Sequence record: PQ821640
DNA: 64,000 nt
Direction: 5' to 3' (one strand)
Source of the DNA: Escherichia phage SD2
Below are positions 1 through 64,000 of the stretch, piece after piece. How positions within the stretch are numbered: position 1 is the stretch's first letter; every line of letters begins with the position of its first letter. The position numbers and the translations under genes were made by a program. The notes under the pieces were generated by a model. That model saw nothing but the letters and a program-made list of their open reading frames with translations. It was not told where the DNA came from and searched no databases.

Positions 1-1116
1 TTACTCTGCTGGTTCCCAAGTACCTGGAATCATCTTACGTACACGTACACCTGTTGGTTTAGTAGGTATTCCACCATCGGAAAACTCTTCATACTCAATC
101 TCAACAAATTTACCAATTAACATTTCGGCATTTTCTGCTTTACGATAGTTAATGGTTTCATCTGAATCCTTACGCATCAGGAATTCGACTACTTTACCAT
201 TTTCCATCTCGCCTGTCAATACCCCGTCACCATTTTTATCACGTTTTGCACTTACCACTTTAACTTCAAGCGTCTGCCGTGGTTTACGTTTAATAACATC
301 ATAAGAACGTTTATCAAACTCGTAAACACCTTGTGCATTACGATACACAACACCTTCAGCTTTCTCACGCAGAGCTTTTGCATAGAACGCATCAAACTGC
401 TCTTGGTTTTCAATGTACTCTGTATGTACTACACAAATAAGTTCATCTAAACCTTTATCTTCAACAACTTCTTTTAGAGCAGCCAAAACTTCAACCCTCT
501 TCTCAAATGGTACAGATGGCACAGGAACATCATATACATAGTATTTAAGAAGCGGAGTGTTAGCATTATGCTTTTTCCACGCACTATTGATTTGTTGAAG
601 GCTAAGGACACCCAAACCAGCAAAAACTTCACCGTCAAGAGGATGACCAACTACTTCTTTAATGAAGGTTGGAATTTCTTTCCAGTGAGGTGGAAGTTTA
701 TATACTTCCCCAGCTTTAGATAAGCATTCACCTTGCATGTTAATCATTGAACGTAGACCATTCAATTTATACTGTGCATAACCTGGGAACAAAACACGAT
801 CAGCATAATCTTTATAATCCTGACATTTCATGGGTGTGGAAGGAACATGGTTTTCAGCTTCCTCTTTTGTTTTATAATACCCATTCTTAAGTTGCTTTGT
901 CCATTTGGCAAGAGCTTCTATTTCAGCTTGTTCTTCTGCTGTTGTTTCATTTGAGCGACCAATATTTTTAGGTTCTGCTGTATAAGATTTGCTAGTAATC
1001 TTTCCACCTAATTGACCATGAGCAACAGTTACAACACTACCTTCGGTATAGACTGACCACTGTTTAATTTTACCTGTAGAAGTTTTACCATACAATGTAG
1101 GATTAGTTTGTTTCAT
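1..1116 (-). CDS. ATP-dependent DNA ligase
   Basis: Motif I KxNGxR (YKLNGLR) and motif IV EGVVYR in the translation; start chosen at ATG 1116 behind a GGAGG site rather than the upstream ATG at 1164; stop at window position 1-3. Confidence 0.8.
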   Translation of the reverse strand: MKQTNPTLYGKTSTGKIKQWSVYTEGSVVTVAHGQLGGKITSKSYTAEPKNIGRSNETTAEEQAEIEALAKWTKQLKNGYYKTKEEAENHVPSTPMKCQDYKDYADRVLFPGYAQYKLNGLRSMINMQGECLSKAGEVYKLPPHWKEIPTFIKEVVGHPLDGEVFAGLGVLSLQQINSAWKKHNANTPLLKYYVYDVPVPSVPFEKRVEVLAALKEVVEDKGLDELICVVHTEYIENQEQFDAFYAKALREKAEGVVYRNAQGVYEFDKRSYDVIKRKPRQTLEVKVVSAKRDKNGDGVLTGEMENGKVVEFLMRKDSDETINYRKAENAEMLIGKFVEIEYEEFSDGGIPTKPTGVRVRKMIPGTWEPAE

Positions 1117-1306
1117 CTTTAACCTCCAGTTGCGAAAGAACCCATTTAGCCATTTCAATTTCACCGTGTAGTCTGCCTAGTTCATAGGCATCATCAATAT
1201 TACCACCAGTGTAATCATCCACCATAAAGTAAGGATCTTCGCTACTGTTAGGTGCGTTTGCAATTCTCGTTAGTTCTTCAATAAATGTCATAGTTACCCT
1301 TACCAA
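1103..1306 (-). CDS. hypothetical protein (67 aa)
   Basis: ORF in the co-directional early operon; overlaps ligase start by a few codons. Confidence 0.4.
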   Translation of the reverse strand: MVRVTMTFIEELTRIANAPNSSEDPYFMVDDYTGGNIDDAYELGRLHGEIEMAKWVLSQLEVKDETN

Positions 1307-1524
1307 TTATACACAAGAGTTTGAATCTCTTCCATCAAATCTTCAAGATCTGTATCAACGTATTCAGAAGATGTTGCCATAAAGTATGTAATCATTGTGA
1401 ACCCTTCCGAAGAAAGGGCATCAAGGATATCATTAAACATATCTTCCATTTCAGTATTCTCACCAAATGAGAATAACATTTGTTGATCTTCGCTTACACC
1501 TTTAACATAGATAGCTGTACTCAT
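1300..1524 (-). CDS. hypothetical acidic protein (74 aa)
   Basis: Tightly packed co-directional ORF. Confidence 0.4.
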   Translation of the reverse strand: MSTAIYVKGVSEDQQMLFSFGENTEMEDMFNDILDALSSEGFTMITYFMATSSEYVDTDLEDLMEEIQTLVYNW

Positions 1525-1527
1525 ATA

Positions 1528-1848
1528 TTAATCCTTAAGACGTTCATTTAAATCTGCAATAACATCACCTAAATCTTCACATTCCAGTGTTAACTCTGAA
1601 ACTTGTCCACTCAAATAACAAACTTCTTCATTTAGATCTGAAATAATGTTTTCTAATGAATCTACTTGGTCATCATACGAACGTTTTGTTTCTTCAAGTT
1701 CTTCCGTAAGATCATTAATCAAACGGAGCAAAGATAAGATATAACCGTCTCCTGTCTCGTTCCTCCACTCACTTCCGTAGCGATAAATAATAATTTCACC
1801 ATTATCGACTACTGTAAAATACTTACCTTCACCAGAATAAATTTCCAT
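1528..1848 (-). CDS. hypothetical protein (106 aa), acidic coiled-coil-like C-terminus
   Basis: ORF with overlapping stop/start packing in the operon. Confidence 0.45.
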   Translation of the reverse strand: MEIYSGEGKYFTVVDNGEIIIYRYGSEWRNETGDGYILSLLRLINDLTEELEETKRSYDDQVDSLENIISDLNEEVCYLSGQVSELTLECEDLGDVIADLNERLKD

Positions 1849-1857
1849 ACACTCTCC

Positions 1858-2262
1858 TTATTGTAGCTTAAGTGAACTGCGAAGACGTTTCTCTTGCTGA
1901 TCACGAATATGTTGTGGAACCTCATGAATTGAGTCGTTACCGTGCCTATTTTCAACAACTAAAGAGATAACTTGATAACCAAACTCTTCAGCAAGAGTTA
2001 AATAAGGTTTAAGTTCTTTCTCTGTGGTTGAAGTGTTAGAGACAATAATCTTTTTAATATTAGATGCCATAGCATCACGAACAATACTCTGACACCATGC
2101 GTGTGCTTTACCTACATTCTCTGGCTTCCAATCGTAAACACCACTTTCTGTGTAATGATATTGATCTGCCTCACAGATAGGCCAATAACCTTCAGAAATA
2201 ATTTCTGCTACTGTAGATTTACCTGCACCTGAAACACCACGTAAAATGATAAGTTGTTTCAT
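1858..2262 (-). CDS. P-loop kinase, polynucleotide 5-prime-kinase-like
   Basis: Walker A GVSGAGKST at the N-terminus; size and layout resemble the T4 Pnk kinase domain; sits directly downstream of a ligase-like and a phosphoesterase gene. Confidence 0.6.
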   Translation of the reverse strand: MKQLIILRGVSGAGKSTVAEIISEGYWPICEADQYHYTESGVYDWKPENVGKAHAWCQSIVRDAMASNIKKIIVSNTSTTEKELKPYLTLAEEFGYQVISLVVENRHGNDSIHEVPQHIRDQQEKRLRSSLKLQ

Positions 2263-3195
2263 TTAGCCTCCAAAGAAGTTTTCTATTTCTTTACGTCGCT
2301 CTTGTGGATCTAAAGCAGCCCATTGAGTCTTAGTAAAGTTGTTTCGAAGCCATTCTAGCAAAGTATAATATTCTTCGTCAACAATTTGTTTAGCATTTTT
2401 TGGGTTGTCCCAAATCATATCCCACTTCTTATTGCCACCACGCATAAGGAATTTCTTAGCAAGATAGTATGGTGACTTAATCTTTAACAGCAAGTTAAAC
2501 GGATAGTTTGTTTCACGAACAACAAACCCTTCGTGCTTACAATGTTTAGACATTTCAACAACATCTGAAAATTTAATCATCGGATAAACTTCAGGACGTT
2601 TAAATTTTGTAATAGATGCAATCCCATCGAGCACACCTTCAGGTAACATGAAACTTGTCCCATCAAGATTTTGAATCCTTGCTCCAATTAAGTATGCGCC
2701 TGGTTCTTCTTCGACAATATGTGGATCAGAAGCATCACAGATTTCAAAAAGGAAAGTTGCTTTTGCACTTTCTGTCCACTTAATGAAATATTCTATGTCA
2801 TCACACTCTGAAACAATATGGTTCTTGGCAAGAATTGCAAAATCTGACTCTAGGCTCCCTGTTGTTGATACAATAAGTTGCCCTTTGTACACACCTACAG
2901 ATGCCATAAAACCGTTTACTTTACGGACAGCATCTACAAGTTGGTCTGCTGGAAGATCTGTACCATTCTCAAAACGATTAAAGATTTTAGTAAAAGGCCA
3001 AATAACAACATTATCTTCTGAGTCAACAACCAACCCACGACAATCTAGAAGTCGTTTGTCAACGTTCCACAAGTTATCCCAGAATACATTGTTTTTGTAT
3101 TTAAGTACAGCAAGACCAGCATACTCTCCAGATTTAACTTCTTTTTTATGTACTAAACCTTTTGCAATCAGGTCATCACAATTGAACTTAGCCAC
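2263..3195 (-). CDS. ligase-family nucleotidyltransferase, probable RNA ligase
   Basis: Covalent nucleotidyltransferase motifs: motif I KVNG, motif IV EGFVVR, motif V LLKIK; distinct from the DNA ligase at 1-1116. Confidence 0.5.
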   Translation of the reverse strand: MAKFNCDDLIAKGLVHKKEVKSGEYAGLAVLKYKNNVFWDNLWNVDKRLLDCRGLVVDSEDNVVIWPFTKIFNRFENGTDLPADQLVDAVRKVNGFMASVGVYKGQLIVSTTGSLESDFAILAKNHIVSECDDIEYFIKWTESAKATFLFEICDASDPHIVEEEPGAYLIGARIQNLDGTSFMLPEGVLDGIASITKFKRPEVYPMIKFSDVVEMSKHCKHEGFVVRETNYPFNLLLKIKSPYYLAKKFLMRGGNKKWDMIWDNPKNAKQIVDEEYYTLLEWLRNNFTKTQWAALDPQERRKEIENFFGG

Positions 3196-3196
3196 C

Positions 3197-3748
3197 TTAA
3201 TCTCCTTTGATTATCTTATGATGGTCTACAACAACAATATCACGCTTATCCATAATAGAGATGATTTCGTCAAAATGCAAGATTTTTCCGTGTGCGTCCC
3301 AACCAACATCCAACATTTTCCCATACAAATGATCAGGGAATGATCCGTGAGAGTGCCCGTGTAGCATGATTGAACCATGCCCTTGTTTATTCCAGGCAGC
3401 CATAGGATAATGACTTAAGACGAAGAACAGTTTCTGATATTTCACTTCGTCATAATACACCACCTCACCATATTCTGCAAGCACTTCTCGGTGTTTGCTG
3501 TAGTCATGGTTCCCAACACAGTAAGTAATATCCCCTTGAAGACGTGAAGCAATCTTACGGGTATCTTCTTCAGTCCCGAAACAGAAGTCGCCCAAGTGCC
3601 ACATCTTGACACCAGGACTCGTAGCACATTTATTCCATGCTTCAATCAGGGCTTCTGTCATATGATCCATATCTTCCCACTGGCGATATTCAGGAGCAAA
3701 CTCTCGAATACGTTTGTGCATAAAATGCAAATCACTTGTAATAAACAT
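3197..3748 (-). CDS. calcineurin-like metallophosphoesterase
   Basis: Motifs DLHF, GDFCFG, GNHD, HGHSHG in canonical order. Confidence 0.75.
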   Translation of the reverse strand: MFITSDLHFMHKRIREFAPEYRQWEDMDHMTEALIEAWNKCATSPGVKMWHLGDFCFGTEEDTRKIASRLQGDITYCVGNHDYSKHREVLAEYGEVVYYDEVKYQKLFFVLSHYPMAAWNKQGHGSIMLHGHSHGSFPDHLYGKMLDVGWDAHGKILHFDEIISIMDKRDIVVVDHHKIIKGD

Positions 3749-4110
3749 TAGTATAATCCCTCGCTGAATAGTTCACTGTCGTGACCATTTCTTTCATAGT
3801 TAATTTGTTTGGCGTTATCTGCAATGATATAAGCATCTTTGCGACTCCACCAGTTATAATACTGATCAATAAACCATTGATTATCAGGTAAGCAAAACAG
3901 TTTATCAATCAACCCTGCATCTTTTAAAACATTAAGTTGTGCAGATAATACAGGATTTGCATGCCTAACACAAGGAATAATTAACTCTTCGCCATTGTTG
4001 AGGATATACTTATTCGCAGCGCATACTATAACACGTTGAGCATAGTGATCCTCACCAATCCAAGTAAGAGGTTGGTAACAAATATCATGTTGATTAGTAG
4101 CGCACATCAA
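3748..4110 (-). CDS. hypothetical protein (120 aa)
   Basis: ORF with start overlapping upstream stop. Confidence 0.45.
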   Translation of the reverse strand: MMCATNQHDICYQPLTWIGEDHYAQRVIVCAANKYILNNGEELIIPCVRHANPVLSAQLNVLKDAGLIDKLFCLPDNQWFIDQYYNWWSRKDAYIIADNAKQINYERNGHDSELFSEGLY

Positions 4111-4265
4111 TTTTCTCCGTACTCTTTTAATCTATCAGCGAAAAAACTGTAATCAGGAAGTAAAAGATCATTACTCGTATCGTTACAGTTTTCTTCATCT
4201 TTATAGATAAAACGCCCTTCATCCTCTTCTTGCTCTGACCAAACTGAGTAATGCATAATACCTAC

Positions 4266-4640
4266 TTAATAGTTAACACGTTTAATTTCAACACCATAGG
4301 ATGAAATAAAATTTTCCTTAGCTAACATATATTTAGCGGCAGCAGAAGGATTTGATGTATGAACATAGATAGTTTTAAGAGCATCCCATTCACCAGCGTA
4401 CAACATACATTCTACGTCTAAGAACGCATGATATCCTTCTTGATCTTCTCCAAGATCATTATCGAAGTGTATCTCTGAGATGTTATTGAAATTATCTTCA
4501 TCTGAAACAAAAGATAACCAATCCTCAAAAGATTTTAACCAAATGGCATCCTCATAACCATAATCTTTAGGATCTCTTAAATCGTCTAACCAAAGAATTT
4601 TAGCCACTATCAACCCCCTTCCTGTTTCTCTTCTTTCCAA
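4266..4640 (-). CDS. hypothetical acidic protein (124 aa)
   Basis: ORF in early block. Confidence 0.45.
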   Translation of the reverse strand: MERRETGRGLIVAKILWLDDLRDPKDYGYEDAIWLKSFEDWLSFVSDEDNFNNISEIHFDNDLGEDQEGYHAFLDVECMLYAGEWDALKTIYVHTSNPSAAAKYMLAKENFISSYGVEIKRVNY

Positions 4641-4801
4641 GTTTTACCATTATCTACCAACTTCTTAGAAACAGCAAATCTTTCTCCATTGATATAAAAC
4701 AAATAAAGAATAAAGGATTTTCCTATAGTTACAGTATCTACTACTTTTACACGCTTCACACCTTGCATGTATTTGGCTTTACCTGAATAAATAAGGAACA
4801 T
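4610..4801 (-). CDS. hypothetical protein (63 aa)
   Basis: Short ORF, packing consistent with operon. Confidence 0.3.
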   Translation of the reverse strand: MFLIYSGKAKYMQGVKRVKVVDTVTIGKSFILYLFYINGERFAVSKKLVDNGKTWKEEKQEGG

Positions 4802-5079
4802 TACTTATTCCTTTTGTTGTTGATCACATCTAAAGCTGTGTAAGGTTTGTTTGTACCGCTGTATTCAAGAATAATTGGTACATATTCATAGATCAACTCA
4901 AAAGTACCATACATAGAATCTGCAACTGAAATAAGCATTTCAGTGCCTTTGTCGTTCTTAATTAATGAAAATCTTGCCCCTGGTTTATTGAGCACTTCAT
5001 ATTTCTTACCTGCTGTCAGCAAACCTGAATACCATTCATTTTGCACAACAGACAAACACTTCAGATAAGTTTTTCTCAT
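4801..5079 (-). CDS. hypothetical protein (92 aa)
   Basis: ORF in early block. Confidence 0.4.
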   Translation of the reverse strand: MRKTYLKCLSVVQNEWYSGLLTAGKKYEVLNKPGARFSLIKNDKGTEMLISVADSMYGTFELIYEYVPIILEYSGTNKPYTALDVINNKRNK

Positions 5080-5417
5080 TTCTTTTTGCTCCTTCTTTTA
5101 GGTTTCTCGTATAAACCTAACACAGCCGATTCTTTTGCACAAATAGGAACTGACTTCATTCCTCGTTTTTTAGCTTCTGGTAGATTCAAAACCCACCAGC
5201 CAAACCAGTACAATTCATCTTCTGTGAAAGGATCTGCCATAGGATCTGCATCACGTGCTTCAAATTTAGCAAGAGCTTCTTCTATCTTTTCTATTGGAGT
5301 ATCAAAGACAAAAGCCTCTGTGTCAAATTTTTGTTTCTTAGGAGCGGCTTTTGCCGCCCCGTCTTTAGATGCGCGCTTTGTTACGGATCGCTTCTTCGGT
5401 GTTTTCGCCATCAACAA
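5076..5417 (-). CDS. hypothetical protein with lysine-rich basic termini (113 aa)
   Basis: KKRSVTKRASK N-terminus and RRSKKK C-terminus suggest nucleic-acid binding. Confidence 0.4.
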   Translation of the reverse strand: MLMAKTPKKRSVTKRASKDGAAKAAPKKQKFDTEAFVFDTPIEKIEEALAKFEARDADPMADPFTEDELYWFGWWVLNLPEAKKRGMKSVPICAKESAVLGLYEKPKRRSKKK

Positions 5418-5604
5418 CCTCCATGCGGTGTAAGAAATCTTGCTGGAATCGCCAATACTGTTGACCAGTCCTTACATCTTCGTAGATCACAACAGGATCA
5501 AATACTTTAGATACACCCGCTGGTTTAGGAAAGCCAACTACACGATATAAACCGCCTTTGCTAATACAAGAATATGTTACATCAGTTAAAATTTCTTTTT
5601 TCAT
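5365..5604 (-). CDS. hypothetical protein (79 aa)
   Basis: ORF; overlaps neighbour so true start uncertain. Confidence 0.3.
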   Translation of the reverse strand: MKKEILTDVTYSCISKGGLYRVVGFPKPAGVSKVFDPVVIYEDVRTGQQYWRFQQDFLHRMEVVDGENTEEAIRNKARI

Positions 5605-5798
5605 TTCTTAATAAACTCCAATACAGGTACGTGATCAGCAGTTAAAGTTACACAATTGTAACTTACCTTTTCAACTTCAGAGAATGCTTCAACCCATAGC
5701 AAGAAATTCTCTTTAGCTTCTTCATAATTCAATGTTGACTTAACAACATGGAACTCACCAAGGATTACTCTGTAGATTGTTTGCATAGTTTGATTCAT
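5601..5798 (-). CDS. hypothetical protein (65 aa)
   Basis: Short ORF in early block. Confidence 0.3.
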   Translation of the reverse strand: MNQTMQTIYRVILGEFHVVKSTLNYEEAKENFLLWVEAFSEVEKVSYNCVTLTADHVPVLEFIKK

Positions 5799-5864
5799 TT
5801 ATTTTTCCTTTGTTTAAAATGTGTTAAACAATCGCAAATGCTTGTGACGCACTTTGTGATCCCA

Positions 5865-6272
5865 CTAATTAATGTCAGCACTATGATTGTTGAGAGTATA
5901 GGATACTCCATCGCCCAAGTCAACATGAATCTCAACTCCTAACTGTCTTTCTAATGGTAAACGTTTTGAGAATTGATAATTACAAAGTTTACAGTCTAAG
6001 TCAAGCAACTCATGTTTGCTTAAACCTGCAACGATAACTTTGCTTCCCACTGTCCACTCAATACCTTCAAAGTTATCTTTTCTTTTCAAAATGTCAAGTA
6101 AGAAGATGATTTGTTGCCATTCCGTAGACAAGTCTTCTTCATAGAAGGCAGAACAAAAAGTTTTATCATCGTAGAAAGCATACATTATGCCTCCATCTAT
6201 TGTTTCACTTCTAACGTAACGTGTGACCCTCATTATTCCCTCCTGTATGGCTCTGTAACGAGCTAATAGCAC
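5865..6272 (-). CDS. hypothetical protein (135 aa), first gene of leftward block
   Basis: ORF adjacent to divergent AT-rich control region. Confidence 0.45.
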   Translation of the reverse strand: MLLARYRAIQEGIMRVTRYVRSETIDGGIMYAFYDDKTFCSAFYEEDLSTEWQQIIFLLDILKRKDNFEGIEWTVGSKVIVAGLSKHELLDLDCKLCNYQFSKRLPLERQLGVEIHVDLGDGVSYTLNNHSADIN

Positions 6273-6574
6273 CTAAGATATGCAATCACCTTACCTCACA
6301 GTAAAACTCGTTACAATCGTTTTTAGGAGGTTTAGGTTGTACTTAAAAATAATCTAAAAAGGTGTTGACAAACGCAAAAAAGTATGCTACCCTAACCCAC
6401 GAAAAACGCCGAGCGCAGCGAGGGGGTGTTATCTAATCTTGTGATACATGATCTAACAGACAACTGAGTAGTCTACATATAGCACTATGTTATGTCTATA
6501 ATACTAACATACATGCTCTATACTAACAATAGATTATTTATTAATTTTATTATTAATTAAATAATAAATATCTA

Positions 6575-6603
6575 TTGACTTTAGATCTATCTGTATGTAG
6601 AGT
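6575..6603 (+). promoter_or_regulatory. sigma70-like promoter (TTGACT-N17-TAGAGT)
   Basis: -35 and -10 hexamers with 17-nt spacer about 40 nt upstream of the 6643 start. Confidence 0.45.
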
Positions 6604-6642
6604 AGAGAACATAAAGTCCTAACTCAACTAAGGAGATAAAGA

Positions 6643-7536
6643 ATGAAAGTTAGTATTCTGCATGGTGTTGACTGTTATGTTACTGATGTAGACGTTAAAG
6701 TGTTTACATTCTCTGGTGGAGAACAACATGTTCAATTAGATACGAATCTATCAGGTTTCAATCATGCTACAGACAGAATCTTACTCACTTTAGAAGTAAG
6801 ATCTGCTAAAGACTTGATGACTTTGGTTATGACTAAGAATGCATTGGACAATATGCTATATCATAAACCGTATTGTGTTGATTTACTCATGTTGTATGTG
6901 CCGTATGCACGGCAAGACAGAGTGTGTGAGCCTGGGGAAGCATTCGGAGTTAAAGCATTTGCTTCTATAATTAATTCATTAAATTTCTCACGTGTTATCG
7001 TTGCTGATCCGCATAGTGATGTTACTCCAGCAGTGTTTGACAGACTCTGTGTAATACCTCAAGAAGAGATTGCTTACGAAACTTTAAAGTGGAAGTTACG
7101 TATGGAGAATTTTGCTCTTGTTAGCCCTGATGGTGGTGCTCTTAAGAAAATATTTAAATTATCTAAGAAAATGTCTTTAGATGTGTTCTGTGCAGAGAAG
7201 GTTAGAGATACCGCAACAGGTGCTATTGTTCGTACAGACATTTCTGTACAGGATTTCAATAAGCGTAACCTGATGATCGTAGATGATATCTGTGATGGTG
7301 GTAGAACTTTTATCGAATTGGCTAAAGTGCTACGTGCTCGTAACGCAGGTAAGATTGAGCTATATGTTACGCACGGTATCTTTTCTAAAGGTCTTAAAGA
7401 GTTAAGTGAGCACTTTGACTGCATTCATTCTCTTAATGTGTGGGAAGATAACATCCAAGAAGATTCTGGTGTTCTTGTTAAGAATCAGTCAGATTTGCAA
7501 CAACAAATTGTATCTCCATACGTGTGGAATTTTTAA
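6643..7536 (+). CDS. ribose-phosphate pyrophosphokinase-like protein (PRPP synthetase family; possibly ADP-ribose pyrophosphokinase)
   Basis: PRPP-binding loop MIVDDICDGGRT and DPHS motif; AGGAG site before ATG. Confidence 0.75.
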   Translation: MKVSILHGVDCYVTDVDVKVFTFSGGEQHVQLDTNLSGFNHATDRILLTLEVRSAKDLMTLVMTKNALDNMLYHKPYCVDLLMLYVPYARQDRVCEPGEAFGVKAFASIINSLNFSRVIVADPHSDVTPAVFDRLCVIPQEEIAYETLKWKLRMENFALVSPDGGALKKIFKLSKKMSLDVFCAEKVRDTATGAIVRTDISVQDFNKRNLMIVDDICDGGRTFIELAKVLRARNAGKIELYVTHGIFSKGLKELSEHFDCIHSLNVWEDNIQEDSGVLVKNQSDLQQQIVSPYVWNF

Positions 7537-7546
7537 ATAATAAGTG

Positions 7547-7575
7547 TTGACAATAGGGAGTATGCTTAGTAAGAT
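7547..7575 (+). promoter_or_regulatory. sigma70-like promoter (TTGACA-N17-TAAGAT)
   Basis: Consensus -35 with 17-nt spacer; same motif recurs upstream of many units in this window. Confidence 0.5.
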
Positions 7576-7607
7576 ACTCCCACATTAACAAACAAGGAGA
7601 CATAACT

Positions 7608-9341
7608 ATGAATATTTTTGCACCTTTTGCTACTGATTGGTACAAACCTGGTCACAAGCAGATGTACAACCAAAATACAAAACTTATTTTCTCTAATTTA
7701 ACTCCTCGTAATGATAAAAACTTTGCACACTATGCAGATCGTGAAGCACGTGGTGTGATTGTTTTAGGTATTCGTCGAGCAGTCACTGATGCTCTTGTAA
7801 CTATGTGGGATAGCTTCTTTAAAATGTCTCGTAGTGCAGCAGTAAATAAATTTTATCGTATGTCTAAAAATGCGTTAGGTGCTTCTGCTCCTTCTGCTGA
7901 ATGTTGGGGAGAATTGCACGACTTAGGTTATCTTCCGCTGGAAGTTCGATCTCTGCCAGAGGGTGTTTTGTGTCCTATTGGTGTTCCTGTATTTACTGTG
8001 CATAATACTTTAGAAAAATTCTTTTGGTTAACTAACTATGTGGAAACACTGTTGTCAGATGAAACTTGGAAGACAATGACTAATGCCACAGCAGCTTTTC
8101 AGTATAAGCGTATCGCTATGGCATATGCGATGGCAACGTGTGATAATATTGATCACGTTAACTTCCAGTGTCATGATTTTAGCCTACGTGGTTTAAGTAA
8201 TATCGAAGATGGTTATAAGAGTGGTATTGCTCATTTAGCATCTTTCACAGGGACAGATAATATTCTGGCTATTGAAACTGTGCATGATTATTATGGTATT
8301 GATTATGATCAGTTTGTTGCAGGTTCTATTCCGGCAACAGAACATTCAGTAGCAACTACTAACATTGGAGCTATTGTTGAAGACCTGAAGAAACATTTCC
8401 CACATCTTAAAGATGATGTAGATGGTCTTCGTTATGTAGCAGAGAAAGAGTTTCTTCGTCGTTATATTGAAGAAATTGTTCCAGAAGGTTTTTGTTCATA
8501 TGTAGCAGATTCCTATGATTACTGGGCTGTCTTGACTCGAATTCTGGTAGAATTGAAAGATTCCATTATGTCACGAAATGGTCGTCTTGTTATTCGTCCA
8601 GATTCAGGAGATCCGGTTAAAGTTGTTGCAGGATACAATGTTGAATCTTTTGATAACTATGAAGACCTCTTAAATAATGGTATTGCGACAGCCACTGAAG
8701 TAGTTCATTTGGCTGATGTTAATAAGTATTACAATGTTCTTCAGGATTGCAGTGTTGCTGACTGTATTGATGAAACTTATGAGATTCCTTATTGTGAAGC
8801 AGTAGGTTCTATTCAAATCCTTTGGGAAGTGTTTGGTGGTACTATCAACCGAAAAGGCTACAAGGTTCTTGATCAGCATATCGGTATGATTTATGGTGAT
8901 TCCATTACTGTTGAACGAGAACACGAGATCTTACGCCGACTGAAGAAGAAAGGTTTTGCAGCTTCCAATATTGTATTTGGTGTTGGTAGTTATACTTATC
9001 AGTTCAATACACGAGATACTTTCGGTTTTGCTGTTAAAGCAACAGGTAGTATCATCGGTGAACACGAAATTTTGGTAAGTAAGGAGCCTAAAACTGATCC
9101 TGGTAAACGCTCTGCAAAAGGTTTTATTAAGGTTGTTAAGGATACCAATGGTAATCTTTCTCTTGTAGATAATCTTTCTTTTAAAGATATCCAGGATGAA
9201 GACAATGAGTTACAAGTTATCTTCAAGGATGGTAAGGTTATTACACCACAAGTAGAAGGCCGTGATGAAACATTCACTGATATCCGCAACCGTGTTGATG
9301 TAGAGGTTCTTCGTACTATGGGAACCATCCAGGTTGACTAA
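7608..9341 (+). CDS. nicotinamide phosphoribosyltransferase-like protein (NadV/NAMPT family)
   Basis: N-terminal DWYKPGHKQMY resembles the NAMPT start; 577 aa; immediately follows the Prs-like gene. Confidence 0.7.
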   Translation: MNIFAPFATDWYKPGHKQMYNQNTKLIFSNLTPRNDKNFAHYADREARGVIVLGIRRAVTDALVTMWDSFFKMSRSAAVNKFYRMSKNALGASAPSAECWGELHDLGYLPLEVRSLPEGVLCPIGVPVFTVHNTLEKFFWLTNYVETLLSDETWKTMTNATAAFQYKRIAMAYAMATCDNIDHVNFQCHDFSLRGLSNIEDGYKSGIAHLASFTGTDNILAIETVHDYYGIDYDQFVAGSIPATEHSVATTNIGAIVEDLKKHFPHLKDDVDGLRYVAEKEFLRRYIEEIVPEGFCSYVADSYDYWAVLTRILVELKDSIMSRNGRLVIRPDSGDPVKVVAGYNVESFDNYEDLLNNGIATATEVVHLADVNKYYNVLQDCSVADCIDETYEIPYCEAVGSIQILWEVFGGTINRKGYKVLDQHIGMIYGDSITVEREHEILRRLKKKGFAASNIVFGVGSYTYQFNTRDTFGFAVKATGSIIGEHEILVSKEPKTDPGKRSAKGFIKVVKDTNGNLSLVDNLSFKDIQDEDNELQVIFKDGKVITPQVEGRDETFTDIRNRVDVEVLRTMGTIQVD

Positions 9342-24535: not shown

Positions 24536-25942
24536 ATGGCAACTTTTCGTGATAAGGTAGTTTCCGTAACCCTTACCTACGGTGCTACTTCAATTAGTGA
24601 AACACAGTTTGATATCCCTCTAATTCTTACAGGGCATAACGTTACTGGCAATCTTGTAGATTATTTCACTTCTTCAGACGCACTTCTGCAAGCAGGTTTT
24701 GGCACTGCCGATCCAGCTTATAAAATGGCAAAACTACTATTTGACGGTCTGTTCGCACCAGAACAAGTTATCGTCGGTAAGCGTGATGTTTCTAAAACAA
24801 CTCTAACTCCAGTAGTTGAAGATAGTGCAACTTACGTTATCACTATTAAAGCAAATTCAAAAAGCAAGGACTTCAAGTTTGTTGCCGATGATACTGCAAC
24901 TGCTCAAGAGATTGTTGTTGGTTTAACAGAAATGATCAACGCAGACATGGTGTATAAAGAATTCTTCACTGTGTCAAACGATGGTAGTGTTATCACTGTA
25001 ACCCCAGTTGCAGGTAAATACGCTACTATGGATAGTTCAGGATTCACAACTAAAGTAGAATATGCAAATGATATCTTAGAAGATATTGCTAAAATTGCAG
25101 ATTATGAAAACAGTTGGTTCTGGTTACTATCTGATTCTCACGCAGAACAAGATATTATCGATCTAGCAGGTTATGTAGAAGAGCACGATAAAGTGTATTT
25201 CTTCTCTACCTCGCAACCAGGTGTTCTAACTAAACAAGAAGATAACATTCTAGAACGCTTAGGTGATATGGGCTACAATAACACTTGTATGGCATTGTGG
25301 ATGACTAACGCTGATACAGTGTTCCCAGAAGCTGCTGTAGTTGGTTCTATCTGCTCTGCAACACCAGGTACTACTACCCTGCATGGTAAAACCCTTGTTG
25401 GTATCGAGATTGAAAAACTTGGTCAGACAGCAGAAAACTTTATCGTTCAACAGAATGGTAATATTTACCGTAAAGAACACGGTGTTCTGTTCTACCGTGA
25501 TGGTTTCATGGTTAGTGGTTTTTATGTTGACTATGTGGTACACGCTCTGTGGTTCAAAGCTCGTGTAGAAGAATCTCTGTTCGCTCTATTTAAACAGCAA
25601 TCTATGCTTGGTAGTGGTGTTAGAGCAACTTCTGCTGGTCTTGCTTTGATTCGTCAGGCTGTTACTGCAAACCCAATCCAAGTAGGTATTAACAATGGTT
25701 CTATTGCCAATGAGGTAGTAACTTCAGAGGAAACAGGACTTCTGGTAAGCCTTAAACCTACTATCTATATCCCATCTCGTGCAGATATGACTGATGCTCA
25801 AATCAATGCACGTTTGGTTGATGGTATGGTTATTGAATACGTATATGCTGGATTCTTCCACTATGTTAAAGTGCAGGTAAACGTTCTGACGAACCGCACT
25901 GCAAATAGCCAGAATTCCAATAGCTCTACTGTATCTTCATAA
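24536..25942 (+). CDS. tail sheath protein (by position and size)
   Basis: 468-aa ORF behind AGGAG, hairpin after stop, followed by a tube-sized gene. Confidence 0.5.
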   Translation: MATFRDKVVSVTLTYGATSISETQFDIPLILTGHNVTGNLVDYFTSSDALLQAGFGTADPAYKMAKLLFDGLFAPEQVIVGKRDVSKTTLTPVVEDSATYVITIKANSKSKDFKFVADDTATAQEIVVGLTEMINADMVYKEFFTVSNDGSVITVTPVAGKYATMDSSGFTTKVEYANDILEDIAKIADYENSWFWLLSDSHAEQDIIDLAGYVEEHDKVYFFSTSQPGVLTKQEDNILERLGDMGYNNTCMALWMTNADTVFPEAAVVGSICSATPGTTTLHGKTLVGIEIEKLGQTAENFIVQQNGNIYRKEHGVLFYRDGFMVSGFYVDYVVHALWFKARVEESLFALFKQQSMLGSGVRATSAGLALIRQAVTANPIQVGINNGSIANEVVTSEETGLLVSLKPTIYIPSRADMTDAQINARLVDGMVIEYVYAGFFHYVKVQVNVLTNRTANSQNSNSSTVSS

Positions 25943-25950
25943 TTAAAAGC

Positions 25951-25970
25951 AGCGGGGGAAACCCCGCTTA
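25951..25970 (+). terminator. hairpin, terminator-like
   Basis: AGCGGGG-GAAA-CCCCGCT stem-loop; weak T-run. Confidence 0.4.
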
Positions 25971-26000
25971 TATGAAAAGTAGTATAAAAGGAGATCCACT

Positions 26001-26480
26001 TTGGATAAAATGCTTACTGGCGTAATGGCCTATGATCCTTCTCAAGTAATCCTATCTTTGGGTGGTTGGGAACCTTGGGGTTTCGCCGCAGATACCAAAA
26101 TTGTTATTAACAAAACTAACGATATCATCAACCCATATTCAGGTACTGATGGTGACGTTTCCTTGGCGCTTAGTCGTAACCGTTTAGGTACGCTAACAAT
26201 GTCACTGCAACGTACTTCCCCAGCAAACGAAGTTCTTGCTGCTTATGCACAAACGATGTATTCTACTCGTCAAGTAGCATTTAGCGTATATCTAGAAGAC
26301 CCTCGCGGATATTATATCAGCACAATTGGTTGGATTCAAAGCCAACCGGACGACACTATTGGTGAAACTATTCAAGAAAACCAATGGGTAATTGGTCTTA
26401 AAGATGCAAGCCTACTTCGTTCTACTGTAGGTGTTGGTGTTAACGCACTTAACTCTATTAGTGCTCTAACTATTCAGTAA
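26001..26480 (+). CDS. tail tube protein (by position and size)
   Basis: 159-aa ORF (TTG start) between sheath and chaperone genes. Confidence 0.45.
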   Translation: MDKMLTGVMAYDPSQVILSLGGWEPWGFAADTKIVINKTNDIINPYSGTDGDVSLALSRNRLGTLTMSLQRTSPANEVLAAYAQTMYSTRQVAFSVYLEDPRGYYISTIGWIQSQPDDTIGETIQENQWVIGLKDASLLRSTVGVGVNALNSISALTIQ

Positions 26481-26483
26481 TAA

Positions 26484-26509
26484 AAAGGGCAGAAATGCCC
26501 TTTATTTTT
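26484..26509 (+). terminator. rho-independent terminator
   Basis: AAAGGGCA-GAAA-TGCCCTTT hairpin plus ATTTTT. Confidence 0.6.
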
Positions 26510-26523
26510 AAAGAGAGGAAATA

Positions 26524-27006
26524 ATGGAACAACAAAAAGATAATACTATTGCAAAATTTGCTCGTCCAGAAGTAATGGTTGAAATTGATCTGGATGAAGG
26601 ACGCAGTGTAAAATTTAGAGTTCTCAAGTGGAGTCCAACTAAAGTTTTTGAAAGGATTCCAGAACTAGGTAGTGTACTGGCTGTTCCTATGACAATGTAT
26701 AATACTGCTCTTATGTCAGCAGACGAAGATCTAGAAGCTCGTATTGCTATGGCACTGATCCAATTATTCAGTGGTCTGGAAGAAAAAAACTTAGCCGCAT
26801 TCTTACGTAAAATTTTAGATGAAGTCTACACAGAAGCAGGACACAGTGTTTCCGATAATTTTGATGAATTGTTTTTTGCTCACCCAGAATTAGTTGTTGA
26901 CTTAGCTGCAAAAGTTCTTGAGGTGAACTATGCCCCTTTTTTCAAACGAGGTTTCGGAAAACTGTTGACCCAATTTCAAGGAATAGAGACTCTAGCGAAG
27001 AGTTAA
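26524..27006 (+). CDS. tail assembly chaperone (G-like)
   Basis: 160-aa acidic ORF immediately upstream of the tape measure gene. Confidence 0.45.
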   Translation: MEQQKDNTIAKFARPEVMVEIDLDEGRSVKFRVLKWSPTKVFERIPELGSVLAVPMTMYNTALMSADEDLEARIAMALIQLFSGLEEKNLAAFLRKILDEVYTEAGHSVSDNFDELFFAHPELVVDLAAKVLEVNYAPFFKRGFGKLLTQFQGIETLAKS

Positions 27007-27053
27007 GTCCGGCAATTAAATCAGCAATTGAAATTGCCTCACAAACCCTTAGC

Positions 27054-27281
27054 TTGACATGGTATGAAGTAATTCTTTGTAAGGTAATTAAGAATACCTC
27101 CGAAACCTTGTCCTCGTTAGATAATTATGGTGTAGATTATCTACTTAAAATTTATGAATATTTAACATTCGAAGACTATGTACAAGATCTTCACGTTAAA
27201 GATGCGGATATTAAACGTGGTCAACAGAGAACAATAAGAGAACTGGATACGGCTATGAAAAAATTAATTCCAGATTCATAA
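27054..27281 (+). CDS. possible chaperone extension (GT-like) or small independent ORF
   Basis: -1 frame stays open from 26970 across the end of the 26524 ORF; no canonical slippery heptamer seen. Confidence 0.3.
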   Translation: MTWYEVILCKVIKNTSETLSSLDNYGVDYLLKIYEYLTFEDYVQDLHVKDADIKRGQQRTIRELDTAMKKLIPDS

Positions 27282-27300
27282 GTAATACGGAGGATTACCC

Positions 27301-29280
27301 TTGTTAGAAATTAACACTTCCAAGATTAAGAATACAGTAACGTTTACTGTAGATAAAGACAGTTTAAAAAATACTAAAGACGCAATTAAAAACCTTAAAA
27401 CTTTTACAGAATCTATTGAACCATCTTTAAATATGACTAAAATGCGTCGTCAATTTAAAAGTATGGAAGAGTATGCTAAAAGAATAAGGCAGCAAATGTC
27501 AGGTCTTGGCGGCGGTAATCCTCCACCAATCCCACCAACCGGAGGTTCAAGAGGTGGTGGAAAAGGAGGAAGTGGTAGAGGTGGTTCTGGATCTTCTGGA
27601 GGACGTAAAACACCAGAGGAAAGAGCCGCAGAAGCCGCCGCTAAACGTGCAGCACTTGCTAATATGAAGCAAGACGATTTTAGTTTTAAAGCTATGCCTT
27701 TTACAAAAGCAGACAGCAGAATTCTAGAAAAATCTAAAAAGATTGTAGAAGAAACTGTTGAACTTTATCGTAAAGGTGTGATCACTAGCCAACAAATGAA
27801 TAATACTTTGGCTAGACAGTTAGAAGAACTACGCAGATCTCATAAAGAGAAGAATGCACAACTTCTTGATGAAGAGAGAGCTAGACGTAGAATTGCCCGT
27901 CTGCAAGAAGCAGAAGATAAAAGAAGACAGCGTATCCGAGAAAGAGAAAGAAAGGATTTCGAACGTCAGCAAAGAAGAGAGAAAGAAGCAAGACAACGCG
28001 ACAGACAACGTAAGCTATCTGGTGTAGGTAATGCTGCTATTGCTCTTAACCCTGCTATGTTTGGTGCTGCTCTTTTAGGTGCTGGTTTATATCAAGGTAT
28101 AAGCAAAATAGCTGAAAGTATCACAACTGCGGCAGAACGTATTAATATGGTTAGTAAAGGTGGTCAGAACGTACAGGTAAACCCTAATGCAATTTTAACA
28201 ATGCGTACTTGGGGTGAGATGAACGGTGTAGACTCTGCCAGCATTATTAAAGCCATTGACAATATTAAAGACGTTCGTGAACGTTTAGGTAATACTGTAC
28301 TCCACTCCGAATTTGATGAAAAATCAGGTAAATGGAAAGGTGGAGATAGTGGTATTAATGAAATCATGAACCAATTTGGTTGGTCGAAAGAAGACGTTGC
28401 TAAATTCCAGAACAGACCTTTAGATTTTGTTCAAGCACTTGTTAATGAAGGTCAAAAAAGAGGAATGAACTCCGCGCAAATTGGTCGTTTGATGGAAAAC
28501 CTTGGTGATGACTTAATGCACTACCAACGTATGTTTTTGGATAACGGTAAAGAGTACATGAAAGTCTTGGATATGTTAAAAAATTCAGGAGCAACTCTTA
28601 ACGATGAAAACATCAAAGCAGCACAAGATTTTGTTAAGCTGAGAGCACAAATTAGTGCAGCAGGAGAAGGTTTTACCAATAACTTACTTATAGGATTCAT
28701 GGATGGTTTAAAATCTGCACCAGATTTTGCAGAGAATATGAAAACTTTCCAAGAAGCTGCTCGTGGTCTTGGTGAAATGTCTGGTAGTATTGTAAGTAGC
28801 CTTGCAAAAATTGCGAAATATTTCCTTGATTTTTCAAATAAGGTTGGGCCAAAAAACAATTCTAAAGAAGCTGTAAGAGATTATTATAATGGTACGCAGT
28901 ATGGGTACGATGCACAGGTTGGTGGTAATCCTTGGGCTTATTGGCCTATTGGAAGAGATCAACATAAACCTGAAAATCAACCTTTAGGTGACTTTGATAG
29001 TAGTTTCTTAACTAGTGCCTTAAACCCAAGTGCTTCTAGTATCGGTTACAATAGACCTGATTTAACAGCATCTATGCTAACACCACGCCAAGGTGTTCCA
29101 GTACCATTAAGTGTAGAGAATACGGTTGTTATCCCAGACAACGCATTCCAGATTAATGTTATTCCAGATGGCTATGGTTTTAGTAATTATCTAGATGCGA
29201 CAATGAATACCAGTTTTAGTAACTTCTCACAAGGTTTAACTCTTCAGTTAAGCAGTGGACAATCTTCTACTGGTGGTTAA
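27301..29280 (+). CDS. tail tape measure protein
   Basis: 659 aa, glycine-rich tract, charged helical RRQR repeats, hydrophobic segment; TTG start behind GGAGGA. Confidence 0.6.
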   Translation: MLEINTSKIKNTVTFTVDKDSLKNTKDAIKNLKTFTESIEPSLNMTKMRRQFKSMEEYAKRIRQQMSGLGGGNPPPIPPTGGSRGGGKGGSGRGGSGSSGGRKTPEERAAEAAAKRAALANMKQDDFSFKAMPFTKADSRILEKSKKIVEETVELYRKGVITSQQMNNTLARQLEELRRSHKEKNAQLLDEERARRRIARLQEAEDKRRQRIRERERKDFERQQRREKEARQRDRQRKLSGVGNAAIALNPAMFGAALLGAGLYQGISKIAESITTAAERINMVSKGGQNVQVNPNAILTMRTWGEMNGVDSASIIKAIDNIKDVRERLGNTVLHSEFDEKSGKWKGGDSGINEIMNQFGWSKEDVAKFQNRPLDFVQALVNEGQKRGMNSAQIGRLMENLGDDLMHYQRMFLDNGKEYMKVLDMLKNSGATLNDENIKAAQDFVKLRAQISAAGEGFTNNLLIGFMDGLKSAPDFAENMKTFQEAARGLGEMSGSIVSSLAKIAKYFLDFSNKVGPKNNSKEAVRDYYNGTQYGYDAQVGGNPWAYWPIGRDQHKPENQPLGDFDSSFLTSALNPSASSIGYNRPDLTASMLTPRQGVPVPLSVENTVVIPDNAFQINVIPDGYGFSNYLDATMNTSFSNFSQGLTLQLSSGQSSTGG

Positions 29281-29286
29281 TGCATA

Positions 29287-29312
29287 AAGCCTCGCTTCGG
29301 CGGGGCTTTTTA
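29287..29312 (+). terminator. rho-independent terminator
   Basis: AAGCCTCGC-TTCG-GCGGGGCTT hairpin plus TTTTTA. Confidence 0.6.
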
Positions 29313-29318
29313 TTTGTC

Positions 29319-29347
29319 TTGACAAAGAGTTGTTTTTCGTGATAAAA
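29319..29347 (+). promoter_or_regulatory. sigma70-like promoter (TTGACA-N17-ATAAAA)
   Basis: Consensus -35 right after the terminator. Confidence 0.35.
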
Positions 29348-29395
29348 TGAGTGATAAGGGAGAATGTTTCTTATCACATTAAGAGGTAAAATTAT

Positions 29396-30106
29396 ATGGC
29401 AGCAAACACTCCAGAACAACACGTTCAAGCGGTTTATAAAGCGGAACAAGATATAAACTCTACAAAAAACACAAATAACTCTGCCTCTACTGTGAAAGGG
29501 GAGAATGGTTTTTGTATTTTAGCAAGCGTTTACAATAGTGCAAGTGATCAATATATTCAAAACTACCAAGCTATAGTTTTTGATGCTGTTCCAAATATCG
29601 GTGTAAAACGTCAAGCAGATGTAACTAGTTATCCTGTAGAAAATGGAGCTAACGTATCTGATCACGTTCAAGTTAAAAATAATACTTTCTCTTTATCAGG
29701 AATGATTACAGAGACACCTGTGAGATTGATGCGAGATATGCTATATAGTGCTGGTGTTAACGGTACTCGTATCAGTCAAGCAATTACTTACTTAGATAAA
29801 ATATTTGATGAAAGACAGCCTATCATTTTAATAACAGAACATAAGGTGTATGAGAATGTTATTTTGAAAGGCATATCATACGAATATCAAACAGAATATG
29901 CAATGCAATTTGACTTGGAATTTGAACAAGTAAGATTAGTTTCTTACGGAGAAACCAACGCTATTGCACTTAAGACAAAACCAAATAAGAATACAGGTGT
30001 TAAAAACAAGAAAGGTACTAGTCCAGATGCTGATTTGGATGCAAGAACAGGGAAAGCAACTGGTACAGAACATCTTAGTGATCACAGTGCAGATGGTAAA
30101 AAATAA
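29396..30106 (+). CDS. tail or baseplate structural protein
   Basis: 236-aa ORF at start of baseplate cluster. Confidence 0.35.
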   Translation: MAANTPEQHVQAVYKAEQDINSTKNTNNSASTVKGENGFCILASVYNSASDQYIQNYQAIVFDAVPNIGVKRQADVTSYPVENGANVSDHVQVKNNTFSLSGMITETPVRLMRDMLYSAGVNGTRISQAITYLDKIFDERQPIILITEHKVYENVILKGISYEYQTEYAMQFDLEFEQVRLVSYGETNAIALKTKPNKNTGVKNKKGTSPDADLDARTGKATGTEHLSDHSADGKK

Positions 30107-30117
30107 GGAGAAAATTT

Positions 30118-30537
30118 TTGGCTATTTCATCTTATTCAAAGATCAGTAGAAGCACATCTAATAGTGGCTACAATGCAGTATTTATTGATCGAAATTTAGG
30201 TTATTATTCTTGGTACTTACCTACAGAACAGTACCCAGACCAAACATATACGGTAACTCTCGATGGAGTAGATTATGATATACGTTTGAGATGGAATACA
30301 AGAGATCAAGCGTGGCAAATGCAATTAGGATTATCAGGAGACAACCCTAGTGTAACTTTTAAAGTAACCAATGGTTTAGATCTTCTAGAACCATATAAGT
30401 ATATAGAATCTGTGCCGGATGGTCAACTCTATTTGGTAGATACTGTTAAAATAAACGGTAGACCTAATTACTATGACACAGGTGTAGATAAAAGATTTGC
30501 TTTGGTTTATATCGACGCTCTTCCATATCAAGCATGA
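30118..30537 (+). CDS. tail or baseplate structural protein
   Basis: 139-aa ORF, TTG start behind AAGGAG. Confidence 0.35.
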   Translation: MAISSYSKISRSTSNSGYNAVFIDRNLGYYSWYLPTEQYPDQTYTVTLDGVDYDIRLRWNTRDQAWQMQLGLSGDNPSVTFKVTNGLDLLEPYKYIESVPDGQLYLVDTVKINGRPNYYDTGVDKRFALVYIDALPYQA

Positions 30538-30553
30538 TAAAAGGAGTTTTTAA

Positions 30554-31564
30554 ATGGCAGAAGAAAGAAATTACACAAAAGCTCCTGCACCCAATCTAAA
30601 CAGAGCATACAAACTGTTAATAGGTACAGCTACTAATACTAAAGAAAAAAGGACAAAAAATTCCTCTTTCAAATCTACAGTAGACTTAGATACTAAACTA
30701 GGGGATGCTAAAAAATCAACCCCTAATTTGTATGTTATTACGGAGCACCAAATATCTTTCACAATAAGAAAAGATAATAATAAAGATCCTAATCAAGCCG
30801 AGATAACTATTTATAACCTAAGTGATGATACTGTTAATTATATTAACAAAGGTATTCGTAACAACTTGGCTGTTGCTTTGGCAGTAGGTTATGAAGGTCA
30901 AGAGTTAATTATGATCTTTAAGGGAACGGTGCAATGGGTGAGTGATACTTTTAACAATACAGACAGACGTACAGTGTTACATTGTCTGGATGGTGGTATT
31001 AACATCTCCGAAGCAAGGACAAGCAGAAGTTATCCGAAAGGTACAAAAGTAAGTAAGGTTGTTAAAGATTTGGTTAAAGATTTAGGTACTACAGAAGGTA
31101 ATATTCACGTAGACACAGAGAAAACTTTATCATCTGCAACAGCTATGTGTGGGAACACATCACATTACTTAGAAAGTATCTGTAAAGGTATTGATCATAA
31201 TGTGTCAATACAAGACGGATCTGTTTACGTAACACCAAGATCACAAATGTCTAGTGCAAGATGCGCATATATTAGTGCAGAAACAGGTTTAATTGGTAGT
31301 CCAGAACCTTTCCACAATGATATTAAACCGACACAAAAAGTAACCAAATCTTCTAAGAAAGCTAAAAAGCCTACAGATGGTGTTAAGTTCAGATGTGAAA
31401 TGAACGGTGCTATCCTACCAGAAAAAACTGTTTGGCTCAAGAGCCATAACTACGATGGTGGTTTTAAGGTAGTATCTGTTGTTCATACAGGAGATAGGGA
31501 AGGTAAAGACTGGACAACTGAAGTAGAGTCTGTATCTGTATCTGCAATTATTAAGAAGGGCTAG
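30554..31564 (+). CDS. baseplate hub-like protein
   Basis: 336-aa ORF preceding the spike and wedge genes. Confidence 0.35.
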   Translation: MAEERNYTKAPAPNLNRAYKLLIGTATNTKEKRTKNSSFKSTVDLDTKLGDAKKSTPNLYVITEHQISFTIRKDNNKDPNQAEITIYNLSDDTVNYINKGIRNNLAVALAVGYEGQELIMIFKGTVQWVSDTFNNTDRRTVLHCLDGGINISEARTSRSYPKGTKVSKVVKDLVKDLGTTEGNIHVDTEKTLSSATAMCGNTSHYLESICKGIDHNVSIQDGSVYVTPRSQMSSARCAYISAETGLIGSPEPFHNDIKPTQKVTKSSKKAKKPTDGVKFRCEMNGAILPEKTVWLKSHNYDGGFKVVSVVHTGDREGKDWTTEVESVSVSAIIKKG

Positions 31565-31566
31565 AA

Positions 31567-32304
31567 ATGGATGCTTTAAATTTTGTAACAGCAATCCGTG
31601 GATTAATCAACGAGCAAGTTGCGGAAGTACATACATCTTTACCTGTAAGGGTAATTGGTGTAGATTATGGATCTAAGACAGTAACTTTAGAATCTATCGT
31701 AAAAAATACCAGATCTACTGAAGATGAAATAGATTACCCAACATTCCACGATGTTCCTTTTATGGTAAATGGTGGTGGTACAGGTAGAATTTCATTTCCA
31801 ATTAAAGCAGGAGATATTGGTGTTGTTGTCTTTTCAGAAAGAGATCCGTCAAACGCTTTCCAGACAGACGGGGATACAGCCAGCAGCGGAACATTAATTC
31901 AACCTTGTGGTTTGTATCCAGCCTGTTTTATTCCTAAGATAGCAACAGCTACAGATTCTTCAGAAGAAGTAGATTCTGAAAAAGTTGTTATCTCAAATAA
32001 TAAGCAAACTTACGCTTCGTTTGATCCTAACGGTAATATATCTGTGTACAACACACAAGGTATGAAAATAGATATGACACCAAACAGTATCGTTCTTACT
32101 GATGCAGGAGGAGGAAAACTTACACTGCAAGGTGGGACTATGACATATAAAGGTGGTACTGTAAATTTAAACGGTTTAACAATCACACCTGACGGTCGTA
32201 TGAAAGATAGTGGTGGCATTGGTTTACACACACATACACACCCTGTACGCGGTGTTGAAACTGGTGGTAGCACTGTTACTTCCGACAAACCAAATGGAGG
32301 TTAA
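31567..32304 (+). CDS. baseplate spike protein (gpV/gp5 N-domain-like)
   Basis: N-terminal pattern PVRVIGVDYGSKTVTLE...IKAGDIGVVVFSERD typical of gpV OB-fold; Gly-rich C-terminus. Confidence 0.5.
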   Translation: MDALNFVTAIRGLINEQVAEVHTSLPVRVIGVDYGSKTVTLESIVKNTRSTEDEIDYPTFHDVPFMVNGGGTGRISFPIKAGDIGVVVFSERDPSNAFQTDGDTASSGTLIQPCGLYPACFIPKIATATDSSEEVDSEKVVISNNKQTYASFDPNGNISVYNTQGMKIDMTPNSIVLTDAGGGKLTLQGGTMTYKGGTVNLNGLTITPDGRMKDSGGIGLHTHTHPVRGVETGGSTVTSDKPNGG

Positions 32305-32307
32305 CAG

Positions 32308-32943
32308 ATGGGAATACCATTTGATTTAAAACTTGATGGTTCTAACGATTTAGTAATGGTGGATGGTGATTTAACACTAACCACAACTAAAAGTGAAATT
32401 GCAGCACAGACGCTTGGAATAACACTTAGAACTTTCCGTGGAGAATGGTTCCTCAATTCTAATTTTGGGGTTCCATATCTGCAAGAGATTATTGGTGTTG
32501 CCAAGAAGAAAGAGATTGTTGATCGCATTTTCTTATCAACTATCGCAAGTAATGTTTATATAGATAATATTAATTCCTACACGTCCTCTTATGATAGAGA
32601 TGATAGGTATTACTCAATGAACGTTACTGTTACAGTTGGTGAACAAGTTGTTAGTGCGCTGTTCAGTACACAGCCGTCTGAAGAATATATTTATCCAGAA
32701 GCTGGTGATGATAATGCAGCAATCACTTGTGAAGCATTTGAAATTGTTGAATCTGCAAATAGACTCTATCGCTTTATTAACATTGTTGGTCTTCCTAAAG
32801 ATACTTATTCTACTTGGTGGAATGAATGGTCTAACGAGGCATTGCTTGAAAAATACCTTGTTAACGAAGCCAATAAAGGTCTTGCAACCAATTACAACTA
32901 TGCTATAACAGCAACAATGGGAGCTACAAATAATAATGGCTGA
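32308..32943 (+). CDS. baseplate wedge protein (gp25/gpW-like)
   Basis: N-terminal GIPFDLKLDG...DLVMVDGDL...EIAAQTLGITLRT pattern of gp25-like proteins. Confidence 0.45.
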   Translation: MGIPFDLKLDGSNDLVMVDGDLTLTTTKSEIAAQTLGITLRTFRGEWFLNSNFGVPYLQEIIGVAKKKEIVDRIFLSTIASNVYIDNINSYTSSYDRDDRYYSMNVTVTVGEQVVSALFSTQPSEEYIYPEAGDDNAAITCEAFEIVESANRLYRFINIVGLPKDTYSTWWNEWSNEALLEKYLVNEANKGLATNYNYAITATMGATNNNG

Positions 32944-33409
32944 TTTAACTACAATCAAGGTGTCTGATCTACCTGTAACAACATCTGTTTCAGACACAGA
33001 TTATTTTGTAACAGATCAATCAGGTATCACTAAGAAAACATCATTACGTGTTCTTCTTGCGGGTGCTGGTGTTACACGAAATCGTCTTTCTGCAAGGGGT
33101 ACTGTCACAAATACCCTAGCTTTAGATATTAGCACGGCAGAGTATTTCTCTGCCACTTTATCTAGTCCAACTTGCAGTATTTCATTTAGTAATGTTCCAG
33201 TTACAACTAACATTGTTCAAAACTTTACTCTATCCCTACGTCAAGGAAGTGGAGCAAATAAAGTAACGTGGCCTCAATCTGTTAAATGGAGTTTTGGTCG
33301 CGCTCCTGTTTTGAGTTATAAACAGGGAGCTACAGATATTTTTGAATTTGTTAGTTATGATAATGGAGCTACCTGGATAGGTAGTTTAGTGATGGCAGGA
33401 GTGATTTAA
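32936..33409 (+). CDS. small tail fibre-related protein with fibre N-terminal motif
   Basis: N-terminus TIKVSDLPVTTSVSDTDYFVTDQ parallels the N-terminus of the 38462 tailspike. Confidence 0.4.
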   Translation: MADLTTIKVSDLPVTTSVSDTDYFVTDQSGITKKTSLRVLLAGAGVTRNRLSARGTVTNTLALDISTAEYFSATLSSPTCSISFSNVPVTTNIVQNFTLSLRQGSGANKVTWPQSVKWSFGRAPVLSYKQGATDIFEFVSYDNGATWIGSLVMAGVI

Positions 33410-36285
33410 TGTCAAGAATTAAGCACAGAATTGACAATGTTTTTCAACTGATCGATGGACATATTCAGTTCTTAGATCGTAATACAGGTTTAACTGTAGA
33501 TCCTACAGTGCAACACTATGTATTAAACCCACAAAACGTTCTAGCTAATAACAGACACTTTATAAACTGGACTGCTCAAGAAGGGCAACCAAACGGGGAT
33601 GCTACAACAGAAGGTCAATCCGTGCTTATTCTTGGTTGCGCTTATGCATACCTGGCTTCCGGCGATACAAAGTATTTAGACTCTGCTAAAAAATATTGGC
33701 AAGCATATATAGATTACTTCTTTGGTGGTCAACCTATCCCAGATCCGCCAGCAAAATATCGCCCTAACTGGATTATTAACGGTAAAGAACCGCGTCTTGC
33801 ACACTATCCTCTTACAGATGATGGCTACCCTACACACGGAGGTTTTAAGGGTAGCTTAATGACGTGGACTAACGGTAGAACAGTTATTCCTCATGGTGCT
33901 CCTCATTGGGGAGAATACCTTGACAAAGCATGGTTTGCTTTTAATGGTAATCTAGGATGGAACTCTGTAAACGCTACAGTATATGCTGTTAATGCAGATG
34001 GTACAACAGATTGGTCTAAGAAGGGAGATCAATGGGATGTTGATTGGATCATTGATCGTCTAGGACGTAAAGTTGACTGGGATGGGAATATCTTAGAAGA
34101 AGGTTTTCCAACATCTCAATACGGAACAGTTCAACTAAAAAATACTTCTGTAAACGGTACATATAAATTTAACTACGCGACTTGTAACCCTGTTGAACAC
34201 GGTGGTTATTTAATGGAGCGTAACACTATGTGGCATAACAGACCAGTTAACGTTCCGGTAGAAATGGGCTTTCAGGATAATGCGTCAGATGCTGAAACTT
34301 GGTGGTGTGATGCTAATTACCTGATGTACCAAATTACAGGAGAAAGAAAATATTGGCTATGCTGGCAGTCTTCACTGTTAGTGTGTCAAGATTACTCAAA
34401 CATTGATATGTTTGATAAATTCTTCCGTAAGTCTACATATGCAACTATCCCGTTTACAGATGGCATCTCTTACGATTATTCGTATCCATCTACAGCAATA
34501 CCTAAATATTCAAGAGATACTTTAGGCTATATTGTTATTAGACAAGATGTTGCTGCTCAAACAACATTAGAACAGCAAGCCATTTGGTTTAAAGTTGATC
34601 AGAACTCTAAGTTACGAGTCCAGTTTCAAGGTGTAGATGACGCAGGACATGGTATTCTTTTCCGTCCAGAGTTGGAATTAAGTAAGACCAAAGATGAAAA
34701 TAACACAGTAACTTACCGTTGTGGCTTACCACTGGGTACAGCTCATATGACAAGCATGGATATTCCACTATCCAGCTTTATGAGAAGCACCCCTCCGAAT
34801 GGTGGAACATATATTATCGCAGACCCGCGAATTATTGTTGACTGGGGTGACAATACTGTGGTACAATATAAGTATGTAACAGGTATTGCTGGAACTAATA
34901 ATGACCAGATTGTTACTGCATCAATGGATACGGATGGTGGTATCACTGTTGGTTTTTGGTTAACTCCTACATCAAAAGCTAATGTTAAGTCTATCACATA
35001 TAGAACATATGAAGATGATTTTAACATGACTATCACGGATGCTCAAGGTTGGAGATGGTGGGCTATGCTGCCTAAAACGCAAGGAGCATGGAGTACGAAG
35101 ACTTTATCAGCTTCTGATTTTCAGTTAAGTGCTTACCAGCCTAATCATCCAGATACAGATCCTAAACCTTCGGCAATAAATCTTACTGCGGTAGATCAGG
35201 TAAATTTAGTTCTAGATACGGCTCCTGTCAATGGTTTAACAGGAACAATAGATTTCTATTGTATTAACGATGTACCTGAAAGATATTCATCATCTTCTGG
35301 TGATGATTATACCATGTACTTCCGTATCACTGTACAGGCTTCAAGTCCTCATACTGCTAAGTTAGGTGATTGTACTATTATTGACTATAAGTTAAATAGT
35401 CTTAATTACACACCAGGAATAATTCCATTCTCTAATATCAGTGACCCAAACACTGCATTATACGATGGATGGCGTGGTATTCCATACCCAGGATACCAGT
35501 ATCCTTCCTTATACTGTTTCGCAGGTAGGGATATTGATTGGACACGTTTAAACAACAGTATTGATTTCTTGTATGATGCTCAAATGTGGTTTTATAACAC
35601 GTTTGATCCTGTGATGCCTGGGCCTATGGCACAAGCATATGTGTGGGATCGTTGGGATGCAAGAAAATACGGTGAACCGAATACGTTTACAATGAAACAC
35701 TGGAATGAAAAAGCGTGGGATGGTTATGAAGCTCGTGCATTTTACTGTGCTTGCCATGCAGTATACGAACTTGTACAAAGAGGAGAAACACCTCCTGAAA
35801 AACTAGTAACAGTTTGTAAAAATTGGATCAACTATCTTAAATGGTTCCAAGACAATAATGATGGAAGAACACCAACTATCTTTAACCCAGATGGTACAGT
35901 TCTTGCACCTATAGATGACTTTACTAGTCATATGTCTGCACTGTTTATGGCGGGTTGTTCAATCATGGGTTTGGCAGGTTATGATTCACAAATTCCAAAC
36001 ATTGGTATTGTAGCAGACAGATGTTTTGATCTGATTCAGCAAAACTATATTGTGCTTTCCCCTAACCATCCGATGAATGGTTCTTGGAGTGTTGCACCGC
36101 GTCCAGATTCAGATAACGGAATGTTCTTTGGTTTCCATGCTGGAGAACTATTACGTGGTTTTGGTTTATATGCCTTGTATCGTAAACTAAACCCTCAAAA
36201 CGCTTTACCAATTTTGGACAATAGTAACATACCGACACTAACTGTTCTAACTATGAATGATATTAGTGTTGATGTAACCAAATAA
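33409..36285 (+). CDS. large tail-associated protein with alpha/alpha-barrel glycoside-hydrolase-like segments (candidate depolymerase)
   Basis: 958 aa; segments LILGCAYAYLASGDTKYLDSAKKYWQAY and WWCDANYLMYQITGERKYW resemble (alpha/alpha)6 barrel enzymes. Confidence 0.4.
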   Translation: MSRIKHRIDNVFQLIDGHIQFLDRNTGLTVDPTVQHYVLNPQNVLANNRHFINWTAQEGQPNGDATTEGQSVLILGCAYAYLASGDTKYLDSAKKYWQAYIDYFFGGQPIPDPPAKYRPNWIINGKEPRLAHYPLTDDGYPTHGGFKGSLMTWTNGRTVIPHGAPHWGEYLDKAWFAFNGNLGWNSVNATVYAVNADGTTDWSKKGDQWDVDWIIDRLGRKVDWDGNILEEGFPTSQYGTVQLKNTSVNGTYKFNYATCNPVEHGGYLMERNTMWHNRPVNVPVEMGFQDNASDAETWWCDANYLMYQITGERKYWLCWQSSLLVCQDYSNIDMFDKFFRKSTYATIPFTDGISYDYSYPSTAIPKYSRDTLGYIVIRQDVAAQTTLEQQAIWFKVDQNSKLRVQFQGVDDAGHGILFRPELELSKTKDENNTVTYRCGLPLGTAHMTSMDIPLSSFMRSTPPNGGTYIIADPRIIVDWGDNTVVQYKYVTGIAGTNNDQIVTASMDTDGGITVGFWLTPTSKANVKSITYRTYEDDFNMTITDAQGWRWWAMLPKTQGAWSTKTLSASDFQLSAYQPNHPDTDPKPSAINLTAVDQVNLVLDTAPVNGLTGTIDFYCINDVPERYSSSSGDDYTMYFRITVQASSPHTAKLGDCTIIDYKLNSLNYTPGIIPFSNISDPNTALYDGWRGIPYPGYQYPSLYCFAGRDIDWTRLNNSIDFLYDAQMWFYNTFDPVMPGPMAQAYVWDRWDARKYGEPNTFTMKHWNEKAWDGYEARAFYCACHAVYELVQRGETPPEKLVTVCKNWINYLKWFQDNNDGRTPTIFNPDGTVLAPIDDFTSHMSALFMAGCSIMGLAGYDSQIPNIGIVADRCFDLIQQNYIVLSPNHPMNGSWSVAPRPDSDNGMFFGFHAGELLRGFGLYALYRKLNPQNALPILDNSNIPTLTVLTMNDISVDVTK

Positions 36286-36293
36286 GGAAAATA

Positions 36294-38453
36294 ATGAAAC
36301 AGGCTATTTTTACTGTAACTCGAAATACGAGAGTAAATGCCAGTTCATTCAGCTATAAGACCGTCGATGGAACGGCGGTCGCTGGTAGAGATTATGTAGC
36401 TAAACAGGGAACAGTAACGTTCCCTTCTGATGCAGATTCTGCTACTGTAGTGGTTGATGTATATGAACGTCCGGCAAACTCTTTAGATCTTTATTTTACT
36501 CTTGAGATTACTAGCATAAGTCAAAATAACATGATGATCAATGAAGAAATTCGTTGTGTTATTACGACTAATCAATCGAATACAACCCCGCTAACTTGGC
36601 CTGTTGTGAAGTCTAGAATGTTTGATCCTAAGTTTTGGACAATAGATTCTCAAGCAACAGAAAGTTGTTCTATTATCTCTAATGGTGATTCTTTCACAGC
36701 AAGAATGGTTAATAGGACAGTGGCTGGTCTTGCTGGGATTATTTGGTCAACTTACGATAAATATGATCACAAAGGATTAGGCTACCAAGAACATTCTGAC
36801 TTAAGTAAAGAGAAACTTTGGTTTAAGATGGAACTTAGTCAAGGTGTTCCTGGATTAAAAGAAGAAAAATTATTGCCATCCTTAACAGTGACACTGAAGG
36901 ATGAAACAGTTCATTATGTATCTCTAAACTTTTATGCAGAAGAAGTTTCAGAGGATGGTAAAACAGCAACAATCAAATTAGATTTCTCAAACTTAAAATC
37001 GGGGCCAGAAAATAATATTGTTGTTGACACTACACAAATAGATAATATGTTCTTCTCCTTGATCTCAACGAGGTATCAAGAAATTGAAGATATTATTCCT
37101 GTGGATAATGTGGATCTTTCCTTTAAGTTTACCATACTGGAGCCTGATACTGGTTACAGTATGATGAATATGGGTAATTTAAATGTTCCAGCACACACCA
37201 TAAGAATGTGTACATCTTATGATGATATGTATAACCTGACCCCAGAGCGAGTTATTTCTAACACCTATAGATTAGGTTATAGGGATATGATTAACCACTA
37301 TAATGGTATGTCACACTATTATCAGTTTAGTTGGGATGCTGGTTCTAATAAATGGGCTTTGAATAGAACAGAATATTTAAACCCAGCAACAGAAGCATGG
37401 TTTGATAATTTCCACGCTAATGCAAAAGCTATGGGCTACACAGTAATGAATTCCTTAAGTTTTGAACTTATGAGTACAGTGTGTCCTGTAGAATGGGTAC
37501 AACATACTTGGAATGATGATCTTGCTGCTACAGGTTATGAGCCACCAAGTTATGTATTATCTCCTTCGATTGATGAAGGGATGAATTATTTACAAGGTGT
37601 GATAAATAAGATAGCCTCTATATCCGCTGCTAATGATCTTCCGGTTATTATTCAGGTTGGTGAACCGTGGTGGTGGTATAACACAGCTACCAATCTACCG
37701 TGTATTTATGATTATACAACCAAAGTTGCATTTAATAATGAAACTGGATTATATGCACAAGATGTTGGTACAGTTAAGAATTATAAAACTGGTACACCAT
37801 ATGATGAATATTATGCATTCCTATCTAAAACATTAGGACTGCGTGTTGCTAAATTTGCAACAGATACTAGATTAGCATATCCTGGAGCAAAAGTTACATT
37901 GTTACCATTTGTGCCATCCATTTTGGGTAATGGTATGATGGAGTTTGTTAACTTCCCTAAAGATTATTATATCCCAGAAAACTTTGACTTTTATTGTTCA
38001 GAATGTTATGACTGGTTGTTGGAAGGTAAGATGGAAAAATCTTTCGACGCTATCACAATACCTAATGAGCAACTAGGTTTTAGTTACGATAAGATACATT
38101 ATCTTGCAGGGTTTGTTCCAGATGCAACTCTAGCACCATTATATGGCTTTGATCCTGAATCAAACTATAGAACATATTTGTGGAAAATGATTATAGGTAA
38201 TATTGTATTGAATGACCAGAAGTTTGTTGGTTTATATCAATACATATGGGCTTACCCACAAATAATGCATGATTCAATAACTGTTCTTAATTCAAAATCC
38301 CAAGTGTTTTATATGGGTAATGTGCCTTTGAATTGCTACTTGCAAGATATCACTCTTAAACAGGTAAATGTTGAGATTGCCACTATAAGTGGAATTACAT
38401 TAGCCACTAAATCTGGAGAAGATTTAGTAACAACACAAAAATTTTATATATAG
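36294..38453 (+). CDS. large tail fibre or baseplate protein with Calx-beta-like N-terminal segment
   Basis: N-terminal DGTAVAGRDYVAKQGTVTF resembles a Calx-beta motif; 719 aa. Confidence 0.35.
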   Translation: MKQAIFTVTRNTRVNASSFSYKTVDGTAVAGRDYVAKQGTVTFPSDADSATVVVDVYERPANSLDLYFTLEITSISQNNMMINEEIRCVITTNQSNTTPLTWPVVKSRMFDPKFWTIDSQATESCSIISNGDSFTARMVNRTVAGLAGIIWSTYDKYDHKGLGYQEHSDLSKEKLWFKMELSQGVPGLKEEKLLPSLTVTLKDETVHYVSLNFYAEEVSEDGKTATIKLDFSNLKSGPENNIVVDTTQIDNMFFSLISTRYQEIEDIIPVDNVDLSFKFTILEPDTGYSMMNMGNLNVPAHTIRMCTSYDDMYNLTPERVISNTYRLGYRDMINHYNGMSHYYQFSWDAGSNKWALNRTEYLNPATEAWFDNFHANAKAMGYTVMNSLSFELMSTVCPVEWVQHTWNDDLAATGYEPPSYVLSPSIDEGMNYLQGVINKIASISAANDLPVIIQVGEPWWWYNTATNLPCIYDYTTKVAFNNETGLYAQDVGTVKNYKTGTPYDEYYAFLSKTLGLRVAKFATDTRLAYPGAKVTLLPFVPSILGNGMMEFVNFPKDYYIPENFDFYCSECYDWLLEGKMEKSFDAITIPNEQLGFSYDKIHYLAGFVPDATLAPLYGFDPESNYRTYLWKMIIGNIVLNDQKFVGLYQYIWAYPQIMHDSITVLNSKSQVFYMGNVPLNCYLQDITLKQVNVEIATISGITLATKSGEDLVTTQKFYI

Positions 38454-38461
38454 GAGTAAAA

Positions 38462-40810
38462 ATGTCAACTACAATTACTAATTTACCCGAAACATCAAAA
38501 GTTAATGATTCTGATTACCTGGTTTTAGACCAACCTGATAAGACTGTTAAAAGCACAGTTTCCAACTTTCTTACTGACACTGGGGTGGTTTTAGCCACCC
38601 AGCTAGAAGATATTTCTGGAGCTACCAAGTATCCAGAACTTCAAATGTCGCGCTGGAGAGATGAAGGTGATGTTCGTGGGTGGGGTGCAAAGGTTGATGG
38701 TGTAACAGATGACTCTGATGCATTGATTGCAGCAATTAACTCTGGTCGTTCTAAATTGATCTTACCAGCAGGACGTTGTGTTATCTCTAAAACTTTAGAG
38801 ATTCCTGCCGGGGTAACTCTTGAAGGGCAGGGTATTGATTATTGGGATACTTGGCGTCCTGATGAAACTCGTTTGTTGAAGAGTTGGGATAAAGGAACCC
38901 ATATTGTAGTAACTGGTACAGGTCTTCGTAATAAGACGTTTGGTAACTTATCTAATGAACGTCCTGTTAAAACTGTATCCGGTACTGTCTGTGAGTTTAC
39001 TAAGTTTACTAATGAAGATGCATCAGGTACTACTCCAGCCACGTTGAAGTCATTCAGTGTAGCTGTGTCTGTAACCCATGCATCCCAGTTAAAGAACTTA
39101 CGTATTCTACTCAATAATGATGGTATTGATGGATATAACGATTTTGTCTCTACAGCTTTGGGTGATGATTGGGACATTGGTCTGCATGTATATGATAGTT
39201 CAGAAGCTGTTGTTGAGAATGTTCAGGTATGCGGTTACTGGAGAGTTGCAGGTACTCTGCTAACAGAGAATGATGGTTCCTTCACTATGATAGGGAATCC
39301 AGAAAGAACTCGATTCAATCGTTTCTTTACTCAGGGTATCCGTGGTCTGTTGATTCGTAATAGTCCACAGATTGATGTAGTTAGTAATACAACTGACTCT
39401 GTTACGTTTAAGAAACAGACCTCTTTACGTATTACTGCAACTAACTCATTCAGAATCCCTGGTAGTGCAACACAATATGTATTCACCGGTTCTACTACTG
39501 ATGGTACTAACATTACTTTGACTGGAGTTACACCAGCATTGCCAGTATCTATTGGGGTTATTCGTTTCCCTAATATTGGGAATAACTTCTCTGGTACTGT
39601 GTTTGAGAATACTGTTACTACAAGTTTTGAACACTCGTCTGGTAAATCATCGGATACACTTGGTCTGCCTGTAGCATTCGCTATGGAGATTGATGGTTAT
39701 CCTATGCGTAACCTTCGCTTCGATAAGTTTAAAGCACAGACTACCTTTGATAAGGGTAATACCCTATTTGGTGATTGCCGTGACATTAAGATTACTTCTT
39801 CTGAATTTGAGAATGGTTTAGTAGTAGCTTATAGCCTTGCAGAGACTCAAGGGTATACAGGTAACCTTCGTCTGTTTGCATCTGATCTTCAGGCATCTAC
39901 TGATACAACTGGATTTAATCCAAGAGATGCATTCTTAGATAATAAACAGATTAAGACAGACTTTACCGATGGTTCCTTTATTTTGAAGAACTGGCGAGAT
40001 ACCAATACACGAATTCAGTTCTCTGATGGTAGTGATGGTATTGTCATGCGAGAAGGAGCAAGTGAAGCATCTCCTGGCGGGTACTATATGTATACCAAGG
40101 ATGGATTACGTTGGCTTTCCCTGAATGGTGTAACCAAAGGAATAGATTTCGCTGTCTCCAACGGCAGTATTAAATATGCTACTGACAACAGTGTGGTATT
40201 TAACTGGTACGGTGCATCTGGAAACATGAACTTTAAAGGTACTATTTCCCCTCTGGTAGATAATTCTAAATCATTGGGTACAGGTACATTCCGTTGGTCA
40301 CAGTTGTTTGCTGGTAGTGGTACTATCAATACATCTGATGCAAGAGAGAAAACAACTCCTCATGCTATTACGGATGATATATTAGATGCTTGGGGTGATG
40401 TATCTATTATTGCTTTCCAATGGCTTAACATGGTTAAAGCTAAAGGTGGTGATAGTGCTCGTTGGCATTTTGGCGTTATTGCTCAACAGGTCAGAGATGC
40501 ATTCAATGCGCATGGTATTGATGGAACCAGATTGGGTCTGCTTTGCTATGACGAATGGGAAGACCAATACGAACCTGTAATGGCTACTCGTGATGTTGTA
40601 ACCCGTATTGAAGTTTCTGAGGGAGTATTCGTAGAAAGAGTCACTCAAGAAGAATATGATACTGGTGAGACTAAGTTAGTTGTTGCAGCAGGTAGTCGTT
40701 GGGGTATTCGTCCAGATCAATGTGCTTGGTTAGAGGCTGCTTACCAACGTAGACGTAGTGATAGAATTGAAGAACGTTTAGCTGCTTTAGAGAAACGTTT
40801 ATCAAATTAA
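38462..40810 (+). CDS. tailspike with pectate-lyase-like beta-helix and C-terminal self-cleaving chaperone domain
   Basis: WGAKVDGVTDDSDALIAAIN motif; C-terminal SDAREK cleavage-site motif followed by a conserved chaperone-like tail ending RLAALEKRL. Confidence 0.65.
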   Translation: MSTTITNLPETSKVNDSDYLVLDQPDKTVKSTVSNFLTDTGVVLATQLEDISGATKYPELQMSRWRDEGDVRGWGAKVDGVTDDSDALIAAINSGRSKLILPAGRCVISKTLEIPAGVTLEGQGIDYWDTWRPDETRLLKSWDKGTHIVVTGTGLRNKTFGNLSNERPVKTVSGTVCEFTKFTNEDASGTTPATLKSFSVAVSVTHASQLKNLRILLNNDGIDGYNDFVSTALGDDWDIGLHVYDSSEAVVENVQVCGYWRVAGTLLTENDGSFTMIGNPERTRFNRFFTQGIRGLLIRNSPQIDVVSNTTDSVTFKKQTSLRITATNSFRIPGSATQYVFTGSTTDGTNITLTGVTPALPVSIGVIRFPNIGNNFSGTVFENTVTTSFEHSSGKSSDTLGLPVAFAMEIDGYPMRNLRFDKFKAQTTFDKGNTLFGDCRDIKITSSEFENGLVVAYSLAETQGYTGNLRLFASDLQASTDTTGFNPRDAFLDNKQIKTDFTDGSFILKNWRDTNTRIQFSDGSDGIVMREGASEASPGGYYMYTKDGLRWLSLNGVTKGIDFAVSNGSIKYATDNSVVFNWYGASGNMNFKGTISPLVDNSKSLGTGTFRWSQLFAGSGTINTSDAREKTTPHAITDDILDAWGDVSIIAFQWLNMVKAKGGDSARWHFGVIAQQVRDAFNAHGIDGTRLGLLCYDEWEDQYEPVMATRDVVTRIEVSEGVFVERVTQEEYDTGETKLVVAAGSRWGIRPDQCAWLEAAYQRRRSDRIEERLAALEKRLSN

Positions 40811-40820
40811 GCAAGCAAGG

Positions 40821-41015
40821 ATGCTTGCTCCTACTAGAAAAATAAAGAGGTACTATAAGGAGACGCAAAGGGCGTATTCCCTACCTGCTGATATTGCCCC
40901 AGGTACTACTGCCATTAGTCTTAGTGCTGCTGTACTTGTGCATTCAGCGGGTTCTGTAGACCTTGGGGAATTAGCTGTATCTCGTGATTTAAAAAGTAAT
41001 GAGAACGCATTATGA
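40821..41015 (+). CDS. hypothetical small protein (64 aa)
   Basis: Short ORF; start overlaps a hairpin. Confidence 0.25.
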   Translation: MLAPTRKIKRYYKETQRAYSLPADIAPGTTAISLSAAVLVHSAGSVDLGELAVSRDLKSNENAL

Positions 41016-41257
41016 GAAAGTTTTTAATCGGAATGTTTTGTACATATCCTGATAATAAAGTCAGCTCTACTAAAGTTTGGAATGCTATTGGTATGATTGT
41101 TATGTCCAGTATGTTTATTTATTTGGGAATTGATAAAGAAATTCCTGAATGGATGGGCTGGGCTTTTGTTTTTATGATCACACCATCCAGACTAATGAAG
41201 AATTTAATAGATTTACGTTGGGGTAGATCACCTGCCCCTGATAAGGAGGATAACTAA
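41012..41257 (+). CDS. holin-like small membrane protein (81 aa)
   Basis: Two hydrophobic segments (VWNAIGMIVMSSMFIYLGI and WMGWAFVFMITP) and charged C-terminus. Confidence 0.35.
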   Translation: MRKFLIGMFCTYPDNKVSSTKVWNAIGMIVMSSMFIYLGIDKEIPEWMGWAFVFMITPSRLMKNLIDLRWGRSPAPDKEDN

Positions 41258-42744
41258 TGGCAGATTATGGTTTAACAGATGCTGGTTTTGTCATTCCAAC
41301 GTTTGATGATATTTTAAATAATTATATGACAGCATTGAAAAACACTTTCGGTGCAGATACAGCTACATCCGAAGATACTGTCTTTGGTCAACTGTTTCGT
41401 ATTATTGCATATACAGATTACACCCTTTGGGAAGGTATGCAAGGTGTTTACAATACCCAAACCTTAGATGGTGCAGAAGGTATTTACCTTGATGAAATTT
41501 TCTCTAAAAGGGGTTTTTATCGTAAAGCTGCTTCTGCTGGTAGTGGTTATGCTTATGTTAAATCTAACAATAAGGCAGCTTGGACTTATGAACTAAGCAC
41601 AGATGTTTATTTTAATGCCGATAACGATTTGACATATTATGTCAGTGCACCAACAATGTTGAATGCTAAGATTGGAGCATATACCATTTCTAAAGCAAAC
41701 GCAACAGCTTCTGGTGAAACTTCTATTACTTTCTACATTCAAAGTGCTATTGATGGTGGTCTTAACAGTAAAACACTAAGTCCTAGCAATACAAACTTTA
41801 TTGTAGATCTCACGAATTTCATTAAAGCTAACGTATCAACAACAGATCGTGCTTTAGTATGGAATGATGCGAGTAATGTTTATATGGGTTATAATCCAGA
41901 AGATAATGTTAACCCAATAGGTCTAGTAACACCAGTGAAATTTTATGCATCCATTGCAATTGGTACAAAATGGAGTGAAATTCCAGTTACGTGTTCAGAC
42001 GTTGGTTATAATCCAGTAGGTACAGAAAGTATTACAGGTATTTCTTCAACGTTTACAGGCTTTTTAGATACAGGTAACTTCTATCCTTTCTCTCCAGGTA
42101 CAGATGTTGAAACAGATGCAGAATTCCGTTCTCGTTTCAATGATAATATGGATGAAGCTAATGCTGCTACTCGTGCTGCTATTGTTAAAGCTCTATTACT
42201 GACAGATGGTGTGACAAAGGTTAAGATTTATGATAACCCTACACTACACGATCAAGAACATGCTCCAGCTATGACATTCCAAACTATTGTGTACGGTGGT
42301 ACAGCAGAAGAAGTTGCACAGGTTATTTATAATACTAAGCCTATCAACACCTTAACTTATGGTACGACAGCAATTACTATCATAACAGAAGATGGTGGTC
42401 AAGAAGTAATTCGTTTTTCTCCTGGTGATAATGCGGAATACTCACTTAAACTGGTATATCAAACTGGTAATGGTAGTGTGTTAAGTACAACAGAAAGAGA
42501 AAATATTGTTTCTGCTCTTGCAAACTTACAGGCTTATTTTGAATTAGGGTCAACAGTAACTAACGACCAGATAAAAGGTGTAATTTATTCTGCACTTGCG
42601 TTCGGACGCTTGACTTCTCTCCGTGTTTATGTTAAACTTAATACTGAGGATGACAGTAAATATAATGAGGGAGATATCACTCCAGCGTACAATGTTGTAC
42701 CATCCTTTGACCTTGATAATATTTCCTACGAGTACGGAGTCTAA
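41257..42744 (+). CDS. baseplate J-like protein
   Basis: N-terminal pattern (GFVIPTFDDIL...LDGAEGIYLDEIFSKRGFYRKAASAGSGYAYV) typical of baseplate J family; followed by I-, H-, G-like genes. Confidence 0.5.
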   Translation: MADYGLTDAGFVIPTFDDILNNYMTALKNTFGADTATSEDTVFGQLFRIIAYTDYTLWEGMQGVYNTQTLDGAEGIYLDEIFSKRGFYRKAASAGSGYAYVKSNNKAAWTYELSTDVYFNADNDLTYYVSAPTMLNAKIGAYTISKANATASGETSITFYIQSAIDGGLNSKTLSPSNTNFIVDLTNFIKANVSTTDRALVWNDASNVYMGYNPEDNVNPIGLVTPVKFYASIAIGTKWSEIPVTCSDVGYNPVGTESITGISSTFTGFLDTGNFYPFSPGTDVETDAEFRSRFNDNMDEANAATRAAIVKALLLTDGVTKVKIYDNPTLHDQEHAPAMTFQTIVYGGTAEEVAQVIYNTKPINTLTYGTTAITIITEDGGQEVIRFSPGDNAEYSLKLVYQTGNGSVLSTTERENIVSALANLQAYFELGSTVTNDQIKGVIYSALAFGRLTSLRVYVKLNTEDDSKYNEGDITPAYNVVPSFDLDNISYEYGV

Positions 42745-42746
42745 AA

Positions 42747-43376
42747 ATGGCAGTGAGTGTTGACCATGTGACAACGTGGGATAGTATCAATGAAGATGTT
42801 AAAGACCTACTGATTGAAGATTTTAAATCTTCTCCGAACATTGTCAAACTACTCTATATCATTTCTAGCGAAAAACAAAAGATAGATCAGGCAATGATCT
42901 ATCTTGCCAAACACCGCTTAATCTCTACTGCAACTGGTAAGTATTTAGATCTTATTGGTGAAGAGATGGGGATGGAGAGAAATGGTGCTACGGATGAAGA
43001 GTATCGTACAATATTAAAAATCAGGGCTTATCGTGTTGCGTCTTCTGGTACGCGAGATGATATCATTGATATGTTCGCTCGTTTTACAGGAACAGAAAAA
43101 GAAACGATCAATACATACGTTGGATTAAATAAAACATTCGACGTATTCTTTTATAATTTGTGTCTACAATCCGATCAGGCAGTAGCACAGTTACTTAACG
43201 TTTTCCCGATCCTAAGTAGTTATCGCTTAGGTGCGAAAGCGGGTGCAGCCTTTGGTTTCACTTCCTATTATGCCACAAAGCCACCTCATGGTATAGGTGG
43301 TTTAGGTTCTCTTTACACAGAGGCTGAAGGAGATGATACAGGGCGAATGACTATGCTGATAGCTCAAATAGAATAA
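42747..43376 (+). CDS. baseplate protein I-like
   Basis: 209-aa ORF directly after the J-like gene. Confidence 0.4.
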   Translation: MAVSVDHVTTWDSINEDVKDLLIEDFKSSPNIVKLLYIISSEKQKIDQAMIYLAKHRLISTATGKYLDLIGEEMGMERNGATDEEYRTILKIRAYRVASSGTRDDIIDMFARFTGTEKETINTYVGLNKTFDVFFYNLCLQSDQAVAQLLNVFPILSSYRLGAKAGAAFGFTSYYATKPPHGIGGLGSLYTEAEGDDTGRMTMLIAQIE

Positions 43377-43389
43377 GGAGTTACTCTTA

Positions 43390-44370
43390 ATGGCAAAGCC
43401 ACAATACTACCCTGACTGGGCGACACAAACAGTAACCCTCCCAGGAACGGGAAACACAAACAAGATTAGACCAAAAGAAACCATCCGTAATGTTGGTATG
43501 GACTTTGGTCAGATTATGACTTGTGAAGAAATGAACTGGATCTTAAACAATATTGGGTCTTGGATTCGCTATATGCAAGATGAATTCTTCCCAACATTGC
43601 CTACTACATATCTTCCTATAGTCGGTACTAAAATTACAATGGCAGGTGATGCTACAGGTGAAGTTACATGGAACGGTAATGCTGCTGTAACATTGTCTAT
43701 CCAAGTCGTAGATAACAGTCATAATCACTTATCAGCTAACATTACAGACGCAACATCAAACCAAGTTGTAGGGAATGTCCTTGTTAAGCGTGATAATGGT
43801 GGTGCTATCTATGCAGGTGATATTTACACTTGTGGTACAGGTGCTACAGATCCTGCAACATTATTTTTTAGAAACTATAATGGACAAACAGTAGGCAATA
43901 TGTCTTCTGAACCAGGTGCAGGTGGTCAACTCTATATTTATAGAATAAATCCATCTACTGGAGGAACATCTTGTGGAGTCCGTTTGTATGATGCAGGTTA
44001 TGTTTTAATAGACAATCCTCGTTCTAATTCTGGTCAAGATACTGGCAATGGTAATGCTCTTGTAAGATTAGATTATCTTAACTCAAGACTAAACTCATTG
44101 CAAAGTACACTGCAAAATAATATTAACAACGTTAATAGCAACTTGCAAGGCCAAATTAATAACATTAACAATAGAGTTTCTTCTGTTGTGTCTTCTATCC
44201 GTCTAGGTACACGTATTAAAGCTGGTGTATCTGAATCTCCTTTCTATGCTGGTCACGTGATCACAGGCTGGGGTTTTGGTGATAAGAAAGAACTTCGTGG
44301 TGCTTGGTATTGGTCTGCTCCGCTACAATATTACATTAATGGTAGGTGGATAACAGTAACCAACGTTTAG
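43390..44370 (+). CDS. tail fibre protein
   Basis: Asn/Gln-rich repetitive segment NNINNVNSNLQGQINNINNRV; followed by assembly-chaperone-sized gene. Confidence 0.5.
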   Translation: MAKPQYYPDWATQTVTLPGTGNTNKIRPKETIRNVGMDFGQIMTCEEMNWILNNIGSWIRYMQDEFFPTLPTTYLPIVGTKITMAGDATGEVTWNGNAAVTLSIQVVDNSHNHLSANITDATSNQVVGNVLVKRDNGGAIYAGDIYTCGTGATDPATLFFRNYNGQTVGNMSSEPGAGGQLYIYRINPSTGGTSCGVRLYDAGYVLIDNPRSNSGQDTGNGNALVRLDYLNSRLNSLQSTLQNNINNVNSNLQGQINNINNRVSSVVSSIRLGTRIKAGVSESPFYAGHVITGWGFGDKKELRGAWYWSAPLQYYINGRWITVTNV

Positions 44371-44382
44371 TAAGGAGAACAC

Positions 44383-44934
44383 ATGAAAAAAGATGTTATT
44401 TACACTGGCTTTGAACTATATCAACCAGAATTGACAGAAGAAAATGTCATCTATCTTTCAATAGGTGCTGGTTTTCTTAAAGATAAAGATGGTAATGATT
44501 GGTACGAAATTCAGAAATATTTATCCAAAAATTACCCTGATGCCTATTTCTTAACTCTAGATCACAACAATGTAGTTGTTGCAGCTACGAAAGATGTTTC
44601 TACATATTTTCCCGCTGGTCTTACTGTTCTTGTAACATACAATGTTCCAGATAAGATAGAAGAAGAAAGCAACCTAGGATCGTGGAGATATGACAATGGT
44701 AAGTTTGTTTCTCATAATGGGTTTGCAATAGAAGATGCCAACCTTAAGATGGAAAAAGAATTAACTTGGGCCACAAATCAAATATCTGCAATTCAAGATT
44801 TAGAGGAATTACAAGGTTTATCTGAAGAACAAAAAGATTGGTTAGGAAAAGTTAAACTATATCGTGCAACACTGATTCAAATTAACGTTGAAGATGCACC
44901 TAATATAACTTGGCCTACAAGACCTAAGAAATAG
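44383..44934 (+). CDS. tail fibre assembly chaperone-like protein
   Basis: 183-aa ORF directly downstream of the fibre gene. Confidence 0.4.
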   Translation: MKKDVIYTGFELYQPELTEENVIYLSIGAGFLKDKDGNDWYEIQKYLSKNYPDAYFLTLDHNNVVVAATKDVSTYFPAGLTVLVTYNVPDKIEEESNLGSWRYDNGKFVSHNGFAIEDANLKMEKELTWATNQISAIQDLEELQGLSEEQKDWLGKVKLYRATLIQINVEDAPNITWPTRPKK

Positions 44935-44943
44935 GGGTAATGT

Positions 44944-45285
44944 ATGGAGCTAACAGAAGTATGGGATATCGCTAAAGAGGCGATTATCCCTCTTATTGGT
45001 GTAATCTGGGTGGTCTTCAAACAGAAGATAGATGATATAGCAAGTGATTTGGATAAAATGGAAGACAAATACCGTGAACTAGAAAAGAAGTTGGTGTTTG
45101 TTGAATCCACTTATGCTACCAAAGCAGAACTTGCTCAAATGCTTAACCAGATCAACTCTACATTAATGGCAAATAATACTGCCTTAGAACAGAAGATTGA
45201 AAAAATAATGGATTTAAAAAATGCTCCTGTTCAATTAATGCTAGAGGAGATTACGAAGCGCACACAAAGTAAGGACAAAAATTAA
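44944..45285 (+). CDS. hypothetical coiled-coil protein (113 aa)
   Basis: Charged helical sequence; start overlaps downstream gene. Confidence 0.35.
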   Translation: MELTEVWDIAKEAIIPLIGVIWVVFKQKIDDIASDLDKMEDKYRELEKKLVFVESTYATKAELAQMLNQINSTLMANNTALEQKIEKIMDLKNAPVQLMLEEITKRTQSKDKN

Positions 45286-47699
45286 TGGCGAATTTTCCAA
45301 CATATCCTGCTACGACACTAGAACAAGGTGTTGATCTGGTTATATTCTCGTCTAACCAGATGCATGATGTTATTAACGGGGATGCTACAGCAACTGTAGA
45401 AACCGAAACAGGTTTAATACCTACACTGCGTAAAGCACTTGTTGATAACTTCTTCTTTAAGAGTCCTGTTGCTTGGTCAGCAGGATCAACTGAAACTGTA
45501 TTTAACCAGTTACGTTATTTTGAAAACGGTATCTTGAGTGGGTACTACTATGCCCCATCTGCCACTACTGCGAACCCTGTACCTATGCAGGGTACACCTG
45601 TAGGAGATAGTAACTGGACTCTGTACGCTCTTAAAACTGAACAGTTAGCTTCAGATGTGTATCCTTGGTATTTTAAAGGTGCTACAGGATATGAAACAGA
45701 AATCAGTCCTCCTTATATCTTTGATAATGCTATTGTCACCATTAACGGTGTAATTCAGATTCAAGGTGAAGCATTTACTATCAAAGATAGTAAAATTATT
45801 CTGGCAGAACCATTAGGTTTAGATCCGTCTACTGGTCTACCTAACAAATTGTTTGCTTTTATTGGTAAAACAACAGCCTCTACTTCTTATGTAGAGAAAA
45901 ACCTTTTGTCATCTACCACTGGTGCAGCAATGGTTGGTCTTCCATCTGGAGGCAACCTGTTACAAGCTCAATACTTTGTAACGCCTGAACAGTTTGGTGC
46001 AATTGGTGATGGAGTTACCGATGATACTCAAGCAATTCTAAAAACCATTACTTTCGCTAACACGAATAACATTCAAGTACGTGCAGATAAGAATTATAGA
46101 TTCACAAGCTCAATTGCTATGTCTGGTATTCGTTGGTATGGTGGTACATTCACTGGTAACGGTGGAACAATGATTTCTACTGTGTCCTGTTGGATTGAAA
46201 ACGTTCGCTTTGAAAAATGTTATGTTAAGATGTTAGGTGGTGATTGTCGATTCTATCGTAATATCTTCTCCAACGCAACATCTACAGCAGCATTTTTAAT
46301 GCAAGCAATGACAAGTGAAGGTACGTTGGACTTCAGTTACAACGAAATGTATGGTTGTAAATATGCGATCCTGCAACAAGGTACTGGAGAAGTAATGACC
46401 TATGGGCGTTACTCTAACAACTACATTCACGATATCAAAGGTGATGCTATTGAACTTAACGTAGTTCAAAAACACTACACTGAAGGTTTGATCATCGAGA
46501 ATAACCACATTGCTAACGTAGATGCTTCTGGACAAGGGGCAAACTGGGGTATTGGTATTGGTGTAGCAGGTAGTGGCCCATATGGTGTTGATGCTCCTGA
46601 TTCACAATATGTACGTAACTTCAGTATCGTTGGGAATAGGGTTTACAATTGCCGTCAATGTTTACACGTTGAAATGGGTAAAAACTTTACGATACGTGAT
46701 AATGAAGTTTATCCTAACACAGCAGTTTCAACAGGTACAGGTTTAACTACTTGTGGTGTTGCATTATACGGATGCCAAGATTTTGAAGTTGATGGTTTAA
46801 CTGGTTATCTGCTTAATGATCCGTCTGTTTCAACACGCATGGTCTTTATTGACTGGGGTGTTAACAGTGGAAGATATGCGGGGCCACCAATTAACTTTAC
46901 AATTAAGAATTTGGATATTCCAGAATCTTCAATTGAAATTGCAACGGCTGGATCAGATGCCTGGGAAAACTCTACAATTGTTAGTAACATCAATTGTAAT
47001 GTTTTTAAATGGCGTGGACTACCATCTAGCTCTACCTTTAATAATATTCGTTGCCGTAGTATTGACTTTATTGGTCAACACGGAAGCGGAGAAGGAAGTG
47101 GTGGCGGTTTCTATACTCGCAGCCAATTCACTTATATGAAGTGGGTAGGATGTACAGCACTTAGCGGAGATGAAACAACAGTTTCTTTTGCTAAAATCTA
47201 CACGGATCGTTGCGATCAGGTTGGAAATAACTTTGGTGTTCCAACTGCTGTTGATGGTACAGGTCATCGTGGGCCAGTCTTAACCACTATTTCTGAACAA
47301 TATTTTACAGATTATGATGAATTCCCAGGTGGGCGTGACTTCCCTACTGGAACAGTTATTCATTGTGCAAGCGGTAAAAAACACGTTGTTACAGTAGGTG
47401 GTGCTTTCTTTAGTAATAATGAGAAAATAAAAGCAACTGTTACAGGTCAAACCTATCTACAGTCTAATGCTTTAAACTGGGCTAGTAATGGCTACGCTAA
47501 AGCAGCAGGTACTAAGATTGTTATTCCAGGTGCAGGTGCAAATGGCGGCGATCTTGTGACAACTATAGCACGTGCTACGTATGTGACAAATAGTTTGTAC
47601 ACAATAGATATTGCAGATCCAATTGTAACACCTACAGCAGAGAATACAAAAATTAAAGCTCTGAACCCTGTTACTTTTGTTACTGTCAATAATGCTTAA
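45285..47699 (+). CDS. tailspike with pectate-lyase-like beta-helix (candidate depolymerase)
   Basis: FGAIGDGVTDDTQAILKTITFANTNN motif; 804 aa; terminator after stop. Confidence 0.6.
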   Translation: MANFPTYPATTLEQGVDLVIFSSNQMHDVINGDATATVETETGLIPTLRKALVDNFFFKSPVAWSAGSTETVFNQLRYFENGILSGYYYAPSATTANPVPMQGTPVGDSNWTLYALKTEQLASDVYPWYFKGATGYETEISPPYIFDNAIVTINGVIQIQGEAFTIKDSKIILAEPLGLDPSTGLPNKLFAFIGKTTASTSYVEKNLLSSTTGAAMVGLPSGGNLLQAQYFVTPEQFGAIGDGVTDDTQAILKTITFANTNNIQVRADKNYRFTSSIAMSGIRWYGGTFTGNGGTMISTVSCWIENVRFEKCYVKMLGGDCRFYRNIFSNATSTAAFLMQAMTSEGTLDFSYNEMYGCKYAILQQGTGEVMTYGRYSNNYIHDIKGDAIELNVVQKHYTEGLIIENNHIANVDASGQGANWGIGIGVAGSGPYGVDAPDSQYVRNFSIVGNRVYNCRQCLHVEMGKNFTIRDNEVYPNTAVSTGTGLTTCGVALYGCQDFEVDGLTGYLLNDPSVSTRMVFIDWGVNSGRYAGPPINFTIKNLDIPESSIEIATAGSDAWENSTIVSNINCNVFKWRGLPSSSTFNNIRCRSIDFIGQHGSGEGSGGGFYTRSQFTYMKWVGCTALSGDETTVSFAKIYTDRCDQVGNNFGVPTAVDGTGHRGPVLTTISEQYFTDYDEFPGGRDFPTGTVIHCASGKKHVVTVGGAFFSNNEKIKATVTGQTYLQSNALNWASNGYAKAAGTKIVIPGAGANGGDLVTTIARATYVTNSLYTIDIADPIVTPTAENTKIKALNPVTFVTVNNA

Positions 47700-47702
47700 T
47701 TA

Positions 47703-47725
47703 AAAGGGGCGAAAGCCCCTTTATA
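47703..47725 (+). terminator. rho-independent terminator
   Basis: AAGGGGC-GAAA-GCCCCTT hairpin plus TTAT. Confidence 0.5.
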
Positions 47726-47739
47726 AAAGGAGTAGTAAA

Positions 47740-49710
47740 GTGATTTTAACACGTCCAAATAGTGCCATTGCAGACATGGTAGAGTCTCGCTATAGAAAGC
47801 GTAGAAGTTTTGCAAGTGGTTTTACCTTAAGAGATGCTCGTGAAGCATTGCTCTTTGAAGCTGACGGTAACTACTATCAGTGGAAAGGTTCTCTACCTAA
47901 AGTTGTACCTGCTAACTCTACTCCTACATCTACTGGAGGGATTTCAGATACAGCTTGGAAAAATGTGGGTAATGCAGATGACATTGCTCAAATAGAATCA
48001 GAATTAGATGCTATTGAAGCTGAAATTGAAGATCTTAGAGAATCCATCCCAGAAGCTGGTAAATCAGCTTACCAGATTGCCGTAGACAATGGTTTCCAAG
48101 GCACTGAGACACAGTGGTTGGCTTCTTTAAAAGGTGATCCAGGTGCTCCATTAAAGCTATTAGGGACACTATCTAATACCAACCAATTACCTACAAGTGG
48201 AAACAATGCAGGGGATGCATGGATTGTAGGCGAGAATATGTATGCTTGGGATGGTACTGCTTGGAGAAAAGTAAACTCACAGGGGCCAGAAGGTAAATCT
48301 GCTTATGAAGTATGGCTTGCAGCAGGAAATGAAGGTACAGAACTAGACTATCTTGCTTCAATTAAAGGTGATAAAGGGGAGCCTGGCCCAGAGGGGCCAC
48401 AAGGTGTGCCAGGTAACAATGCTAATGGTTTTGATTACCAAGGCGCAGCTAATTCCGTTTCAGATCTTCCTTCTGCATCTCATGGAAACACATCTCAAGC
48501 ATGGAGTGTTGGTACATATCTATACGTGTCAAACGGTGTAGAATGGATCAATATGGGTGCTATAGTGGGGCCAAAAGGAGATAAAGGCGACAAAGGAGAT
48601 AAGGGTAACACTGGTGATTCAGCTTATCAAGTCTGGTTAAATGCTGGTAACGTTGGTACTATTGACGAATATATTGCCTCTCTGAAAGGAGAAAAAGGTG
48701 ATAAGGGAGACAAGGGTGATCAAGGTGCACAGGGTATACAAGGCTTGACGGGGCCAACTGGTGCAGGGTTGACCATTATTGACATTCTGACTAGCACTTC
48801 TGAACTACCACAAACTGGAGAAGATGGTGATGGTTATCTGATCAATAATGAACTTTGGGTCTGGTTGCAAGGAGCCACAGAGTGGACAAATGTTGGTCGT
48901 TTAGCTGGTACTCCAATCACTGCAAAAGGACACGTTGCGTCTGCAAGTGCACTTCCTCCTACAGCCAATTACGGTGATGCTTATCTGACGGAAGATACAG
49001 GTCATCTTTACATTTACACCTATAATGAACAAACTCAAACTGCTGAATATGTAGATATGGGTAGTTTGAAAGGTGATAAGGGTGAAAAAGGTGAGAAAGG
49101 TGACGCTGGTACTAACGGTACAGACGGTGCAACTTGGATTGTTAAAACAACAGATCCAATCTCTAGTGATGGTAAACAAGGTGATTATGCCTTTAATATC
49201 TCCACTGGCGAGGTGTTCTTAAAAACATCTGCAACTGTCTGGACTTCTCAAGGTACACTACCTAGTATCACAGATGCACCTAGTGATGGTAAGACTTATG
49301 CTCGTAAAGATGGGGCATGGGAAGAACTCACTAATTCTGTAGATGGTCAAGATATAGTTCCAACAAAAGTAACAACTAATTTTATAGAGGTTACAGCATA
49401 TACCAACAATTCTGTTACAGGGGACTGGACACCTCCAGGAACACATAACATGAATGTGTTGAATCTTACTGGTAACGCTACTATAAAAGCATGGCCTGGT
49501 GTCGAAGATAGTACAAAACCTAAACCATTCTCTGCAATAGTTTATCTTATCCAAGATGCCACTGGAGGTCGTACTGTTACTTTAGATCCATCTTACAAAG
49601 TAATTGGTTCCAGTGATATTAATACAGATCCTAACGGAGTAACAATACTACAACTAACATATTGTGGTGTTGGCGATTACGTGGATGCTATTGTTGCTAA
49701 ACGCACATAA
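47740..49710 (+). CDS. collagen-like tail fibre protein
   Basis: Four Gly-X-Y tracts (GDKGEPGPEGPQGVPG, KGDKGDKGDKGNTGDS, KGEKGDKGDKGDQGAQGIQGLTGPTGAG, KGDKGEKGEKGDAGTNGTDG) and three SAYQ...WL...GTE...YLASLKG modules. Confidence 0.6.
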   Translation: MILTRPNSAIADMVESRYRKRRSFASGFTLRDAREALLFEADGNYYQWKGSLPKVVPANSTPTSTGGISDTAWKNVGNADDIAQIESELDAIEAEIEDLRESIPEAGKSAYQIAVDNGFQGTETQWLASLKGDPGAPLKLLGTLSNTNQLPTSGNNAGDAWIVGENMYAWDGTAWRKVNSQGPEGKSAYEVWLAAGNEGTELDYLASIKGDKGEPGPEGPQGVPGNNANGFDYQGAANSVSDLPSASHGNTSQAWSVGTYLYVSNGVEWINMGAIVGPKGDKGDKGDKGNTGDSAYQVWLNAGNVGTIDEYIASLKGEKGDKGDKGDQGAQGIQGLTGPTGAGLTIIDILTSTSELPQTGEDGDGYLINNELWVWLQGATEWTNVGRLAGTPITAKGHVASASALPPTANYGDAYLTEDTGHLYIYTYNEQTQTAEYVDMGSLKGDKGEKGEKGDAGTNGTDGATWIVKTTDPISSDGKQGDYAFNISTGEVFLKTSATVWTSQGTLPSITDAPSDGKTYARKDGAWEELTNSVDGQDIVPTKVTTNFIEVTAYTNNSVTGDWTPPGTHNMNVLNLTGNATIKAWPGVEDSTKPKPFSAIVYLIQDATGGRTVTLDPSYKVIGSSDINTDPNGVTILQLTYCGVGDYVDAIVAKRT

Positions 49711-49712
49711 TC

Positions 49713-49737
49713 AAAGCCCCTTCGGGGGCTTATTATT
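49713..49737 (+). terminator. rho-independent terminator
   Basis: AAGCCCC-TTCG-GGGGCTT hairpin plus ATTATTT. Confidence 0.55.
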
Positions 49738-49749
49738 TAAGGAGATTAA

Positions 49750-52569
49750 ATGTATCCTATTCCTTTATTTATGTCAACAACACCAGCTTCAGTAGTAACA
49801 GCTACATCTATAACCACTTCCTCTATTGGTATTGCAATAGTTGGTAGTAAAAAGCAACTGACATACACAGTTTCACCAGAAGATGGTGCGTTATTTGATA
49901 TAGCTTTTTCATCTTCAGATAATACCAAAATGGTTATAGATAATAACGGTATGATGGAGTTTGTTGCTGAAGGCGGTTTTGATGCAATAATGACAGCTAA
50001 AAATAATTTAGGTGCTGTCTTAACTGATCAATCTGGTGGCTATGCTTCAGAATTAAGTGTGTACACTGAAAGTCTGTCTGCTATGGATGCAGGAACTACT
50101 CAACAATTGGTTGCTACAATCAGTCCAGAAGGTGCTAAAGACCTTCCAGACATGGTAATTACGTACACCACAACAGATCCAGAAGTAGCTACTGTAAGTC
50201 CTACAGGATTAATAACTGCTCTTAAAGATGGCAGTTGCCGTATAGGTTGCACTGCAACTTATCAAGGAACAGTGGTGGCCTCTGATAGTTCTTATTTAGG
50301 TGTTAATGCTATTCCTGTTATTTCTAATGTAACAGCCGTGGCAAACAGCTATGGAGACATTCGTGTTGCTTGGGATGTAGCTGATCCGCTAGATGGTGAT
50401 ACTTATACTGTAGAAGTATTAGATTTGAGTAATAACAGTGTCCAGTGGACTACAACAACCACGAATACTTACGCTTACTTTGATATCTCTGACTCTATTC
50501 CTCTTTATGGGTTTGCTCCAACATACCTTAAAATTAGCGTTAAGAGCACCAAAGCAGCACCCGTTATCTTTAATAACTCAATAGCTACAGATGATTCATT
50601 CATTAAAGAAGTTATTGTCTTTGCTGGACAAGATAACGTAAATGCACACTTTACAGAACTATCTGGTGCAAATAAAGCAGCAATGAGTAGCACAACAGCC
50701 CGTAATGCATATGCTACGCAACGTGGTTTAGCAAATGCTGAAGTTCTTCCGTTAAATACAGCTTCTGGATCATCAGCAGCAGATAAATATGCTGACGATA
50801 AAGCCGGAACAGGTACACCAGACAACTACTGGTATGATCTGGATAACACAGCAGATGGGCCATGCTTAACTAACTTTATCACTAAAGTCACACCTTATGC
50901 AAGTAAGGTTAAAGCGATTATTTGGGGACAAGGTGAAAATGATGCTGTATCAGCATCTTCAACTGTTGCAGGTAGATACAGTAACACTACACGTTACCAT
51001 GATGCTACGATAGCCATCTTTGATAAGATGCGTACAATAGTTCCTGCTTCTCAAGCAAAAATTGTTTGGCAGATCCTAGGACGTTCTTATTTATATGGTG
51101 TAGAAGTTAATGGTGTGGATTGGCAGAAATACAGAAATGTACAAAGAACCATCTCTACAGCACGTGACGATGTTATCATTGGTTCTTGGGTGGATGGTGC
51201 TGAACGCTACAGTGGTTATGTTTATGAAGAAGGTATTGCTGGTCGTATCCATTATATTTCTTCTGTATACCAAACAGCAGCTACAAAACTTGCTAAATCA
51301 GCAGCAGACGGTACAGACTTAACATCAACACCACCTGTTTGGGTTGATATGGCTGTTCCAACTGGAGCAACAGCTACTTCCCAAGCTAATCAAGATACAA
51401 TTTTAGCATGGGATGCTCAAGGTTATAGTAAACACTACTTCCGTAATATTAACGTCTTAACAGCATCTGTATTAACTGAACAAACCCTTAATACGAACAG
51501 TTATACGTTTACCTATGCAGATCAAGTAGAACAATATGGTTTTGCAGCAGGAACTACTATATTTGATGTTGCATATTATGACGAAGCAAATGATGTGTTA
51601 TCTCCTTTAGTACGTTTTAATGTTAGCGTTACAGCAGGAAAAGTAGAAGATAAACCTGTCGTGATGGACTATGATTTGACGCAAGAAACTCTTCCATCAG
51701 ATGTTAAGGTTAATGGTGGGAACTCTTTTGCTCGTGCCTCTGGAGATAAACTTGTAGCCACTAACACCTTGGTTGCTCCGTTGGAGTATGTTGGTACTAC
51801 CCCTGTAGGTAGACGTGTAACAGCTAACACAGCTACACAAATTTTTGTCAACAACGCCTTAACAAGTGCAAGCCCGTGGGTAAAGACCAACTTAACTGTT
51901 GCAGCTTCATCTGATAACTCTCCGGCTGGAACTACTGCTAATGTATTCAAATTAACTCCGACTACAACCTCTGGTAGTCATATCTTAACTGCAACATATA
52001 CTAACGCGTACAACATATCTGCCGGACGTAACTGGTCTGCCTCTGTTTTCTTGAAAGCGAACGGGATTACTAAGGCCAAACTAAGATTAAAAGCAGGAAC
52101 TGAAGTTAATGAGGGTACTTTTGATTTAGCAGCAGGTACATTCACAGGAAGTGAAGCTAATATTATATCTATGGGCAACGGTTGGTATCGTGCTATTCTG
52201 CATAAAACAGGGATAGCCAAACAGTCCTCCATAAGTTTTGAAATAATTGCCTTGGATGCAACTGGTGCGGAGATTTTCGCTGGAGATGGTACTAGTAACC
52301 TTGCAGTTTGGTTGCCACAGCTTGAAGGTGCTTCTACAGGAGACACATCAAAAGCTGGATCGCCTTATGTCTGCACATATCCTGGAAATTTAGGAGGAGT
52401 ATCCTTCACTATACCAAGGAACGGACATACTGGTGTGGATGTTTACTATTCCAACGGAGACGTTGTTCGTGACGTATTCTCTGGTACGGCATCTACTTGG
52501 ACAATAAACTACTCCAGCTTGTACGATTGGGGATCAGTCTTTATTACAGGTTTGAAATATTACGACTAA
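49750..52569 (+). CDS. tail fibre or spike with SGNH/sialate-O-acetylesterase-like domain
   Basis: Blocks VIVFAGQDN and IIWGQGENDA match esterase blocks I and III; Ig-like N-terminal repeats; 939 aa. Confidence 0.55.
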   Translation: MYPIPLFMSTTPASVVTATSITTSSIGIAIVGSKKQLTYTVSPEDGALFDIAFSSSDNTKMVIDNNGMMEFVAEGGFDAIMTAKNNLGAVLTDQSGGYASELSVYTESLSAMDAGTTQQLVATISPEGAKDLPDMVITYTTTDPEVATVSPTGLITALKDGSCRIGCTATYQGTVVASDSSYLGVNAIPVISNVTAVANSYGDIRVAWDVADPLDGDTYTVEVLDLSNNSVQWTTTTTNTYAYFDISDSIPLYGFAPTYLKISVKSTKAAPVIFNNSIATDDSFIKEVIVFAGQDNVNAHFTELSGANKAAMSSTTARNAYATQRGLANAEVLPLNTASGSSAADKYADDKAGTGTPDNYWYDLDNTADGPCLTNFITKVTPYASKVKAIIWGQGENDAVSASSTVAGRYSNTTRYHDATIAIFDKMRTIVPASQAKIVWQILGRSYLYGVEVNGVDWQKYRNVQRTISTARDDVIIGSWVDGAERYSGYVYEEGIAGRIHYISSVYQTAATKLAKSAADGTDLTSTPPVWVDMAVPTGATATSQANQDTILAWDAQGYSKHYFRNINVLTASVLTEQTLNTNSYTFTYADQVEQYGFAAGTTIFDVAYYDEANDVLSPLVRFNVSVTAGKVEDKPVVMDYDLTQETLPSDVKVNGGNSFARASGDKLVATNTLVAPLEYVGTTPVGRRVTANTATQIFVNNALTSASPWVKTNLTVAASSDNSPAGTTANVFKLTPTTTSGSHILTATYTNAYNISAGRNWSASVFLKANGITKAKLRLKAGTEVNEGTFDLAAGTFTGSEANIISMGNGWYRAILHKTGIAKQSSISFEIIALDATGAEIFAGDGTSNLAVWLPQLEGASTGDTSKAGSPYVCTYPGNLGGVSFTIPRNGHTGVDVYYSNGDVVRDVFSGTASTWTINYSSLYDWGSVFITGLKYYD

Positions 52570-52571
52570 TA

Positions 52572-52601
52572 AAAAAGGAGCCATTAGGCTCCTTTTCTTT
52601 T
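52572..52601. terminator. bidirectional rho-independent terminator between convergent operons
   Basis: AAAGGAGCC-ATTA-GGCTCCTTT hairpin with T-runs on both strands. Confidence 0.6.
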
Positions 52602-52604
52602 ATC

Positions 52605-53036
52605 TTAATCAGTGAAAATTACGCTTACATCTTCTTTAGAAAAGAGTTTATGATTTTCACCTTTTGTCTCAAGAGTTTCATACAGGTTAAGAAGTTCTGA
52701 AACATCTTTCTCTACCAGTTTCTTCAATGTTGCAATTTTCTGTTTGCGATTCTTAATACGTTCAGCTACAACCTTACGTTGGTATCCGGCAGTACGATAA
52801 CCTGAGAAAGTTACACCAGTGAGACTTGCAGTTACAGGATCGTAATGACGTTCAATCTGAAATTTATTAAAAGGTACAGCGTCATCACGAATAATCTTAC
52901 CGCCATTACTTACTTGACGAAGACCAGTAACTTGTTCCAGTCGTGCCATAGAAATCTTTGGAGACAGACCAGAATCCAGGTTCATACCGTTGTTAATCAG
53001 TGCTTTCAGGGTGATTTTGCTGTTCAGTGTACTCAT
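52605..53036 (-). CDS. hypothetical protein (143 aa)
   Basis: ORF behind GAGGAA; overlaps 3-prime end of methyltransferase gene by 44 nt. Confidence 0.4.
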   Translation of the reverse strand: MSTLNSKITLKALINNGMNLDSGLSPKISMARLEQVTGLRQVSNGGKIIRDDAVPFNKFQIERHYDPVTASLTGVTFSGYRTAGYQRKVVAERIKNRKQKIATLKKLVEKDVSELLNLYETLETKGENHKLFSKEDVSVIFTD

Positions 53037-53724
53037 TTAGTCGTTCCTCTGCTTGCTTAAAAATATTTACATCGGCTTCACAGCCTAAGTATTCTCTACC
53101 TGTTAAAAGTGCCGCAACTTGTGTTGTTGCACTTCCAGAGAAGAAGTCTAAGACTACATCTCCTTCGTTGGTATGTATATTAATAAGGTCACAAAACAAA
53201 GTCAAGTGTTTTTGTGTCGGATGAAAACGATCTGCTCCTTGATAGATAGGATACTCAAACACACCCTTATGGTAGGAAGCATTGAAGGTTGGCTTCGAAC
53301 CTTTAACACAAACAATAGCCATCTCTTTAGCGTTACTAAGGTAGTTAACACCACTATTGATGGGTACAGGGTTTGTTTTAATCCATTCAATAGTACGGAA
53401 CATACGAAAACCAAGCGGTTCAAGGATTTCACGTAGTTCCTGGATCTTCCAGATATCATACCAAACTATGCAAGTACCACCTTTTCTAAGCACCCTATAG
53501 GCTTCTTTGAATACTTCTTTAAAGTAAGGAATATCTACAACATCCCAGTCACCAAAGTTGTAAGATACACGGAATCTATCCGTATCTTTTCCAGTAGGTT
53601 CTCCAGATTGAAAATTTGTGTCACGAGAAATAGCATATGGTGGGTCAGTAAGAATCAAATCTACACTATTGCTTTCGAGGGTTTGCAGGTAGTTTAATGC
53701 GGTGTTGTTTACAAATTCGCTCAT
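52993..53724 (-). CDS. DNA methyltransferase (beta-class amino-MTase, N6-adenine or N4-cytosine)
   Basis: Motif IV DPPY (LILTDPPYAI) N-terminal to motif I FxGxG (VLDFFSGSATT). Confidence 0.75.
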   Translation of the reverse strand: MSEFVNNTALNYLQTLESNSVDLILTDPPYAISRDTNFQSGEPTGKDTDRFRVSYNFGDWDVVDIPYFKEVFKEAYRVLRKGGTCIVWYDIWKIQELREILEPLGFRMFRTIEWIKTNPVPINSGVNYLSNAKEMAIVCVKGSKPTFNASYHKGVFEYPIYQGADRFHPTQKHLTLFCDLINIHTNEGDVVLDFFSGSATTQVAALLTGREYLGCEADVNIFKQAEERLNEYTEQQNHPESTD

Positions 53725-53733
53725 TATATCTCC

Positions 53734-53763
53734 TTCAAAGAAAAGGAGCCGTTAGGCTCCTTA
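53734..53763 (-). terminator. rho-independent terminator (minus strand)
   Basis: AAGGAGCC-TAAC-GGCTCCTT hairpin followed by TTTCTTTG on minus strand. Confidence 0.5.
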
Positions 53764-53784
53764 TATTCACACAATATTTAATTA

Positions 53785-54732
53785 TTAGAAACAGTGCAGG
53801 AAGTTTCGACCATATTGCAAACCAATAGGAGCAAACGGGATATCATCATCGAAATCTTGAACAACAGGTTCTGGTTCTTTCGGTGCTGGCTCTTTCTTCT
53901 CTACTTTTTTAGTTTCTTTCTTAACTTCTTGTACTGGAGTAGACATTCCACGGATAGCAGCAGCTACTTTATCAGACAAAGCAAGAACTTCACGAGCAGC
54001 TTCAATAATTTCTTCTGCCGTTACAGTTTTACCTGTATGATCACGACAAGCGTTAAGAATTGCGTGTCCAACTGAAGCACCAAGATCATAGTCAGTCACA
54101 TCAACGCCACGATCTTTAGCAATTTCAGCTTTCAGAGTAACAGTTGCAGATTGTACCACACCAGCCAAGTCGAAAGCATCACCTTTCACACCAGCACGTA
54201 GAAGCTCCAGAGCGCCGTTTATAGCGTGTCCTGTTTCAATCCCTACGGTATCACGTTTTTTGTAGTTAGGCTTGCTACCGTCATTATTAGAGGGCTTATT
54301 TCCACCTTTTGAAGAGGATTGCGCTTGCTGAACACCTTCTGTTGAAAGAATAGTGATTTTACCTTTAGAGGAGTTGTAGTATGTTTTGCCATTCCATTCG
54401 GAAGGTTTAACATCCATAGTTAGTTCTACACCTTTTTCGATAGTAACCCACTTATCACCATCTTTAACTTGCAGGTTTTCATGTTCTGGGTGCAGTTTAA
54501 CTTCACCTAGGCTAACCCAAACACCTTTATCATCAGCACCAGCACCTTTCTCTTTAATAAGCAGAGATGCTTTGTGAGTTGATTCAATTTTCTTATCTGG
54601 CTGACCTGCAACCTTAATATAAGAGACTTTCATTTCATCAAACTTATCTAGTTTGACATATTCGACAATACCTTCAGCCCAGAATGCTTCTTTTTTAGTA
54701 CGACGGTCGATTTCAGAATTAATTACTGGCAT
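53785..54732 (-). CDS. single-stranded DNA-binding-like protein with host-SSB C-terminal tip
   Basis: C-terminus DFDDDIPF matches the E. coli SSB tail tip; Gly/Ser/Asn-rich linker; N-terminal domain not obviously canonical. Confidence 0.5.
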   Translation of the reverse strand: MPVINSEIDRRTKKEAFWAEGIVEYVKLDKFDEMKVSYIKVAGQPDKKIESTHKASLLIKEKGAGADDKGVWVSLGEVKLHPEHENLQVKDGDKWVTIEKGVELTMDVKPSEWNGKTYYNSSKGKITILSTEGVQQAQSSSKGGNKPSNNDGSKPNYKKRDTVGIETGHAINGALELLRAGVKGDAFDLAGVVQSATVTLKAEIAKDRGVDVTDYDLGASVGHAILNACRDHTGKTVTAEEIIEAAREVLALSDKVAAAIRGMSTPVQEVKKETKKVEKKEPAPKEPEPVVQDFDDDIPFAPIGLQYGRNFLHCF

Positions 54733-54748
54733 AAATTCTCCTCTATAA

Positions 54749-55147
54749 TTACATTACTTTAACACAAAACTCTCGTAAAAGAGTAGCGTCAGTTTCTTCC
54801 AACAGGTATTTACCAAGACCAATACCAAATCCTATTTCACCACTTTCAAAATGGAGAATTTGTATCTTTTCTCCACCAAGGTTAATTACTTTTGCTTTTC
54901 CAGGATTGTCCAAAACATCTCGTATTGTGTCCTGTAGTAGCATTAGTTCACGTTTTGTGATAGTGGTTTCAGATATCTCTTTGTCTTCTACCCGCACTGT
55001 TAAACGGTTGTATCCACCAAAGAGACATAGTATTTGAATAAAAAAGGTATTATCTTGAGGTTCAACATCTTTTTTAGTTAGTTCAAGACGATTAGTTTCT
55101 CTACTATAGAACGTCTCGACTAAGATTTTAGAACGATTGTCTGTCAT
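54749..55147 (-). CDS. hypothetical protein (132 aa)
   Basis: ORF behind GAGGA. Confidence 0.45.
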   Translation of the reverse strand: MTDNRSKILVETFYSRETNRLELTKKDVEPQDNTFFIQILCLFGGYNRLTVRVEDKEISETTITKRELMLLQDTIRDVLDNPGKAKVINLGGEKIQILHFESGEIGFGIGLGKYLLEETDATLLREFCVKVM

Positions 55148-55158
55148 TCAAGTCCTCA

Positions 55159-55187
55159 TAATAACACATAATTGTAAGGTTTGTCAA
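55159..55187 (-). promoter_or_regulatory. sigma70-like promoter on minus strand (TTGACA-N17-TTATTA)
   Basis: Consensus -35 in the 43-nt gap upstream of 55147; very short leader makes it uncertain. Confidence 0.3.
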
Positions 55188-55190
55188 CAC

Positions 55191-55805
55191 TTAAATCTTA
55201 AATTCTTCGTTGTTAAACGAATCCAGTGTACGTACTTCTGGTTCTTTGGGGATGAAAACGTCTTTTACAAAGCGGAACATAGGGAAACGTTCTGCCATTT
55301 TACGGACGTGTGCTTCTTTACCTGTGTATCGGTGATTAATAGTGCAAATATTAGTTTTCAATGCAAATTCAAAATCTGGATGATATACATAATTTAGACC
55401 ATCCCAGTAACACAGGCAAATAGCTACGTCAAAATTCCATACGATTTCACTGCGTACACCTTCTTCCATGATCATAAAGTTAAACTTAAGATCTTTATAG
55501 TATGCTTCAAATACCCATTTCAGATGTGGTAGTTCGGCATAAGTATGTTCTGTTTGCTTAGTGAGTTGTTTAACATTACGTGCACCAACACCCAACATCA
55601 AAAACTTCTCTACTAGCACGAGTGTATTGTGGTTAGGCATACGCAAGTAAATGTCAATGTCTTGTGCAGGTTTCTCTAATCGCCAATCACGTACAGCACC
55701 GCCAGCTACAATTGCAAACGGATCTACCAGTTGGCACATACGTAATACTTCTAAAGCGCGTACTTTTTGATCTTCAATATTCATATTTTCTCCTATCGTG
55801 TCCAC
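55191..55805 (-). CDS. nucleotidyltransferase with CCA-adding-enzyme-like head motif
   Basis: GGAVRDWRLEKPAQDIDIY resembles the pol-beta-type GGAVRD...D.D head motif of tRNA nucleotidyltransferases; only 204 aa. Confidence 0.5.
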   Translation of the reverse strand: MDTIGENMNIEDQKVRALEVLRMCQLVDPFAIVAGGAVRDWRLEKPAQDIDIYLRMPNHNTLVLVEKFLMLGVGARNVKQLTKQTEHTYAELPHLKWVFEAYYKDLKFNFMIMEEGVRSEIVWNFDVAICLCYWDGLNYVYHPDFEFALKTNICTINHRYTGKEAHVRKMAERFPMFRFVKDVFIPKEPEVRTLDSFNNEEFKI

Positions 55806-56389
55806 TCTTTGTGTTGTTCTACATGCTCAAGCATTTCATTATACAGTGCTTTAAGATGTGGAACAACTCTTTCATCTTCAGTTTCAAAGAATTTTGTAAG
55901 CTGCTCTGCCTTAGCTTTCAACCAGCAAAGATGTGCTTCAATTTCAGTATTAAAACGTCCCAGCGTTATAACACGTCCATCGCGTTGAATATGGGCTTTA
56001 TACTTTTTACGATCTTTTTCGTAACTACAGCCTACCATAGTTCCATGAGATCTTTTACTTACTCTATAAGCTAAGAACTTGTTAAGATCTCCTGTTACTA
56101 AAAGACAGGTATCGGGAGAGTAAACTCTCCCTCCTATAATATCTTTATCAAGTTCTAAGTTTTCCCAGTTATCCCAAGTTTGCAACCAGGAGTAGAAATT
56201 GGAGAACAACTTCCATTCTTCACAAACCGTCACCCCATTATAACAAGGATCACGTTCTTGTTGGCAAGGGGAGTAACACCTCCCCAACATAGCCATCCAT
56301 TTCATATAATGCGGCGTTAGTTTCTTACTACCAGGTAGCGTACTCTCGCCTTCCAAATCATTAATACCTTCACCATATACGGTAAGCAT
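55793..56389 (-). CDS. homing endonuclease-like protein with AP2-type DNA-binding domain
   Basis: C-terminal KKYKAHIQRDGRVITLGRFNTEIEAHLCWLKA matches the AP2 pattern; wedged between polymerase and nucleotidyltransferase genes. Confidence 0.45.
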   Translation of the reverse strand: MLTVYGEGINDLEGESTLPGSKKLTPHYMKWMAMLGRCYSPCQQERDPCYNGVTVCEEWKLFSNFYSWLQTWDNWENLELDKDIIGGRVYSPDTCLLVTGDLNKFLAYRVSKRSHGTMVGCSYEKDRKKYKAHIQRDGRVITLGRFNTEIEAHLCWLKAKAEQLTKFFETEDERVVPHLKALYNEMLEHVEQHKEWTR

Positions 56390-56416
56390 AAAAACTCCTT
56401 TAAAATCAAAGAGATG

Positions 56417-59400
56417 TCAGTGACAAGACGCCCATGAATTACCAACATCGTAACCAGCAGTGAGAGGTACATTAAGATTGTAATACTCACCAGCTTTATT
56501 AACAGCGATAGATGCTAATTCTCCAGCACGACTGTAGGCTGTAAACCAACCACCTTTCGGAGATTCATGTACGTTAGCCCAAATCTTGCCAGTACGTTTC
56601 TCTTCCTCTTCTTTCCAGGCATTAACTTTATCCAAACATTCTTTATCAATTTTCTTTTGTTCTTCTGGATCATCAACTTGAGTCCAACCTAAAGATTCTT
56701 TAGAGAACCATTTAAAATGCACCAGATCACGAGTTACTTCAAGCTGTGCTTCATCGTGATATGCAATCATTTGTTGAACGAATGACTTATTTTTCCAGTC
56801 ATCAACAAAAAAGTCAACAGCTAATCCTTCTTCTTCGATAAGATCGTCGTAGATAACCATTGCTCTTTTTGCACAAATAACACCACCACTCTGGAACAGA
56901 GAGTTAAGTATTGCGTGTGCAGATCGTGTAGGTACTTTCCTACCATCAATACCCAGAATGTATTTCTTACCTGTTTTAACCCAGAAATCATGCAGACGTT
57001 CTTTAAGAAGTGCAAGAGGTTTTGCAGCTTCCCAGAAAGCATCGTATACAAGCTGTCCTGTATACATATCACTACCAATAGTTTTTGCTACTTTTGCAGC
57101 TTGAGCACCATAAGTAATACCATACTTAACAGATTTAGCAGGGCTTCGTTCAAACTTACGACCAATAGTGTCAGAAATACGTCGAGCCATCATTGTATGA
57201 ACATCATTAGGTTTTTCCAACAATAGAGCATTACAATATTCGTGTGGTTCCTGCTCGTACCGCCAACAATTCCCTGTAATCGTGATGCAGTCTTTCTGAC
57301 GCATAACCCATGTACCGAGTTCTGTTTGTGGACACCAAACATCTTCTACACCCCATTCTTCAATAGTCAGACTTTGAACAGGGATGTGAGAGCGGTTAGC
57401 CAACGTTGCCACTTTTACTTTCTGGTCTTTCGTATTGAAGGCTACAGAAATATTACCCCCATGAACCAGGTATGAGGCAGTTAAGGCTGCTTCAAAAAGT
57501 TCTCCTGGGTTCTGCGCCCAGCGCCAAACAGGTTTTTGTTTATGTTTGTGCCAGTAACCATCCGCAATCAAAAAACCTTCCAAGAAAGCCACACGCTCGG
57601 CATGAGACATATTAACTACACGTTCTACCCACGGAACATCCCATTTACCTTGTTGAACAGAAGTTAAACTATTTACTTGATCTTGTTCCATGTTAAATGG
57701 AGCATTACAAATAATGTTATCTCCTGTGCAAAGCTCGGCAGTTGTTCTGACTTTAGGCACATAAGTATTCCCTGTACTACGAGTATTAACATACCAACGG
57801 TGATCTGCTGTTGCACGATAAGTATGGGATTTTCCTTTAATCTCAAACGTCTTACTATTTTTATAGAAGACCTTACCTTTTACTTTAGTCCATTCTTTAA
57901 GTCCTGTTTCTGGGTTATATCCTAAGATTTCATCCCCTTCTTGTAGATCGTGATAACCAACCCAACCTTTACGGGTTAGTGCTTGTGCATCCATAGGTAC
58001 ACAGTAGTGTGATTCTATTTTTGCCTCAAGAGAATCAAAGTCATAACCAATTTGGAAGTATTTTGGAACTTCTACACCAAATAAGTTACGCATTTCATAT
58101 CCGTACAGAGATGTTACACGTGGGATATTTGCTACTAACCTATGTTTCATACGAGACGTAGCTGCATCGCACGTTGCAGCAGGGGTTGGTATACGACCAT
58201 CAGCCCTTACTGCCGCCAGATAACCTTTATCGTAATCCTCTTCATCCTCTTCCCAATCAGCGCCACCCCCTAGAATAGAGTTCCTACGATGTTTATACGT
58301 AAGATACTGCACAATCTGCGTAGCATAAGGAAACTTTTCACCTAGTGCTTCCAAGTTAGGACAAATATCCTTCTCTTGCCCTTTTGTAAAGGAAGGGTTA
58401 GTAAGCACTTTAACACCACGACCTTTAGCTTTAGCAATACGATCTCTTAGTTTCCATTCCAAAGTTTCTGGTGTGCACTCCAGATGATCACATCTATCCT
58501 GGCAGAAGTTAGATGCTAATGTTTGATCAACATAGTCACGAATAGCTTTCTCCATTTGTGCTTCATCTTTCTTAATCTTAGTGCCAGATTTAAGAGTGAT
58601 ATCTTTATCTTTATATTCAGATGGACTCCAACCTAAACCAACTAACCAATTTTTAATATGTGTAGTGTCGTCTAAAGTAGCAGGTACTGTAGGATCACAA
58701 ATAGGTTCTTCTGCTGGAATAGGTAGTTTAAACTCTTTACCTAATGCAAATAACCACCAACCATCTTCTTTTTGTACAAGTTCACCAGAATGTTTCTCTG
58801 CAAACTTTATCATGTTACTTGAAGGTTCACCATTCTTTTTAAACTGTAGTTTAGGTGGAATGAATGATTTCAAATAACCTTTAGTAGCAGGTTTAGGAGG
58901 TAGTACAGGTTCTGCCTCTAAACGACATGCTTCCATTCGAGCATCCAGATCACGAATATTATCTTCTGCTTGTTTCATATTGAAAGCAAAGCCACGGTGC
59001 TCTTGACGTGTAATAATATCAGCTACACGTTGTTCTAAGTTAAATGGTTCAGACCACTTATTATAATCACCCCACTCTTCCATCAAATAACGGAACACTG
59101 CGGTGTTAGCTTTGTTATCGTAAATACAGTAATACAACATATCTGCTGCAAATGTTCTAAATCTTTCAGTTTCAGGGATGTTTTTTCTAAAATCAATTTT
59201 AACATCCCCTCCAGCTTTCTTAGATAACTCTGCCAGACTATGACCACCGAAGCGATCAGGGTTTAGTGTCTTACTTAAGATCATAGTATCACAAATTTCA
59301 ATGTTACTATTACCCCAAGTATTGTACTTAATACTGTAGTTGAGTTTAAAAAATAATTTAATTGCCAGTAAGTCGAAGTTAATGATGTTGTGTCCGACTA

Positions 59401-59731
59401 CTTTGGTAATTTTATAGTTTGAATTACCTTTAAATTTACCTGTTCCATTTACAAAATCAGGAAAATCTTTAAGAGGGAAATGGGTATATTCTAAATGCTC
59501 ATATTCCTCCAGTCGGTATTCATACTTTCCGTCAGTCTCAATATACGGACGACCATCGAAAAGATATTTATCACCATCATGGAAAGCAATAATCTCTCCA
59601 GTATCATGACTTTCGCACACAATACAGTGCATTGCAAAACTATCTTTTAAACGATATGGACTTGCCAAGTAATCTACACTTTCGTCATTAAGCAAGTTGT
59701 TACTTTCAATGTCGAAAGTAAAAGCTCCCAT
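56417..59731 (-). CDS. DNA polymerase, family A, interrupted by an intein
   Basis: Exo I FDIES; motif A DFDSLEAKI; motif B RSPAKSVKYGITYGA; motif C YHDE; 1104 aa including insertion. Confidence 0.8.
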   Translation of the reverse strand: MGAFTFDIESNNLLNDESVDYLASPYRLKDSFAMHCIVCESHDTGEIIAFHDGDKYLFDGRPYIETDGKYEYRLEEYEHLEYTHFPLKDFPDFVNGTGKFKGNSNYKITKVVGHNIINFDLLAIKLFFKLNYSIKYNTWGNSNIEICDTMILSKTLNPDRFGGHSLAELSKKAGGDVKIDFRKNIPETERFRTFAADMLYYCIYDNKANTAVFRYLMEEWGDYNKWSEPFNLEQRVADIITRQEHRGFAFNMKQAEDNIRDLDARMEACRLEAEPVLPPKPATKGYLKSFIPPKLQFKKNGEPSSNMIKFAEKHSGELVQKEDGWWLFALGKEFKLPIPAEEPICDPTVPATLDDTTHIKNWLVGLGWSPSEYKDKDITLKSGTKIKKDEAQMEKAIRDYVDQTLASNFCQDRCDHLECTPETLEWKLRDRIAKAKGRGVKVLTNPSFTKGQEKDICPNLEALGEKFPYATQIVQYLTYKHRRNSILGGGADWEEDEEDYDKGYLAAVRADGRIPTPAATCDAATSRMKHRLVANIPRVTSLYGYEMRNLFGVEVPKYFQIGYDFDSLEAKIESHYCVPMDAQALTRKGWVGYHDLQEGDEILGYNPETGLKEWTKVKGKVFYKNSKTFEIKGKSHTYRATADHRWYVNTRSTGNTYVPKVRTTAELCTGDNIICNAPFNMEQDQVNSLTSVQQGKWDVPWVERVVNMSHAERVAFLEGFLIADGYWHKHKQKPVWRWAQNPGELFEAALTASYLVHGGNISVAFNTKDQKVKVATLANRSHIPVQSLTIEEWGVEDVWCPQTELGTWVMRQKDCITITGNCWRYEQEPHEYCNALLLEKPNDVHTMMARRISDTIGRKFERSPAKSVKYGITYGAQAAKVAKTIGSDMYTGQLVYDAFWEAAKPLALLKERLHDFWVKTGKKYILGIDGRKVPTRSAHAILNSLFQSGGVICAKRAMVIYDDLIEEEGLAVDFFVDDWKNKSFVQQMIAYHDEAQLEVTRDLVHFKWFSKESLGWTQVDDPEEQKKIDKECLDKVNAWKEEEEKRTGKIWANVHESPKGGWFTAYSRAGELASIAVNKAGEYYNLNVPLTAGYDVGNSWASCH
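57269..58003 (-). mobile_element. intein (245 aa) in DNA polymerase between motifs A and B, LAGLIDADG-like remnant
   Basis: Starts with Cys after ESHY (CVPMDAQALTRKGW), TADH block B-like, internal FLEGFLIADGYW, ends ITITGN followed by Cys. Confidence 0.55.
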
Positions 59732-59772
59732 TCTCCCTCCTTAAAATATTTCTAAAGTCTTAATTTGTTAAT

Positions 59773-59801
59773 ACTGTACCATAAATTAATTGTTTTGTAA
59801 A
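59773..59801 (-). promoter_or_regulatory. sigma70-like promoter on minus strand (TTTACA-N17-TACAGT)
   Basis: About 40 nt upstream of the polymerase start; overlaps a GC hairpin. Confidence 0.3.
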
Positions 59802-59816
59802 GGGGCTTTCGCCCCT
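59801..59816. terminator. GC-rich hairpin, terminator-like
   Basis: AGGGGC-TTTC-GCCCCT stem-loop between two minus-strand genes; weak T-run. Confidence 0.35.
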
Positions 59817-59821
59817 TCTTG

Positions 59822-60217
59822 TTATTTATTGTCAGCACTTAATTGTACTTTAATAAGGCAATTAGGGACACCATTGGTATTTCTCAAGCCTACACGGTCA
59901 ATTTTAACTGTTCCTGTTAAGCCACTAAAAGTGGAAACAATGTTATTAATGTTTTCATCCTTACTAGCGATATCAAGAACAACTTTATCACTAACATTTT
60001 TCAACATACGATCTACAAGCTCTCCCACAAAACCACTGGTAGTTTGAATGAGAAGGTATAGGCAACCATCCTCAAACCACAAATGTTCGCCATAAGCATA
60101 ACCGTATGGTTCTAACTCCGATCCATCTTGAAATTTAAACTTGGCAACAGTTTTCGTATAATCATACCCTAACGCAGAAGGGGATACCCCATAGAGGATA
60201 TTTTCGTTGTCTTTCAT
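59822..60217 (-). CDS. hypothetical protein (132 aa)
   Basis: Start at ATG 60217 behind AAGGAGAG; the longer ORF-track version would overlap the primase gene. Confidence 0.5.
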   Translation of the reverse strand: MKDNENILYGVSPSALGYDYTKTVAKFKFQDGSELEPYGYAYGEHLWFEDGCLYLLIQTTSGFVGELVDRMLKNVSDKVVLDIASKDENINNIVSTFSGLTGTVKIDRVGLRNTNGVPNCLIKVQLSADNK

Positions 60218-60227
60218 ATTTCTCTCC

Positions 60228-62000
60228 TTAATAAGAACCATCAGGAATATTCTCTGGGTTACTTGTGTATTGATCGTAATCGTGAAGTGTCGCTGTTTTA
60301 ATCTCATAGAAGAAACTACCTGCTGCACCAGTCTCTGAGAACTCACGGTTCTTTAGGATGTAGCAATATGTGCGGTTACGTTCCATAGGATCTTCAGCTT
60401 GTTTATCACGCTCCAGCGCAATTGTGATACCAGCACCTTTAGCAAGGAAGCTACTACCCATTGCATCATCTTCTACAATATGTTCATTACTATTGTTAGA
60501 AGACTTTTTAACGTGTGAAATTACAACAATGGTAATTGCGTACTCTTTCATAATGCGTTTGAGCCACGTCGCAAGTTCCTCTTGTTGTGACACGTCCATA
60601 CCAGAAAGCAAGTCAGAATAAGGGTCGATAACAAGAATGGTTACTCCGAAATAAATAATCATTTCCAGAACCTTCTCTTTAATCACATCTACGTTAGCTC
60701 CACGATCATCACAAACATAGAAACGTGGTGTTCCATCTTCTCGTTCGTAAAAATCACGAATCTTTTCTTCATTATCTTTTAAAATCTTTTCCTTCTCTTC
60801 TTTTGTTTTACGGTGAAGAGGGATGTGCAAGAATGAAGACAGTAAGTTACGAGAATACTTCTTATACGTTGCCTCCAAAGATAAAATACCAAGAGTATGT
60901 TCTGGGTGTGCAAGAATAATGTGCTTTGTAATCTCGTTAACCAACAGTGTTTTACCGATACTTGTTTTTGCAAGTATAACAGTAATTTCTTCTTCTACCA
61001 AGCCTCCACCTAACATATTAGAAGCAACACGCATGAATGGAGGAAGGGTGATCATTTTAGCTTCCAGGCATTCCAAGGCTGCTTCATACAGTACGTTAGA
61101 AGCATAAACACCAGCAGGTGTGTACAGTTTAGCTTTGAAAAAGCGATCAAGAAAGTGATCAATTTTTCCTTCTACTAGTGCCTGGTTAGGATCTTTAACA
61201 TCCGTTAGTTCCATCACGTAAACTTTATTACGTGGTAAGATTTTAACACATTTCTCAACTGCTGCACGTCCAGCTTCATCATTATCCATACATAGAACAA
61301 TCTTTTTAAATTGATCTAAGAATTTATAACGATGTTGAAGCTGCTTATGCAGAGATGTTTCGCCACAAGTACCAGATACTACAGCAGGAACAGGATATTT
61401 ACCGCCCTTGTTATAATCTTTTAGCATCTGTGTTGCAGCCAGCATATCGTGTTCACCACCAACAATTAGAATAGTACCGCTGTGGTTACGATATTTAAAC
61501 TCACCAAAAAGATCACAATCCTTTCCTGTTTCACCAATAGGATGCGAAAAATCTTTTGGATCGATACGTTGTTTATACCCAGCAATATTGTAATCTTTAG
61601 TTGTAGGGTATAGTGTTGAAATTACTTCGCCAGTAGCTTCATCGTACATATAGCGTACACCGAAAGGTTTAGAGATATCTTCACGAATACCGCGATAACC
61701 TTTTGGATTAGTTCCAGTGCTGGCTTTTAGTTTATCATGTACTTCTGGATTAAACTCACTACCCAAGATATCCTCCTCTTCAATTTCTTCGCCGTGTGCA
61801 TTTAACCATTTTTGATCAGGGATAGTAAAGCCACAAGAAAAACAATGTGCGCCTCGATGGTCTTCATCGGCATCTAAGCCATATACCATCAAATTGTTTT
61901 GTGATCGATCACGCCCTCCTTTCATACAACGAGGACACCCAGTATGTCCTTCTTGACTTAGGTCAATGTTATACCCATATTTATTTACAACATAAGACAC
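60228..62000 (-). CDS. DNA primase-helicase (T7 gp4-like)
   Basis: N-terminal zinc ribbon CPRC...CFSC, TOPRIM-like LCMDNDEAGRAA, helicase Walker A AKTSIGKT. Confidence 0.8.
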   Translation of the reverse strand: MSYVVNKYGYNIDLSQEGHTGCPRCMKGGRDRSQNNLMVYGLDADEDHRGAHCFSCGFTIPDQKWLNAHGEEIEEEDILGSEFNPEVHDKLKASTGTNPKGYRGIREDISKPFGVRYMYDEATGEVISTLYPTTKDYNIAGYKQRIDPKDFSHPIGETGKDCDLFGEFKYRNHSGTILIVGGEHDMLAATQMLKDYNKGGKYPVPAVVSGTCGETSLHKQLQHRYKFLDQFKKIVLCMDNDEAGRAAVEKCVKILPRNKVYVMELTDVKDPNQALVEGKIDHFLDRFFKAKLYTPAGVYASNVLYEAALECLEAKMITLPPFMRVASNMLGGGLVEEEITVILAKTSIGKTLLVNEITKHIILAHPEHTLGILSLEATYKKYSRNLLSSFLHIPLHRKTKEEKEKILKDNEEKIRDFYEREDGTPRFYVCDDRGANVDVIKEKVLEMIIYFGVTILVIDPYSDLLSGMDVSQQEELATWLKRIMKEYAITIVVISHVKKSSNNSNEHIVEDDAMGSSFLAKGAGITIALERDKQAEDPMERNRTYCYILKNREFSETGAAGSFFYEIKTATLHDYDQYTSNPENIPDGSY

Positions 62001-62012
62001 ATGATTCTCCTA

Positions 62013-62282
62013 CTAAAATGATTCGTTTGTCTCCATAATATATTGCATTTCCAAATCTTCCATATGTTTCTTAAATTGGTAAACAATTTCCGATGGGGAA
62101 ATATCTATATCAAAAAGTTCTTTTGTACCAGAATAGAACCTAATACCATCAACAATAAGGCCACCATAATAATCCCAATCACTTTCTCGTGAAAAAGGAT
62201 TAGGTTCTTCATAATAGTAATCTACTTCAACAATAATAGGTTCTTTATTATCTTGTTTATACTCAAAATCAAAAGTGTTCAT
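62013..62282 (-). CDS. hypothetical protein (89 aa)
   Basis: ORF whose stop and start abut neighbouring genes. Confidence 0.4.
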   Translation of the reverse strand: MNTFDFEYKQDNKEPIIVEVDYYYEEPNPFSRESDWDYYGGLIVDGIRFYSGTKELFDIDISPSEIVYQFKKHMEDLEMQYIMETNESF

Positions 62283-63226
62283 TATAAATCCTCGATAAGC
62301 AGTCTGCGGGTTTCATTTAAATCATCAATATTGTAGTTATCTCTTACATATTTAGCAAGAGCCAATCCTTTCTCAATACAAACATCAGGAGATTCGATTA
62401 AGTATTCTACAATATCTTTCCACTCTTTAACTGAATCAGCAAAGAAGATTAGGTCTTTAAATTCTTCAGTATAGTAGTTCTCTCGTGGAGAACAAACGAG
62501 TGGCAAACCTTTAGCACCAGCCTCAAGAATTTTTAAATTACTTTTGGCATTATTAAAATGATTATTTACTAATGGAGCTATGGAGATTTGATGACCATCG
62601 TATGCTTCCATATAACACTCATAAGGACGAATACCTTCATAAACACAATCTGGTTGAATCTCTTCTTTAATTTGCAACCATTGAGCACTACTTAACTCTT
62701 CGTGATCTCTACGAAATCCACATAAAGTTAAATCTTTACCAAAAGCAGGAAGAATTGCTAAATCATGTTTATGTGTTTCACTTCCCGCCCAAACCAGTGG
62801 GCTTTTAGAATAACGATCTTTAGTAAGAACAAACTGCCCTTCATCAAAAGGTAGTCCGTTAGGCACAATATGTACATTATCATTGTATTGGCTTAATTCA
62901 ACCTTTAATGCTGGAGTTGTTGTAGTTACAAGATCGCTTCTTTCAAGGAACCATTTTAGGTCATCTCGGATTTGATTTTCAAATAATCCTTCCAGCATAT
63001 GCCCTTCAGGAATAATTAAAGAATCATCCAGATCCATTACCAATTTAAACCCAAGTTGTTTAAGAGCCAGGAAACCTGGCTTTCCACGAGTTGGTACTCC
63101 ATTGAATACAAAAATATTATGCTTAGGATTAATAGTCAGTTTGCGTTTATATGGCAAAATGATTCTATGAAAATCACATACACTATACCTTTCATGTCCA
63201 CGTGTGTCAAGAATAATATTAGGCAT
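62282..63226 (-). CDS. glycosyltransferase-like protein (GT-B fold), paralog 1
   Basis: C-terminal SIAPLVNNHFNNAKSNLKILEAGAKGLPLVCSP resembles the GT-B sugar-donor motif; paralogous to next gene. Confidence 0.45.
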   Translation of the reverse strand: MPNIILDTRGHERYSVCDFHRIILPYKRKLTINPKHNIFVFNGVPTRGKPGFLALKQLGFKLVMDLDDSLIIPEGHMLEGLFENQIRDDLKWFLERSDLVTTTTPALKVELSQYNDNVHIVPNGLPFDEGQFVLTKDRYSKSPLVWAGSETHKHDLAILPAFGKDLTLCGFRRDHEELSSAQWLQIKEEIQPDCVYEGIRPYECYMEAYDGHQISIAPLVNNHFNNAKSNLKILEAGAKGLPLVCSPRENYYTEEFKDLIFFADSVKEWKDIVEYLIESPDVCIEKGLALAKYVRDNYNIDDLNETRRLLIEDL

Positions 63227-63237
63227 ATGGCTCCTTG

Positions 63238-64000: not shown

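Follow-up and report, generated by a model that had tools for sequence, protein, structure and literature searches.

Phage phi92 (Schwarzer et al. 2012, J Virol 86:10384; PMC13450770) has the same gene order and gene sizes as the locus described here, in the block under study and in its flanks. Its 2026 cryo-EM structure (PMC13450770) places gp139, gp145, gp146 and gp147, with gp145 modelled in the baseplate and gp139 given the role of sheath initiator; gp143 density was not seen directly and its placement was inferred, fibre II was not identified, and gp141 and gp142 are unmentioned. In the literature on relatives, a lateral fibre carries the gp143 tailspike at its far end, and this tailspike degrades a strain-specific capsule or O-antigen, while homologues of gp142 are treated as the receptor-binding protein for the NGR surface glycan, and gp142-type binding of this conserved glycan is considered to bypass the O-antigen. 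In Vequintavirus and Justusliebigvirus, NGR dependence has been linked to the N4-type domain by published genetics, and the proteins credited in relatives with a broad 'Swiss-army-knife' host range are gp142, the gp143 tailspike, gp150, gp151 and the short fibre gp147. The swappability of the gp143 position has already been published: ESCO32 lacks the gene, ESCO8 has an additional tail spike and ESCO9 a truncated gene (PMC10269720), and receptor-binding domains flanked by conserved motifs, as well as a conserved motif downstream of tailspike genes, have been described for phages that include Justusliebigvirus (Pas et al. 2023, PMC10408124).

We analysed a 64,000-nucleotide stretch from Escherichia phage SD2 (PQ821640; hereafter the window), which sequence comparison assigns to a phi92-like myophage of the genus Justusliebigvirus, subfamily Stephanstirmvirinae. 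A 12.5-kb part of it matches 37 Justusliebigvirus genomes at ~98% identity over ~82% of its length. This locus is colinear with phi92 gp134-gp151 at 96-100% amino acid identity except at the gp143 slot, a range that holds for gp140, gp141, gp142, gp144 and all flanking baseplate genes. We consider it highly probable that positions 32936-41257 are the orthologous counterpart of the phi92 gp140-gp144 adsorption block and that exchange is confined to the module at the gp143 position, the roles of the products being drawn in part from relatives. Gene for gene, this block would form the left half of a multivalent adsorption locus, and it is apparently co-transcribed with the baseplate genes. It holds six co-directional ORFs on the + strand, in which neighbouring genes overlap or leave gaps of at most 10 nt, and a scan found no convincing + strand terminator inside it. 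Composition is unremarkable (GC 0.35-0.39 in the block genes versus 0.38 in the window). The ORFs are real genes rather than chance ORFs, with strong homologues for each; a 64-aa ORF is read separately below as a relic.

Baseplate genes, all on the + strand, flank the block on both sides. To its left lie the P2 V-like gene for the central baseplate spike (31567-32304), which is 99% identical in amino acids to its phi92 orthologue and contains the two Pfam domains of the phi92 central spike (N-terminal and beta-helical trimerisation; E = 2e-24 and 1e-10), and the gp25/W-like sheath initiator gene (32308-32943; phrog_4233 and phrog_120, baseplate wedge subunit; 99% identical to gp139). To its right are two baseplate wedge genes, one P2 J / T4 gp6-like (41257-42744; PF04865 Baseplate_J, phrog_6, 99% identical to gp145) and one P2 I-like (42747-43376; DUF2612, phrog_4056, 100% identical to gp146), followed by the Mu S-like short tail fibre gene gp147, fibre III (43390-44370), and the Caudo_TAP fibre chaperone gene gp148 (44383-44934). 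A preliminary description of this DNA had named V-like, W-like, J-like, I-like, fibre and chaperone flanks, and Pfam, PHROGs and phi92 orthology agree with it. The separation of about 8.3 kb that it gave between the V/W-like and J-like genes was also accurate, with ORFs, coordinates and strand exactly as described (W-to-J distance, 8,314 bp). Its placement of receptor-binding or glycan-active proteins between the W-like and J-like genes is likewise supported by the homologies and models that follow, including the folds it had predicted: a Calx-beta N-terminus (E = 1.7e-9) in the 719-aa protein, a beta-helix in the 782-aa protein and enzyme-like folds.

The first gene of the block (32936-33409, +) encodes the small fibre-like gp140 orthologue of 157 aa, which matches phrog_9017 (tail fiber; E = 1e-69) and is 100% identical to phi92 gp140. 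Residues 9-46 of this protein are 39% identical to residues 5-42 of the tailspike (E = 8e-7), an alignment that makes its first ~40 aa a homologue of the tailspike anchor. gp140 is found directly 5' of gp141 in Stephanstirmvirinae loci, in two further loci (L012 and L016) and in MaxBurger. The gp141 orthologue (33409-36285, +; 958 aa) is, on fold evidence, an (alpha/alpha)6 barrel of glycoside-hydrolase-like fold with CBM-like beta-sandwich inserts. It shares 7-13% sequence identity with the (alpha/alpha)6 barrels of GH8, GH76, GH105 and GH88 and, unlike these, its barrel is broken in two places by beta-sandwich stretches (aa ~120-290 and 350-660). No match was found to the curated glycoside-hydrolase family HMMs of Pfam and NCBIfam, the protein falls into no sequence family, and a non-catalytic role, glycan-binding or purely structural, is possible. 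The gp142 orthologue (36294-38453, +; 719 aa) contains Calx-beta, NCTSP_N and TIM barrel domains in that order (PF23845, E = 1e-81; PF23844, E = 5e-21; PF03160, Calx-beta, E = 2e-9), and among PDB chains it matches Gp64 (9lc0; E = 3e-27) and a non-contractile tail sheath (E = 4e-12). Homology shows that it carries domains of the type found in N4 gp64 and in N4 gp65, the non-contractile tail sheath that binds NfrA/NGR, with residues 109-660 matching PF23844 and PF23845 far above the cutoffs and matching these PDB chains as well. In contrast to the N4 proteins, gp142 begins with an additional Calx-beta domain and, in this lineage, ends with a 30-aa C-terminal extension, and it belongs to a contractile-tailed phage rather than forming a sheath around a podovirus tail.

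We considered whether the entire 8.3 kb could be a recently gained mobile host-range cassette inside a P2/Mu-type baseplate operon, along the lines of the preliminary description, and find this very improbable. In its favour, the W|J interval differs in size among lineages (~0.1 kb in Av-05, ~3.7 kb in L012, 8.3 kb in the window and 12.7 kb in the rV5-like MaxBurger), and because W adjoins J directly in Av-05, the W|J junction is a site where such genes have built up. However, homologues of gp140, gp141, gp142 and gp144 occur in the same order in 9/9 Stephanstirmvirinae loci examined, and they are conserved to the same degree as the flanking baseplate genes (96-100% amino acid identity within the genus, 70-85% in Phapecoctavirus-type loci of the sister genus). 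The window-like GC content and the overlapping or abutting genes with no internal terminator also argue against a recent cassette, and since homologues of gp140 and gp141 follow W in Seunavirus-like and rV5-like phages as well, the arrangement is old. Judged by these comparisons, the block is not a single or recent inserted cargo. The synteny check divided the earlier proposal: the order of gp140-142 and gp144 is fixed in the Stephanstirmvirinae loci examined, the deeper W|J interval is variable, and within the 8.3 kb the gp143 position alone behaves as a swappable module. As a whole, the block is ordinary and largely published, multi-tool host recognition by phi92-like E. coli phages being well known. 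A different reading would make gp141 and gp142 a structural scaffold of the lateral fibre, with catalytically dead enzyme-like folds, and the block a matter of architecture rather than enzymology. The failure of gp141 to match any curated glycoside-hydrolase family is consistent with this, as are its identity of 45-57% between homologues from Enterobacteriaceae, Pseudomonas and marine hosts, a conservation unusual among receptor-binding proteins, and a P2-like prophage in which a gp141 homologue is fused to the baseplate domain of P2 gpI. We nevertheless regard it as unlikely.

A tailspike fills the gp143 position (38350-41010) in 79 phage records, and in 23 others the position is empty. The ~30-aa C-terminal extension of gp142, ITLKQVNVEIATISGITLATKSGEDLVTTQKFYI (38350-38453, +), is present only when a tailspike follows: the long form occurs in the window, phi92, ALITA, Ro121c4YLVW and two further loci (L005 and L007), and the short form in muut, Av-05, MaxBurger and loci L006 and L008. 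This extension is joined to the start of a tailspike in 79/81 records, the short gp142 runs into gp144 in 23, and similarity of the window to empty-slot genomes ends at 38349. All 23 empty Justusliebigvirus junctions (23/23) are 95-100% identical and may descend clonally from one event, so that independent exchanges are fewer than the record counts suggest. Compared with relatives, the window has left breakpoints at 38349, 38612 and 38721 and right breakpoints at 40855, 40893, 41011 and 41030; nucleotide identity of 96-99% to ALITA, L005 and L007 stops at 38612, and identity to phi92 gp143 at 38721. Over residues 1-54 of the tailspike, amino acid identity is 93%. The tailspikes of ALITA, PD06, Ro121c4YLVW, BME3 and ESCO8 (Justusliebigvirus/Phapecoctavirus) have the same slot, 50-codon anchor, right-hand relic and gp144 junction but share no receptor-binding core (38613-40854) with the window, whereas in muut, ESCO32 and Eryne the slot is empty. 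We infer that the true exchangeable module is 38350-41010 alone, from the gp142 extension through the tailspike to the relic. Recombination at this slot would bring in new specificities, with the left crossover in the conserved 50-codon anchor (38462-38612) and the right crossover in or beside the relic of the donor's next tailspike gene (40855-41011). The donor class would be tandem tailspike arrays of the kind seen in Ackermannviridae and Schitoviridae, the direction of transfer between phage families not being provable from sequence.

The slot tailspike of the window (38462-40810, +; 782 aa) consists of the conserved N-terminal anchor (first 50 codons, 38462-38612), which marks the left recombination boundary, a right-handed beta-helix that is the receptor-binding and presumed depolymerase part (38613-40333), and a C-terminal Peptidase_S74 intramolecular chaperone (40334-40810) that begins at the predicted autocleavage residue Ser625. 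The core would start at residue ~65. An AF2 model has pLDDT >90 over aa 70-490, and Foldseek relates it to GH110 and GH28 and to the tailspikes of Sf6, Det7, Fri1 and CBA120. The polysaccharide target of the beta-helix is likely an E. coli or Citrobacter O- or K-antigen. The C-terminus matches PF13884 (49.5 bits versus a cutoff of 22) and 3gw6 (E = 1.7e-37; Foldseek E = 1e-12). Ser625 and Lys630 are invariant in 44 homologues; in the endoNF chaperone they correspond to the Ser that was mutated and to the Lys, and homology identifies an endosialidase-type self-cleaving chaperone that has kept the Ser-Lys autocleavage dyad. This part (aa 625-782) is predicted to be cleaved off once the trimer has folded.

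In phi92, gp143 is an endosialidase (beta-propeller, GH58), whereas the beta-helix domain that follows the anchor in the window is unrelated; the two proteins can be aligned only in the anchor (83% amino acid identity) and the C-terminal chaperone (40%), and nucleotide identity over the first ~87 codons is 92-95%. Tailspikes of Kuttervirus (CBA120-like), Ithacavirus/Gamaleyavirus (G7C-like), Kayfunavirus and P22-like phages likewise combine an anchor with an exchangeable beta-helix and have a hairpin 3' of the gene (PMC10408124). Unlike the anchors of those phages, that of the window is a phi92-type 50-residue module related to the gp140 N-terminus, and the virion here is that of a 148-kb-class myophage with the tailspike as one of at least five receptor-binding proteins. 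Among 50,697 phage records, the core (38613-40854) had no near match in GenBank phages; the best deposited phage matches were Phi05_1387 B (59% amino acid identity) and Vectrevirus DIJ06P1 (48%), and the sole near-identical sequence was protein P0001 of a 2.5-kb Logan contig (96%). By this comparison, the window holds a previously undeposited version of the 2.2-kb swappable tailspike module. Homologues of the core at 57-74% identity are attached to other anchors, namely TSP1/gp66_N (PF18668), the P22 head-binding domain (PF09008) and the T7 fibre N-terminus (PF03906), and those at 38-49% carry a tail-collar domain (PF12571).

Immediately 3' of the tailspike stop codon is a stem-loop, GCAAGCA-AGGA-TGCTTGC (40811-40828, +), which the terminator scan lists for the - strand alone, the + strand lacking a T-run. 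It occupies the place of the intergenic hairpin of donor-type tailspike arrays, as compared with Kuttervirus, Ithacavirus and Ro121c4YLVW hairpins. The 64-aa ORF that follows (40821-41015, +) has a GC content of 0.447 (window, 0.381), matches tailspike anchors in 12 PHROGs with its residues 11-56, and is ~85% identical in nucleotides (73% in amino acids) to the stretch of codons ~51-93 in the tandem tailspikes of BSP101 and SP076. Ro121c4YLVW retains the whole donor hairpin, RBS and ~92 codons. By these alignments the ORF is the relic of the 5' part of a tailspike gene of Kuttervirus/Ithacavirus type, coding for a Tail_spike_N anchor, and it probably does not function as a gene. Both small ORFs of the preliminary description exist, but this one is a gene remnant. 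It is quite improbable that it acts as a small adaptor, a free Tail_spike_N-like domain that aids tailspike docking. Such a role would fit the 94-98% conservation of its 3' two-thirds in several genomes with differing tailspikes, the overlap of its stop with the gp144 start (ATGA) and the 102-aa ORF spanning the whole Tail_spike_N domain in Ro121c4YLVW and BME3. Yet phi92 and muut lack the sequence altogether, and among relatives its 5' end is truncated to nested extents (similarity from query positions 45, 56, 82, 141 and 171). In the window ~141 nt of the domain are deleted, the fragment is missing the first ~48 domain residues, and the only ATG lies upstream of the old RBS, inside the loop of the hairpin that precedes the ORF.

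Downstream of the relic, gp144 (41012-41257, +; 81 aa) matches phrog_1322, membrane protein (E = 5e-27). It combines a charged C-terminus with two hydrophobic segments, one strong (aa 22-41) and one weaker (aa 47-62); all homologues found came from contigs of the same kind of phage, none functionally named. The earlier 'holin-like' label has no support beyond size and one or two hydrophobic segments. A phage holin expressed late from the tail operon is a tentative candidate by prediction, one that its size and topology allow: phi92-like phages lack a classical lysis cassette, and topology prediction has led to an 81-residue protein of BME3 being put forward as a class II holin (PMC12210895). 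We think it rather doubtful, as gp144 matched no holin family in Pfam or NCBIfam, is labelled only 'membrane protein' in PHROGs, does not adjoin an endolysin or spanin and always accompanies fibre genes, in Vequintavirinae and Stephanstirmvirinae arrangements alike, and in the related phage CB7 the favoured holin candidate is a different small two-TMD protein beside a SleB-like endolysin (PMC7344957). gp144 is also conserved in Av-05 and rV5-like loci, there downstream of J/I.

The six plus-strand open reading frames (ORFs) that the preliminary description had placed at 32936-41257 were all found there, with the central-spike and gp25/W-like genes on their left, the J-like, I-like, short-fibre and chaperone genes on their right, and a distance of 8,314 bp between the W-like and J-like genes. 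Across 31000-43500, about 82% of the 12.5 kb aligned at about 98% identity to 37 deposited genomes, all of them phi92-like. When gene order was compared by tblastn against phi92, muut, ALITA and the database loci L005-L007, together with the phi92 annotation, the region followed the phi92 map gene for gene at 96-100% amino acid identity, with one gene excepted. Numbered by phi92 orthologue, the colinear series runs from the central spike (31567-32304) and the gp25-like sheath initiator gp139 (32308-32943) through gp140 (32936-33409), gp141 (33409-36285), gp142 (36294-38453), the gp143 position (38462-40810) and gp144 (41012-41257) to the J-like gp145 (41257-42744), the I-like gp146 (42747-43376), the short fibre gp147 (43390-44370), the chaperone gp148 (44383-44934) and the colanidase gp150 (45285-47699). 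This region is the 'Swiss-army-knife' adsorption locus already published for phi92-like phages, with a new tailspike allele; apart from the tailspike module and our fusion and co-occurrence observations, the locus is ordinary for the genus and already in the literature. Owing to the very broad host range that several receptor-binding proteins confer on them, phages of the phi92 type are candidate agents for therapy and biocontrol.

Neighbouring genes of the block overlap or lie at most 10 nt apart, and the sole convincing terminator/promoter pair within 29-48 kb (29286-29348) falls upstream of the block, in the interval from the tape-measure gene to gp135, so that the block can be read as belonging to the baseplate transcription unit. 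This pair, which marks the start of the baseplate/fibre transcription unit, consists of a strong intrinsic-terminator-like hairpin (10-bp stem with six GC pairs, then a T-run) followed directly by a sigma-70-like promoter (11/12, with an extended -10 TG). The promoter and terminator scan returned no more sites than it did in shuffled sequence, and it is silent on phage late promoters.

The block had been described as an 8-kb cargo inserted inside a baseplate operon. As a recent acquisition at the level of the genus or subfamily, this did not hold. The order gp140, gp141, gp142, gp144 was shared by phi92, muut, ALITA, three IMG/VR Justusliebigvirus loci and two Phapecoctavirus-type loci, and these genes were conserved to the same degree as the surrounding baseplate genes. 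The GC content of these four genes (0.34-0.39) brackets the window mean of 0.38, and neither GC nor GC3 distinguished the block from its flanks, a 64-aa ORF between the tailspike gene and gp144 alone being mildly GC-rich. At a deeper level, however, the idea of insertion has something in its favour, as the interval between W and J varies widely: it measures about 0.1 kb and holds nothing in Av-05 (Avunavirus), about 3.7 kb with gp140 and gp141 homologues only in the Seunavirus-like locus L012, 8.3 kb with gp140-gp144 in the window, and 12.7 kb in the rV5-like MaxBurger, where three further large fibre genes and a cell-wall hydrolase accompany the gp140 and gp141 homologues. Homologues of gp142 and gp144 lie downstream of J and I in Av-05, rV5-like loci and other distant IMG/VR loci, and upstream of them in Stephanstirmvirinae loci. 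The W|J junction is thus a place where receptor-binding genes have long accreted across this phage supergroup.

Presence/absence or replacement polymorphism between conserved flanks was found for 38350-41010 only, whereas 32936-38349 and gp144 were fixed in all relatives compared in the tblastn map. The synteny comparison thus upheld the proposed modular host-range cassette in part: the slot at the gp143 position is variable, but the rest of the block is not. Similarity to genomes with an empty slot (muut and the loci L006 and L008) ended at 38349, in the last codons of gp142, and came back at 41011-41018. Against genomes with an occupied slot it extended to 38612, codon 50 of the tailspike gene, and resumed at 40855 or 40893, while against phi92 it extended to 38721 and resumed at 41030. 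The empty junction, queried with the muut sequence, was intact in 23 records; the occupied junction, queried with the gp142 3' end and the tailspike start, was covered to at least 80% in 79 of 81 records, and occupied junctions differed in content. Previous work has noted variation at the gp143 position, which can be empty, truncated or otherwise filled (PMC10269720), and that conserved motifs flank exchangeable receptor-binding domains, Justusliebigvirus included (PMC10408124). For host-range engineering it matters exactly which segment can be exchanged; here it is 38350-41010, which provides a natural and validated landing pad, with the left crossover in the 50-codon anchor and the right crossover in the tailspike-gene relic. 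In phage Eryne (PQ529420) the gp143 junction is empty and matches the muut junction at 100% identity, yet the phage is reported to plate better on O16 O-antigen-positive K-12 (PMC11984140); O-antigen specificity in the genus can therefore reside in another receptor-binding position.

The occupant of the slot in SD2 is a 782-aa protein with a weak pectate-lyase-like match and a clear Peptidase_S74 domain (PF13884, 49.5 bits against a cutoff of 22; 3gw6, E 1.7e-37). Its AlphaFold2 (AF2) model, with an overall pLDDT of 84 and values above 90 over residues 70-490, folds into a right-handed parallel beta-helix followed by an endosialidase-type intramolecular chaperone, and Foldseek returned a probability of 1.0 to GH110, GH28 and the tailspikes of Sf6, Det7, Fri1 and CBA120. 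Model and structural matches bear out the earlier identification of a beta-helix tailspike. Ser625 and Lys630, a serine five residues before a lysine, are invariant in 44 sequences and line up with the autocleavage dyad in the endoNF chaperone; on this basis, cleavage is predicted to free the C-terminal 158 residues once the protein has folded. An endosialidase of the phi92 gp143 or K1F endoNF type was rejected as the identity of this protein, since the beta-propeller and beta-barrel domains (PF12217, PF12195) were not found; the End_tail_spike match was sub-threshold (42 residues, 16.9 bits against a cutoff of 25) and sits beside the chaperone. Unlike the other genes of the locus, the tailspike could be aligned with its phi92 counterpart only in part, over residues 1-95 and 565-779.

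Among 50,697 phage records, none closely matched the tailspike core (38613-40854): the best phage matches were Phi05_1387 B (59% amino acid identity) and a Vectrevirus (48%). The sole near-identical sequence was a 2.5-kb Logan contig (96%). Homologues at 57-74% identity are carried on TSP1/gp66_N, P22 head-binding and T7 fibre N-terminus anchors, and those at 38-49% identity carry a tail-collar anchor. At the level of sequence, the same receptor-binding domain on differing anchors reads as textbook domain shuffling. Several homologues are prophage proteins of E. coli, Citrobacter, Yersinia or Rahnella, so that the target is probably an enterobacterial O- or K-antigen. With the SD2 tailspike, the catalogue gains a further specificity module.

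No other piece of the block is as GC-rich as the 64-aa ORF (40821-41015; 0.447), in which residues 11-56 match the anchor found at the N-terminus of many tailspikes. That it might be a duplicate of the local tailspike anchor was rejected, as a search for a paralogue within the window returned none. At the DNA level it shares about 85% identity with codons ~51-93 of the second gene in the tandem tailspike arrays of Kuttervirus BSP101 and Ithacavirus SP076. Phapecoctavirus Ro121c4YLVW retains the donor-type hairpin, the ribosome-binding site (RBS) and the first ~92 codons; in the window a further ~141 nt are lost, with 'ACTAGAAAAATAAAGAGGTAC', from the donor RBS region, kept and joined to codon ~49. 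The sole ATG of the ORF lies in the loop of a hairpin at 40811-40828. Relatives show nested 5' truncations of the sequence, which is wholly absent from phi92 and muut. The ORF is a relic. In the simplest history, capture of a receptor-binding domain from a tandem tailspike array of the kind found in Ackermannviridae and Schitoviridae would also have brought in the intergenic region and the beginning of the tailspike gene that followed, and the relic may since then have served as the right-hand junction or merely marked it. Relic-related sequence (48-50% amino acid identity) was also seen inside the gp150-like tailspike gene of two Phapecoctavirus-type loci (L004:11274-11390 and L008:17193-17324), between the N-terminal anchor and the catalytic part, which suggests that the same linker module is in use at a second receptor-binding position.

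To the left of the tailspike, the 719-aa gp142 carries the Calx-beta-like N-terminus previously claimed for it (E 2e-9), followed by NCTSP_N (E 5e-21) and an NCTSP TIM-barrel (E 1e-81); the matches to PF23844 and PF23845 scored 75.2 and 274.9 bits against cutoffs of 27 each, and the protein matches the solved N4 proteins gp64 and gp65 (PDB 9lc0). Published genetics and comparative work regard proteins of this type as binders of the NGR surface glycan. NGR binding has been described as an O-antigen bypass for N4, Vequintavirus and phi92-like phages, and dependence on the host NGR pathway (nfrB, wecB) has been shown genetically in phi92-like relatives. A 30-aa C-terminal extension of gp142 (38350-38453) was present in every compared genome with a tailspike at the gp143 position and missing from every compared empty-slot genome, as well as from the Av-05 and rV5-like homologues. 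Because the extension is confined to tailspike-bearing genomes, extension and tailspike look like a derived unit, and the extension is a possible docking peptide, although contiguity and clonal inheritance may be the whole cause of this strict linkage. An origin of the extension from the N-terminus of the short fibre gene 3' of gp142 in Av-05 and rV5-like phages was rejected: the tblastn alignment behind this idea crossed a stop codon, and inspection of the sequences revealed no real similarity.

The remaining left-hand genes encode gp140 (157 aa), which matches tail-fibre PHROGs and whose N-terminal ~40 residues are homologous to the tailspike N-terminus (39% identity, E 8e-7), and gp141 (958 aa). 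Searches of Pfam, NCBIfam and the PDB with the gp141 sequence gave no match even at E of 0.1-1, and no sequence-defined GH family; nor was anything gained from NCBIfam and permissive Pfam scans of gp140, gp141, the relic and gp144. The gp141 family is very widespread and unusually conserved: identity is 45-57% across members that range from Enterobacter prophages to proteins of Pseudomonas and marine bacteria, and there are about 100 invariant columns, including the acidic residues D64, E68, D294, E296, D333, D336, E388, D750 and E913. An AlphaFold2 model from 45 sequences was confident (pLDDT 86, pTM 0.82) and has the fold of an (alpha/alpha)6 barrel, broken up by beta-sandwich regions whose Foldseek relatives are CBM11 and CBM22. 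The 'alpha/alpha-barrel hydrolase-like' label given to this protein earlier is therefore borne out in the predicted structure, at the level of the fold only. A 940-aa homologue at 55% identity (P0150; L024:8001-10823) occurs in Enterobacter and E. coli siphovirus-type prophages, where its gene lies between the head genes and the tail-tube/tape-measure genes and adjoins a 560-aa ORF; this placement suggests that phage types differ in where on the virion they mount the gp141 enzyme-fold module.

In the cryo-EM structure of phi92, the baseplate is built from gp134-gp139, gp145 and gp146, fibre III is gp147, and gp143 was inferred at the tip of the L-shaped fibre I; fibre II was left without an assigned protein, gp141 and gp142 are absent from the text, and only fibre-shaped candidates were screened (PMC13450770). 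Two fusion proteins bear on where gp141 and gp142 might sit. P0209 (1097 aa; L023:7001-10294), in a P2-like prophage with a canonical P2-type X-holin-lysozyme-R-V-W-J-I operon, joins the P2 gpI N-domain (PF09684) to a gp141-like region, and P0215 (1557 aa), encoded by another phage, joins a gp141-like region to a gp142-like one that shares 51% identity with gp142 residues 103-677 and lacks Calx-beta. These fusions hint that gp141 attaches to the wedge and gp142 to gp141. Given the fusions and the occurrence of the extension only where a tailspike follows, a chain of wedge (gp145/gp146), gp141, gp142 and tailspike can be tentatively proposed, in which the 30-aa extension would dock the 50-residue anchor of any slot tailspike. 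Since the screen was limited to fibre-shaped candidates and fibre II was left over, gp141 and gp142 could then account for the still-unassigned phi92 densities ('fibre II' and/or the arm of the L-shaped 'fibre I'); we regard this arrangement as possible rather than probable. If true, it would place globular enzymes in the phi92 fibre densities, and the fusion and co-occurrence observations offer testable assignments for the leftover densities in the published baseplate structures.

At the right-hand end of the block, gp144 (81 aa) had been called holin-like. Hydropathy gives it one strong segment at residues 22-41 (Kyte-Doolittle 2.05) and a weak second segment (~1.1), and its C-terminus is charged. 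NCBIfam and permissive Pfam gave no holin family match, and the gene does not lie in a lysis cassette, its neighbours being the tailspike and a wedge gene. Its homologues all lack a functional name, and nearly all are in contigs of this phage kind. A holin function has been proposed for a gp144-type protein from topology prediction alone (PMC12210895); we consider this identity doubtful, and gp144 is a conserved membrane protein.

Elsewhere in the window, 49750-52569 is a single gene whose 939-aa product has Big_2 Ig-like domains and a weak match to SASA-esterase, whereas phi92 annotates the corresponding DNA as two genes, gp152 and gp153; against phi92, residues ~199-272 have no match, the frame changes and the last ~310 residues are missing. 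This gene is a further variable receptor-binding position in the same locus. GC rises locally to 0.464 at 21-22 kb and to 0.445 at 48-49 kb, where gp151 has its collagen-like repeats. Fifteen tRNA genes, including two each of tRNA-Met, tRNA-Leu and tRNA-Ser, are clustered on the plus strand at 10089-13525. GC skew is negative at 1-6500 and 53000-64000 and positive from ~7 kb to ~53 kb, which indicates that the coding strand switches either side of the tRNA-plus-structural module.

Follow-up and report, generated by a model that had tools for sequence, protein, structure and literature searches.

A homologous N-terminal module heads the small fibre protein gp140 and the exchangeable tailspike of Escherichia phage SD2

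Phi92-like phages are models of multivalent host recognition and candidates for therapy. Short conserved N-termini are known on the receptor-binding proteins (RBPs) of several phages, including those of the K1-5/K1E/SP6 gp37 adaptor, G7C gp63.1/gp66, Ackermannviridae TSP1-4 and the Klebsiella groups (Latka et al. 2019, PMC6872550). In these multi-RBP systems the distal enzymatic bodies are exchanged, with breakpoints just after the conserved part, as is also the case in Escherichia phage SD2. Here we analyse 64,000 nucleotides of the SD2 genome (PQ821640, the window), a stretch from a Justusliebigvirus, that is, a phi92-like myophage. The arrangement itself is of a known kind in a well-studied phage group, although the anchor differs. 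While the conserved peptides of the multi-RBP systems are lineage-specific 7-11-mers, the SD2 anchor is a 45-residue module with a wide family of its own. The multi-RBP systems, K1-5, G7C and CBA120 among them, use T4 gp10-like domains in an anchor RBP or adaptor for docking, whereas 17 structural proteins encoded in the window have no Gp10 family among their matches to Pfam HMMs, the only models searched for this domain. In phi92-like phages the position of gp140 and the attachment of fibers I and II were not resolved by a 2026 cryo-EM study.

The SD2 fibre block lies between a W-like and a J-like gene (Table 1) and has the gene order of phi92. Its gp140 is identical to that of phi92 and the first 70 residues of its spike are 94% identical to endoN92, but where phi92 gp143 is an endosialidase, the SD2 spike body is a different beta-helix. 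The two ORFs of 157 and 782 aa are present exactly as a preliminary description of this DNA gave them. The gp139 orthologue corresponds to the sheath initiator of the phi92 cryo-EM study (PMC13450770) and gp145 is the reported attachment point of fiber I. The end of the gp139 gene and the start of the gp140 gene share 8 nt, while the stop codon of gp140 overlaps the gp141 start (TAATG). gp141 adjoins the gp140 orthologue and is start/stop-coupled to it in three representative genomes (phi92-like, Seunavirus and Vequintavirus), and both orthologues are missing from the W-to-J region of Mydovirus BIS47. gp141 has no module of its own and no Pfam or PDB sequence match. gp142 matches PF23845 (E=1.2e-81), PF23844 (E=4.9e-21) and PF03160 (E=1.7e-9) in Pfam, with 9lc0 Gp64 and non-contractile tail sheath as its PDB matches. 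No discussion of a gp140/gp143 N-terminal similarity was found in the phi92 literature searched, which did not reach Schwarzer 2012.

Table 1. Features of the SD2 fibre block (positions in the window)
Feature	Position	Strand	Evidence
gp139 orthologue, W-like, 5' limit of fibre block	32308..32943	+	phrog_120 'baseplate wedge subunit'
gp140 orthologue, 157 aa	32936..33409	+	ORF; start sequence MADLTTIKVSDLPVTTSVSDTDYFVTDQ
N-terminal module of gp140, aa 1-47	32936..33076	+	HMM match aa 1-47/50; BLASTP aa 9-46
C-terminal knob of gp140, aa 54-157	33095..33406	+	phrog matches, tblastn
gp141 orthologue, 958 aa, large tail protein	33409..36285	+	phrog_2871 'tail protein', E=0
gp142 orthologue, 719 aa: Calx-beta, N4-gp65-like N domain and TIM barrel	36294..38453	+	
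Tailspike, 782 aa, gp143 (endoN92) slot	38462..40810	+	ORF; start sequence MSTTITNLPETSKVNDSDYLVLDQ
N-terminal module of tailspike, aa 1-47	38462..38602	+	HMM match aa 1-47
Linker and body start common to phi92 gp143, containing the breakpoints	38603..38709	+	nucleotide identity
Swapped receptor-binding body, pectate-lyase-like beta-helix start	38710..40333	+	PF12708 23.5 bits, under cut-off
Peptidase_S74 intramolecular chaperone, aa 625-685	40334..40516	+	PF13884 E=5.3e-13; PDB 3gw6 E=1.5e-36
gp145 orthologue, Baseplate_J wedge protein, 3' limit of block	41257..42744	+	PF04865 E=3.5e-11

On sequence evidence, the resemblance of the ~45 N-terminal residues of gp140 and the spike is real homology and reflects neither chance nor low complexity. 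The preliminary description had noted the same starting motif in both proteins, and this is borne out by BLASTP, which aligns gp140 residues 9-46 with spike residues 5-42 without gaps (15/38 identical, 24/38 positive, E=9e-6), and by profile searches against 1,509 ORFs from the window and five related loci, each profile excluding the target's own orthologues. The window gp140 is recovered at E=6e-13 by an HMM of long-spike N-termini alone, without the gp140 family; conversely, the 782-aa protein scores E=1.4e-6 with an HMM made of gp140 orthologues alone. The sole further match below E=0.1 in the 1,509 ORFs is BIS47_26, a third Mydovirus motif protein (E=9e-4 and 4e-3), and the best non-member reaches E=0.14-0.28. 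In Justusliebigvirus alia (148,000 of 148,442 bases searched) exactly two ORFs carry the module, with the next best at E>0.5, and in the SD2 window profile search found no copies beyond those of gp140 and the spike. It is the combination of reciprocal family-excluded matches, failure of non-members and only two carriers in the alia genome that establishes the homology. A broad 50-sequence profile, A3, also matches gp140 (E=6e-17) and the spike (E=7e-15), values that are not an independent test as its alignment contains both window N-termini. A second weak motif-profile 'domain' at aa 88-111 of gp140 was taken as noise.

Judged by nucleotide identity, the module is the constant portion of a spike that is otherwise exchangeable, because DNA identity to relatives ends right after it. 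Identity of 98% stops at 38612 against PaulScherrer, 38685 against alia and 38709 against phi92 (codons ~50-83), and returns for all three 3' of the spike gene end. By tblastn, spike residues 1-43/54 retain 89-95% identity in phages with other spike bodies, and at least 14 representative clusters (50% identity) open with the same MSTTITNLPETSKVN and continue into different bodies. The spike itself matches phrog_1171 'tail spike protein' (E=6.9e-149) and its gene has the ribosome-binding site AGGAG 8 nt 5' of the start codon. Position 38540, where the preliminary description ended the feature, is where the motif ends in the tailspike gene. No close relative of the spike body was found in the phage collection, the best tblastn matches being 60% and 56% identical. 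An endosialidase beta-propeller was not detected in the spike, PF12219 aligning over its last 42 positions only with 16.9 bits against a cut-off of 25, and nucleotide identity to phi92 gp143 stopping at codon ~83.

The small protein is a minimal fibre composed of anchor and knob, and its gene is complete and conserved. It is 100% identical in the Justusliebigvirus records listed and matches phrog_9017 'tail fiber protein' over its full length (positions 1-159/159, E=1.3e-69). Its knob aligns with the C-termini of the 'tail fiber protein' families phrog_7760, 22179, 32568 and 27998, and tblastn locates the knob region in tail fibres of many unrelated phages. gp140 is the orthologue of 222-224-aa Seunavirus and Vequintavirus proteins minus a ~67-residue internal segment, which carries a PF18668-like domain in those orthologues and is cleanly absent here. 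PF18668 (Tail_spike_N) has no Pfam match in gp140 or the 782-aa spike; it is present in the orthologue P0020 and at aa 11-77 of the window's gp151 homologue. Virion proteomics of rV5 (PMC3606486) detected gp43, the orthologue of gp140, together with gp41, a second motif protein. The proposal that the small protein is a truncated tailspike paralog is not supported, given that residues 54-157 are an unrelated knob common to many tail-fibre proteins, that the gp140 gene is complete and conserved with longer orthologues elsewhere, and that gp43 was found in rV5 virions.

Structural comparison of gp140 relies on models of limited quality. An AlphaFold2 model from a 19-sequence alignment has a mean pLDDT of 56, with 38-51 in the module region where it is unreliable, and a single-sequence model (pLDDT 31) was unusable. 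The top Foldseek match of the knob (aa 54-157) is the Pa223 capsid spike 9ny6_C, gp52, whose C-terminal knob is TNF-like (probability 0.97, E=1.8e-3), with a TM of 0.37 from this low-confidence model. Pa223 gp52 differs in having a 160-residue triple beta-helix between its two parts and in being seated on the capsid three-fold axes, and searching the PDB with the motif profile did not pick up its N-terminus. PDB sequence searches with gp140, gp141 and the family-specific profile A1 gave nothing meaningful. A likeness of the gp140 knob to the C-terminus of the window gp151 homologue was dropped at BLASTP E=1.3.

The module probably acts as an N-terminal attachment module at the virion-proximal end of trimeric fibres and spikes, a constant anchor to an exchangeable body, and would as such be a docking element for receptor-binding proteins. 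This role, in which the partner may be the baseplate itself or another fibre protein, fits because the module sits at residue 1 and is conserved 5' of the breakpoints, and because in four rV5-like genera it recurs, with two or three carriers per genome among the tail proteins, invariably in the interval from the W-like to the J-like baseplate gene. Seunavirus SSE121 and 4MG encode a 224-aa gp140 orthologue and a 712-aa colanidase whose similarity runs for ~100 aa, Vequintavirus RudolfGeigy has two module proteins of 222 and 1270 aa, and Mydovirus BIS47 has three of 606, 1309 and 275 aa. The most similar pair are same-genome paralogues in Seunavirus (51%) and Mydovirus (55%) and not in Justusliebigvirus or Vequintavirus; concerted evolution of same-genome copies is not argued, 45 residues being too noisy. 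As gp140 consists of module and knob only, the module must hold gp140 in the virion if gp140 is there. The docking module of the preliminary description, though not its truncated paralog, agrees with position, conservation and recurrence.

A mechanism can be proposed in which two paralogous anchors, one heading the minimal fibre gp140 and the other the tailspike of the gp143 slot, would each plug a trimer into the wedge-associated fibre complex of fiber I/II. This complex would be attached at gp145 and is probably built with gp141 and gp142. The module is predicted to comprise a short strand, a beta-hairpin around the invariant Q-x-G/D-x-T-K/R-K and a short helix, a description that rests on no AlphaFold2 model. 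There is room for two such anchors per wedge, and the gp140 and spike copies likely use two distinct sites, since they are only ~35-39% identical to each other, the orthologues of either copy are well conserved, and the pair co-occurs stably in every genome examined. With the anchor constant, the distal receptor-binding or depolymerase body could be replaced by recombination just 3' of it while assembly is undisturbed.

The leading alternative, which we consider rather unlikely, is that the module represents a generic repeat that nucleates trimers or starts the shaft, an 'N-cap', shared because both proteins are trimeric fibres, with docking specificity residing elsewhere, for example in preceding residues or in partners such as gp141/gp142. 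An exhaustive search recovers at least 2,913 protein clusters (50% identity) with the module, and 43 of the top 130 matches contain it in tandem arrays of 2-5 copies. Carriers include sipho-, podo- and myophages of very different hosts, with attachment partners not obviously related. The tandem arrays and the lack of obvious relation among the partners are easier to reconcile with a generic structural repeat than with a plug specific to one partner. The only solved-structure entry matched by the motif profile is crAss001 gp22 (7qoj; residues 28-56, E=4e-4), an N-terminally docked trimeric fibre whose docking hub, according to its paper, takes residues 1-26 only, so that the weak motif match comes after the bound segment. 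The hairpin part also resembles the beta-hairpin-containing Pfam family gpW (23.9 bits, on P0086). However, the module starts at residues 1-5 in 114 of the 130 top matches, and in the rV5-like proteins, where it likewise starts there, no other N-terminal segment is available to dock. gp140 lacks any other candidate docking region, and the genus-specific versions are highly conserved while the bodies vary, conservation that a cap alone does not need. One exhaustive-search match has the module preceding a T4 Gp10_C adaptor domain.

Competition of gp140 and the tailspike for one attachment site, with gp140 as a cap, place-holder or regulator of spike occupancy, is improbable. Both proteins bear the same module type, and gp140 is very small and has no assigned position in the phi92 virion, as such a model would have it. 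However, the two copies have diverged and are separately conserved, and the pair (or trio) persists stably across the four genera. In addition, the fibre-tip knob of gp140 is conserved across many phages, suggesting that gp140 has a separate binding function, and translational coupling links the gp140 gene to gp141 and not to the spike gene. Finally, chance likeness between two short Thr/Ser/Asp-rich N-termini, for which the short shared region (38-47 aa) and pairwise identity of just 39% might speak, has next to no probability, being refuted by BLASTP, the cross-validated profiles with their distant non-members, and L12, Q28, T32 and K34, which are invariant or nearly so across genera.

With an attachment module as the preferred reading, its place among known families can be considered. 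No Pfam or NCBIfam model was found for the 'KISxLP...Q.G.TKK.T' module, and the PDB profile search yielded no solved structure of it, crAss001 gp22 being its single match. Literature searches with motif strings (KISELP and similar) returned nothing relevant, and word-indexed homologue searches returned close relatives or short gene fragments only. In P0083 the motif recurs with a period of ~85 residues and the match of Pfam DUF5907 (PF19264) is the half-repeat after a motif copy; going by this spacing only, the motif may be part of the DUF5907 unit. Neither the window proteins nor nine further module carriers are matched by DUF5907.

A broader reading, which we consider less likely than not, would make the module the founding member, known from a phage under structural study, of a very large superfamily outside the curated databases, and a portable general-purpose plug by which receptor-binding proteins are mounted on tails. 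It might then single out gp140 and the spike of the gp143 slot, in phi92-like phages, as the pair branching from the proximal part of fibers I and II. Exactly two anchor-bearing proteins per genome narrows the problem of fibre assignment. For engineered chimeric spikes, a safe junction lies at about residues 45-55. In metagenomic phages, a profile of the module would also make it easier to recognise the genes of tail fibres and spikes and to locate their virion-proximal ends.

Judged from their sequences, the N-terminal similarity between gp140, a 157-aa protein, and the 782-aa spike encoded in the gp143 slot is homology, chance being excluded. The preliminary description quoted both N-termini correctly, and the common motif it proposed is borne out by formal alignment, with 15 of 38 residues identical and no gaps (BLASTP, E=9e-6; gp140 9-46 against spike 5-42). 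To keep the test non-circular, one profile was made from long-spike N-termini only and another from gp140 orthologues only, and both were run on the ORFs of the window plus five related loci (1,509 in total). The former finds gp140 at E=6e-13 and the latter the spike at E=1.4e-6. No non-member does better than E=0.14-0.28, and the sole further match below 0.1 is the third motif protein of Mydovirus BIS47. Exactly two ORFs carry this module of ~45 residues in the nearly complete genome of the Justusliebigvirus alia, and a profile search found none in the first 50 kb of phi92, a stretch including gp15. A weak second profile match within the C-terminal knob of gp140 (aa 88-111, 33197-33268; …VTTNIVQNFTLSLRQGSGANKVTW…) was treated as noise and could represent a similar hairpin.

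The region 32000-41500 is ~98% identical to Justusliebigvirus genomes including phi92, alia, PaulScherrer and BME3 (megablast, phage collection), in two segments that together span 76% of the query. ORFs were named by mapping onto the phi92 annotation.

Genes and ORFs of the fibre region and its downstream flank
Feature	Coordinates	Basis
gp139, sheath initiator	32308-32943	phi92 annotation
gp140	32936-33409	phi92 annotation
gp141	33409-36285	phi92 annotation
gp142	36294-38453	phi92 annotation
gp143 (endosialidase endoN92) slot	38462-40810	phi92 annotation
64-aa ORF	40821-41015	
81-aa small membrane protein	41012-41257	
gp145, Baseplate_J wedge protein	41257-42744	phi92 annotation
gp151 homologue (GTG start)	47740-49710	
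939-aa Big_2-containing protein	49750-52569	
DNA methyltransferase-like ORF	52993-53724	

The gp142 homologue contains a Calx-beta domain together with the N domain and TIM barrel known from the non-contractile sheath protein of phage N4 (gp65 and gp64; PDB 9lc0). The PaulScherrer annotation calls it a tail-fibre protein and gives it a glycosidase and a deacetylase domain. Further downstream, the 939-aa protein lies where phi92 annotates the 202-aa gp152, and its N-terminus is near-identical to gp152 over the latter's first ~90 printed residues, so that the phi92 gene is either truncated or different in its downstream part. The GC skew of the window is positive between ~6 kb and ~52 kb and negative on either side (1-6000, 52600-64000); beyond ~52.6 kb the negative skew coincides with minus-strand ORFs, including the methyltransferase-like ORF.

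The protein gp140, identical in sequence to its phi92 namesake, had been suggested to be a truncated paralog of the spike. This is rejected, as its C-terminal knob (aa 54-157) is unrelated to the spike and matches several PHROGs annotated 'tail fiber protein' at their C-terminal ends, as well as fibre ends in many unrelated phages. Alignment with the orthologue P0020 and with P0094 shows that gp140 corresponds to the 222-224-aa Seunavirus/Vequintavirus orthologue minus an internal segment of ~67 residues bearing a PF18668 (Tail_spike_N)-like domain. PF18668 also occurs at aa 11-77 of the gp151 homologue, followed by collagen repeats; the C-terminus of that protein has no significant similarity to the gp140 knob (BLASTP). 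At its start the gp140 gene shares 8 nt with the end of gp139, and at its other end the gp140 stop and the gp141 start lie overlapped in TAATG; this coupling to gp141 recurs in Seunavirus and Vequintavirus. In rV5, the gp140 orthologue gp43 was detected by phage proteomics, as was gp41 (PMC3606486).

In the spike, the module (aa 1-47) is followed by a linker and beta-helix start common to endoN92 and PDB 9vvr, a body, and a Peptidase_S74 chaperone domain (PF13884, E=5e-13; 3gw6, E=1.5e-36). The body is not an endosialidase, judged by its domain and structure-database matches. Nucleotide identity of 98% stops at 38709 (phi92), 38685 (alia) and 38612 (PaulScherrer), which places the start of an exchanged cassette at codons ~50-83, directly after the module, and returns at 41030, 41012 and 40855, respectively. 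The body's top matches in the phage collection reach no more than 60% identity (Phi05_1387 B) and 56% (a Vectrevirus), and on these comparisons it appears to be a gp143-slot allele without a representative in the collection searched. Where the body is a different one, phages still keep spike residues 1-43/54 at 89-95% identity (tblastn, first 70 residues). The 81-aa membrane protein differs from phi92 gp144 (88 aa) only in its first ~15 residues, which places the right-hand recombination junction there; the 64-aa ORF overlaps this junction.

All module genes of the Seunavirus, Vequintavirus and Mydovirus phages are flanked by a W-like baseplate gene on one side and a J-like one on the other (in phi92, gp139 and gp145). 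The module starts the 224-aa gp140 orthologue and a 712-aa colanidase in Seunavirus (SSE121, 4MG), where the pair's similarity spans ~100 aa comprising module and PF18668-like domain, 222- and 1270-aa proteins in Vequintavirus (RudolfGeigy), and 606-, 1309- and 275-aa proteins in Mydovirus (BIS47), whose W-to-J region contains no gp140 or gp141 homologue. When 1.84 billion representative proteins were searched exhaustively with HMMER (51-position profile A2, E<=1e-3), 2,913 clusters proved to carry the module, with the consensus x-K-I-S-x-L-P-x-A-x6-D-x-L-P-x2-Q-S-G-x-T-K-K-x-T. It begins at residues 1-5 in 114 of the 130 top matches. Carriers range from ~100 to ~1,500 aa, and the domains after the module are those of fibres or spikes (pectate-lyase beta-helix, SASA esterase, collagen, RCC1, YadA stalk, T4 Gp10_C). 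Matches to the consensus peptide (tblastn), mostly annotated as fibre or structural proteins, occur in podophages (Roseobacter CRP-4/5), Flavobacterium siphophages, Erwinia and Ralstonia jumbo myophages, and others. No Pfam-A or NCBIfam model matched the module in the window proteins and carriers searched, and motif text searches of the literature found no relevant paper. Among individual carriers, P0072 has three copies, with a T4 Gp10_C domain (E=6e-26) after them; in P0086 the motif's hairpin exceeds the Pfam gpW threshold (23.9 bits); and in P0083 the motif recurs at a period of ~85 residues adjoining a match to DUF5907, a family that may therefore include it.

The N-terminus of phage receptor-binding proteins is as a rule the virion-attachment end (PMC6872550), and a docking role for the module is plausible. 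It is the only element common to the otherwise unrelated gp140 and spike, begins at residue 1 in both and is constant upstream of the spike-gene breakpoints, and gp140 has no other region able to hold it in the particle. The most likely reading of these features is that the two modules are a paralogous anchor pair. They would fix gp140, as a minimal knob fibre, and the replaceable spike to the fibre complex associated with the wedge. In the phi92 cryo-EM study, fiber I sits atop the gp145 C-terminal domain and fiber II joins fiber I at its base; gp140 and the proximal arm are left unassigned (PMC13450770). The anchor's partner could be gp145, gp141 or gp142; Mydovirus, which has three anchors but lacks gp141, speaks against a need for that protein. 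A serious, though less probable, rival is that the module is a generic trimeric N-cap or shaft repeat rather than a partner-specific plug, given its presence in all tail morphotypes, its tandem arrays (two to five copies in 43 of the 130 top matches), and crAss001 gp22, whose residues 28-56 are the only match among all PDB sequences (profile search, E=4e-4) and whose hub-bound residues 1-26 (PMC10172136) precede the match. Competition of gp140 and spike for one attachment site, as initially proposed from their common motif, is disfavoured because the modules have diverged from one another (~35-39% identity), because orthologues preserve each version, and because both proteins have been kept together stably.

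An anchor pair of this kind functionally resembles the 'conserved peptide / anchor' multi-RBP architecture of phages such as K1-5, G7C, the Ackermannviridae and the Klebsiella phage groups. Pfam found no T4 gp10-like docking domain, the defining feature of those systems, among the window tail proteins, and the phi92-like arrangement is therefore not counted as a member. It adds one more example of a design principle already known, and the phages concerned are well studied. Of further use, the module delimits a large family that is neither curated nor represented by a structure, and it pinpoints gp140 and the gp143-slot spike as the proteins to seek in the unresolved fibre densities of phi92.

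What the first reader, a model, noticed from the sequence alone, without database searches (positions are those of the whole stretch)
38462..40810. Tailspike with predicted self-cleaving C-terminal chaperone (SDAREK site)
The 782-aa beta-helix protein ends with a domain containing TINTSDAREKTTPH and a conserved tail ending RLAALEKRL, the hallmark of intramolecular chaperone domains that trimerise the fibre and then cleave themselves off at the serine. The mature virion protein would then be about 150 residues shorter than the gene product.
Basis: partly seen in the sequence, partly recalled or inferred. Interest (0 to 1): 0.45.

Follow-up and report, generated by a model that had tools for sequence, protein, structure and literature searches.

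The report
Tailspike with self-cleaving chaperone domain

Summary
Window 38462-40810 (+) is an intact 782-aa ORF with a good ribosome-binding site. Residues 625-782 match Pfam Peptidase_S74 (49.5 bits against a cutoff of 22) and the solved K1F endosialidase chaperone domain (3GW6, E 1.5e-36).

All three residues shown in the K1F enzyme to drive autocleavage are present: S625 (= S911), K630 (= K916) and the stalk arginine R611 (= R897). S625 and K630 are invariant in 57 homologues.

The window is a phi92-like myovirus, about 98% identical to phi92 in the flanks. The gene sits in the phi92 gp143 slot. The phi92 record annotates cleavage at TGTINT|SDGTLKT, and this protein has GSGTINT|SDAREKT. 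The predicted products are therefore a 624-aa mature spike and a 158-aa released domain.

The part that differs from phi92 is the middle. From about residue 71 to 45 nt past the stop codon, the endosialidase has been replaced by a right-handed beta-helix cassette. No deposited phage carries this cassette at more than 59% protein identity. The same beta-helix is joined elsewhere to at least five other N-terminal anchors and to several S74 subtypes.

Cleavage itself is inferred, not shown. Verdict: correct reading, a new member of a known kind, low interest.

The parts
38452..38456 (+). Shine-Dalgarno AGGAG, 5 nt upstream of the ATG. It overlaps the TAG stop (38451-38453) of the upstream gp142-like gene.
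   Evidence: Read directly. The phi92 record annotates the same AGGAG as the ribosome-binding site of gene 143.
38462..40810 (+). Tailspike precursor gene, 782 aa plus stop. It is the positional counterpart of phi92 gene 143.
   Evidence: ORF; phrog_1171 tail spike protein, E 6.9e-149; synteny with phi92.
38462..38671 (+). N-terminal anchor (aa 1-70), shared with gp143-slot proteins of phi92-like phages. Presumed to attach the spike to the baseplate-associated fibre scaffold.
   Evidence: 80 phage records share the first 224-260 nt at 90-96% identity and nothing beyond. Protein alignment with phi92 gp143 and the DE16 allele. The DNA is identical to phi92 up to 38671. The attachment function is inferred.
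38630..38722 (+). Conserved junction motif YPELQMSRWRDEGDVRGWGAKVDGVTDDSDA (aa 57-87). The left recombination border lies inside it, at about 38672-38721.
   Evidence: Similarity to phi92 decays from 38672 and ends at 38721. The motif is 74-90% identical in homologues whose N-termini are otherwise unrelated. It is also present in K1F endosialidase and in 9VVR. A conserved DNA motif at the end of tailspike anchor domains is described in PMC10408124.
38663..40213 (+). Right-handed beta-helix body (aa ~68-584): receptor-binding module and putative polysaccharide depolymerase, substrate unknown.
   Evidence: AF2 model pLDDT mostly above 90. Foldseek hits to GH110 and GH28 enzymes, alginate epimerases, and the CBA120, Det7 and phiAB6 tailspikes. 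PF12708 is sub-threshold at 23.5 bits. Invariant acidic residues in 57 homologues: D238, E281, E409, E450. Enzymatic activity is inferred.
40214..40333 (+). Stalk segment (aa 585-624), homologous to the triple-beta-helix stalk that precedes the cleavage site in K1F endosialidase. It contains R611 (nt 40292-40294), the counterpart of K1F R897.
   Evidence: Aligned to 3GW6 from aa 588 and to K1F 874-910 and phi92. PF12219 C-terminal end, aa 583-624, E 0.0068, below cutoff. G606 is invariant and R611 is present in 35 of 57 homologues. pLDDT is below 50 for aa 602-624 in the monomer model.
40331..40336 (+). Predicted scissile bond T624|S625 (codons ACx-TCx of ...GTINT|SDAREK...).
   Evidence: The phi92 mat_peptide boundary falls at the same TINT|SD. 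The 3GUD chain begins at the residue aligned to S625. S625 is invariant and T624 is present in 54 of 57 homologues.
40349..40351 (+). K630, predicted general base of the Ser-Lys dyad (= K1F K916).
   Evidence: Counted from the K1F gene 17 translation in alignment A2. Invariant in 57 of 57 homologues.
40334..40807 (+). Intramolecular chaperone / autocleavage domain (Peptidase_S74), aa 625-782, 158 aa. Predicted to be released after trimer assembly.
   Evidence: dN/dS is 0.07 for aa 585-772 against the 96%-identical allele P0001, from small counts of 8 synonymous and 2 non-synonymous changes.
40712..40804 (+). C-terminal alpha-helix (aa 751-781, ...AWLEAAYQRRRSDRIEERLAALEKRLS), the counterpart of the helix that forms the trimeric coiled coil in solved ICA domains.
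   Evidence: DSSP on the model gives H751-781. It aligns with K1F ...AAYQRRKLERIEARLSALEQK and phi92 ...MAYQRKKLKALEERLATLESK. The coiled-coil role comes from PMC8326128.
40810..40854 (+). Right border of the swapped cassette. It includes a perfect 8-bp hairpin, AGCAAGCA-AGGA-TGCTTGCT (40810-40829).
   Evidence: Homology to other Stephanstirmvirinae genomes resumes at about 40855 and to phi92 at 41030. The hairpin is unique in the window, with 0 expected by chance.

Best explanation
The gene encodes the precursor of one of the exchangeable tailspikes of a phi92-like (Stephanstirmvirinae) E. coli myovirus. It has four modules:
1. an N-terminal anchor (aa 1-~70) shared with phi92 gp143;
2. a right-handed beta-helix receptor-binding body, probably a depolymerase (aa ~68-584);
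3. a short stalk homologous to the endosialidase triple-beta-helix (aa 585-624);
4. a C-terminal Peptidase_S74 intramolecular chaperone domain (aa 625-782).

Proposed mechanism:
- Three nascent chains are brought into register by the C-terminal domains, whose last helices form a coiled coil.
- This nucleates folding of the intertwined stalk and hence of the trimeric spike.
- Only when the stalk is correctly folded is R611 placed next to the S625/K630 dyad.
- K630 then activates S625, which attacks the T624-S625 peptide bond.

What is shown here: the domain, its position, the catalytic residues, the predicted fold and the synteny. What is inferred from the K1F, phi92, Bacillus phage gp12, T5 and MYRF homologues: trimerisation, chaperone dependence and cleavage.

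In evolutionary terms, the region from about aa 71 to 45 nt past the stop codon is a horizontally exchanged cassette that replaced the endosialidase found at this position in phi92.
For: **Domain and catalytic residues**
- PF13884 at 49.5 bits against a cutoff of 22.
- 3GW6 E 1.5e-36; 3GUD starts at S625; 4UW8, 7Y5S and 6EU4 also match.
- S625 = S911, K630 = K916 and R611 = R897, by direct counting in the K1F alignment. The roles of these residues come from PMC3742443 and PMC8326128.
- S625, K630, G671 and Q675 are invariant, and D626 and H669 at least 95% conserved, in 57 homologues.

**Cleavage site and structure**
- The phi92 record annotates mature endoN92* and endoN92-CTD with the boundary at TINT|SD.
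- The AF2 model gives pLDDT 82-92 for aa 630-782. Foldseek's top hits are 3GW6 (E 1.5e-12) and 3GUD (TM 0.82 on the target).

**Genomic context and selection**
- The flanks are 96.8-98.5% identical to phi92, with the break inside the gene.
- The 96%-identical allele P0001 lies in the same slot of another phi92-like contig. Against it, dN/dS is 0.19 overall and 0.07 in the stalk plus CTD.

**Modularity**
- The same beta-helix is found behind Tail_spike_N, P22 Head_binding, T7 tail-fibre N-terminal and tail-collar fibre anchors.
Against: No experiment on this protein exists.

The monomer model cannot form the trimeric stalk (pLDDT below 50 at aa 602-624). The geometry of R611, S625 and K630 was therefore not checked.

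Enzymatic activity of the beta-helix is unsupported by any above-threshold family match: PF12708 scores 23.5 bits against a cutoff of 27, and there is no NCBIfam hit.

In 21 of 57 homologues the R611 position is Pro, so that arginine is not universal in the family. This protein, however, has the K1F-type residue.
Confidence: 0.88

Rival explanations
1. The S74 domain is present but is not cleaved in this protein. It stays on the mature spike, for example as a distal tip or binding module.
For: Cleavage was not observed here. The stalk region could not be modelled. In the eukaryotic homologue MYRF, the requirements for cleavage differ from those of the phage proteins (PMC8326128).
Against: All three residues needed in K1F endosialidase are conserved. 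The dyad is invariant in 57 homologues. The cleavage context TINT|SD is identical to that annotated in phi92 gp143, the protein in the same slot. Strong purifying selection acts on the domain.
Confidence: 0.07
2. The protein is an endosialidase, as the same-slot genes of many relatives are annotated ("endo-N-acetylneuraminidase").
For: Records such as nepoznato, ESCO5 and vB_EcoM_REC carry that label for the gene whose first 250 nt match. There is a weak PF12219 End_tail_spike hit.
Against: The similarity to those genes is confined to the N-terminal anchor and the stalk plus CTD. The PF12219 hit covers only the last 42 positions of the profile, which is the stalk, and is below cutoff. No sialidase beta-propeller families match, whereas PF12217, PF12218 and PF12195 are present in the phAPEC8 allele P0089. 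The body is modelled as a beta-helix.
Confidence: 0.01
3. The beta-helix body only binds a surface glycan and has no depolymerase activity, so the protein is a non-enzymatic spike. The chaperone and cleavage part is unaffected.
For: No catalytic family reaches its curated threshold. The substrate and catalytic residues are unidentified.
Against: Fold matches are dominated by glycoside hydrolases, lyases and enzymatically active tailspikes. Several acidic residues are invariant across homologues down to 30% identity (D238, E281, E409, E450). Beta-helical tailspikes are generally enzymatic (PMC10408124).
Confidence: 0.15

Closest known systems
phi92 gp143 (endosialidase 92 precursor; endoN92* plus endoN92-CTD), Escherichia phage phi92, FR775895.2
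   Same: - Same genomic slot between the gp142 and gp144/145 homologues, with flanks 97-98% identical.
- Same N-terminal anchor, aa 1-70.
- Same type of stalk and S74 C-terminal domain, 46% identical over the last ~200 aa.
- Same cleavage context, TINT|SD.
   Different: The catalytic and receptor-binding body is unrelated: a beta-helix here against a sialidase beta-propeller in gp143. This protein is 782 aa against 918. The C-terminal domain is a different allele with no DNA-level match, so it arrived with the cassette rather than being retained.
K1F endosialidase (endoNF) C-terminal intramolecular chaperone, PDB 3GW6
   Same: - 41% identity over the stalk plus CTD.
- S911/K916/R897 correspond to S625/K630/R611.
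- A long beta-hairpin region (aa ~694-749) and a terminal helix are present.
- Top Foldseek hit.
   Different: The client domain differs (beta-helix against beta-propeller plus beta-barrel). A 5-residue deletion follows the HG(I/L) helix, and the hairpin region has different sequence.
Bacillus phage phi29/GA-1 neck appendage gp12 chaperone domain (PDB 3GUD) and T5 L-shaped tail fibre pb1 (PDB 4UW8)
   Same: S74 domains that follow a beta-helical or fibrous client and are released by cleavage before the conserved Ser. The 3GUD chain begins at the residue aligned with S625. TM-score is 0.82 on the target.
   Different: More distant in sequence (E 1e-17 and 2e-13), and they lack the long endosialidase-type hairpin insertion.
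Uncharacterised tailspikes and prophage tail fibres sharing the beta-helix (P0001-P0090; KM389360.1 Phi05_1387 B; Vectrevirus DIJ06P1 OZ035817.1)
   Same: Beta-helix 39-95% identical, and an S74 domain in every one of the 57 aligned homologues. P0001 is 96% identical and sits in the same phi92-like slot.
   Different: They carry different N-terminal anchors: Tail_spike_N, P22 Head_binding, T7 tail-fibre N-terminal and tail-collar fibre. They also carry different S74 subtypes. CTD identity is uncoupled from helix identity, for example P0003 at 82% and 39% against P0014 at 62% and 75%. None has a known substrate.

Membership tests
Peptidase_S74 / intramolecular chaperone auto-processing (ICA) domain (Pfam PF13884) | Match to the family HMM above the curated gathering score | tested here: met
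   49.5 bits against a cutoff of 22, E 5.3e-13, aa 625-685 covering profile positions 1-57 of 58.
Peptidase_S74 / intramolecular chaperone auto-processing (ICA) domain (Pfam PF13884) | Nucleophilic Ser at the first residue of the domain, aligned with endoNF S911 | tested here: met
   S625 aligns with K1F S911 (counted from the gene 17 translation) and with the first residue of phi92 endoN92-CTD and of 3GUD. Invariant in 57 of 57 homologues.
Peptidase_S74 / intramolecular chaperone auto-processing (ICA) domain (Pfam PF13884) | General-base Lys five residues after the Ser (endoNF K916) | tested here: met
   K630, invariant in 57 of 57 homologues. The dyad is defined in PMC3742443 and PMC8326128.
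Peptidase_S74 / intramolecular chaperone auto-processing (ICA) domain (Pfam PF13884) | Phage-type stalk arginine that completes the active site only after stalk folding (endoNF R897) | tested here: met
   R611 aligns with K1F R897. It is Arg in 35 of 57 homologues and Pro in 21. Its spatial position was not checked because the monomer model is unreliable there.
Peptidase_S74 / intramolecular chaperone auto-processing (ICA) domain (Pfam PF13884) | ICA fold: short helices, beta-hairpin 'tentacle', long C-terminal helix for a trimeric coiled coil | tested here: met
   The model has H638-645, H655-661, H674-683, strands 694-749 and H751-781 at pLDDT 82-92. Foldseek gives 3GW6 at E 1.5e-12 and 3GUD at TM 0.82 on the target.
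Peptidase_S74 / intramolecular chaperone auto-processing (ICA) domain (Pfam PF13884) | Located at the C-terminus of a trimeric fibre or spike, directly after a triple-beta-helix stalk | tested here: inconclusive
   The C-terminal position is met. Aa 588-624 are homologous to the K1F stalk. The triple-beta-helix itself could not be modelled from one chain (pLDDT below 50 at aa 602-624).
Peptidase_S74 / intramolecular chaperone auto-processing (ICA) domain (Pfam PF13884) | Trimerisation-dependent autoproteolysis and release of the domain; misfolding when the domain is deleted | not testable with these tools
   Needs expression with SDS-PAGE or mass spectrometry, S625A/K630A mutants and a construct ending at T624.
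phi92 gp143-slot tailspike of Stephanstirmvirinae | Synteny (between the gp142 and gp144/gp145 homologues) and the shared N-terminal anchor | tested here: met
   80 phage records share the first 224-260 nt.
Endosialidase (endo-N-acetylneuraminidase) | Sialidase beta-propeller catalytic domain with its N-terminal and beta-barrel domains (PF12217, PF12218, PF12195) | tested here: not met
   None of these families matches. They are present in the phAPEC8 allele P0089. The body is a beta-helix.
Pectate-lyase-like right-handed beta-helix depolymerase (PF12708 / GH28-related) | HMM match above cutoff; parallel beta-helix fold; catalytic acidic residues | tested here: inconclusive
   The HMM scores 23.5 bits, below the cutoff of 27, and covers only aa 71-126. 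The fold is supported. Invariant acidic residues exist but were not mapped to a known active site.

The most novel reading that the evidence does not exclude
The beta-helix cassette may be a depolymerase with a glycan specificity (an E. coli capsule or O-antigen type) not yet assigned to any characterised phage enzyme. It has been newly installed in the phi92 'Swiss-army-knife' backbone. Its free recombination with different S74 subtypes at the conserved ...GTINT|SD... joint would imply that the chaperone acts only on the generic stalk and is indifferent to the client body.
Probability: 0.4. Interest if true: 0.3.

Novelty: new member of a known kind. Interest (0 to 1): 0.15.

Why it matters
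For annotation and proteomics, the virion protein should be searched for as a 624-residue chain ending at T624, not as the 782-residue gene product. Recombinant production of the spike should keep the C-terminal domain in the construct.

For phage biology, this is one more clean example of receptor-binding cassette exchange in the multivalent phi92-type adsorption apparatus. The borders fall in conserved motifs. It also warns that "endo-N-acetylneuraminidase" labels on same-slot genes are often inherited from the shared anchor and chaperone, not from the catalytic body. It does not open a new question.

Tried and rejected
- **Origin of the cassette.** Megablast of the cassette against 5,426 complete E. 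coli genomes found nothing. An exact-sequence look-up of the protein in the 15-billion-protein collection also found nothing. No donor could be named.
- **Substrate.** Searches for the nearest named relatives (DIJ06P1, 9VVR) in the paper library returned nothing. NCBIfam gave no hit. BFVD fold matches carry only generic names. 9VVR shares only the junction motif and the stalk plus CTD, not the beta-helix. The substrate remains unknown.
- **Primary phi92 paper.** The Schwarzer et al. 2012 paper (PMC3457257) is not held. The phi92 cleavage evidence therefore rests on the GenBank mat_peptide annotation.
- **Hairpin after the stop codon.** It was tested as a recurring motif. It is unique in the window and absent from the four fetched loci. 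On the + strand it has no T-run, so it was not called as a terminator.
- **Composition.** The cassette is 40.3% GC against 37.5% in the flanks, and GC3 is 0.267 against 0.21-0.28. This gives no sign of a foreign origin.
- **Other S74 domains.** A second S74 domain was sought among the 137 open (stop-to-stop) reading frames of at least 80 aa in the window. None was found.
- **Antisense ORFs.** The ORFs inside the gene on the opposite strand (60-112 aa) were not pursued. They lie within a coding region under purifying selection.
Full report
**1. The observation**

Window 38462-40810 on the + strand is a single open reading frame of 782 codons plus stop. An AGGAG ribosome-binding site lies 5 nt before the ATG and overlaps the stop codon of the preceding gene.

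**2. What the C-terminus is**

- Pfam places Peptidase_S74 ("chaperone of endosialidase") at aa 625-685. The score is 49.5 bits against a gathering cutoff of 22, E 5.3e-13.
- Against the sequences of solved structures, the last ~200 residues match several entries:
  - the K1F endosialidase intramolecular chaperone, 3GW6, E 1.5e-36, aa 588-778;
  - the Bacillus phage neck appendage gp12 chaperone, 3GUD, whose crystallised released fragment starts exactly at the residue aligned with S625;
  - the T5 L-shaped tail fibre, 4UW8;
  - three further tail spikes or fibres (9VVR, 7Y5S, 6EU4).
- I translated K1F gene 17 from its GenBank record and counted residues in a three-way alignment. This gives S625 = K1F S911, K630 = K1F K916 and R611 = K1F R897.
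- According to PMC3742443 and PMC8326128, S911/K916 are the catalytic dyad. R897, in the triple-beta-helix stalk, is needed for cleavage, so that cleavage only happens after correct trimer folding.
- In an alignment of 57 homologues spanning 30-96% identity, S625, K630, G671 and Q675 are invariant, and T624, D626 and H669 are nearly so. R611 is Arg in 35 and Pro in 21.

**3. Structure**

An AlphaFold2 monomer model built on that alignment has a mean pLDDT of 85.
- aa 68-600: a strand ladder typical of a right-handed beta-helix, pLDDT mostly above 90.
- aa 602-624: below 50. This is expected for a segment that exists only as an intertwined trimer.
- aa 630-782: three short helices, a long beta-hairpin region (694-749) and a 31-residue terminal helix (751-781), pLDDT 82-92.

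Foldseek against the PDB ranks 3GW6 first (E 1.5e-12). It finds 3GUD with TM 0.82 on the target, and also 4UW8. The body matches GH110 and GH28 enzymes, alginate epimerases, and the Det7, CBA120 and phiAB6 tailspikes. BFVD hits are tailspikes named "Peptidase S74 domain-containing", "Lyase" and "Pectate lyase superfamily".

**4. Genomic context**

The 20 kb around the gene is 98% identical to phi92 and its relatives (Stephanstirmvirinae: Justusliebigvirus and Phapecoctavirus), except for a gap at this gene.
- The neighbours are the homologues of phi92 gp141, gp142, gp144, gp145 and gp146.
- The gene occupies the slot of phi92 gene 143. The GenBank record annotates that gene as a precursor processed into "proteolytically matured endosialidase 92*" and [quoted passage not shown].
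- Translating across the annotated boundary gives ...STGTINT|SDGTLKT.... The window protein reads ...GSGTINT|SDAREKT...
- The predicted products are therefore aa 1-624 (mature chain) and aa 625-782 (a 158-aa released domain).

**5. What differs from phi92**

- DNA identity with phi92 is perfect up to 38671. It decays within the codons for the motif WRDEGD-V-RGWGAKVDGVTDD and is lost after 38721.
- Identity returns at 41030 relative to phi92, but already at about 40855 relative to many other members of the subfamily.
- 80 phage records share the first 224-260 nt and nothing else.
- No record among 50,697 phage genomes has the body at more than 59% protein identity. The exact protein is not in the 15-billion-protein collection.
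- A 96%-identical allele, P0001, lies in the same slot of a short phi92-like metagenomic contig. Against it, dN/dS is 0.19 overall and 0.07 in the stalk plus chaperone, as expected for a functional gene.
- No endosialidase catalytic families are detected, so the "endo-N-acetylneuraminidase" label carried by same-slot genes in several relatives does not apply here.

**6. Modularity**

- Homologues of the beta-helix are joined to at least five other kinds of N-terminus. Four are recognisable anchors: Tail_spike_N, P22 Head_binding, the T7 tail-fibre N-terminus and the tail-collar fibre domain. The fifth is a head-tail connector fusion that is probably an artefact.
- The 31-residue junction motif (aa 57-87) is 74-90% identical in proteins whose N-termini are otherwise unrelated. 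This fits the conserved recombination motif at the end of anchor domains reported in PMC10408124.
- Identity in the chaperone domain is uncoupled from identity in the helix. P0003 has 82% in the helix and 39% in the CTD. P0014-P0017 have about 62% and 75%. The chaperone is therefore itself exchangeable at the conserved ...GTINT|SD... joint.
- Other alleles of the same phi92-type slot have no S74 domain at all (P0098, P0099, P0108, P0117). The chaperone travels with the cassette and is not a fixed property of the slot.

**7. Mechanism, with the status of each step**

- Shown here: domain identity, position, catalytic residues, predicted fold, synteny and purifying selection.
- Inferred from characterised homologues (K1F, phi92, Bacillus phage gp12, T5, MYRF):
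  - the C-terminal domains trimerise through their terminal helices;
  - they nucleate the intertwined stalk;
  - R611 completes the S625/K630 site only in the folded trimer;
  - the T624-S625 bond is cut and the 158-aa domain leaves, giving a kinetically stable mature spike.
- Depolymerase activity of the beta-helix is inferred from the fold only. The substrate is unknown.

**8. Verdict**

S74 intramolecular chaperone domains are a curated Pfam family, are annotated automatically, and are documented for the protein in this very slot in phi92. This is a new member of a known kind, a previously undeposited receptor-binding cassette with a standard chaperone, and it deserves a low interest score.

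Noticed in passing
window 40821-41015 (+): A 64-aa ORF whose stop overlaps the start of the gp144 homologue (ATGA at 41012). Its last 53 aa are 96% identical to the C-terminal half of a 102-aa hypothetical protein of phage vB_EcoM_DE16 (L004:3353-3661). phi92 lacks this piece. It looks like a small gene truncated at its 5' end, left at the right border of the swapped cassette.
   Followed up: partly
window 40810-40829: A perfect hairpin, AGCAAGCA-AGGA-TGCTTGCT, overlaps the stop codon of the tailspike gene. It is unique in the window and has no T-run on the + strand. PMC10408124 reports a ~20-nt terminator-like motif downstream of exchangeable tailspike genes in Justusliebigvirus and other genera. 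I did not compare the sequences.
   Followed up: partly
window 41012-41257 versus L001:10806-11072: The gp144 homologue is 81 aa here against 88 aa in phi92. Homology to phi92 starts only at 41030, so its first ~6 codons differ from those of phi92 gp144.
   Followed up: no
P0029 (826 aa, Logan contig): A head-to-tail connector domain (PF12236, 353 bits) is fused directly to this tailspike body and S74 domain. It is probably a gene-call or assembly fusion in a podovirus contig rather than a real protein.
   Followed up: no
L003 (Logan ERR14760434 contig, 2557 nt), gene 197-2557: The 96%-identical allele P0001 ends ...RLTALEKRLTALEKR at the contig edge with no stop codon. That is a duplicated heptad-like unit relative to the window's ...RLAALEKRLSN. 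It could be real or an assembly-end artefact.
   Followed up: no
P0030, P0031, P0032 (homologues of the beta-helix): These carry the same beta-helix joined to clearly different, shorter S74-type ends (...GTISTSDETLKT......SSSDSRLKK...). The precomputed Pfam list does not flag them as PF13884, so the family is under-called in the database.
   Followed up: partly

Follow-up and report, generated by a model that had tools for sequence, protein, structure and literature searches.

What does the small open reading frame (ORF) in front of the J-like baseplate gene of Escherichia phage SD2 encode, and does its product take part in the lysis of the host? We considered this question in a window of 64,000 nucleotides (sequence record PQ821640, one strand), whose numbering is used throughout. 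In the preliminary description, this ORF of 81 aa had been read as a holin-like protein of the fibre cassette, located between the tailspike and J-like genes. Both genes do flank it, the upstream tailspike gene (38462..40810) encoding a protein of 782 aa with a Peptidase_S74 chaperone domain, but a further ORF of 64 aa between the tailspike gene and the 81-aa ORF had been overlooked. Likewise, the 81-aa ORF does lie in the fibre module, but its stable neighbour is the baseplate wedge gene and not the fibre genes. The features of this region are:

40821..41015, + strand: ORF of 64 aa, left over from the N-terminal domain of a tailspike; its stop and the start of the 81-aa ORF overlap (PHROG matches)
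41012..41257, + strand: gene of the 81-aa protein, stop included (homologue of Phi92_gp144 and member of phrog_1322)
41243..41259, + strand: AAGGAGG ribosome-binding site and TAATG overlap that couple the 81-aa ORF to the wedge gene (read from the sequence)
41257..42744, + strand: J-like baseplate wedge protein of 495 aa, the conserved downstream neighbour (Pfam Baseplate_J, Phi92_gp145)

The ORF starts with ATG and contains 81 codons followed by TAA. Its ATG overlaps the TGA of the preceding 64-aa ORF (ATGA, 41012-41015) and its TAA overlaps the ATG of the wedge gene (TAATG, 41255-41259), the ribosome-binding site of which, AAGGAGG (41243-41249), is contained in the 3' end of the 81-aa ORF; the phi92 annotation has the same ribosome-binding site for gene 145. 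As judged from these junctions, the ORF is translationally coupled to the downstream wedge gene. Promoter and terminator scans gave no excess of promoter-like sites (27, versus 34.8 expected from shuffled sequence) or of terminator-like sites (6 versus 6.2). Because the ORF belongs to the late structural operon, overlaps its neighbours at both start and stop and shows no separate promoter signal, we infer that it is expressed late. The wedge protein matches Phi92_gp145 (PDB 21vq_h) with 1090 bits over residues 1-495 and is called identical to it. The 64-aa ORF matches the tail spike family phrog_7992 (E 6.1e-23, profile positions 375-420 of 1163) among 12 PHROG matches that include ten other tail or tailspike families, and its counterpart is annotated in phages BME3 and ECGD1 as a short 'tail spike protein'; it is likely to be the scar of a tailspike gene exchange.

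The 81-aa protein belongs to phrog_1322 ('membrane protein'; E 4.7e-27, residues 1-80 aligned with profile positions 3-82 of 87) and is 95% identical to Phi92_gp144, for which the phi92 annotation sets the start 21 nt further upstream (88 aa). Using tblastn, we found it in 371 phage records, corresponding to about 370 rV5-like phage genomes, and in 308 records, those with a coverage of 80% or more, the reading frame is intact. Pairwise dN/dS is 0.20 against phi92 and about 0.05 against the Phapecoctavirus homologues; in the latter comparison, of Justusliebigvirus with Phapecoctavirus copies, synonymous change is saturated. The N-terminus has been remodelled by recombination with the tailspike remnant. 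With 22 residues invariant in its subfamily, this is a real, conserved gene of a phi92-like coliphage, under strong purifying selection. Public annotations of the family disagree: the rV5 homologue is gp29, one annotation source names a homologue 'Holin', GenBank records including ECGD1 and ESCO25 give 'structural protein', a label for which we found no basis, and phAPEC8 has a hypothetical protein only. Neither the protein nor nine of its relatives matched any Pfam or NCBIfam holin model at E values up to 1 or 10, and a sequence search of the PDB with the protein gave no match. Relatives from both rV5-like and Mu-like phages have weak precomputed matches to Pfam DUF2644 (PF10841), none of which reaches the 22-bit gathering cut-off; P0083 comes closest, with 20.9 bits and 55 of 59 profile positions covered, and the 81-aa protein itself had no match to DUF2644 in the Pfam search. 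On these profile matches, phrog_1322 appears faintly related to DUF2644, a family without assigned function that no paper retrieved by our literature search mentions.

As had been described, the protein has two hydrophobic segments and a charged C-terminus. On the Kyte-Doolittle scale (19-residue window), residues 22-40 form a strong hydrophobic segment (peak 1.71), residues 47-62 form a second one that is clearly weaker (peak 0.93), and the last 22 residues include 9 charged ones. AlphaFold2 (AF2), with an alignment of 42 sequences, placed helices at residues 2-9, 19-41 and 46-70 with moderate confidence (pLDDT 68.9); the models obtained are helical hairpins, and their confidence is moderate to low, with pLDDT values of 63.6 and 68.9. 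The predicted parts of the protein are:

41012..41074, + strand: N-terminal segment, residues 1-21, predicted cytoplasmic, an amphipathic helix followed by an S-x-T-K motif (conservation, AF2)
41075..41131, + strand: predicted transmembrane helix 1, residues 22-40 (Kyte-Doolittle 1.71, AF2 helix 19-41)
41132..41149, + strand: short acidic loop DKEIPE, residues 41-46, predicted periplasmic (charge pattern of the family)
41150..41197, + strand: predicted transmembrane helix 2, residues 47-62, weakly hydrophobic (Kyte-Doolittle 0.93, AF2)
41198..41254, + strand: C-terminal amphipathic helix K-N-L-I-D-L-R-W-G and variable charged tail, predicted cytoplasmic (conservation)

In the S-x-T-K motif, which immediately precedes the first transmembrane domain (TMD), S18, T20 and K21 are invariant or almost so across the family. 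E46 and W47, both conserved to at least 90%, are the most conserved pair of the family; conservation within the subfamily is highest in the region of the second TMD, for which the deeper alignment gave one uninterrupted helix (46-70), and L65, I66, L68, R69, W70 and G71 are invariant in the subfamily too. The length and composition of the tail vary across the family. Mean net charge over 21 family members is +0.4 for the N-terminal flank, -0.86 for the loop and +1.7 for the C-terminal flank, a pattern that fits an N-in/C-in, positive-inside arrangement. The predicted arrangement is a hairpin of two TMDs with both termini in the cytoplasm, a class II topology. In several homologues from lysis cassettes (RS138, Bise), both segments are low in hydrophobicity on the same scale. 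The usual anatomy of a holin, a small protein with at least one TMD and a hydrophilic, charged C-terminus, is found in the 81-aa protein, although its second segment is weakly hydrophobic.

The family is also found in lysis cassettes of other, unrelated lineages, namely Mu-like phages and prophages, Pseudomonas phage Dolphis and Ralstonia phage RP13. phrog_1322 matches ORF27 of Ralstonia phage RS138 (8.6e-23), a protein of Pseudomonas phage Bise (1.2e-19), gp38 of Pseudomonas phage Dolphis (1.7e-14), ORF30 of Ralstonia phage RP13 (2.4e-13) and the corresponding genes of the metagenomic loci L020 (4.3e-18) and L023 (1.5e-16), and comparing the profiles of the phi92-like and the cassette subfamilies gave a probability of 93.9% (E 1.5e-7, 68 columns). 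In RS138 the homologue lies between an endolysin (phrog_873, 3.8e-63) and an Rz spanin (phrog_1403, 4.9e-51), a layout also present in a Cupriavidus prophage. The order is Mor, VanY-like endolysin, homologue and Rz-like gene in Bise and a Neisseriaceae prophage; endolysin gp37, homologue, i-spanin and o-spanin in Dolphis; and muramidase, homologue and spanins in RP13; in L023 the homologue is directly preceded by an Rz-like spanin. An IMG/VR survey covered 67 loci whose upstream DNA was long enough. In 64 of them, the gene immediately upstream of the homologue encodes an endolysin, of five enzyme classes in all; the survey is biased, as 45 of these 64 loci form one closely related GH108 group. 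The association with endolysin is kept in temperate and virulent phages alike. All endolysins that adjoin family members, as well as the phi92-type lysozyme, are without an N-terminal TMD or SAR domain; being soluble, they need a holin that forms holes. In the cassettes of loci L017-L020 (Amidase_3) and of the RS138 type, the homologue is the only small multi-TMD protein between endolysin and spanins. RP13 and Dolphis each have a further membrane protein encoded upstream of the endolysin, ORF32 with a weak match to the holin family phrog_6384 (2.9e-6) in RP13 and gp36, with a TMD and a coiled coil, in Dolphis, and in these two phages the homologue could be an accessory factor. Mu-like late operons also hold other small membrane proteins (phrog_462, phrog_1103).

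A complete cassette is found in the very slot that the 81-aa ORF occupies in SD2. In L017, L018 and L020, which represent a sister lineage of myoviruses, the genes run in the order sheath initiator, Amidase_3 endolysin, homologue, i-spanin, overlapping o-spanin and a wedge protein of 498 aa, the endolysin being soluble (phrog_435, 1.2e-38) and the i-spanin belonging to phrog_1152 (3.4e-20). The wedge protein of L020 is 40% identical to that of the window (E 3e-117) and the two phrog_1322 proteins are 36% identical. In L022 and L024 the homologue likewise directly precedes the wedge gene. As the sister lineage of L017, L018 and L020 keeps endolysin, homologue, i-spanin and o-spanin in the same slot, the place of the 81-aa ORF beside the wedge gene would be the leftover of a lysis cassette once contained in the baseplate module. 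Within the window the ORF adjoins no endolysin gene; the phi92-type T4-lysozyme-like endolysin gene, the equivalent of BME3 122575..123075, is located outside the window, and the nearest lysis genes are those of the spanins, 26 kb off:

14367..14798, + strand: probable i-spanin, just upstream of the terminase large subunit gene (TMD and coiled coil, synteny)
14704..15033, + strand: probable o-spanin, a lipoprotein, whose gene overlaps that of the i-spanin (lipobox, synteny)

The former has an N-terminal TMD at residues 15-36 followed by a coiled coil and the latter a signal sequence with the lipobox L-M-M-T-G-C; the syntenic genes of BME3 are annotated as i-spanin and o-spanin.

Taken with these gene orders, the protein is likely to have some role in lysis, and we lean towards the reading that it is the holin of the phage, with class II topology. 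The holin reading draws on the phrog_1322 homologues between endolysin and spanin genes in several unrelated lineages; this context, an argument other than that of the preliminary description, gives real support to its 'holin-like'. Hole formation and the exact role in lysis are what we infer for the following scheme. The protein would be made late, together with the coupled baseplate wedge protein, and would enter the membrane as a hairpin of two helices, with both termini facing the cytoplasm and the short acidic loop facing the periplasm. It would build up in the inner membrane and open holes at a set time, through which the soluble T4-lysozyme-like endolysin, whose gene lies in another part of the genome, would reach the cell wall, and the spanins of 14367..15033 would then disrupt the outer membrane. 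Our literature search retrieved no report of lethal, endolysin-releasing hole formation for any member of the family.

Several known systems can be compared. S21 68 of lambdoid phage 21 is a class II holin with two TMDs in N-in/C-in orientation. The 81-aa protein resembles it in being small, with two helices, a short periplasmic loop, cytoplasmic termini, a charged tail and late expression, its own topology and late expression being predicted; S21 68, however, is a pinholin paired with a SAR endolysin, whereas the endolysins of the phrog_1322 family are soluble, and the 81-aa protein has no match to any Pfam or NCBIfam holin model and is not encoded next to an endolysin here. T4 gene t, which had been given as a precedent, is only an analogy, one of placement, as this holin gene also lies apart from the endolysin gene and beside tail-fibre genes. 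T4 holin T has 218 aa, one TMD and a large periplasmic domain. The analogy does not extend to the 81-aa protein with its two helices, which shares no homology with T, has no match to Phage_holin_T in Pfam and has as its conserved neighbour the wedge gene, a placement that we ascribe to a formerly embedded cassette. P2 LysA is a putative antiholin encoded between K and lysB/lysC, that is, between endolysin and spanin genes, and is larger, with more TMDs, than the 81-aa protein. Homologues of the latter similarly follow the endolysin and precede two spanin genes, but several of their cassettes have no separate holin gene. The 'releasin' gp25 of Mu (DUF2730), the function of which long stayed obscure, is another small membrane protein, encoded in the late lysis operon of the Mu type. 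According to the Mu lysis paper, the single TMD of gp25 is N-terminal (N-out, C-in) and the protein works on SAR endolysins, in contrast to the two helices and soluble endolysins of the phrog_1322 family. Mu-like prophages with a phrog_1322 gene also carry a protein in the gp25 position (phrog_462), Mu itself has no such gene between lys and gene 23, and the supplement of the Mu lysis paper contains nothing on the family. For a gp149-like protein of 113 aa in the window (44944..45285), weak PHROG matches had hinted at phrog_462 and gp25; a profile-profile probability of 4.4% led us to reject this relationship, and the similarity is one of architecture only. Lastly, the antiholin genes of phage CSP1 have a placement analogous to that of the 81-aa ORF, with unrelated sequences.

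Holin candidates had already been named in related phages. The 'membrane protein-holin' of Escherichia phage BME3 (WWY66332.1) has the sequence of the 81-aa protein (100% by tblastn) and the same place before the wedge gene, and on the basis of DeepTMHMM the BME3 paper put this protein of 81 residues forward as a holin of topology II. As the holin proposal had thus been made, from topology alone, the novelty of our reading is modest; the link to lysis cassettes and the family assignment are additions of this analysis. In rV5, gp129 was proposed as holin in 2013; its gene is not part of the fibre module, and the rV5 homologue of the 81-aa protein is gp29 instead. A rival candidate is the 68-aa 'holin' of BME3, encoded at 32943..33149 of that genome, a member of phrog_16065 (function not assigned) present in 131 records, nearly all of phi92/phAPEC8-like coliphages, compared with 371 records for the 81-aa protein; it may be the true holin, but its distribution is narrow and we found no positive evidence for this role.

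The main rival to a holin, which we consider unlikely, is an antiholin or timing factor that would bind the true holin in the inner membrane and delay or sharpen its triggering. The place of family members after the endolysin, which is the slot of P2 lysA, speaks for it, as do the separate, weak holin candidate ORF32 of RP13 with gp36 of Dolphis in an equivalent place, the possibility that the much more hydrophobic two-TMD protein of 68 aa is the real holin of phi92-like phages, the resemblance of the conserved juxtamembrane motifs PEW and LRWG to protein-contact surfaces, and the CSP1 antiholin genes, which lie beside tail-fibre genes and far from the holin. However, the L017-L020 and RS138-type cassettes, with this one small multi-TMD protein, have no other holin, the 68-aa alternative is limited to a narrow phage group while the 81-aa protein is far more widely distributed, and the latter has no sequence relation to CSP1_021 and CSP1_022 (235 and 122 aa, in a 60-kb phage). 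Still less probable is a baseplate or tail-fibre assembly factor or minor virion component, acting as a membrane-anchored docking aid or carried as a passenger of the particle. Such a role would agree with the location in the baseplate/fibre module of all rV5-like phages examined, with the translational coupling to the wedge gene in this window and with the 'structural protein' of several GenBank records; but gp144 is nowhere mentioned in the 2026 cryo-EM study of phi92, which accounts for almost all densities of the virion, the PDB has no sequence match, phAPEC8 has a hypothetical annotation only, and rV5 gp29 is not among the virion proteins reported from mass spectrometry, in which small hydrophobic proteins are easily missed. 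Moreover, the position within the fibre module differs between subfamilies, and the homologues of Mu-like siphophages and myophages, RP13 and Dolphis adjoin an endolysin gene and not tail genes.

Superinfection exclusion had been put forward in the preliminary description as an equal alternative, a standing that it loses here. T4 Imm and HK97 gp15 block the entry of incoming phage DNA. In size and two-TMD layout the 81-aa protein resembles T4 Imm, such genes often sit among tail genes, and PHROGs places phrog_1322 in the category 'moron, auxiliary metabolic gene and host takeover'. That category is, however, merely the default label for a 'membrane protein', and the gene is coupled within a late operon, its start and stop overlapping the adjoining genes, and neither promoter-like nor terminator-like sites exceed the number expected from shuffled sequence. 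About 370 virulent phages share it as a conserved core gene, not as a patchy accessory, and in other lineages endolysin and spanin genes consistently accompany it. We therefore hold an exclusion or other host-takeover membrane protein ('moron') to be very improbable. Least probable of all is a decaying, functionless relic of a former lysis cassette, which the relocation of endolysin and spanin genes in phi92-like genomes and the remodelling of the N-terminus with the tailspike remnant might suggest; the selection analysis (dN/dS of about 0.05 with saturated synonymous change, 22 invariant subfamily residues, an intact frame in 308 records) has already largely refuted it.

The holin reading can be extended to the whole family, tentatively and with rather less confidence than for the SD2 protein itself. 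phrog_1322/DUF2644 may be a widespread uncharacterised holin family, serving the soluble endolysins of Mu-like prophages (Haemophilus-type, Neisseriaceae, Pseudomonas, Ralstonia and Cupriavidus) and of large rV5/phi92-like myoviruses. The baseplate module would first have held the full cassette, between the sheath-initiator and wedge genes, and phi92-like phages would have kept only the holin, tied translationally to production of the wedge.

The holin of rV5/phi92/phAPEC8-like phages is disputed, with gp129 named in rV5 and a protein of 61, 68 or 81 residues in BME3. The 81-aa protein as holin is a sensible annotation call and no surprise. Diversity among holins is great, and further families are to be expected. 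rV5/phi92/phAPEC8-like phages are common candidates for therapy, in which a determinant of lysis timing is of practical value. If its family is confirmed as holins, an uncharacterised domain would gain a function, and Mu-like phages with cytoplasmic endolysins would gain the hole-former that has so far not been defined for them. A lysis cassette that was embedded in a baseplate module and later dispersed would then also be documented.

The window comes from a coliphage of the phi92-like group (Justusliebigvirus, Stephanstirmvirinae), and the 3-kb stretch around the gene considered here is 98-99% identical to phages ALITA, BME3, KKE7M and others from about position 40855 on. The preliminary description had reported an 81-aa ORF with two hydrophobic segments and a charged C-terminus between the tailspike and J-like genes, and the sequence together with its Kyte-Doolittle profile bears this out exactly.

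Gene order around the 81-aa ORF in the window
33409..36285, tail fibre or spike gene
36294..38453, tail fibre or spike gene
38462..40810 (+), 782-aa tailspike with Peptidase_S74 chaperone domain, in place of the phi92 endosialidase gp143
40821..41015 (+), 64-aa ORF between the tailspike gene and the 81-aa ORF
41012..41257 (+), 81-aa ORF (gp144-like)
41257..42744 (+), J-like wedge protein gp145
42747..43376, second wedge protein gp146
then fibre gp147, fibre assembly protein gp148, the 113-aa membrane protein (gp149-like; 44944..45285, +) and colanidase tailspike gp150

The 81-aa ORF shares bases with both neighbours: its start ATG with the 64-aa ORF's stop codon (ATGA), and its TAA with the gp145 ATG (TAATG). 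Its last codons contain the AAGGAGG site for gp145. The downstream product scores 1090 bits against Phi92_gp145 of PDB 21vq over all 495 residues. Since only about 71-72% of window 38000-46000 can be aligned to phi92 and other relatives, the receptor-binding part of the tailspike has been swapped, with the Peptidase_S74 chaperone end kept. The 64-aa ORF matches only an internal N-terminal tailspike stretch (phrog_7992 positions 375-420 of 1163, E 6.1e-23) and looks like the scar left when tailspike genes were exchanged; resemblance to other phi92-like phages at the nucleotide level starts inside it (about 40855-40990), and a similar short 'tail spike protein' is annotated in BME3 and ECGD1. 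The 113-aa protein is homologous to Phi92_gp149 (phrog_15210) and combines an N-terminal TMD (residues 8-29) with a long coiled coil, an i-spanin-like or Mu gp25-position-like architecture with weak PHROG matches to phrog_462 and Rz-like families; compared with Mu gp25-like proteins by hhalign, it gave a probability of only 4.4%. In rV5-like phages (rV5 gp31, PVP-SE1 gp44 and the metagenomic L022 and L024) its gene is conserved directly 3' of that for fibre assembly.

The 81-aa ORF is a real gene, homologous to Phi92_gp144 (95% identity), whose start is annotated 21 nt further upstream; the shorter, remodelled N-terminus of the window protein is found in BME3 and 48 other records. Using tblastn, we found the gene in 371 phage records, mostly of 120-155 kb phages of Escherichia, Klebsiella, Cronobacter, Salmonella, Aeromonas, Pectobacterium and Erwinia. 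Nei-Gojobori dN/dS is about 0.05 against Phapecoctavirus copies, for which synonymous change is saturated, and 0.20 against phi92. The subfamily has 22 invariant residues clustered around the second helix in I-P-E-W-M-G-W and L-I-D-L-R-W-G. Distant members have in common S-H-T-K-x-W ahead of helix 1, E-W opening helix 2 and S-K-x-x-x-L-R-x-G behind it, beyond which the tail is variable. The window protein belongs to phrog_1322 ('membrane protein'; E 4.7e-27) and has no match in Pfam, NCBIfam or PDB, and so stands outside every curated holin family; some relatives have weak precomputed matches to Pfam DUF2644, the best one scanned (P0083) reaching 20.9 bits, slightly below the 22-bit cut-off. 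Among 1.84 billion cluster representatives searched exhaustively with a profile, only 24 clusters matched at E <= 0.001, and the family is therefore compact.

Hydropathy is strong over residues 22-40 (peak 1.71) and weaker over 47-62 (peak 0.93), and is low in some homologues; of the final 22 residues, nine carry a charge. Two AlphaFold2 models, both of moderate confidence only, were obtained, one from 19 sequences (pLDDT 63.6, with a break at P58) and one from 42 (pLDDT 68.9, helices 2-9, 19-41 and 46-70). Mean charge over 21 family members is +0.4 in the N flank, -0.86 in the loop and +1.7 in the C flank, a pattern consistent with a predicted hairpin with both ends cytoplasmic, the class II holin layout.

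Searches seeded by distant family members and by ORF27 of Ralstonia phage RS138 recovered homologues beyond the rV5-like phages. All of these proved to belong to phrog_1322, and PHROGs served to type the genes around them.

Gene neighbourhoods of homologues outside the rV5-like group (PHROGs match values in brackets)
Ralstonia Mu-like phage RS138: endolysin (phrog_873, 3.8e-63), homologue ORF27 (8.6e-23), Rz spanin (phrog_1403, 4.9e-51)
Pseudomonas Mu-like phage Bise: Mor, VanY-like endolysin (phrog_2649, 1.6e-32), homologue (1.2e-19), lipoprotein (weakly Rz-like), TMD and coiled-coil protein
Pseudomonas phage Dolphis (93 kb): endolysin gp37 (phrog_181, 3.9e-76), homologue gp38 (1.7e-14), gp39 (TMD and coiled coil, i-spanin-like), gp40 (lipoprotein, o-spanin-like)
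Ralstonia phage RP13 (171 kb): ORF32 (weak holin match), muramidase ORF31 (phrog_315, 3.4e-45), homologue ORF30 (2.4e-13; additional N-terminal TMD), spanins ORF29 and ORF28
Neisseriaceae and Cupriavidus Mu-like prophages: GemA, Mor, endolysin, homologue, Rz-like gene, DksA-type zinc finger, then terminase and portal genes
L023, 36-kb metagenomic contig: Rz-like spanin (phrog_1804, 1.4e-20) directly upstream of homologue

An independent profile-profile comparison linked the phi92-like subfamily to the cassette members (probability 93.9%, E 1.5e-7, 68 columns). A pattern scan of IMG/VR gave 68 loci with relatives, 67 of them with sufficient upstream DNA, and in 64 of these 67 an endolysin gene ends just before the homologue, in five classes: GH108-like muramidase phrog_315 (45), phrog_873 (7), VanY-like peptidase phrog_2649 (5), amidase phrog_822 (4) and lysozyme phrog_90 (3). 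This sample is biased and phylogenetically redundant: it was recovered by a motif characteristic of the Mu-like branch, and its GH108 loci form a single set of close relatives. How many enzyme classes occur therefore tells more than the raw count. With the phrog_181 enzyme of Dolphis and the Amidase_3 enzymes of the myovirus contigs below added, the family is paired with at least seven endolysin types, which argues for a general lysis role and not for control of one enzyme.

The position in the baseplate module is illuminated by three metagenomic myovirus contigs (L017, L018 and L020) that carry window-type baseplate genes (Dit-like, Pam3_gp18, E217_gp41, spike and sheath initiator). Between sheath initiator and wedge they hold a soluble Amidase_3 endolysin (phrog_435, 1.2e-38), the gp144 homologue, an i-spanin (phrog_1152, 3.4e-20) and an overlapping o-spanin-like small ORF starting M-(L)-M-G-C, followed by a 498-aa wedge protein; the short contig L019 has just the homologue and then the same spanin pair. 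Along its whole length the L020 wedge protein shares 40% identity with window gp145 (E 3e-117), and the two gp144-like proteins share 36%; the window gene therefore corresponds to the mid-cassette gene among the four lysis genes that a related baseplate module carries together. It lies directly 5' of the wedge gene in phi92-like phages, phAPEC8 and the metagenomic myoviruses L022 and L024. In slur16 (rV5-type), PVP-SE1 and Aeromonas phage 4L372XY the homologue (gp29 in rV5) is always within the baseplate/fibre module, not always adjoining the wedge gene, in the order fibre assembly gene, gp149-like one-TMD protein, homologue, another fibre gene. PVP-SE1 has a further four-TMD protein, gp43 (L007:5452-5925; phrog_7451, function unassigned), between the gp149-like and gp144-like genes, so that its fibre module holds three membrane-protein genes in succession. 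An exception is an unannotated phrog_1322 ORF (E 4.4e-10) of the 160-kb Stenotrophomonas phage YB07 (L010:6980-7243; NC_048755.1, about 33390-33650), which adjoins a DNA polymerase gene and has no lysis or tail context.

The remaining lysis genes of phi92-like genomes are dispersed. An overlapping i-spanin/o-spanin pair (window 14367..15033, +), recognised from BME3 annotation, hydropathy and lipobox (i-spanin TMD 15-36 and coiled coil; o-spanin L-M-M-T-G-C), is distant from any endolysin gene; it opens the late structural operon and is followed immediately by the gene for the terminase large subunit (15042..17126). A soluble T4-lysozyme-like enzyme is encoded in the nucleotide-metabolism region and a SleB-like hydrolase elsewhere (outside the window; BME3 L003:40819-41328, phrog_938 endolysin, 6.7e-21), the latter with an N-terminal hydrophobic signal-like segment (residues 1-26); the two muralytic enzymes would differ in export route. 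Elsewhere in the window, an array of 15 tRNA genes (10089..13525, +) contains a 189-aa ORF (12787..13356) with an HNH-like motif in a 527-nt gap between tRNA-Met (12845-12923) and tRNA-Ile (13450-13525), and a homing-endonuclease insertion is suggested because the corresponding BME3 tRNAs are separated by only 16 nt.

All functional statements on the gp144-like protein derive from sequence and gene order. None of the adjoining endolysins, nor the phi92-type lysozyme, has an N-terminal membrane or SAR segment, and they therefore need a holin whose holes let a folded enzyme through. Between endolysin and spanins of the Amidase_3 and RS138-type cassettes, the homologue is the sole small multi-helix membrane protein. 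On these grounds and that of the hairpin charge pattern, we consider the protein probably a lysis membrane protein, and lean slightly towards its being the holin itself. Through translational coupling with the wedge gene it would be made late, in amounts that follow the output of the structural genes. The serious rival, though a good deal less probable, is an antiholin or timing factor: the gene is placed as lysA is in P2, a further candidate precedes the endolysin in RP13 and perhaps Dolphis, and antiholin genes can adjoin a tail-fibre gene, as in phage CSP1. Phi92-like phages also encode a 68-aa, very hydrophobic two-TMD protein labelled 'holin' in BME3, but it belongs to phrog_16065 (function unassigned), with only 131 records in a narrow phage group, nearly all phi92/phAPEC8-like coliphages.

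A structural or assembly role is improbable: the phi92 cryo-EM paper lists virion components and nowhere mentions gp144, rV5 mass-spectrometry lists also weaken this reading, and the context is non-tail in other lineages. The label 'structural protein' in ECGD1, ESCO25 and PD06 could be traced to no source. The 'holin-like' label of the preliminary description gains from the cassette homologues as regards a lysis role, whereas its alternative of superinfection exclusion fits poorly with an overlapping, promoter-less, universally conserved late gene and is very unlikely. That the gene is a dead relic is contradicted by dN/dS and scarcely credible.

The holin idea is already in print, without comparative or experimental support, as the BME3 genome record names the identical protein 'membrane protein-holin' and the BME3 paper ascribes topology-II holin features to an 81-residue protein by DeepTMHMM; for rV5 another holin, gp129, has been proposed. 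According to the Mu lysis paper, Mu lacks a holin and relies on the releasin gp25 (DUF2730), and other Mu-like phages have cytoplasmic endolysins. Mu carries no gp144-like gene. New here are the tie of the family to lysis cassettes, its multiple endolysin classes and the explanation of the gene's position by an embedded cassette.

Follow-up and report, generated by a model that had tools for sequence, protein, structure and literature searches.

Phage phi92 carries a multivalent adsorption apparatus that has been described as a "Swiss army knife" (PMC8594841, PMC11984140), and its tailspike gp150 hydrolyses colanic acid according to literature cited in PMC13450770. A 2026 cryo-EM study of phi92 was able to fit neither gp150 nor gp151 to the density of fibre II, and the third gene of the cluster described below was not considered there (PMC13450770). 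For Justusliebigvirus phages, as for phage N4, use of the NGR glycan has been reported (PMC11990801). In N4, the receptor-binding protein is described as gp65 (PMC13434306), which together with its partner gp64 belongs to a non-contractile sheath (PDB 9LC0, 9YF4). It is a single 1382-aa chain that wraps the podovirus tail and in which NCTSP_N and a partial TIM barrel are fused to a duplicated cassette of beta-sandwich, SGNH-fold domain and beta-sandwich.

A three-gene cluster in a phi92-like genome

The DNA that we analysed, referred to here as the window, is a 64,000-nucleotide stretch of Escherichia phage SD2 (PQ821640). It is 98-99% identical to phages W22, PHB05 and BME3, its gene order is the same as that of annotated Justusliebigvirus genomes, and it belongs to this genus of phi92-like myoviruses. 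Three open reading frames follow one another on the plus strand at 45285-47699 (gene 1), 47740-49710 (gene 2) and 49750-52569 (gene 3), each with its own ribosome-binding site. Gene order and flanking genes are the same as for gp150, gp151 and gp152/gp153 of phi92. The window differs from phi92 in that the third gene is intact rather than divided into two open reading frames, and in that its upstream tailspike gene (38462-40810) carries an allele other than the phi92 endosialidase.

A GC-rich hairpin is found 3' of each of the three genes. The initial annotation had assigned a terminator of its own to each of three consecutive large genes; the genes and the hairpins are present, and the second and third hairpins alone conform to the rule of our terminator scan. 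The hairpin after gene 1 (AAAGGGGCGAAAGCCCCTTT; 47703-47722, plus strand, -14.4 kcal/mol) was not called by the scan, while the terminator-like hairpin after gene 2 (49714-49731, plus strand, -13.1 kcal/mol) was; the U-tracts of both are weak and interrupted (UUUAUAAAA, UUAUUAUUU). The hairpin after gene 3 (52573-52596, assigned to neither strand, -15.4 kcal/mol), which was also called, has a T-run and lies between gene 3 and a minus-strand gene (52605-53036) that converges on it; this hairpin is probably a bidirectional terminator that closes the late structural module. Terminators are annotated at these hairpin positions in two GenBank records. The region holds seven terminator-like structures against 4.9 ± 1.8 in shuffled sequences, which is no clear excess.

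The cluster encodes three distinct, predicted virion proteins directed at the host surface, in agreement with the initial proposal of three different receptor-binding proteins. Together with the upstream genes it provides about seven candidate adhesins or depolymerases, which bears out an earlier estimate of at least five or six, and a multivalent set of this kind has been published for phi92-like phages (PMC8594841, PMC11984140, PMC13450770). The multivalent host-binding cluster of these phages is already known, which makes the finding genuine but unremarkable; its single novelty is the absence, as judged from the alignment, of the catalytic serine from the putative esterase domain of gene 3.

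Colanidase tailspike and collagen-like fibre

The 804-aa product of gene 1 is the orthologue of the phi92 colanidase tailspike gp150, with 795 of 804 residues identical (98.9%). PDB entries 6E0V and 6E0W match aa 180-804 (chain residues 2-626) with 1420 bits and a handful of substitutions, and the protein matches phrog_6117, 'colanic acid degradation', with an E-value of 4.6e-270. From its 98.9% identity to gp150 we infer that gene 1 encodes a colanic-acid hydrolase. It had been annotated as a pectate-lyase-type beta-helix protein. The beta-helix fold is presumably correct, in line with a GenBank note ('phi29_gp12 type'). Membership in the pectate-lyase family was rejected, given that Pfam PF12708 (Pect-lyase_RHGA_epim) falls short of its cut-off of 27 bits with a score of 14.4 (E = 0.034, aa 236-295 only) and that the enzyme is reported to be a hydrolase. 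Near the C-terminus is a TSP_Ig-like domain (aa 704-792; 47394-47660, plus strand; PF20745, E = 5e-14, 52.7 bits, cut-off 27.9). The N-terminal region (aa 1-179; 45285-45821, plus strand), whose counterpart is absent from the crystallised gp150 fragment, gave no significant Pfam match and is a candidate for baseplate attachment: aa 12-126 match residues 15-130 of chain 9cuy_g, named 'Putative tail fiber protein', from the phiTE baseplate (E = 9.3e-18). We regard this chain as the long tail fibre of phiTE in its baseplate-bound state, residues 14-171 of which have been modelled in the baseplate (PMC11972413).

Gene 2 begins with a GTG codon, six nucleotides after an AGGAG, and encodes a 656-aa collagen-like fibre that is 98.0% identical to its orthologue, phi92 gp151, relative to which it has one additional Gly-X-Y triplet. 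Over its full length the protein matches phrog_15437, 'tail fiber protein'. It opens with a Tail_spike_N anchor (aa 11-77; 47770-47970, plus strand; PF18668, E = 4.2e-21, 75.2 bits, cut-off 25), and PDB matches to the N-terminus are to the N-terminal parts of CBA120-type tailspikes and of Sf11 gp13. The four collagen-like Gly-X-Y tracts and three repeated modules described in the initial annotation were both recovered. The tracts, at aa 210-227, 277-294, 317-343 and 445-465, comprise 6, 6, 9 and 7 triplets, respectively, and Pfam Collagen (PF01391) scores 35.2 bits, above its cut-off of 27.2. They are interleaved with SAY..SLKG and LP..W..G modules (48367-49134, plus strand); the module SAY..G..GT..SLKG occurs three times (aa 109-132, 187-210 and 294-317). 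None of 2000 shuffles of gene 2 contained more than one run of at least six Gly-X-Y triplets, compared with the four observed, and these shuffles led us to reject chance or low complexity as the source of the tracts.

A foldon-like motif (PSITDAPSDGKTYARKDGAWEELTNSV) is found at aa 508-534 (49261-49341, plus strand). Twelve of its 27 residues are identical to those of the T4 fibritin foldon; this identity was reached by none of 2000 shuffles, and Pfam Fibritin_C falls just below its cut-off (19.6 bits against 21, E = 0.001). No significant Pfam match was obtained in the C-terminus. With the anchored collagen-like fibres of the CBA120/G7C type, gene 2 shares the PF18668 N-terminus, Gly-X-Y tracts scoring above the Pfam Collagen cut-off, and repeated SAY...SLKG modules ahead of each tract. 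It differs from them in its foldon-like motif, which follows the collagen segments.

Architecture and active site of the third protein

Gene 3 encodes an adhesin-like protein of 939 aa with several domains, and is the long form of a gene that phi92 has in two parts, gp152 and gp153. Its domains, all on the plus strand, are two Big_2 Ig-like domains (aa 14-188; 49789-50313; PF02368 in two stretches, E = 6.9e-14, 52 bits, cut-off 22.8; AlphaFold2 pLDDT about 90), a first FN3-like beta-sandwich (aa 190-277; 50317-50580; all-beta by AlphaFold2, pLDDT >90), an SGNH/SASA-fold domain with non-canonical active-site residues (aa 280-525; 50587-51324), a second FN3-like beta-sandwich (aa 535-628; 51352-51633; pLDDT about 90) that belongs to a recurring sandwich-SGNH-sandwich cassette, and a variable C-terminal domain (aa 629-939; 51634-52566). 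Pfam gave no significant match in either beta-sandwich linker or in the C-terminal domain. The latter was assigned by sequence matches to PDB chains rather than by fold, because the full-length AlphaFold2 model is unusable at aa 631-717 (pLDDT <50). The matches are to the C-terminal appendage of Sf11 gp17 (E = 1.5e-19) and to the RcGTA head-spike fibre Rcc01080 (E = 6.2e-14). All of these homologues are peripheral appendage domains, and their carriers differ from gene 3, being a siphophage distal tail protein in Sf11 and the head spike of a gene-transfer agent in RcGTA; the function of the Sf11 gp17 appendage is given as unknown in PMC12724387. The gene 3 product, which is related to N4 gp65 and the Sf11 gp17 appendage, single chains in their virions as described or modelled, appears to be a chain of several domains and not a trimeric fibre of the classical kind.

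An identical 939-aa open reading frame recurs in over 25 independent assemblies, and the possibility of an assembly artefact was rejected. The gene is intact in BME3, PHB05, alia and PaulScherrer, whereas some close relatives, phi92 included, have a truncated version or none. The third gene of phi92 carries a 225-bp deletion (window 50340-50564, most of the first beta-sandwich) and also lacks the equivalent of 51634-52571. The C-terminal domain is missing from ECGD1-type phages as well as from phi92, and phAPEC8-like phages carry alleles of it at about 63% identity.

The modelling indicates that the SGNH fold is real. The domain was predicted with a pLDDT of 94.2 and a pTM of 0.92, and a Foldseek search of the PDB returned N4 gp65 (TM 0.79), the nearest homologue of known structure, followed by CE2, PatB and GDSL esterases; apart from N4 gp65, almost all of the best 50 of 52 matches at E <= 0.001 are esterases or acyltransferases of the SGNH/GDSL type. 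Homologues of the domain were collected with an exhaustive HMMER search, a word-indexed search having given two fragments only. The SGNH family profile matches N4 gp65 (E = 6e-63), 2APJ (5.5e-7), 7KMM (2.7e-5) and 1ZMB (5.6e-5) in the PDB. Pfam SASA (PF03629), like the pectate-lyase profile on gene 1, stays below its gathering cut-off on gene 3, with 14.2 bits for the whole protein and 17 for the domain against 24.8; it is matched by 23 of 29 homologues at E <= 0.01 (best 4.2e-14).

With the SASA/CE6-type SGNH acetylesterases (PF03629; 2APJ, 1ZMB and 7KMM) gene 3 shares the fold and blocks I, III and V. The GQDN motif of block I (aa 293) aligns to GQSNM of 2APJ (residues 29-33), in which we take Ser31 to be the catalytic serine, and in the family alignment Asp295 (codon 50632-50634, plus strand) stands at the position of the nucleophile. 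This position is Ser in 66 of 79 homologue representatives and Asp in two; it is Asp in all 32 Justusliebigvirus-type sequences examined. Av-05-type relatives also have Asp here, and in two of their three representatives the His is replaced by Gln. The GQGEND motif (aa 393-398) fits the block III pattern (QGExD / GxND), in which Gly121 and Glu122 of our alignment A2 are invariant and Gln120 and Asp124 nearly so. In block V, His501 (codon 51250-51252, plus strand) is retained and the usual Asp three residues upstream is Gly498 (G-R-I-H), so that gene 3 has no D-x-x-H at the positions of D235 and H238 of 2APJ, which are presumably catalytic. The closest GQSN-bearing relatives have Gly at this Asp position too. 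The residues of gene 3 at the Ser, His and Asp triad positions of 2APJ are therefore Asp295, His501 and Gly498. The SGNH/sialate-O-acetylesterase-like blocks noted earlier in this 939-aa protein are thus present, in the expected fold, with GQDN and GQGEND in blocks I and III; an active acetylesterase is not upheld. Because the nucleophile Ser is Asp295 and the triad Asp is Gly498, esterase activity of the domain appears doubtful. Conversely, Glu396, Asp398 and His501 are kept in Justusliebigvirus and Asp295 is conserved across clades that are 47% identical, a pattern that might reflect a site kept intact, and possibly catalytic, instead of one that has died.

Gene 3 and N4 gp65 have homologous cassettes, of which the profile finds two copies in gp65 (E = 6.1e-63); the full-length gene 3 model matches gp65 in Foldseek with E = 5e-30 over 484 aligned columns (rmsd 4.1). 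Unlike N4, the window is from a myovirus, Ser is replaced by Asp, and NCTSP_N and the TIM barrel are in a separate gene (36294-38453; 274.9 bits for NCTSP_N and 75.2 bits for TIM-barrel_NCTSP), a Pfam search having found neither PF23844 nor PF23845 in gene 3. Versions in which NCTSP_N and TIM barrel are fused to the cassette occur in metagenomes (P0038, P0039, P0043 and P0046). It is tempting, if speculative, to view gene 3 and the TIM-barrel gene as a split, myovirus-borne form of the N4 gp64/gp65 sheath that would recognise the NGR glycan, with the Asp fixed across Justusliebigvirus and Avunavirus. The SGNH domain might then be a lectin-like pseudo-esterase that binds an acetylated sugar without cleaving it, or a novel Asp/His variant of SGNH enzymes; we consider this scenario improbable as a whole.

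Proposed roles and competing readings

The reading that we favour, with a probability of roughly 0.7, is that the cluster ends the late structural module of a phi92-like myovirus on its distal side and encodes three accessory host-recognition proteins. Gene 1 would be a trimeric tailspike whose N-terminal domain of about 180 residues probably docks at the baseplate periphery and whose body would cut colanic acid, clearing exopolysaccharide so that the phage reaches the cell surface. Gene 2 would be a trimeric fibre attached through its Tail_spike_N domain, extended by four collagen-like triple-helix segments with small globular modules between them, probably held in register by the foldon-like motif and tipped by a small binding domain at the distal end. 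Gene 3 would be a non-essential, modular adhesin-like chain of two Ig-like domains, a sandwich, the SGNH domain, a second sandwich and an exchangeable domain at the C-terminus. The SGNH-fold domain is most likely a glycan-binding or scaffold module and not a canonical serine esterase, and the variable C-terminal domain may add glycan specificity.

Gene 2 could instead encode a fibre of the head or neck, either similar to fibritin or whiskers or a head spike, and not a tail fibre at the baseplate. The GenBank note on the N-terminus of phi92 gp151 reads 'potential capsid binding domain', the 2026 phi92 study likens gp151, which by its account does not fit the fibre II density, to the Pa223 head spike gp52 (PMC13450770), and a foldon-like motif is characteristic of the T4 neck fibre, fibritin. 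However, the Tail_spike_N domain found in gene 2 (75 bits) is the module that mounts CBA120-type tailspikes, and Sf11 gp13, on tails; gene 2 is flanked by two tail-associated genes, and its PHROG neighbours are all annotated as tail fibre. We regard placement on the head or neck as the less likely of the two. For gene 3, a virion-borne carbohydrate esterase that uses Asp295 and His501 or other residues to de-O-acetylate a host glycan, such as the NGR glycan or, alongside the colanidase, the O-acetylated fucose of colanic acid, would be consistent with the confident SGNH fold, with the presence of GQGEND and the block V His in every Justusliebigvirus copy, with the GQSN motif and SASA match of most family members (23 of 29, best E = 4e-14), and with the esterase tailspikes of N4-like phages mentioned in PMC11654681. 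The retention of Asp at the nucleophile position between Justusliebigvirus and Av-05-type sequences at 47% identity argues for selection on that residue. Nevertheless, gene 3 itself scores below the SASA threshold, its triad Asp is Gly498, and the change of His to Gln in two of three Av-05-type representatives is what a decaying active site would show. Moreover, we know of no SGNH hydrolase with an Asp nucleophile. An active esterase seems quite unlikely.

We hold much the same low expectation for a dispensable, Hoc-like Ig decoration protein of the tail or head that would adhere weakly and non-specifically to glycan or mucus and would not trigger infection. Such a role would suit the Big_2 domains that open the N-terminal half of gene 3, the matches of aa 11-199 to phrog_215 ('structural protein with Ig domain') and to 'major tail protein' PHROGs, and the Ig-chain adhesins and S-layer proteins that rank directly behind N4 gp65 among the structural matches of the full-length protein. 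It would also suit fully infectious phi92, which carries gene 3 fragments only, and the commonness of short forms without the C-terminal domain. The homology of the central cassette to the N4 receptor-binding protein gp65 (PMC13434306) speaks against it, as do the allelic replacement of the C-terminal domain, which is typical of specificity domains, and the position of gene 3 within a cluster of receptor-binding-protein genes, away from the head genes. A modular, glycan-directed adhesin remains our preferred reading of gene 3.

As a discovery the cluster is minor, since work on the multivalent adsorption apparatus of this genus dates back to 2012 and a crystal structure exists for one of the three proteins. 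Its practical value lies in annotation. The label 'tail carbohydrate esterase', given to gene 3 in two GenBank records, is unwarranted unless an assay supports it, since both the catalytic Ser and the catalytic Asp are substituted. The reference phage phi92 has a decayed gene 3, and therefore structural work on phi92 cannot locate its protein; long-form phages such as BME3 and PaulScherrer are the right material. By homology to N4 gp65 and gp64, gene 3 and the upstream TIM-barrel gene are a candidate pair for NGR-glycan recognition by Justusliebigvirus.

Organization of the three-gene cluster

The initial annotation placed three consecutive large genes in this part of the genome, and we found all three open reading frames exactly where it had put them, all on the plus strand: gene 1 at 45285-47699 (804 aa), gene 2 at 47740-49710 (656 aa, with a GTG start) and gene 3 at 49750-52569 (939 aa). 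An AGGAG box lies 6 nt upstream of the start codon in both gene 2 and gene 3, while the start of gene 1 overlaps by 1 nt the stop codon of a small gene at 44944-45285. This small gene sits between the tail-fibre chaperone and colanidase genes and encodes a protein of 113 aa that has a hydrophobic helix at its N-terminus and a coiled coil; it is annotated as a 'lipoprotein' and gives a weak match to Rz-like spanins.

Each of the three genes had also been assigned a terminator of its own. GC-rich hairpins are indeed present 3' of gene 1 (47703-47722), gene 2 (49714-49731) and gene 3 (52573-52596), and their predicted stabilities range from -13 to -15 kcal/mol, but a good T-run follows only the last of them. 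Those at 47703-47722 and 49714-49731 resemble leaky terminators or hairpins with a stabilising role. The hairpin at 52573-52596 lies between convergent genes and therefore probably acts bidirectionally to close the late module. A terminator scan of the region returned 7 hits compared to 4.9 ± 1.8 in shuffled sequences, which is not clearly in excess. Two minus-strand ORFs, one encoding a Dam-like methyltransferase and the other small (52993-53724 and 52605-53036), converge on the gene 3 hairpin, and this pair marks the boundary between the late structural and replication modules.

The predicted colanidase tailspike and the collagen-like fibre

The gene 1 protein is 98.9% identical to phi92 gp150. 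Its residues 180-804 can be aligned throughout with the fragment that was crystallised (PDB 6E0V/6E0W), and it matches PHROG 6117, "colanic acid degradation", with an E-value of 4.6e-270. Given that gp150 is reported to cleave the beta-1,4 bond between glucose and fucose in colanic acid by hydrolysis (PMC13450770), the gene 1 product is predicted to be a glycoside hydrolase rather than a lyase. The pectate-lyase-type protein proposed for this gene was not borne out, the Pfam pectate-lyase-like score being sub-threshold at 14.4 against a cut-off of 27 bits; a TSP_Ig-like domain at the C-terminus is significant in Pfam. Residues 12-126, which lie outside the crystal construct, are homologous to the N-terminal part of phiTE baseplate chain 9cuy_g (E 9e-18), a chain that we equated with the long tail fibre of phiTE. 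The N-terminus of that fibre has been modelled in the baseplate (PMC11972413). Because of the homology to 9cuy_g, it is plausible that residues 12-126 of gene 1 form an attachment module.

The gene 2 protein is 98.0% identical to phi92 gp151, from which it differs in length only by one additional Gly-X-Y triplet (9 nt) in its fourth collagen tract (49072-49134, aa 445-465). The extra triplet probably arose by repeat slippage and, if so, the length of the fibre would vary slightly across isolates. Near the N-terminus, Tail_spike_N (PF18668) gives a clear match of 75 bits at aa 11-77; CBA120-type tailspikes are anchored by this domain, and it also gives a match to the N-terminal region of gp13, which phage Sf11 carries on its tail (PMC12724387). 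The four collagen-like tracts and three repeated modules described for this gene are both present. The tracts, each of 6-9 Gly-X-Y triplets, occupy aa 210-227, 277-294, 317-343 and 445-465; shuffled gene 2 sequences contain at most one run of such length, and Pfam Collagen passes its cut-off. The repeated modules, SAY..G..GT..SLKG, occupy aa 109-132, 187-210 and 294-317, and each runs into a Gly-X-Y tract. Four LP...W...G modules lie between the tracts, with a fifth, looser copy past the last one. A foldon-like motif at aa 508-534 shares 12 of 27 residues with the T4 fibritin foldon, a level reached in none of 2000 shuffles of gene 2, and Pfam Fibritin_C scores just under its cut-off. The motif fits gene 2 being a trimeric fibre with a collagen stalk. 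In the 2026 phi92 cryo-EM study, neither of the fibre candidates gp150 and gp151 could be fitted into the fibre II density, and gp151 was likened to a head spike of phage Pa223 (PMC13450770).

Fold, active site and variation of gene 3

Pfam detects two Big_2 domains in gene 3 and a sub-threshold match to SASA. An exhaustive HMMER search using gene 3 aa 275-530 as the query yielded 79 cluster representatives, and a profile was built from 29, of which 23 match Pfam SASA independently. This profile matches the N4 gp65 "non-contractile tail sheath" (E 6e-63), where it occurs in two tandem copies, as well as the SASA/CE6 esterase structures 2APJ (5.5e-7), 7KMM (2.7e-5) and 1ZMB (5.6e-5). AlphaFold2 models the domain confidently (pLDDT 94.2), and a Foldseek search with this model returned N4 gp65 (TM 0.79) followed by many SGNH/GDSL esterases and acyltransferases. 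Taken together, the profile, AlphaFold2 and Foldseek results confirm the SGNH/esterase-like fold proposed in the initial annotation.

Despite its esterase fold, gene 3 has neither the Ser nor the Asp of the canonical active site. Block I of the family alignment carries a Ser in 66 of the 79 representatives (GQSN in most), whereas gene 3 reads GQDN, with Asp295 at the Ser position. HMM alignment to 2APJ places Asp295 on the Ser of the GQSNM motif and places block V positions of gene 3 on Asp235 and His238; these three residues make up the catalytic triad of that enzyme. The Ser, Asp and His positions of 2APJ read Asp295, Gly498 and His501 in gene 3. The motifs GQDN, GQGEND (block III) and RIHY (block V) are found in 32/32 Justusliebigvirus-type sequences recovered. 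Av-05-type proteins, which are 47% identical, have GGDN, and two of three have Gln instead of the block V His. On the strength of these alignments, we read the SGNH domain as one that would have left canonical serine-esterase chemistry and been retained for binding or as a scaffold, although, with the Asp conserved in two genera, an unusual catalytic site may exist. The Avunavirus homologue in Av-05 (KM190144, 8116-10059) is 647 aa long, lacks the C-terminal domain and likewise closes the structural module as its last gene.

The full-length AlphaFold2 model of gene 3 has a mean pLDDT of 79, exceeding 90 over most of aa 20-630, with a poor model for the C-terminal 311 aa. Its domains follow one another like beads on a string, with two Ig-like domains first, then a beta-sandwich, the SGNH domain and another beta-sandwich. 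The cassette made up of the SGNH domain and its two flanking sandwiches (aa 190-628) is found as one unit in many proteins, and the best full-length structural matches behind N4 gp65 are Ig-chain adhesins and S-layer proteins. Gene 3, which had been called a fibre, looks instead like a modular, non-essential adhesin-like chain, not a classical fibre.

By sequence, the C-terminal domain matches the C-terminal appendage of the Sf11 distal tail protein gp17 (E 1.5e-19), which is given no function in PMC12724387, and the Rhodobacter gene transfer agent head-spike fibre (E 6e-14). It is absent from phi92 and also from ECGD1-type phages, in which the protein has 628 aa. A 63%-identical allele of the domain occurs in other Justusliebigvirus genomes, and in phAPEC8-like phages this allele stands behind an RCC1 + Big_2 module. 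In phi92 (NC_023693, 21321-22983), gene 3 carries deletions of 225 bp and 938 bp relative to the window and is present as two ORFs, gp152 and gp153; the difference was previously noted in the BME3 paper (PMC12210895). The phi92 deletions and the loss and allelic replacement of the domain indicate that gene 3 is modular, that phi92 can do without it and that its distal end varies. Since phi92 carries the gene only as two fragments, structural studies on that phage cannot see the gene 3 protein.

The product of the gp142 homologue at 36294-38453 has Calx-beta, NCTSP_N and TIM-barrel domains and matches both N4 gp64 (E 3e-27) and N4 gp65 (E 4e-12). It resembles a one-chain form of a TIM barrel for which N4 may need two chains. 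In P0039 and other metagenomic proteins, a 35%-identical copy of this product is fused to the gene 3 cassette. Whereas N4 gp65 carries two gene 3-type cassettes and the NCTSP_N/TIM-barrel part in one chain, SD2 has the latter part in a separate upstream gene. N4 gp65 has been described as the receptor-binding protein of N4 (PMC13434306), and the NGR glycan that N4 uses is reportedly used by Justusliebigvirus phages too (PMC11990801). By analogy, it is a reasonable idea that gene 3 and 36294-38453 may jointly perform the role of N4 gp64 and gp65.

Relatives and multivalent adsorption

At the DNA level, these 7.3 kb share 98-99% identity with many Escherichia phages, such as W22, PHB05, BME3, alia and PaulScherrer, all phi92-like myoviruses of the genus Justusliebigvirus (Stephanstirmvirinae). 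These relatives keep the order short tail fibre, chaperone, small membrane protein, colanidase tailspike, collagen-type fibre, "tail protein" and convergent methyltransferase. The phi92-like phages are the classic example of multivalent adsorption, with an apparatus known as the "nanosized Swiss army knife" (PMC8594841, PMC11984140, PMC13450770). The initial interpretation was right in outline and needs correction in the chemistry of gene 1 and in the active site and chain type of gene 3. The multivalent cluster is already published for Justusliebigvirus, a genus with annotated genomes that are nearly identical here and with a crystal structure for one of the proteins.

Elsewhere in the window, the gene at 38462-40810 (variable DNA 38722-41029) encodes a 782-aa tailspike with a C-terminal Peptidase_S74 chaperone domain, an allele that differs from the phi92 endosialidase gp143 at the same position. 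No DNA matching it is present in phi92, in BME3 or in PaulScherrer. It is this locus, 38462-40810, that is the real host-range variable spot of SD2.
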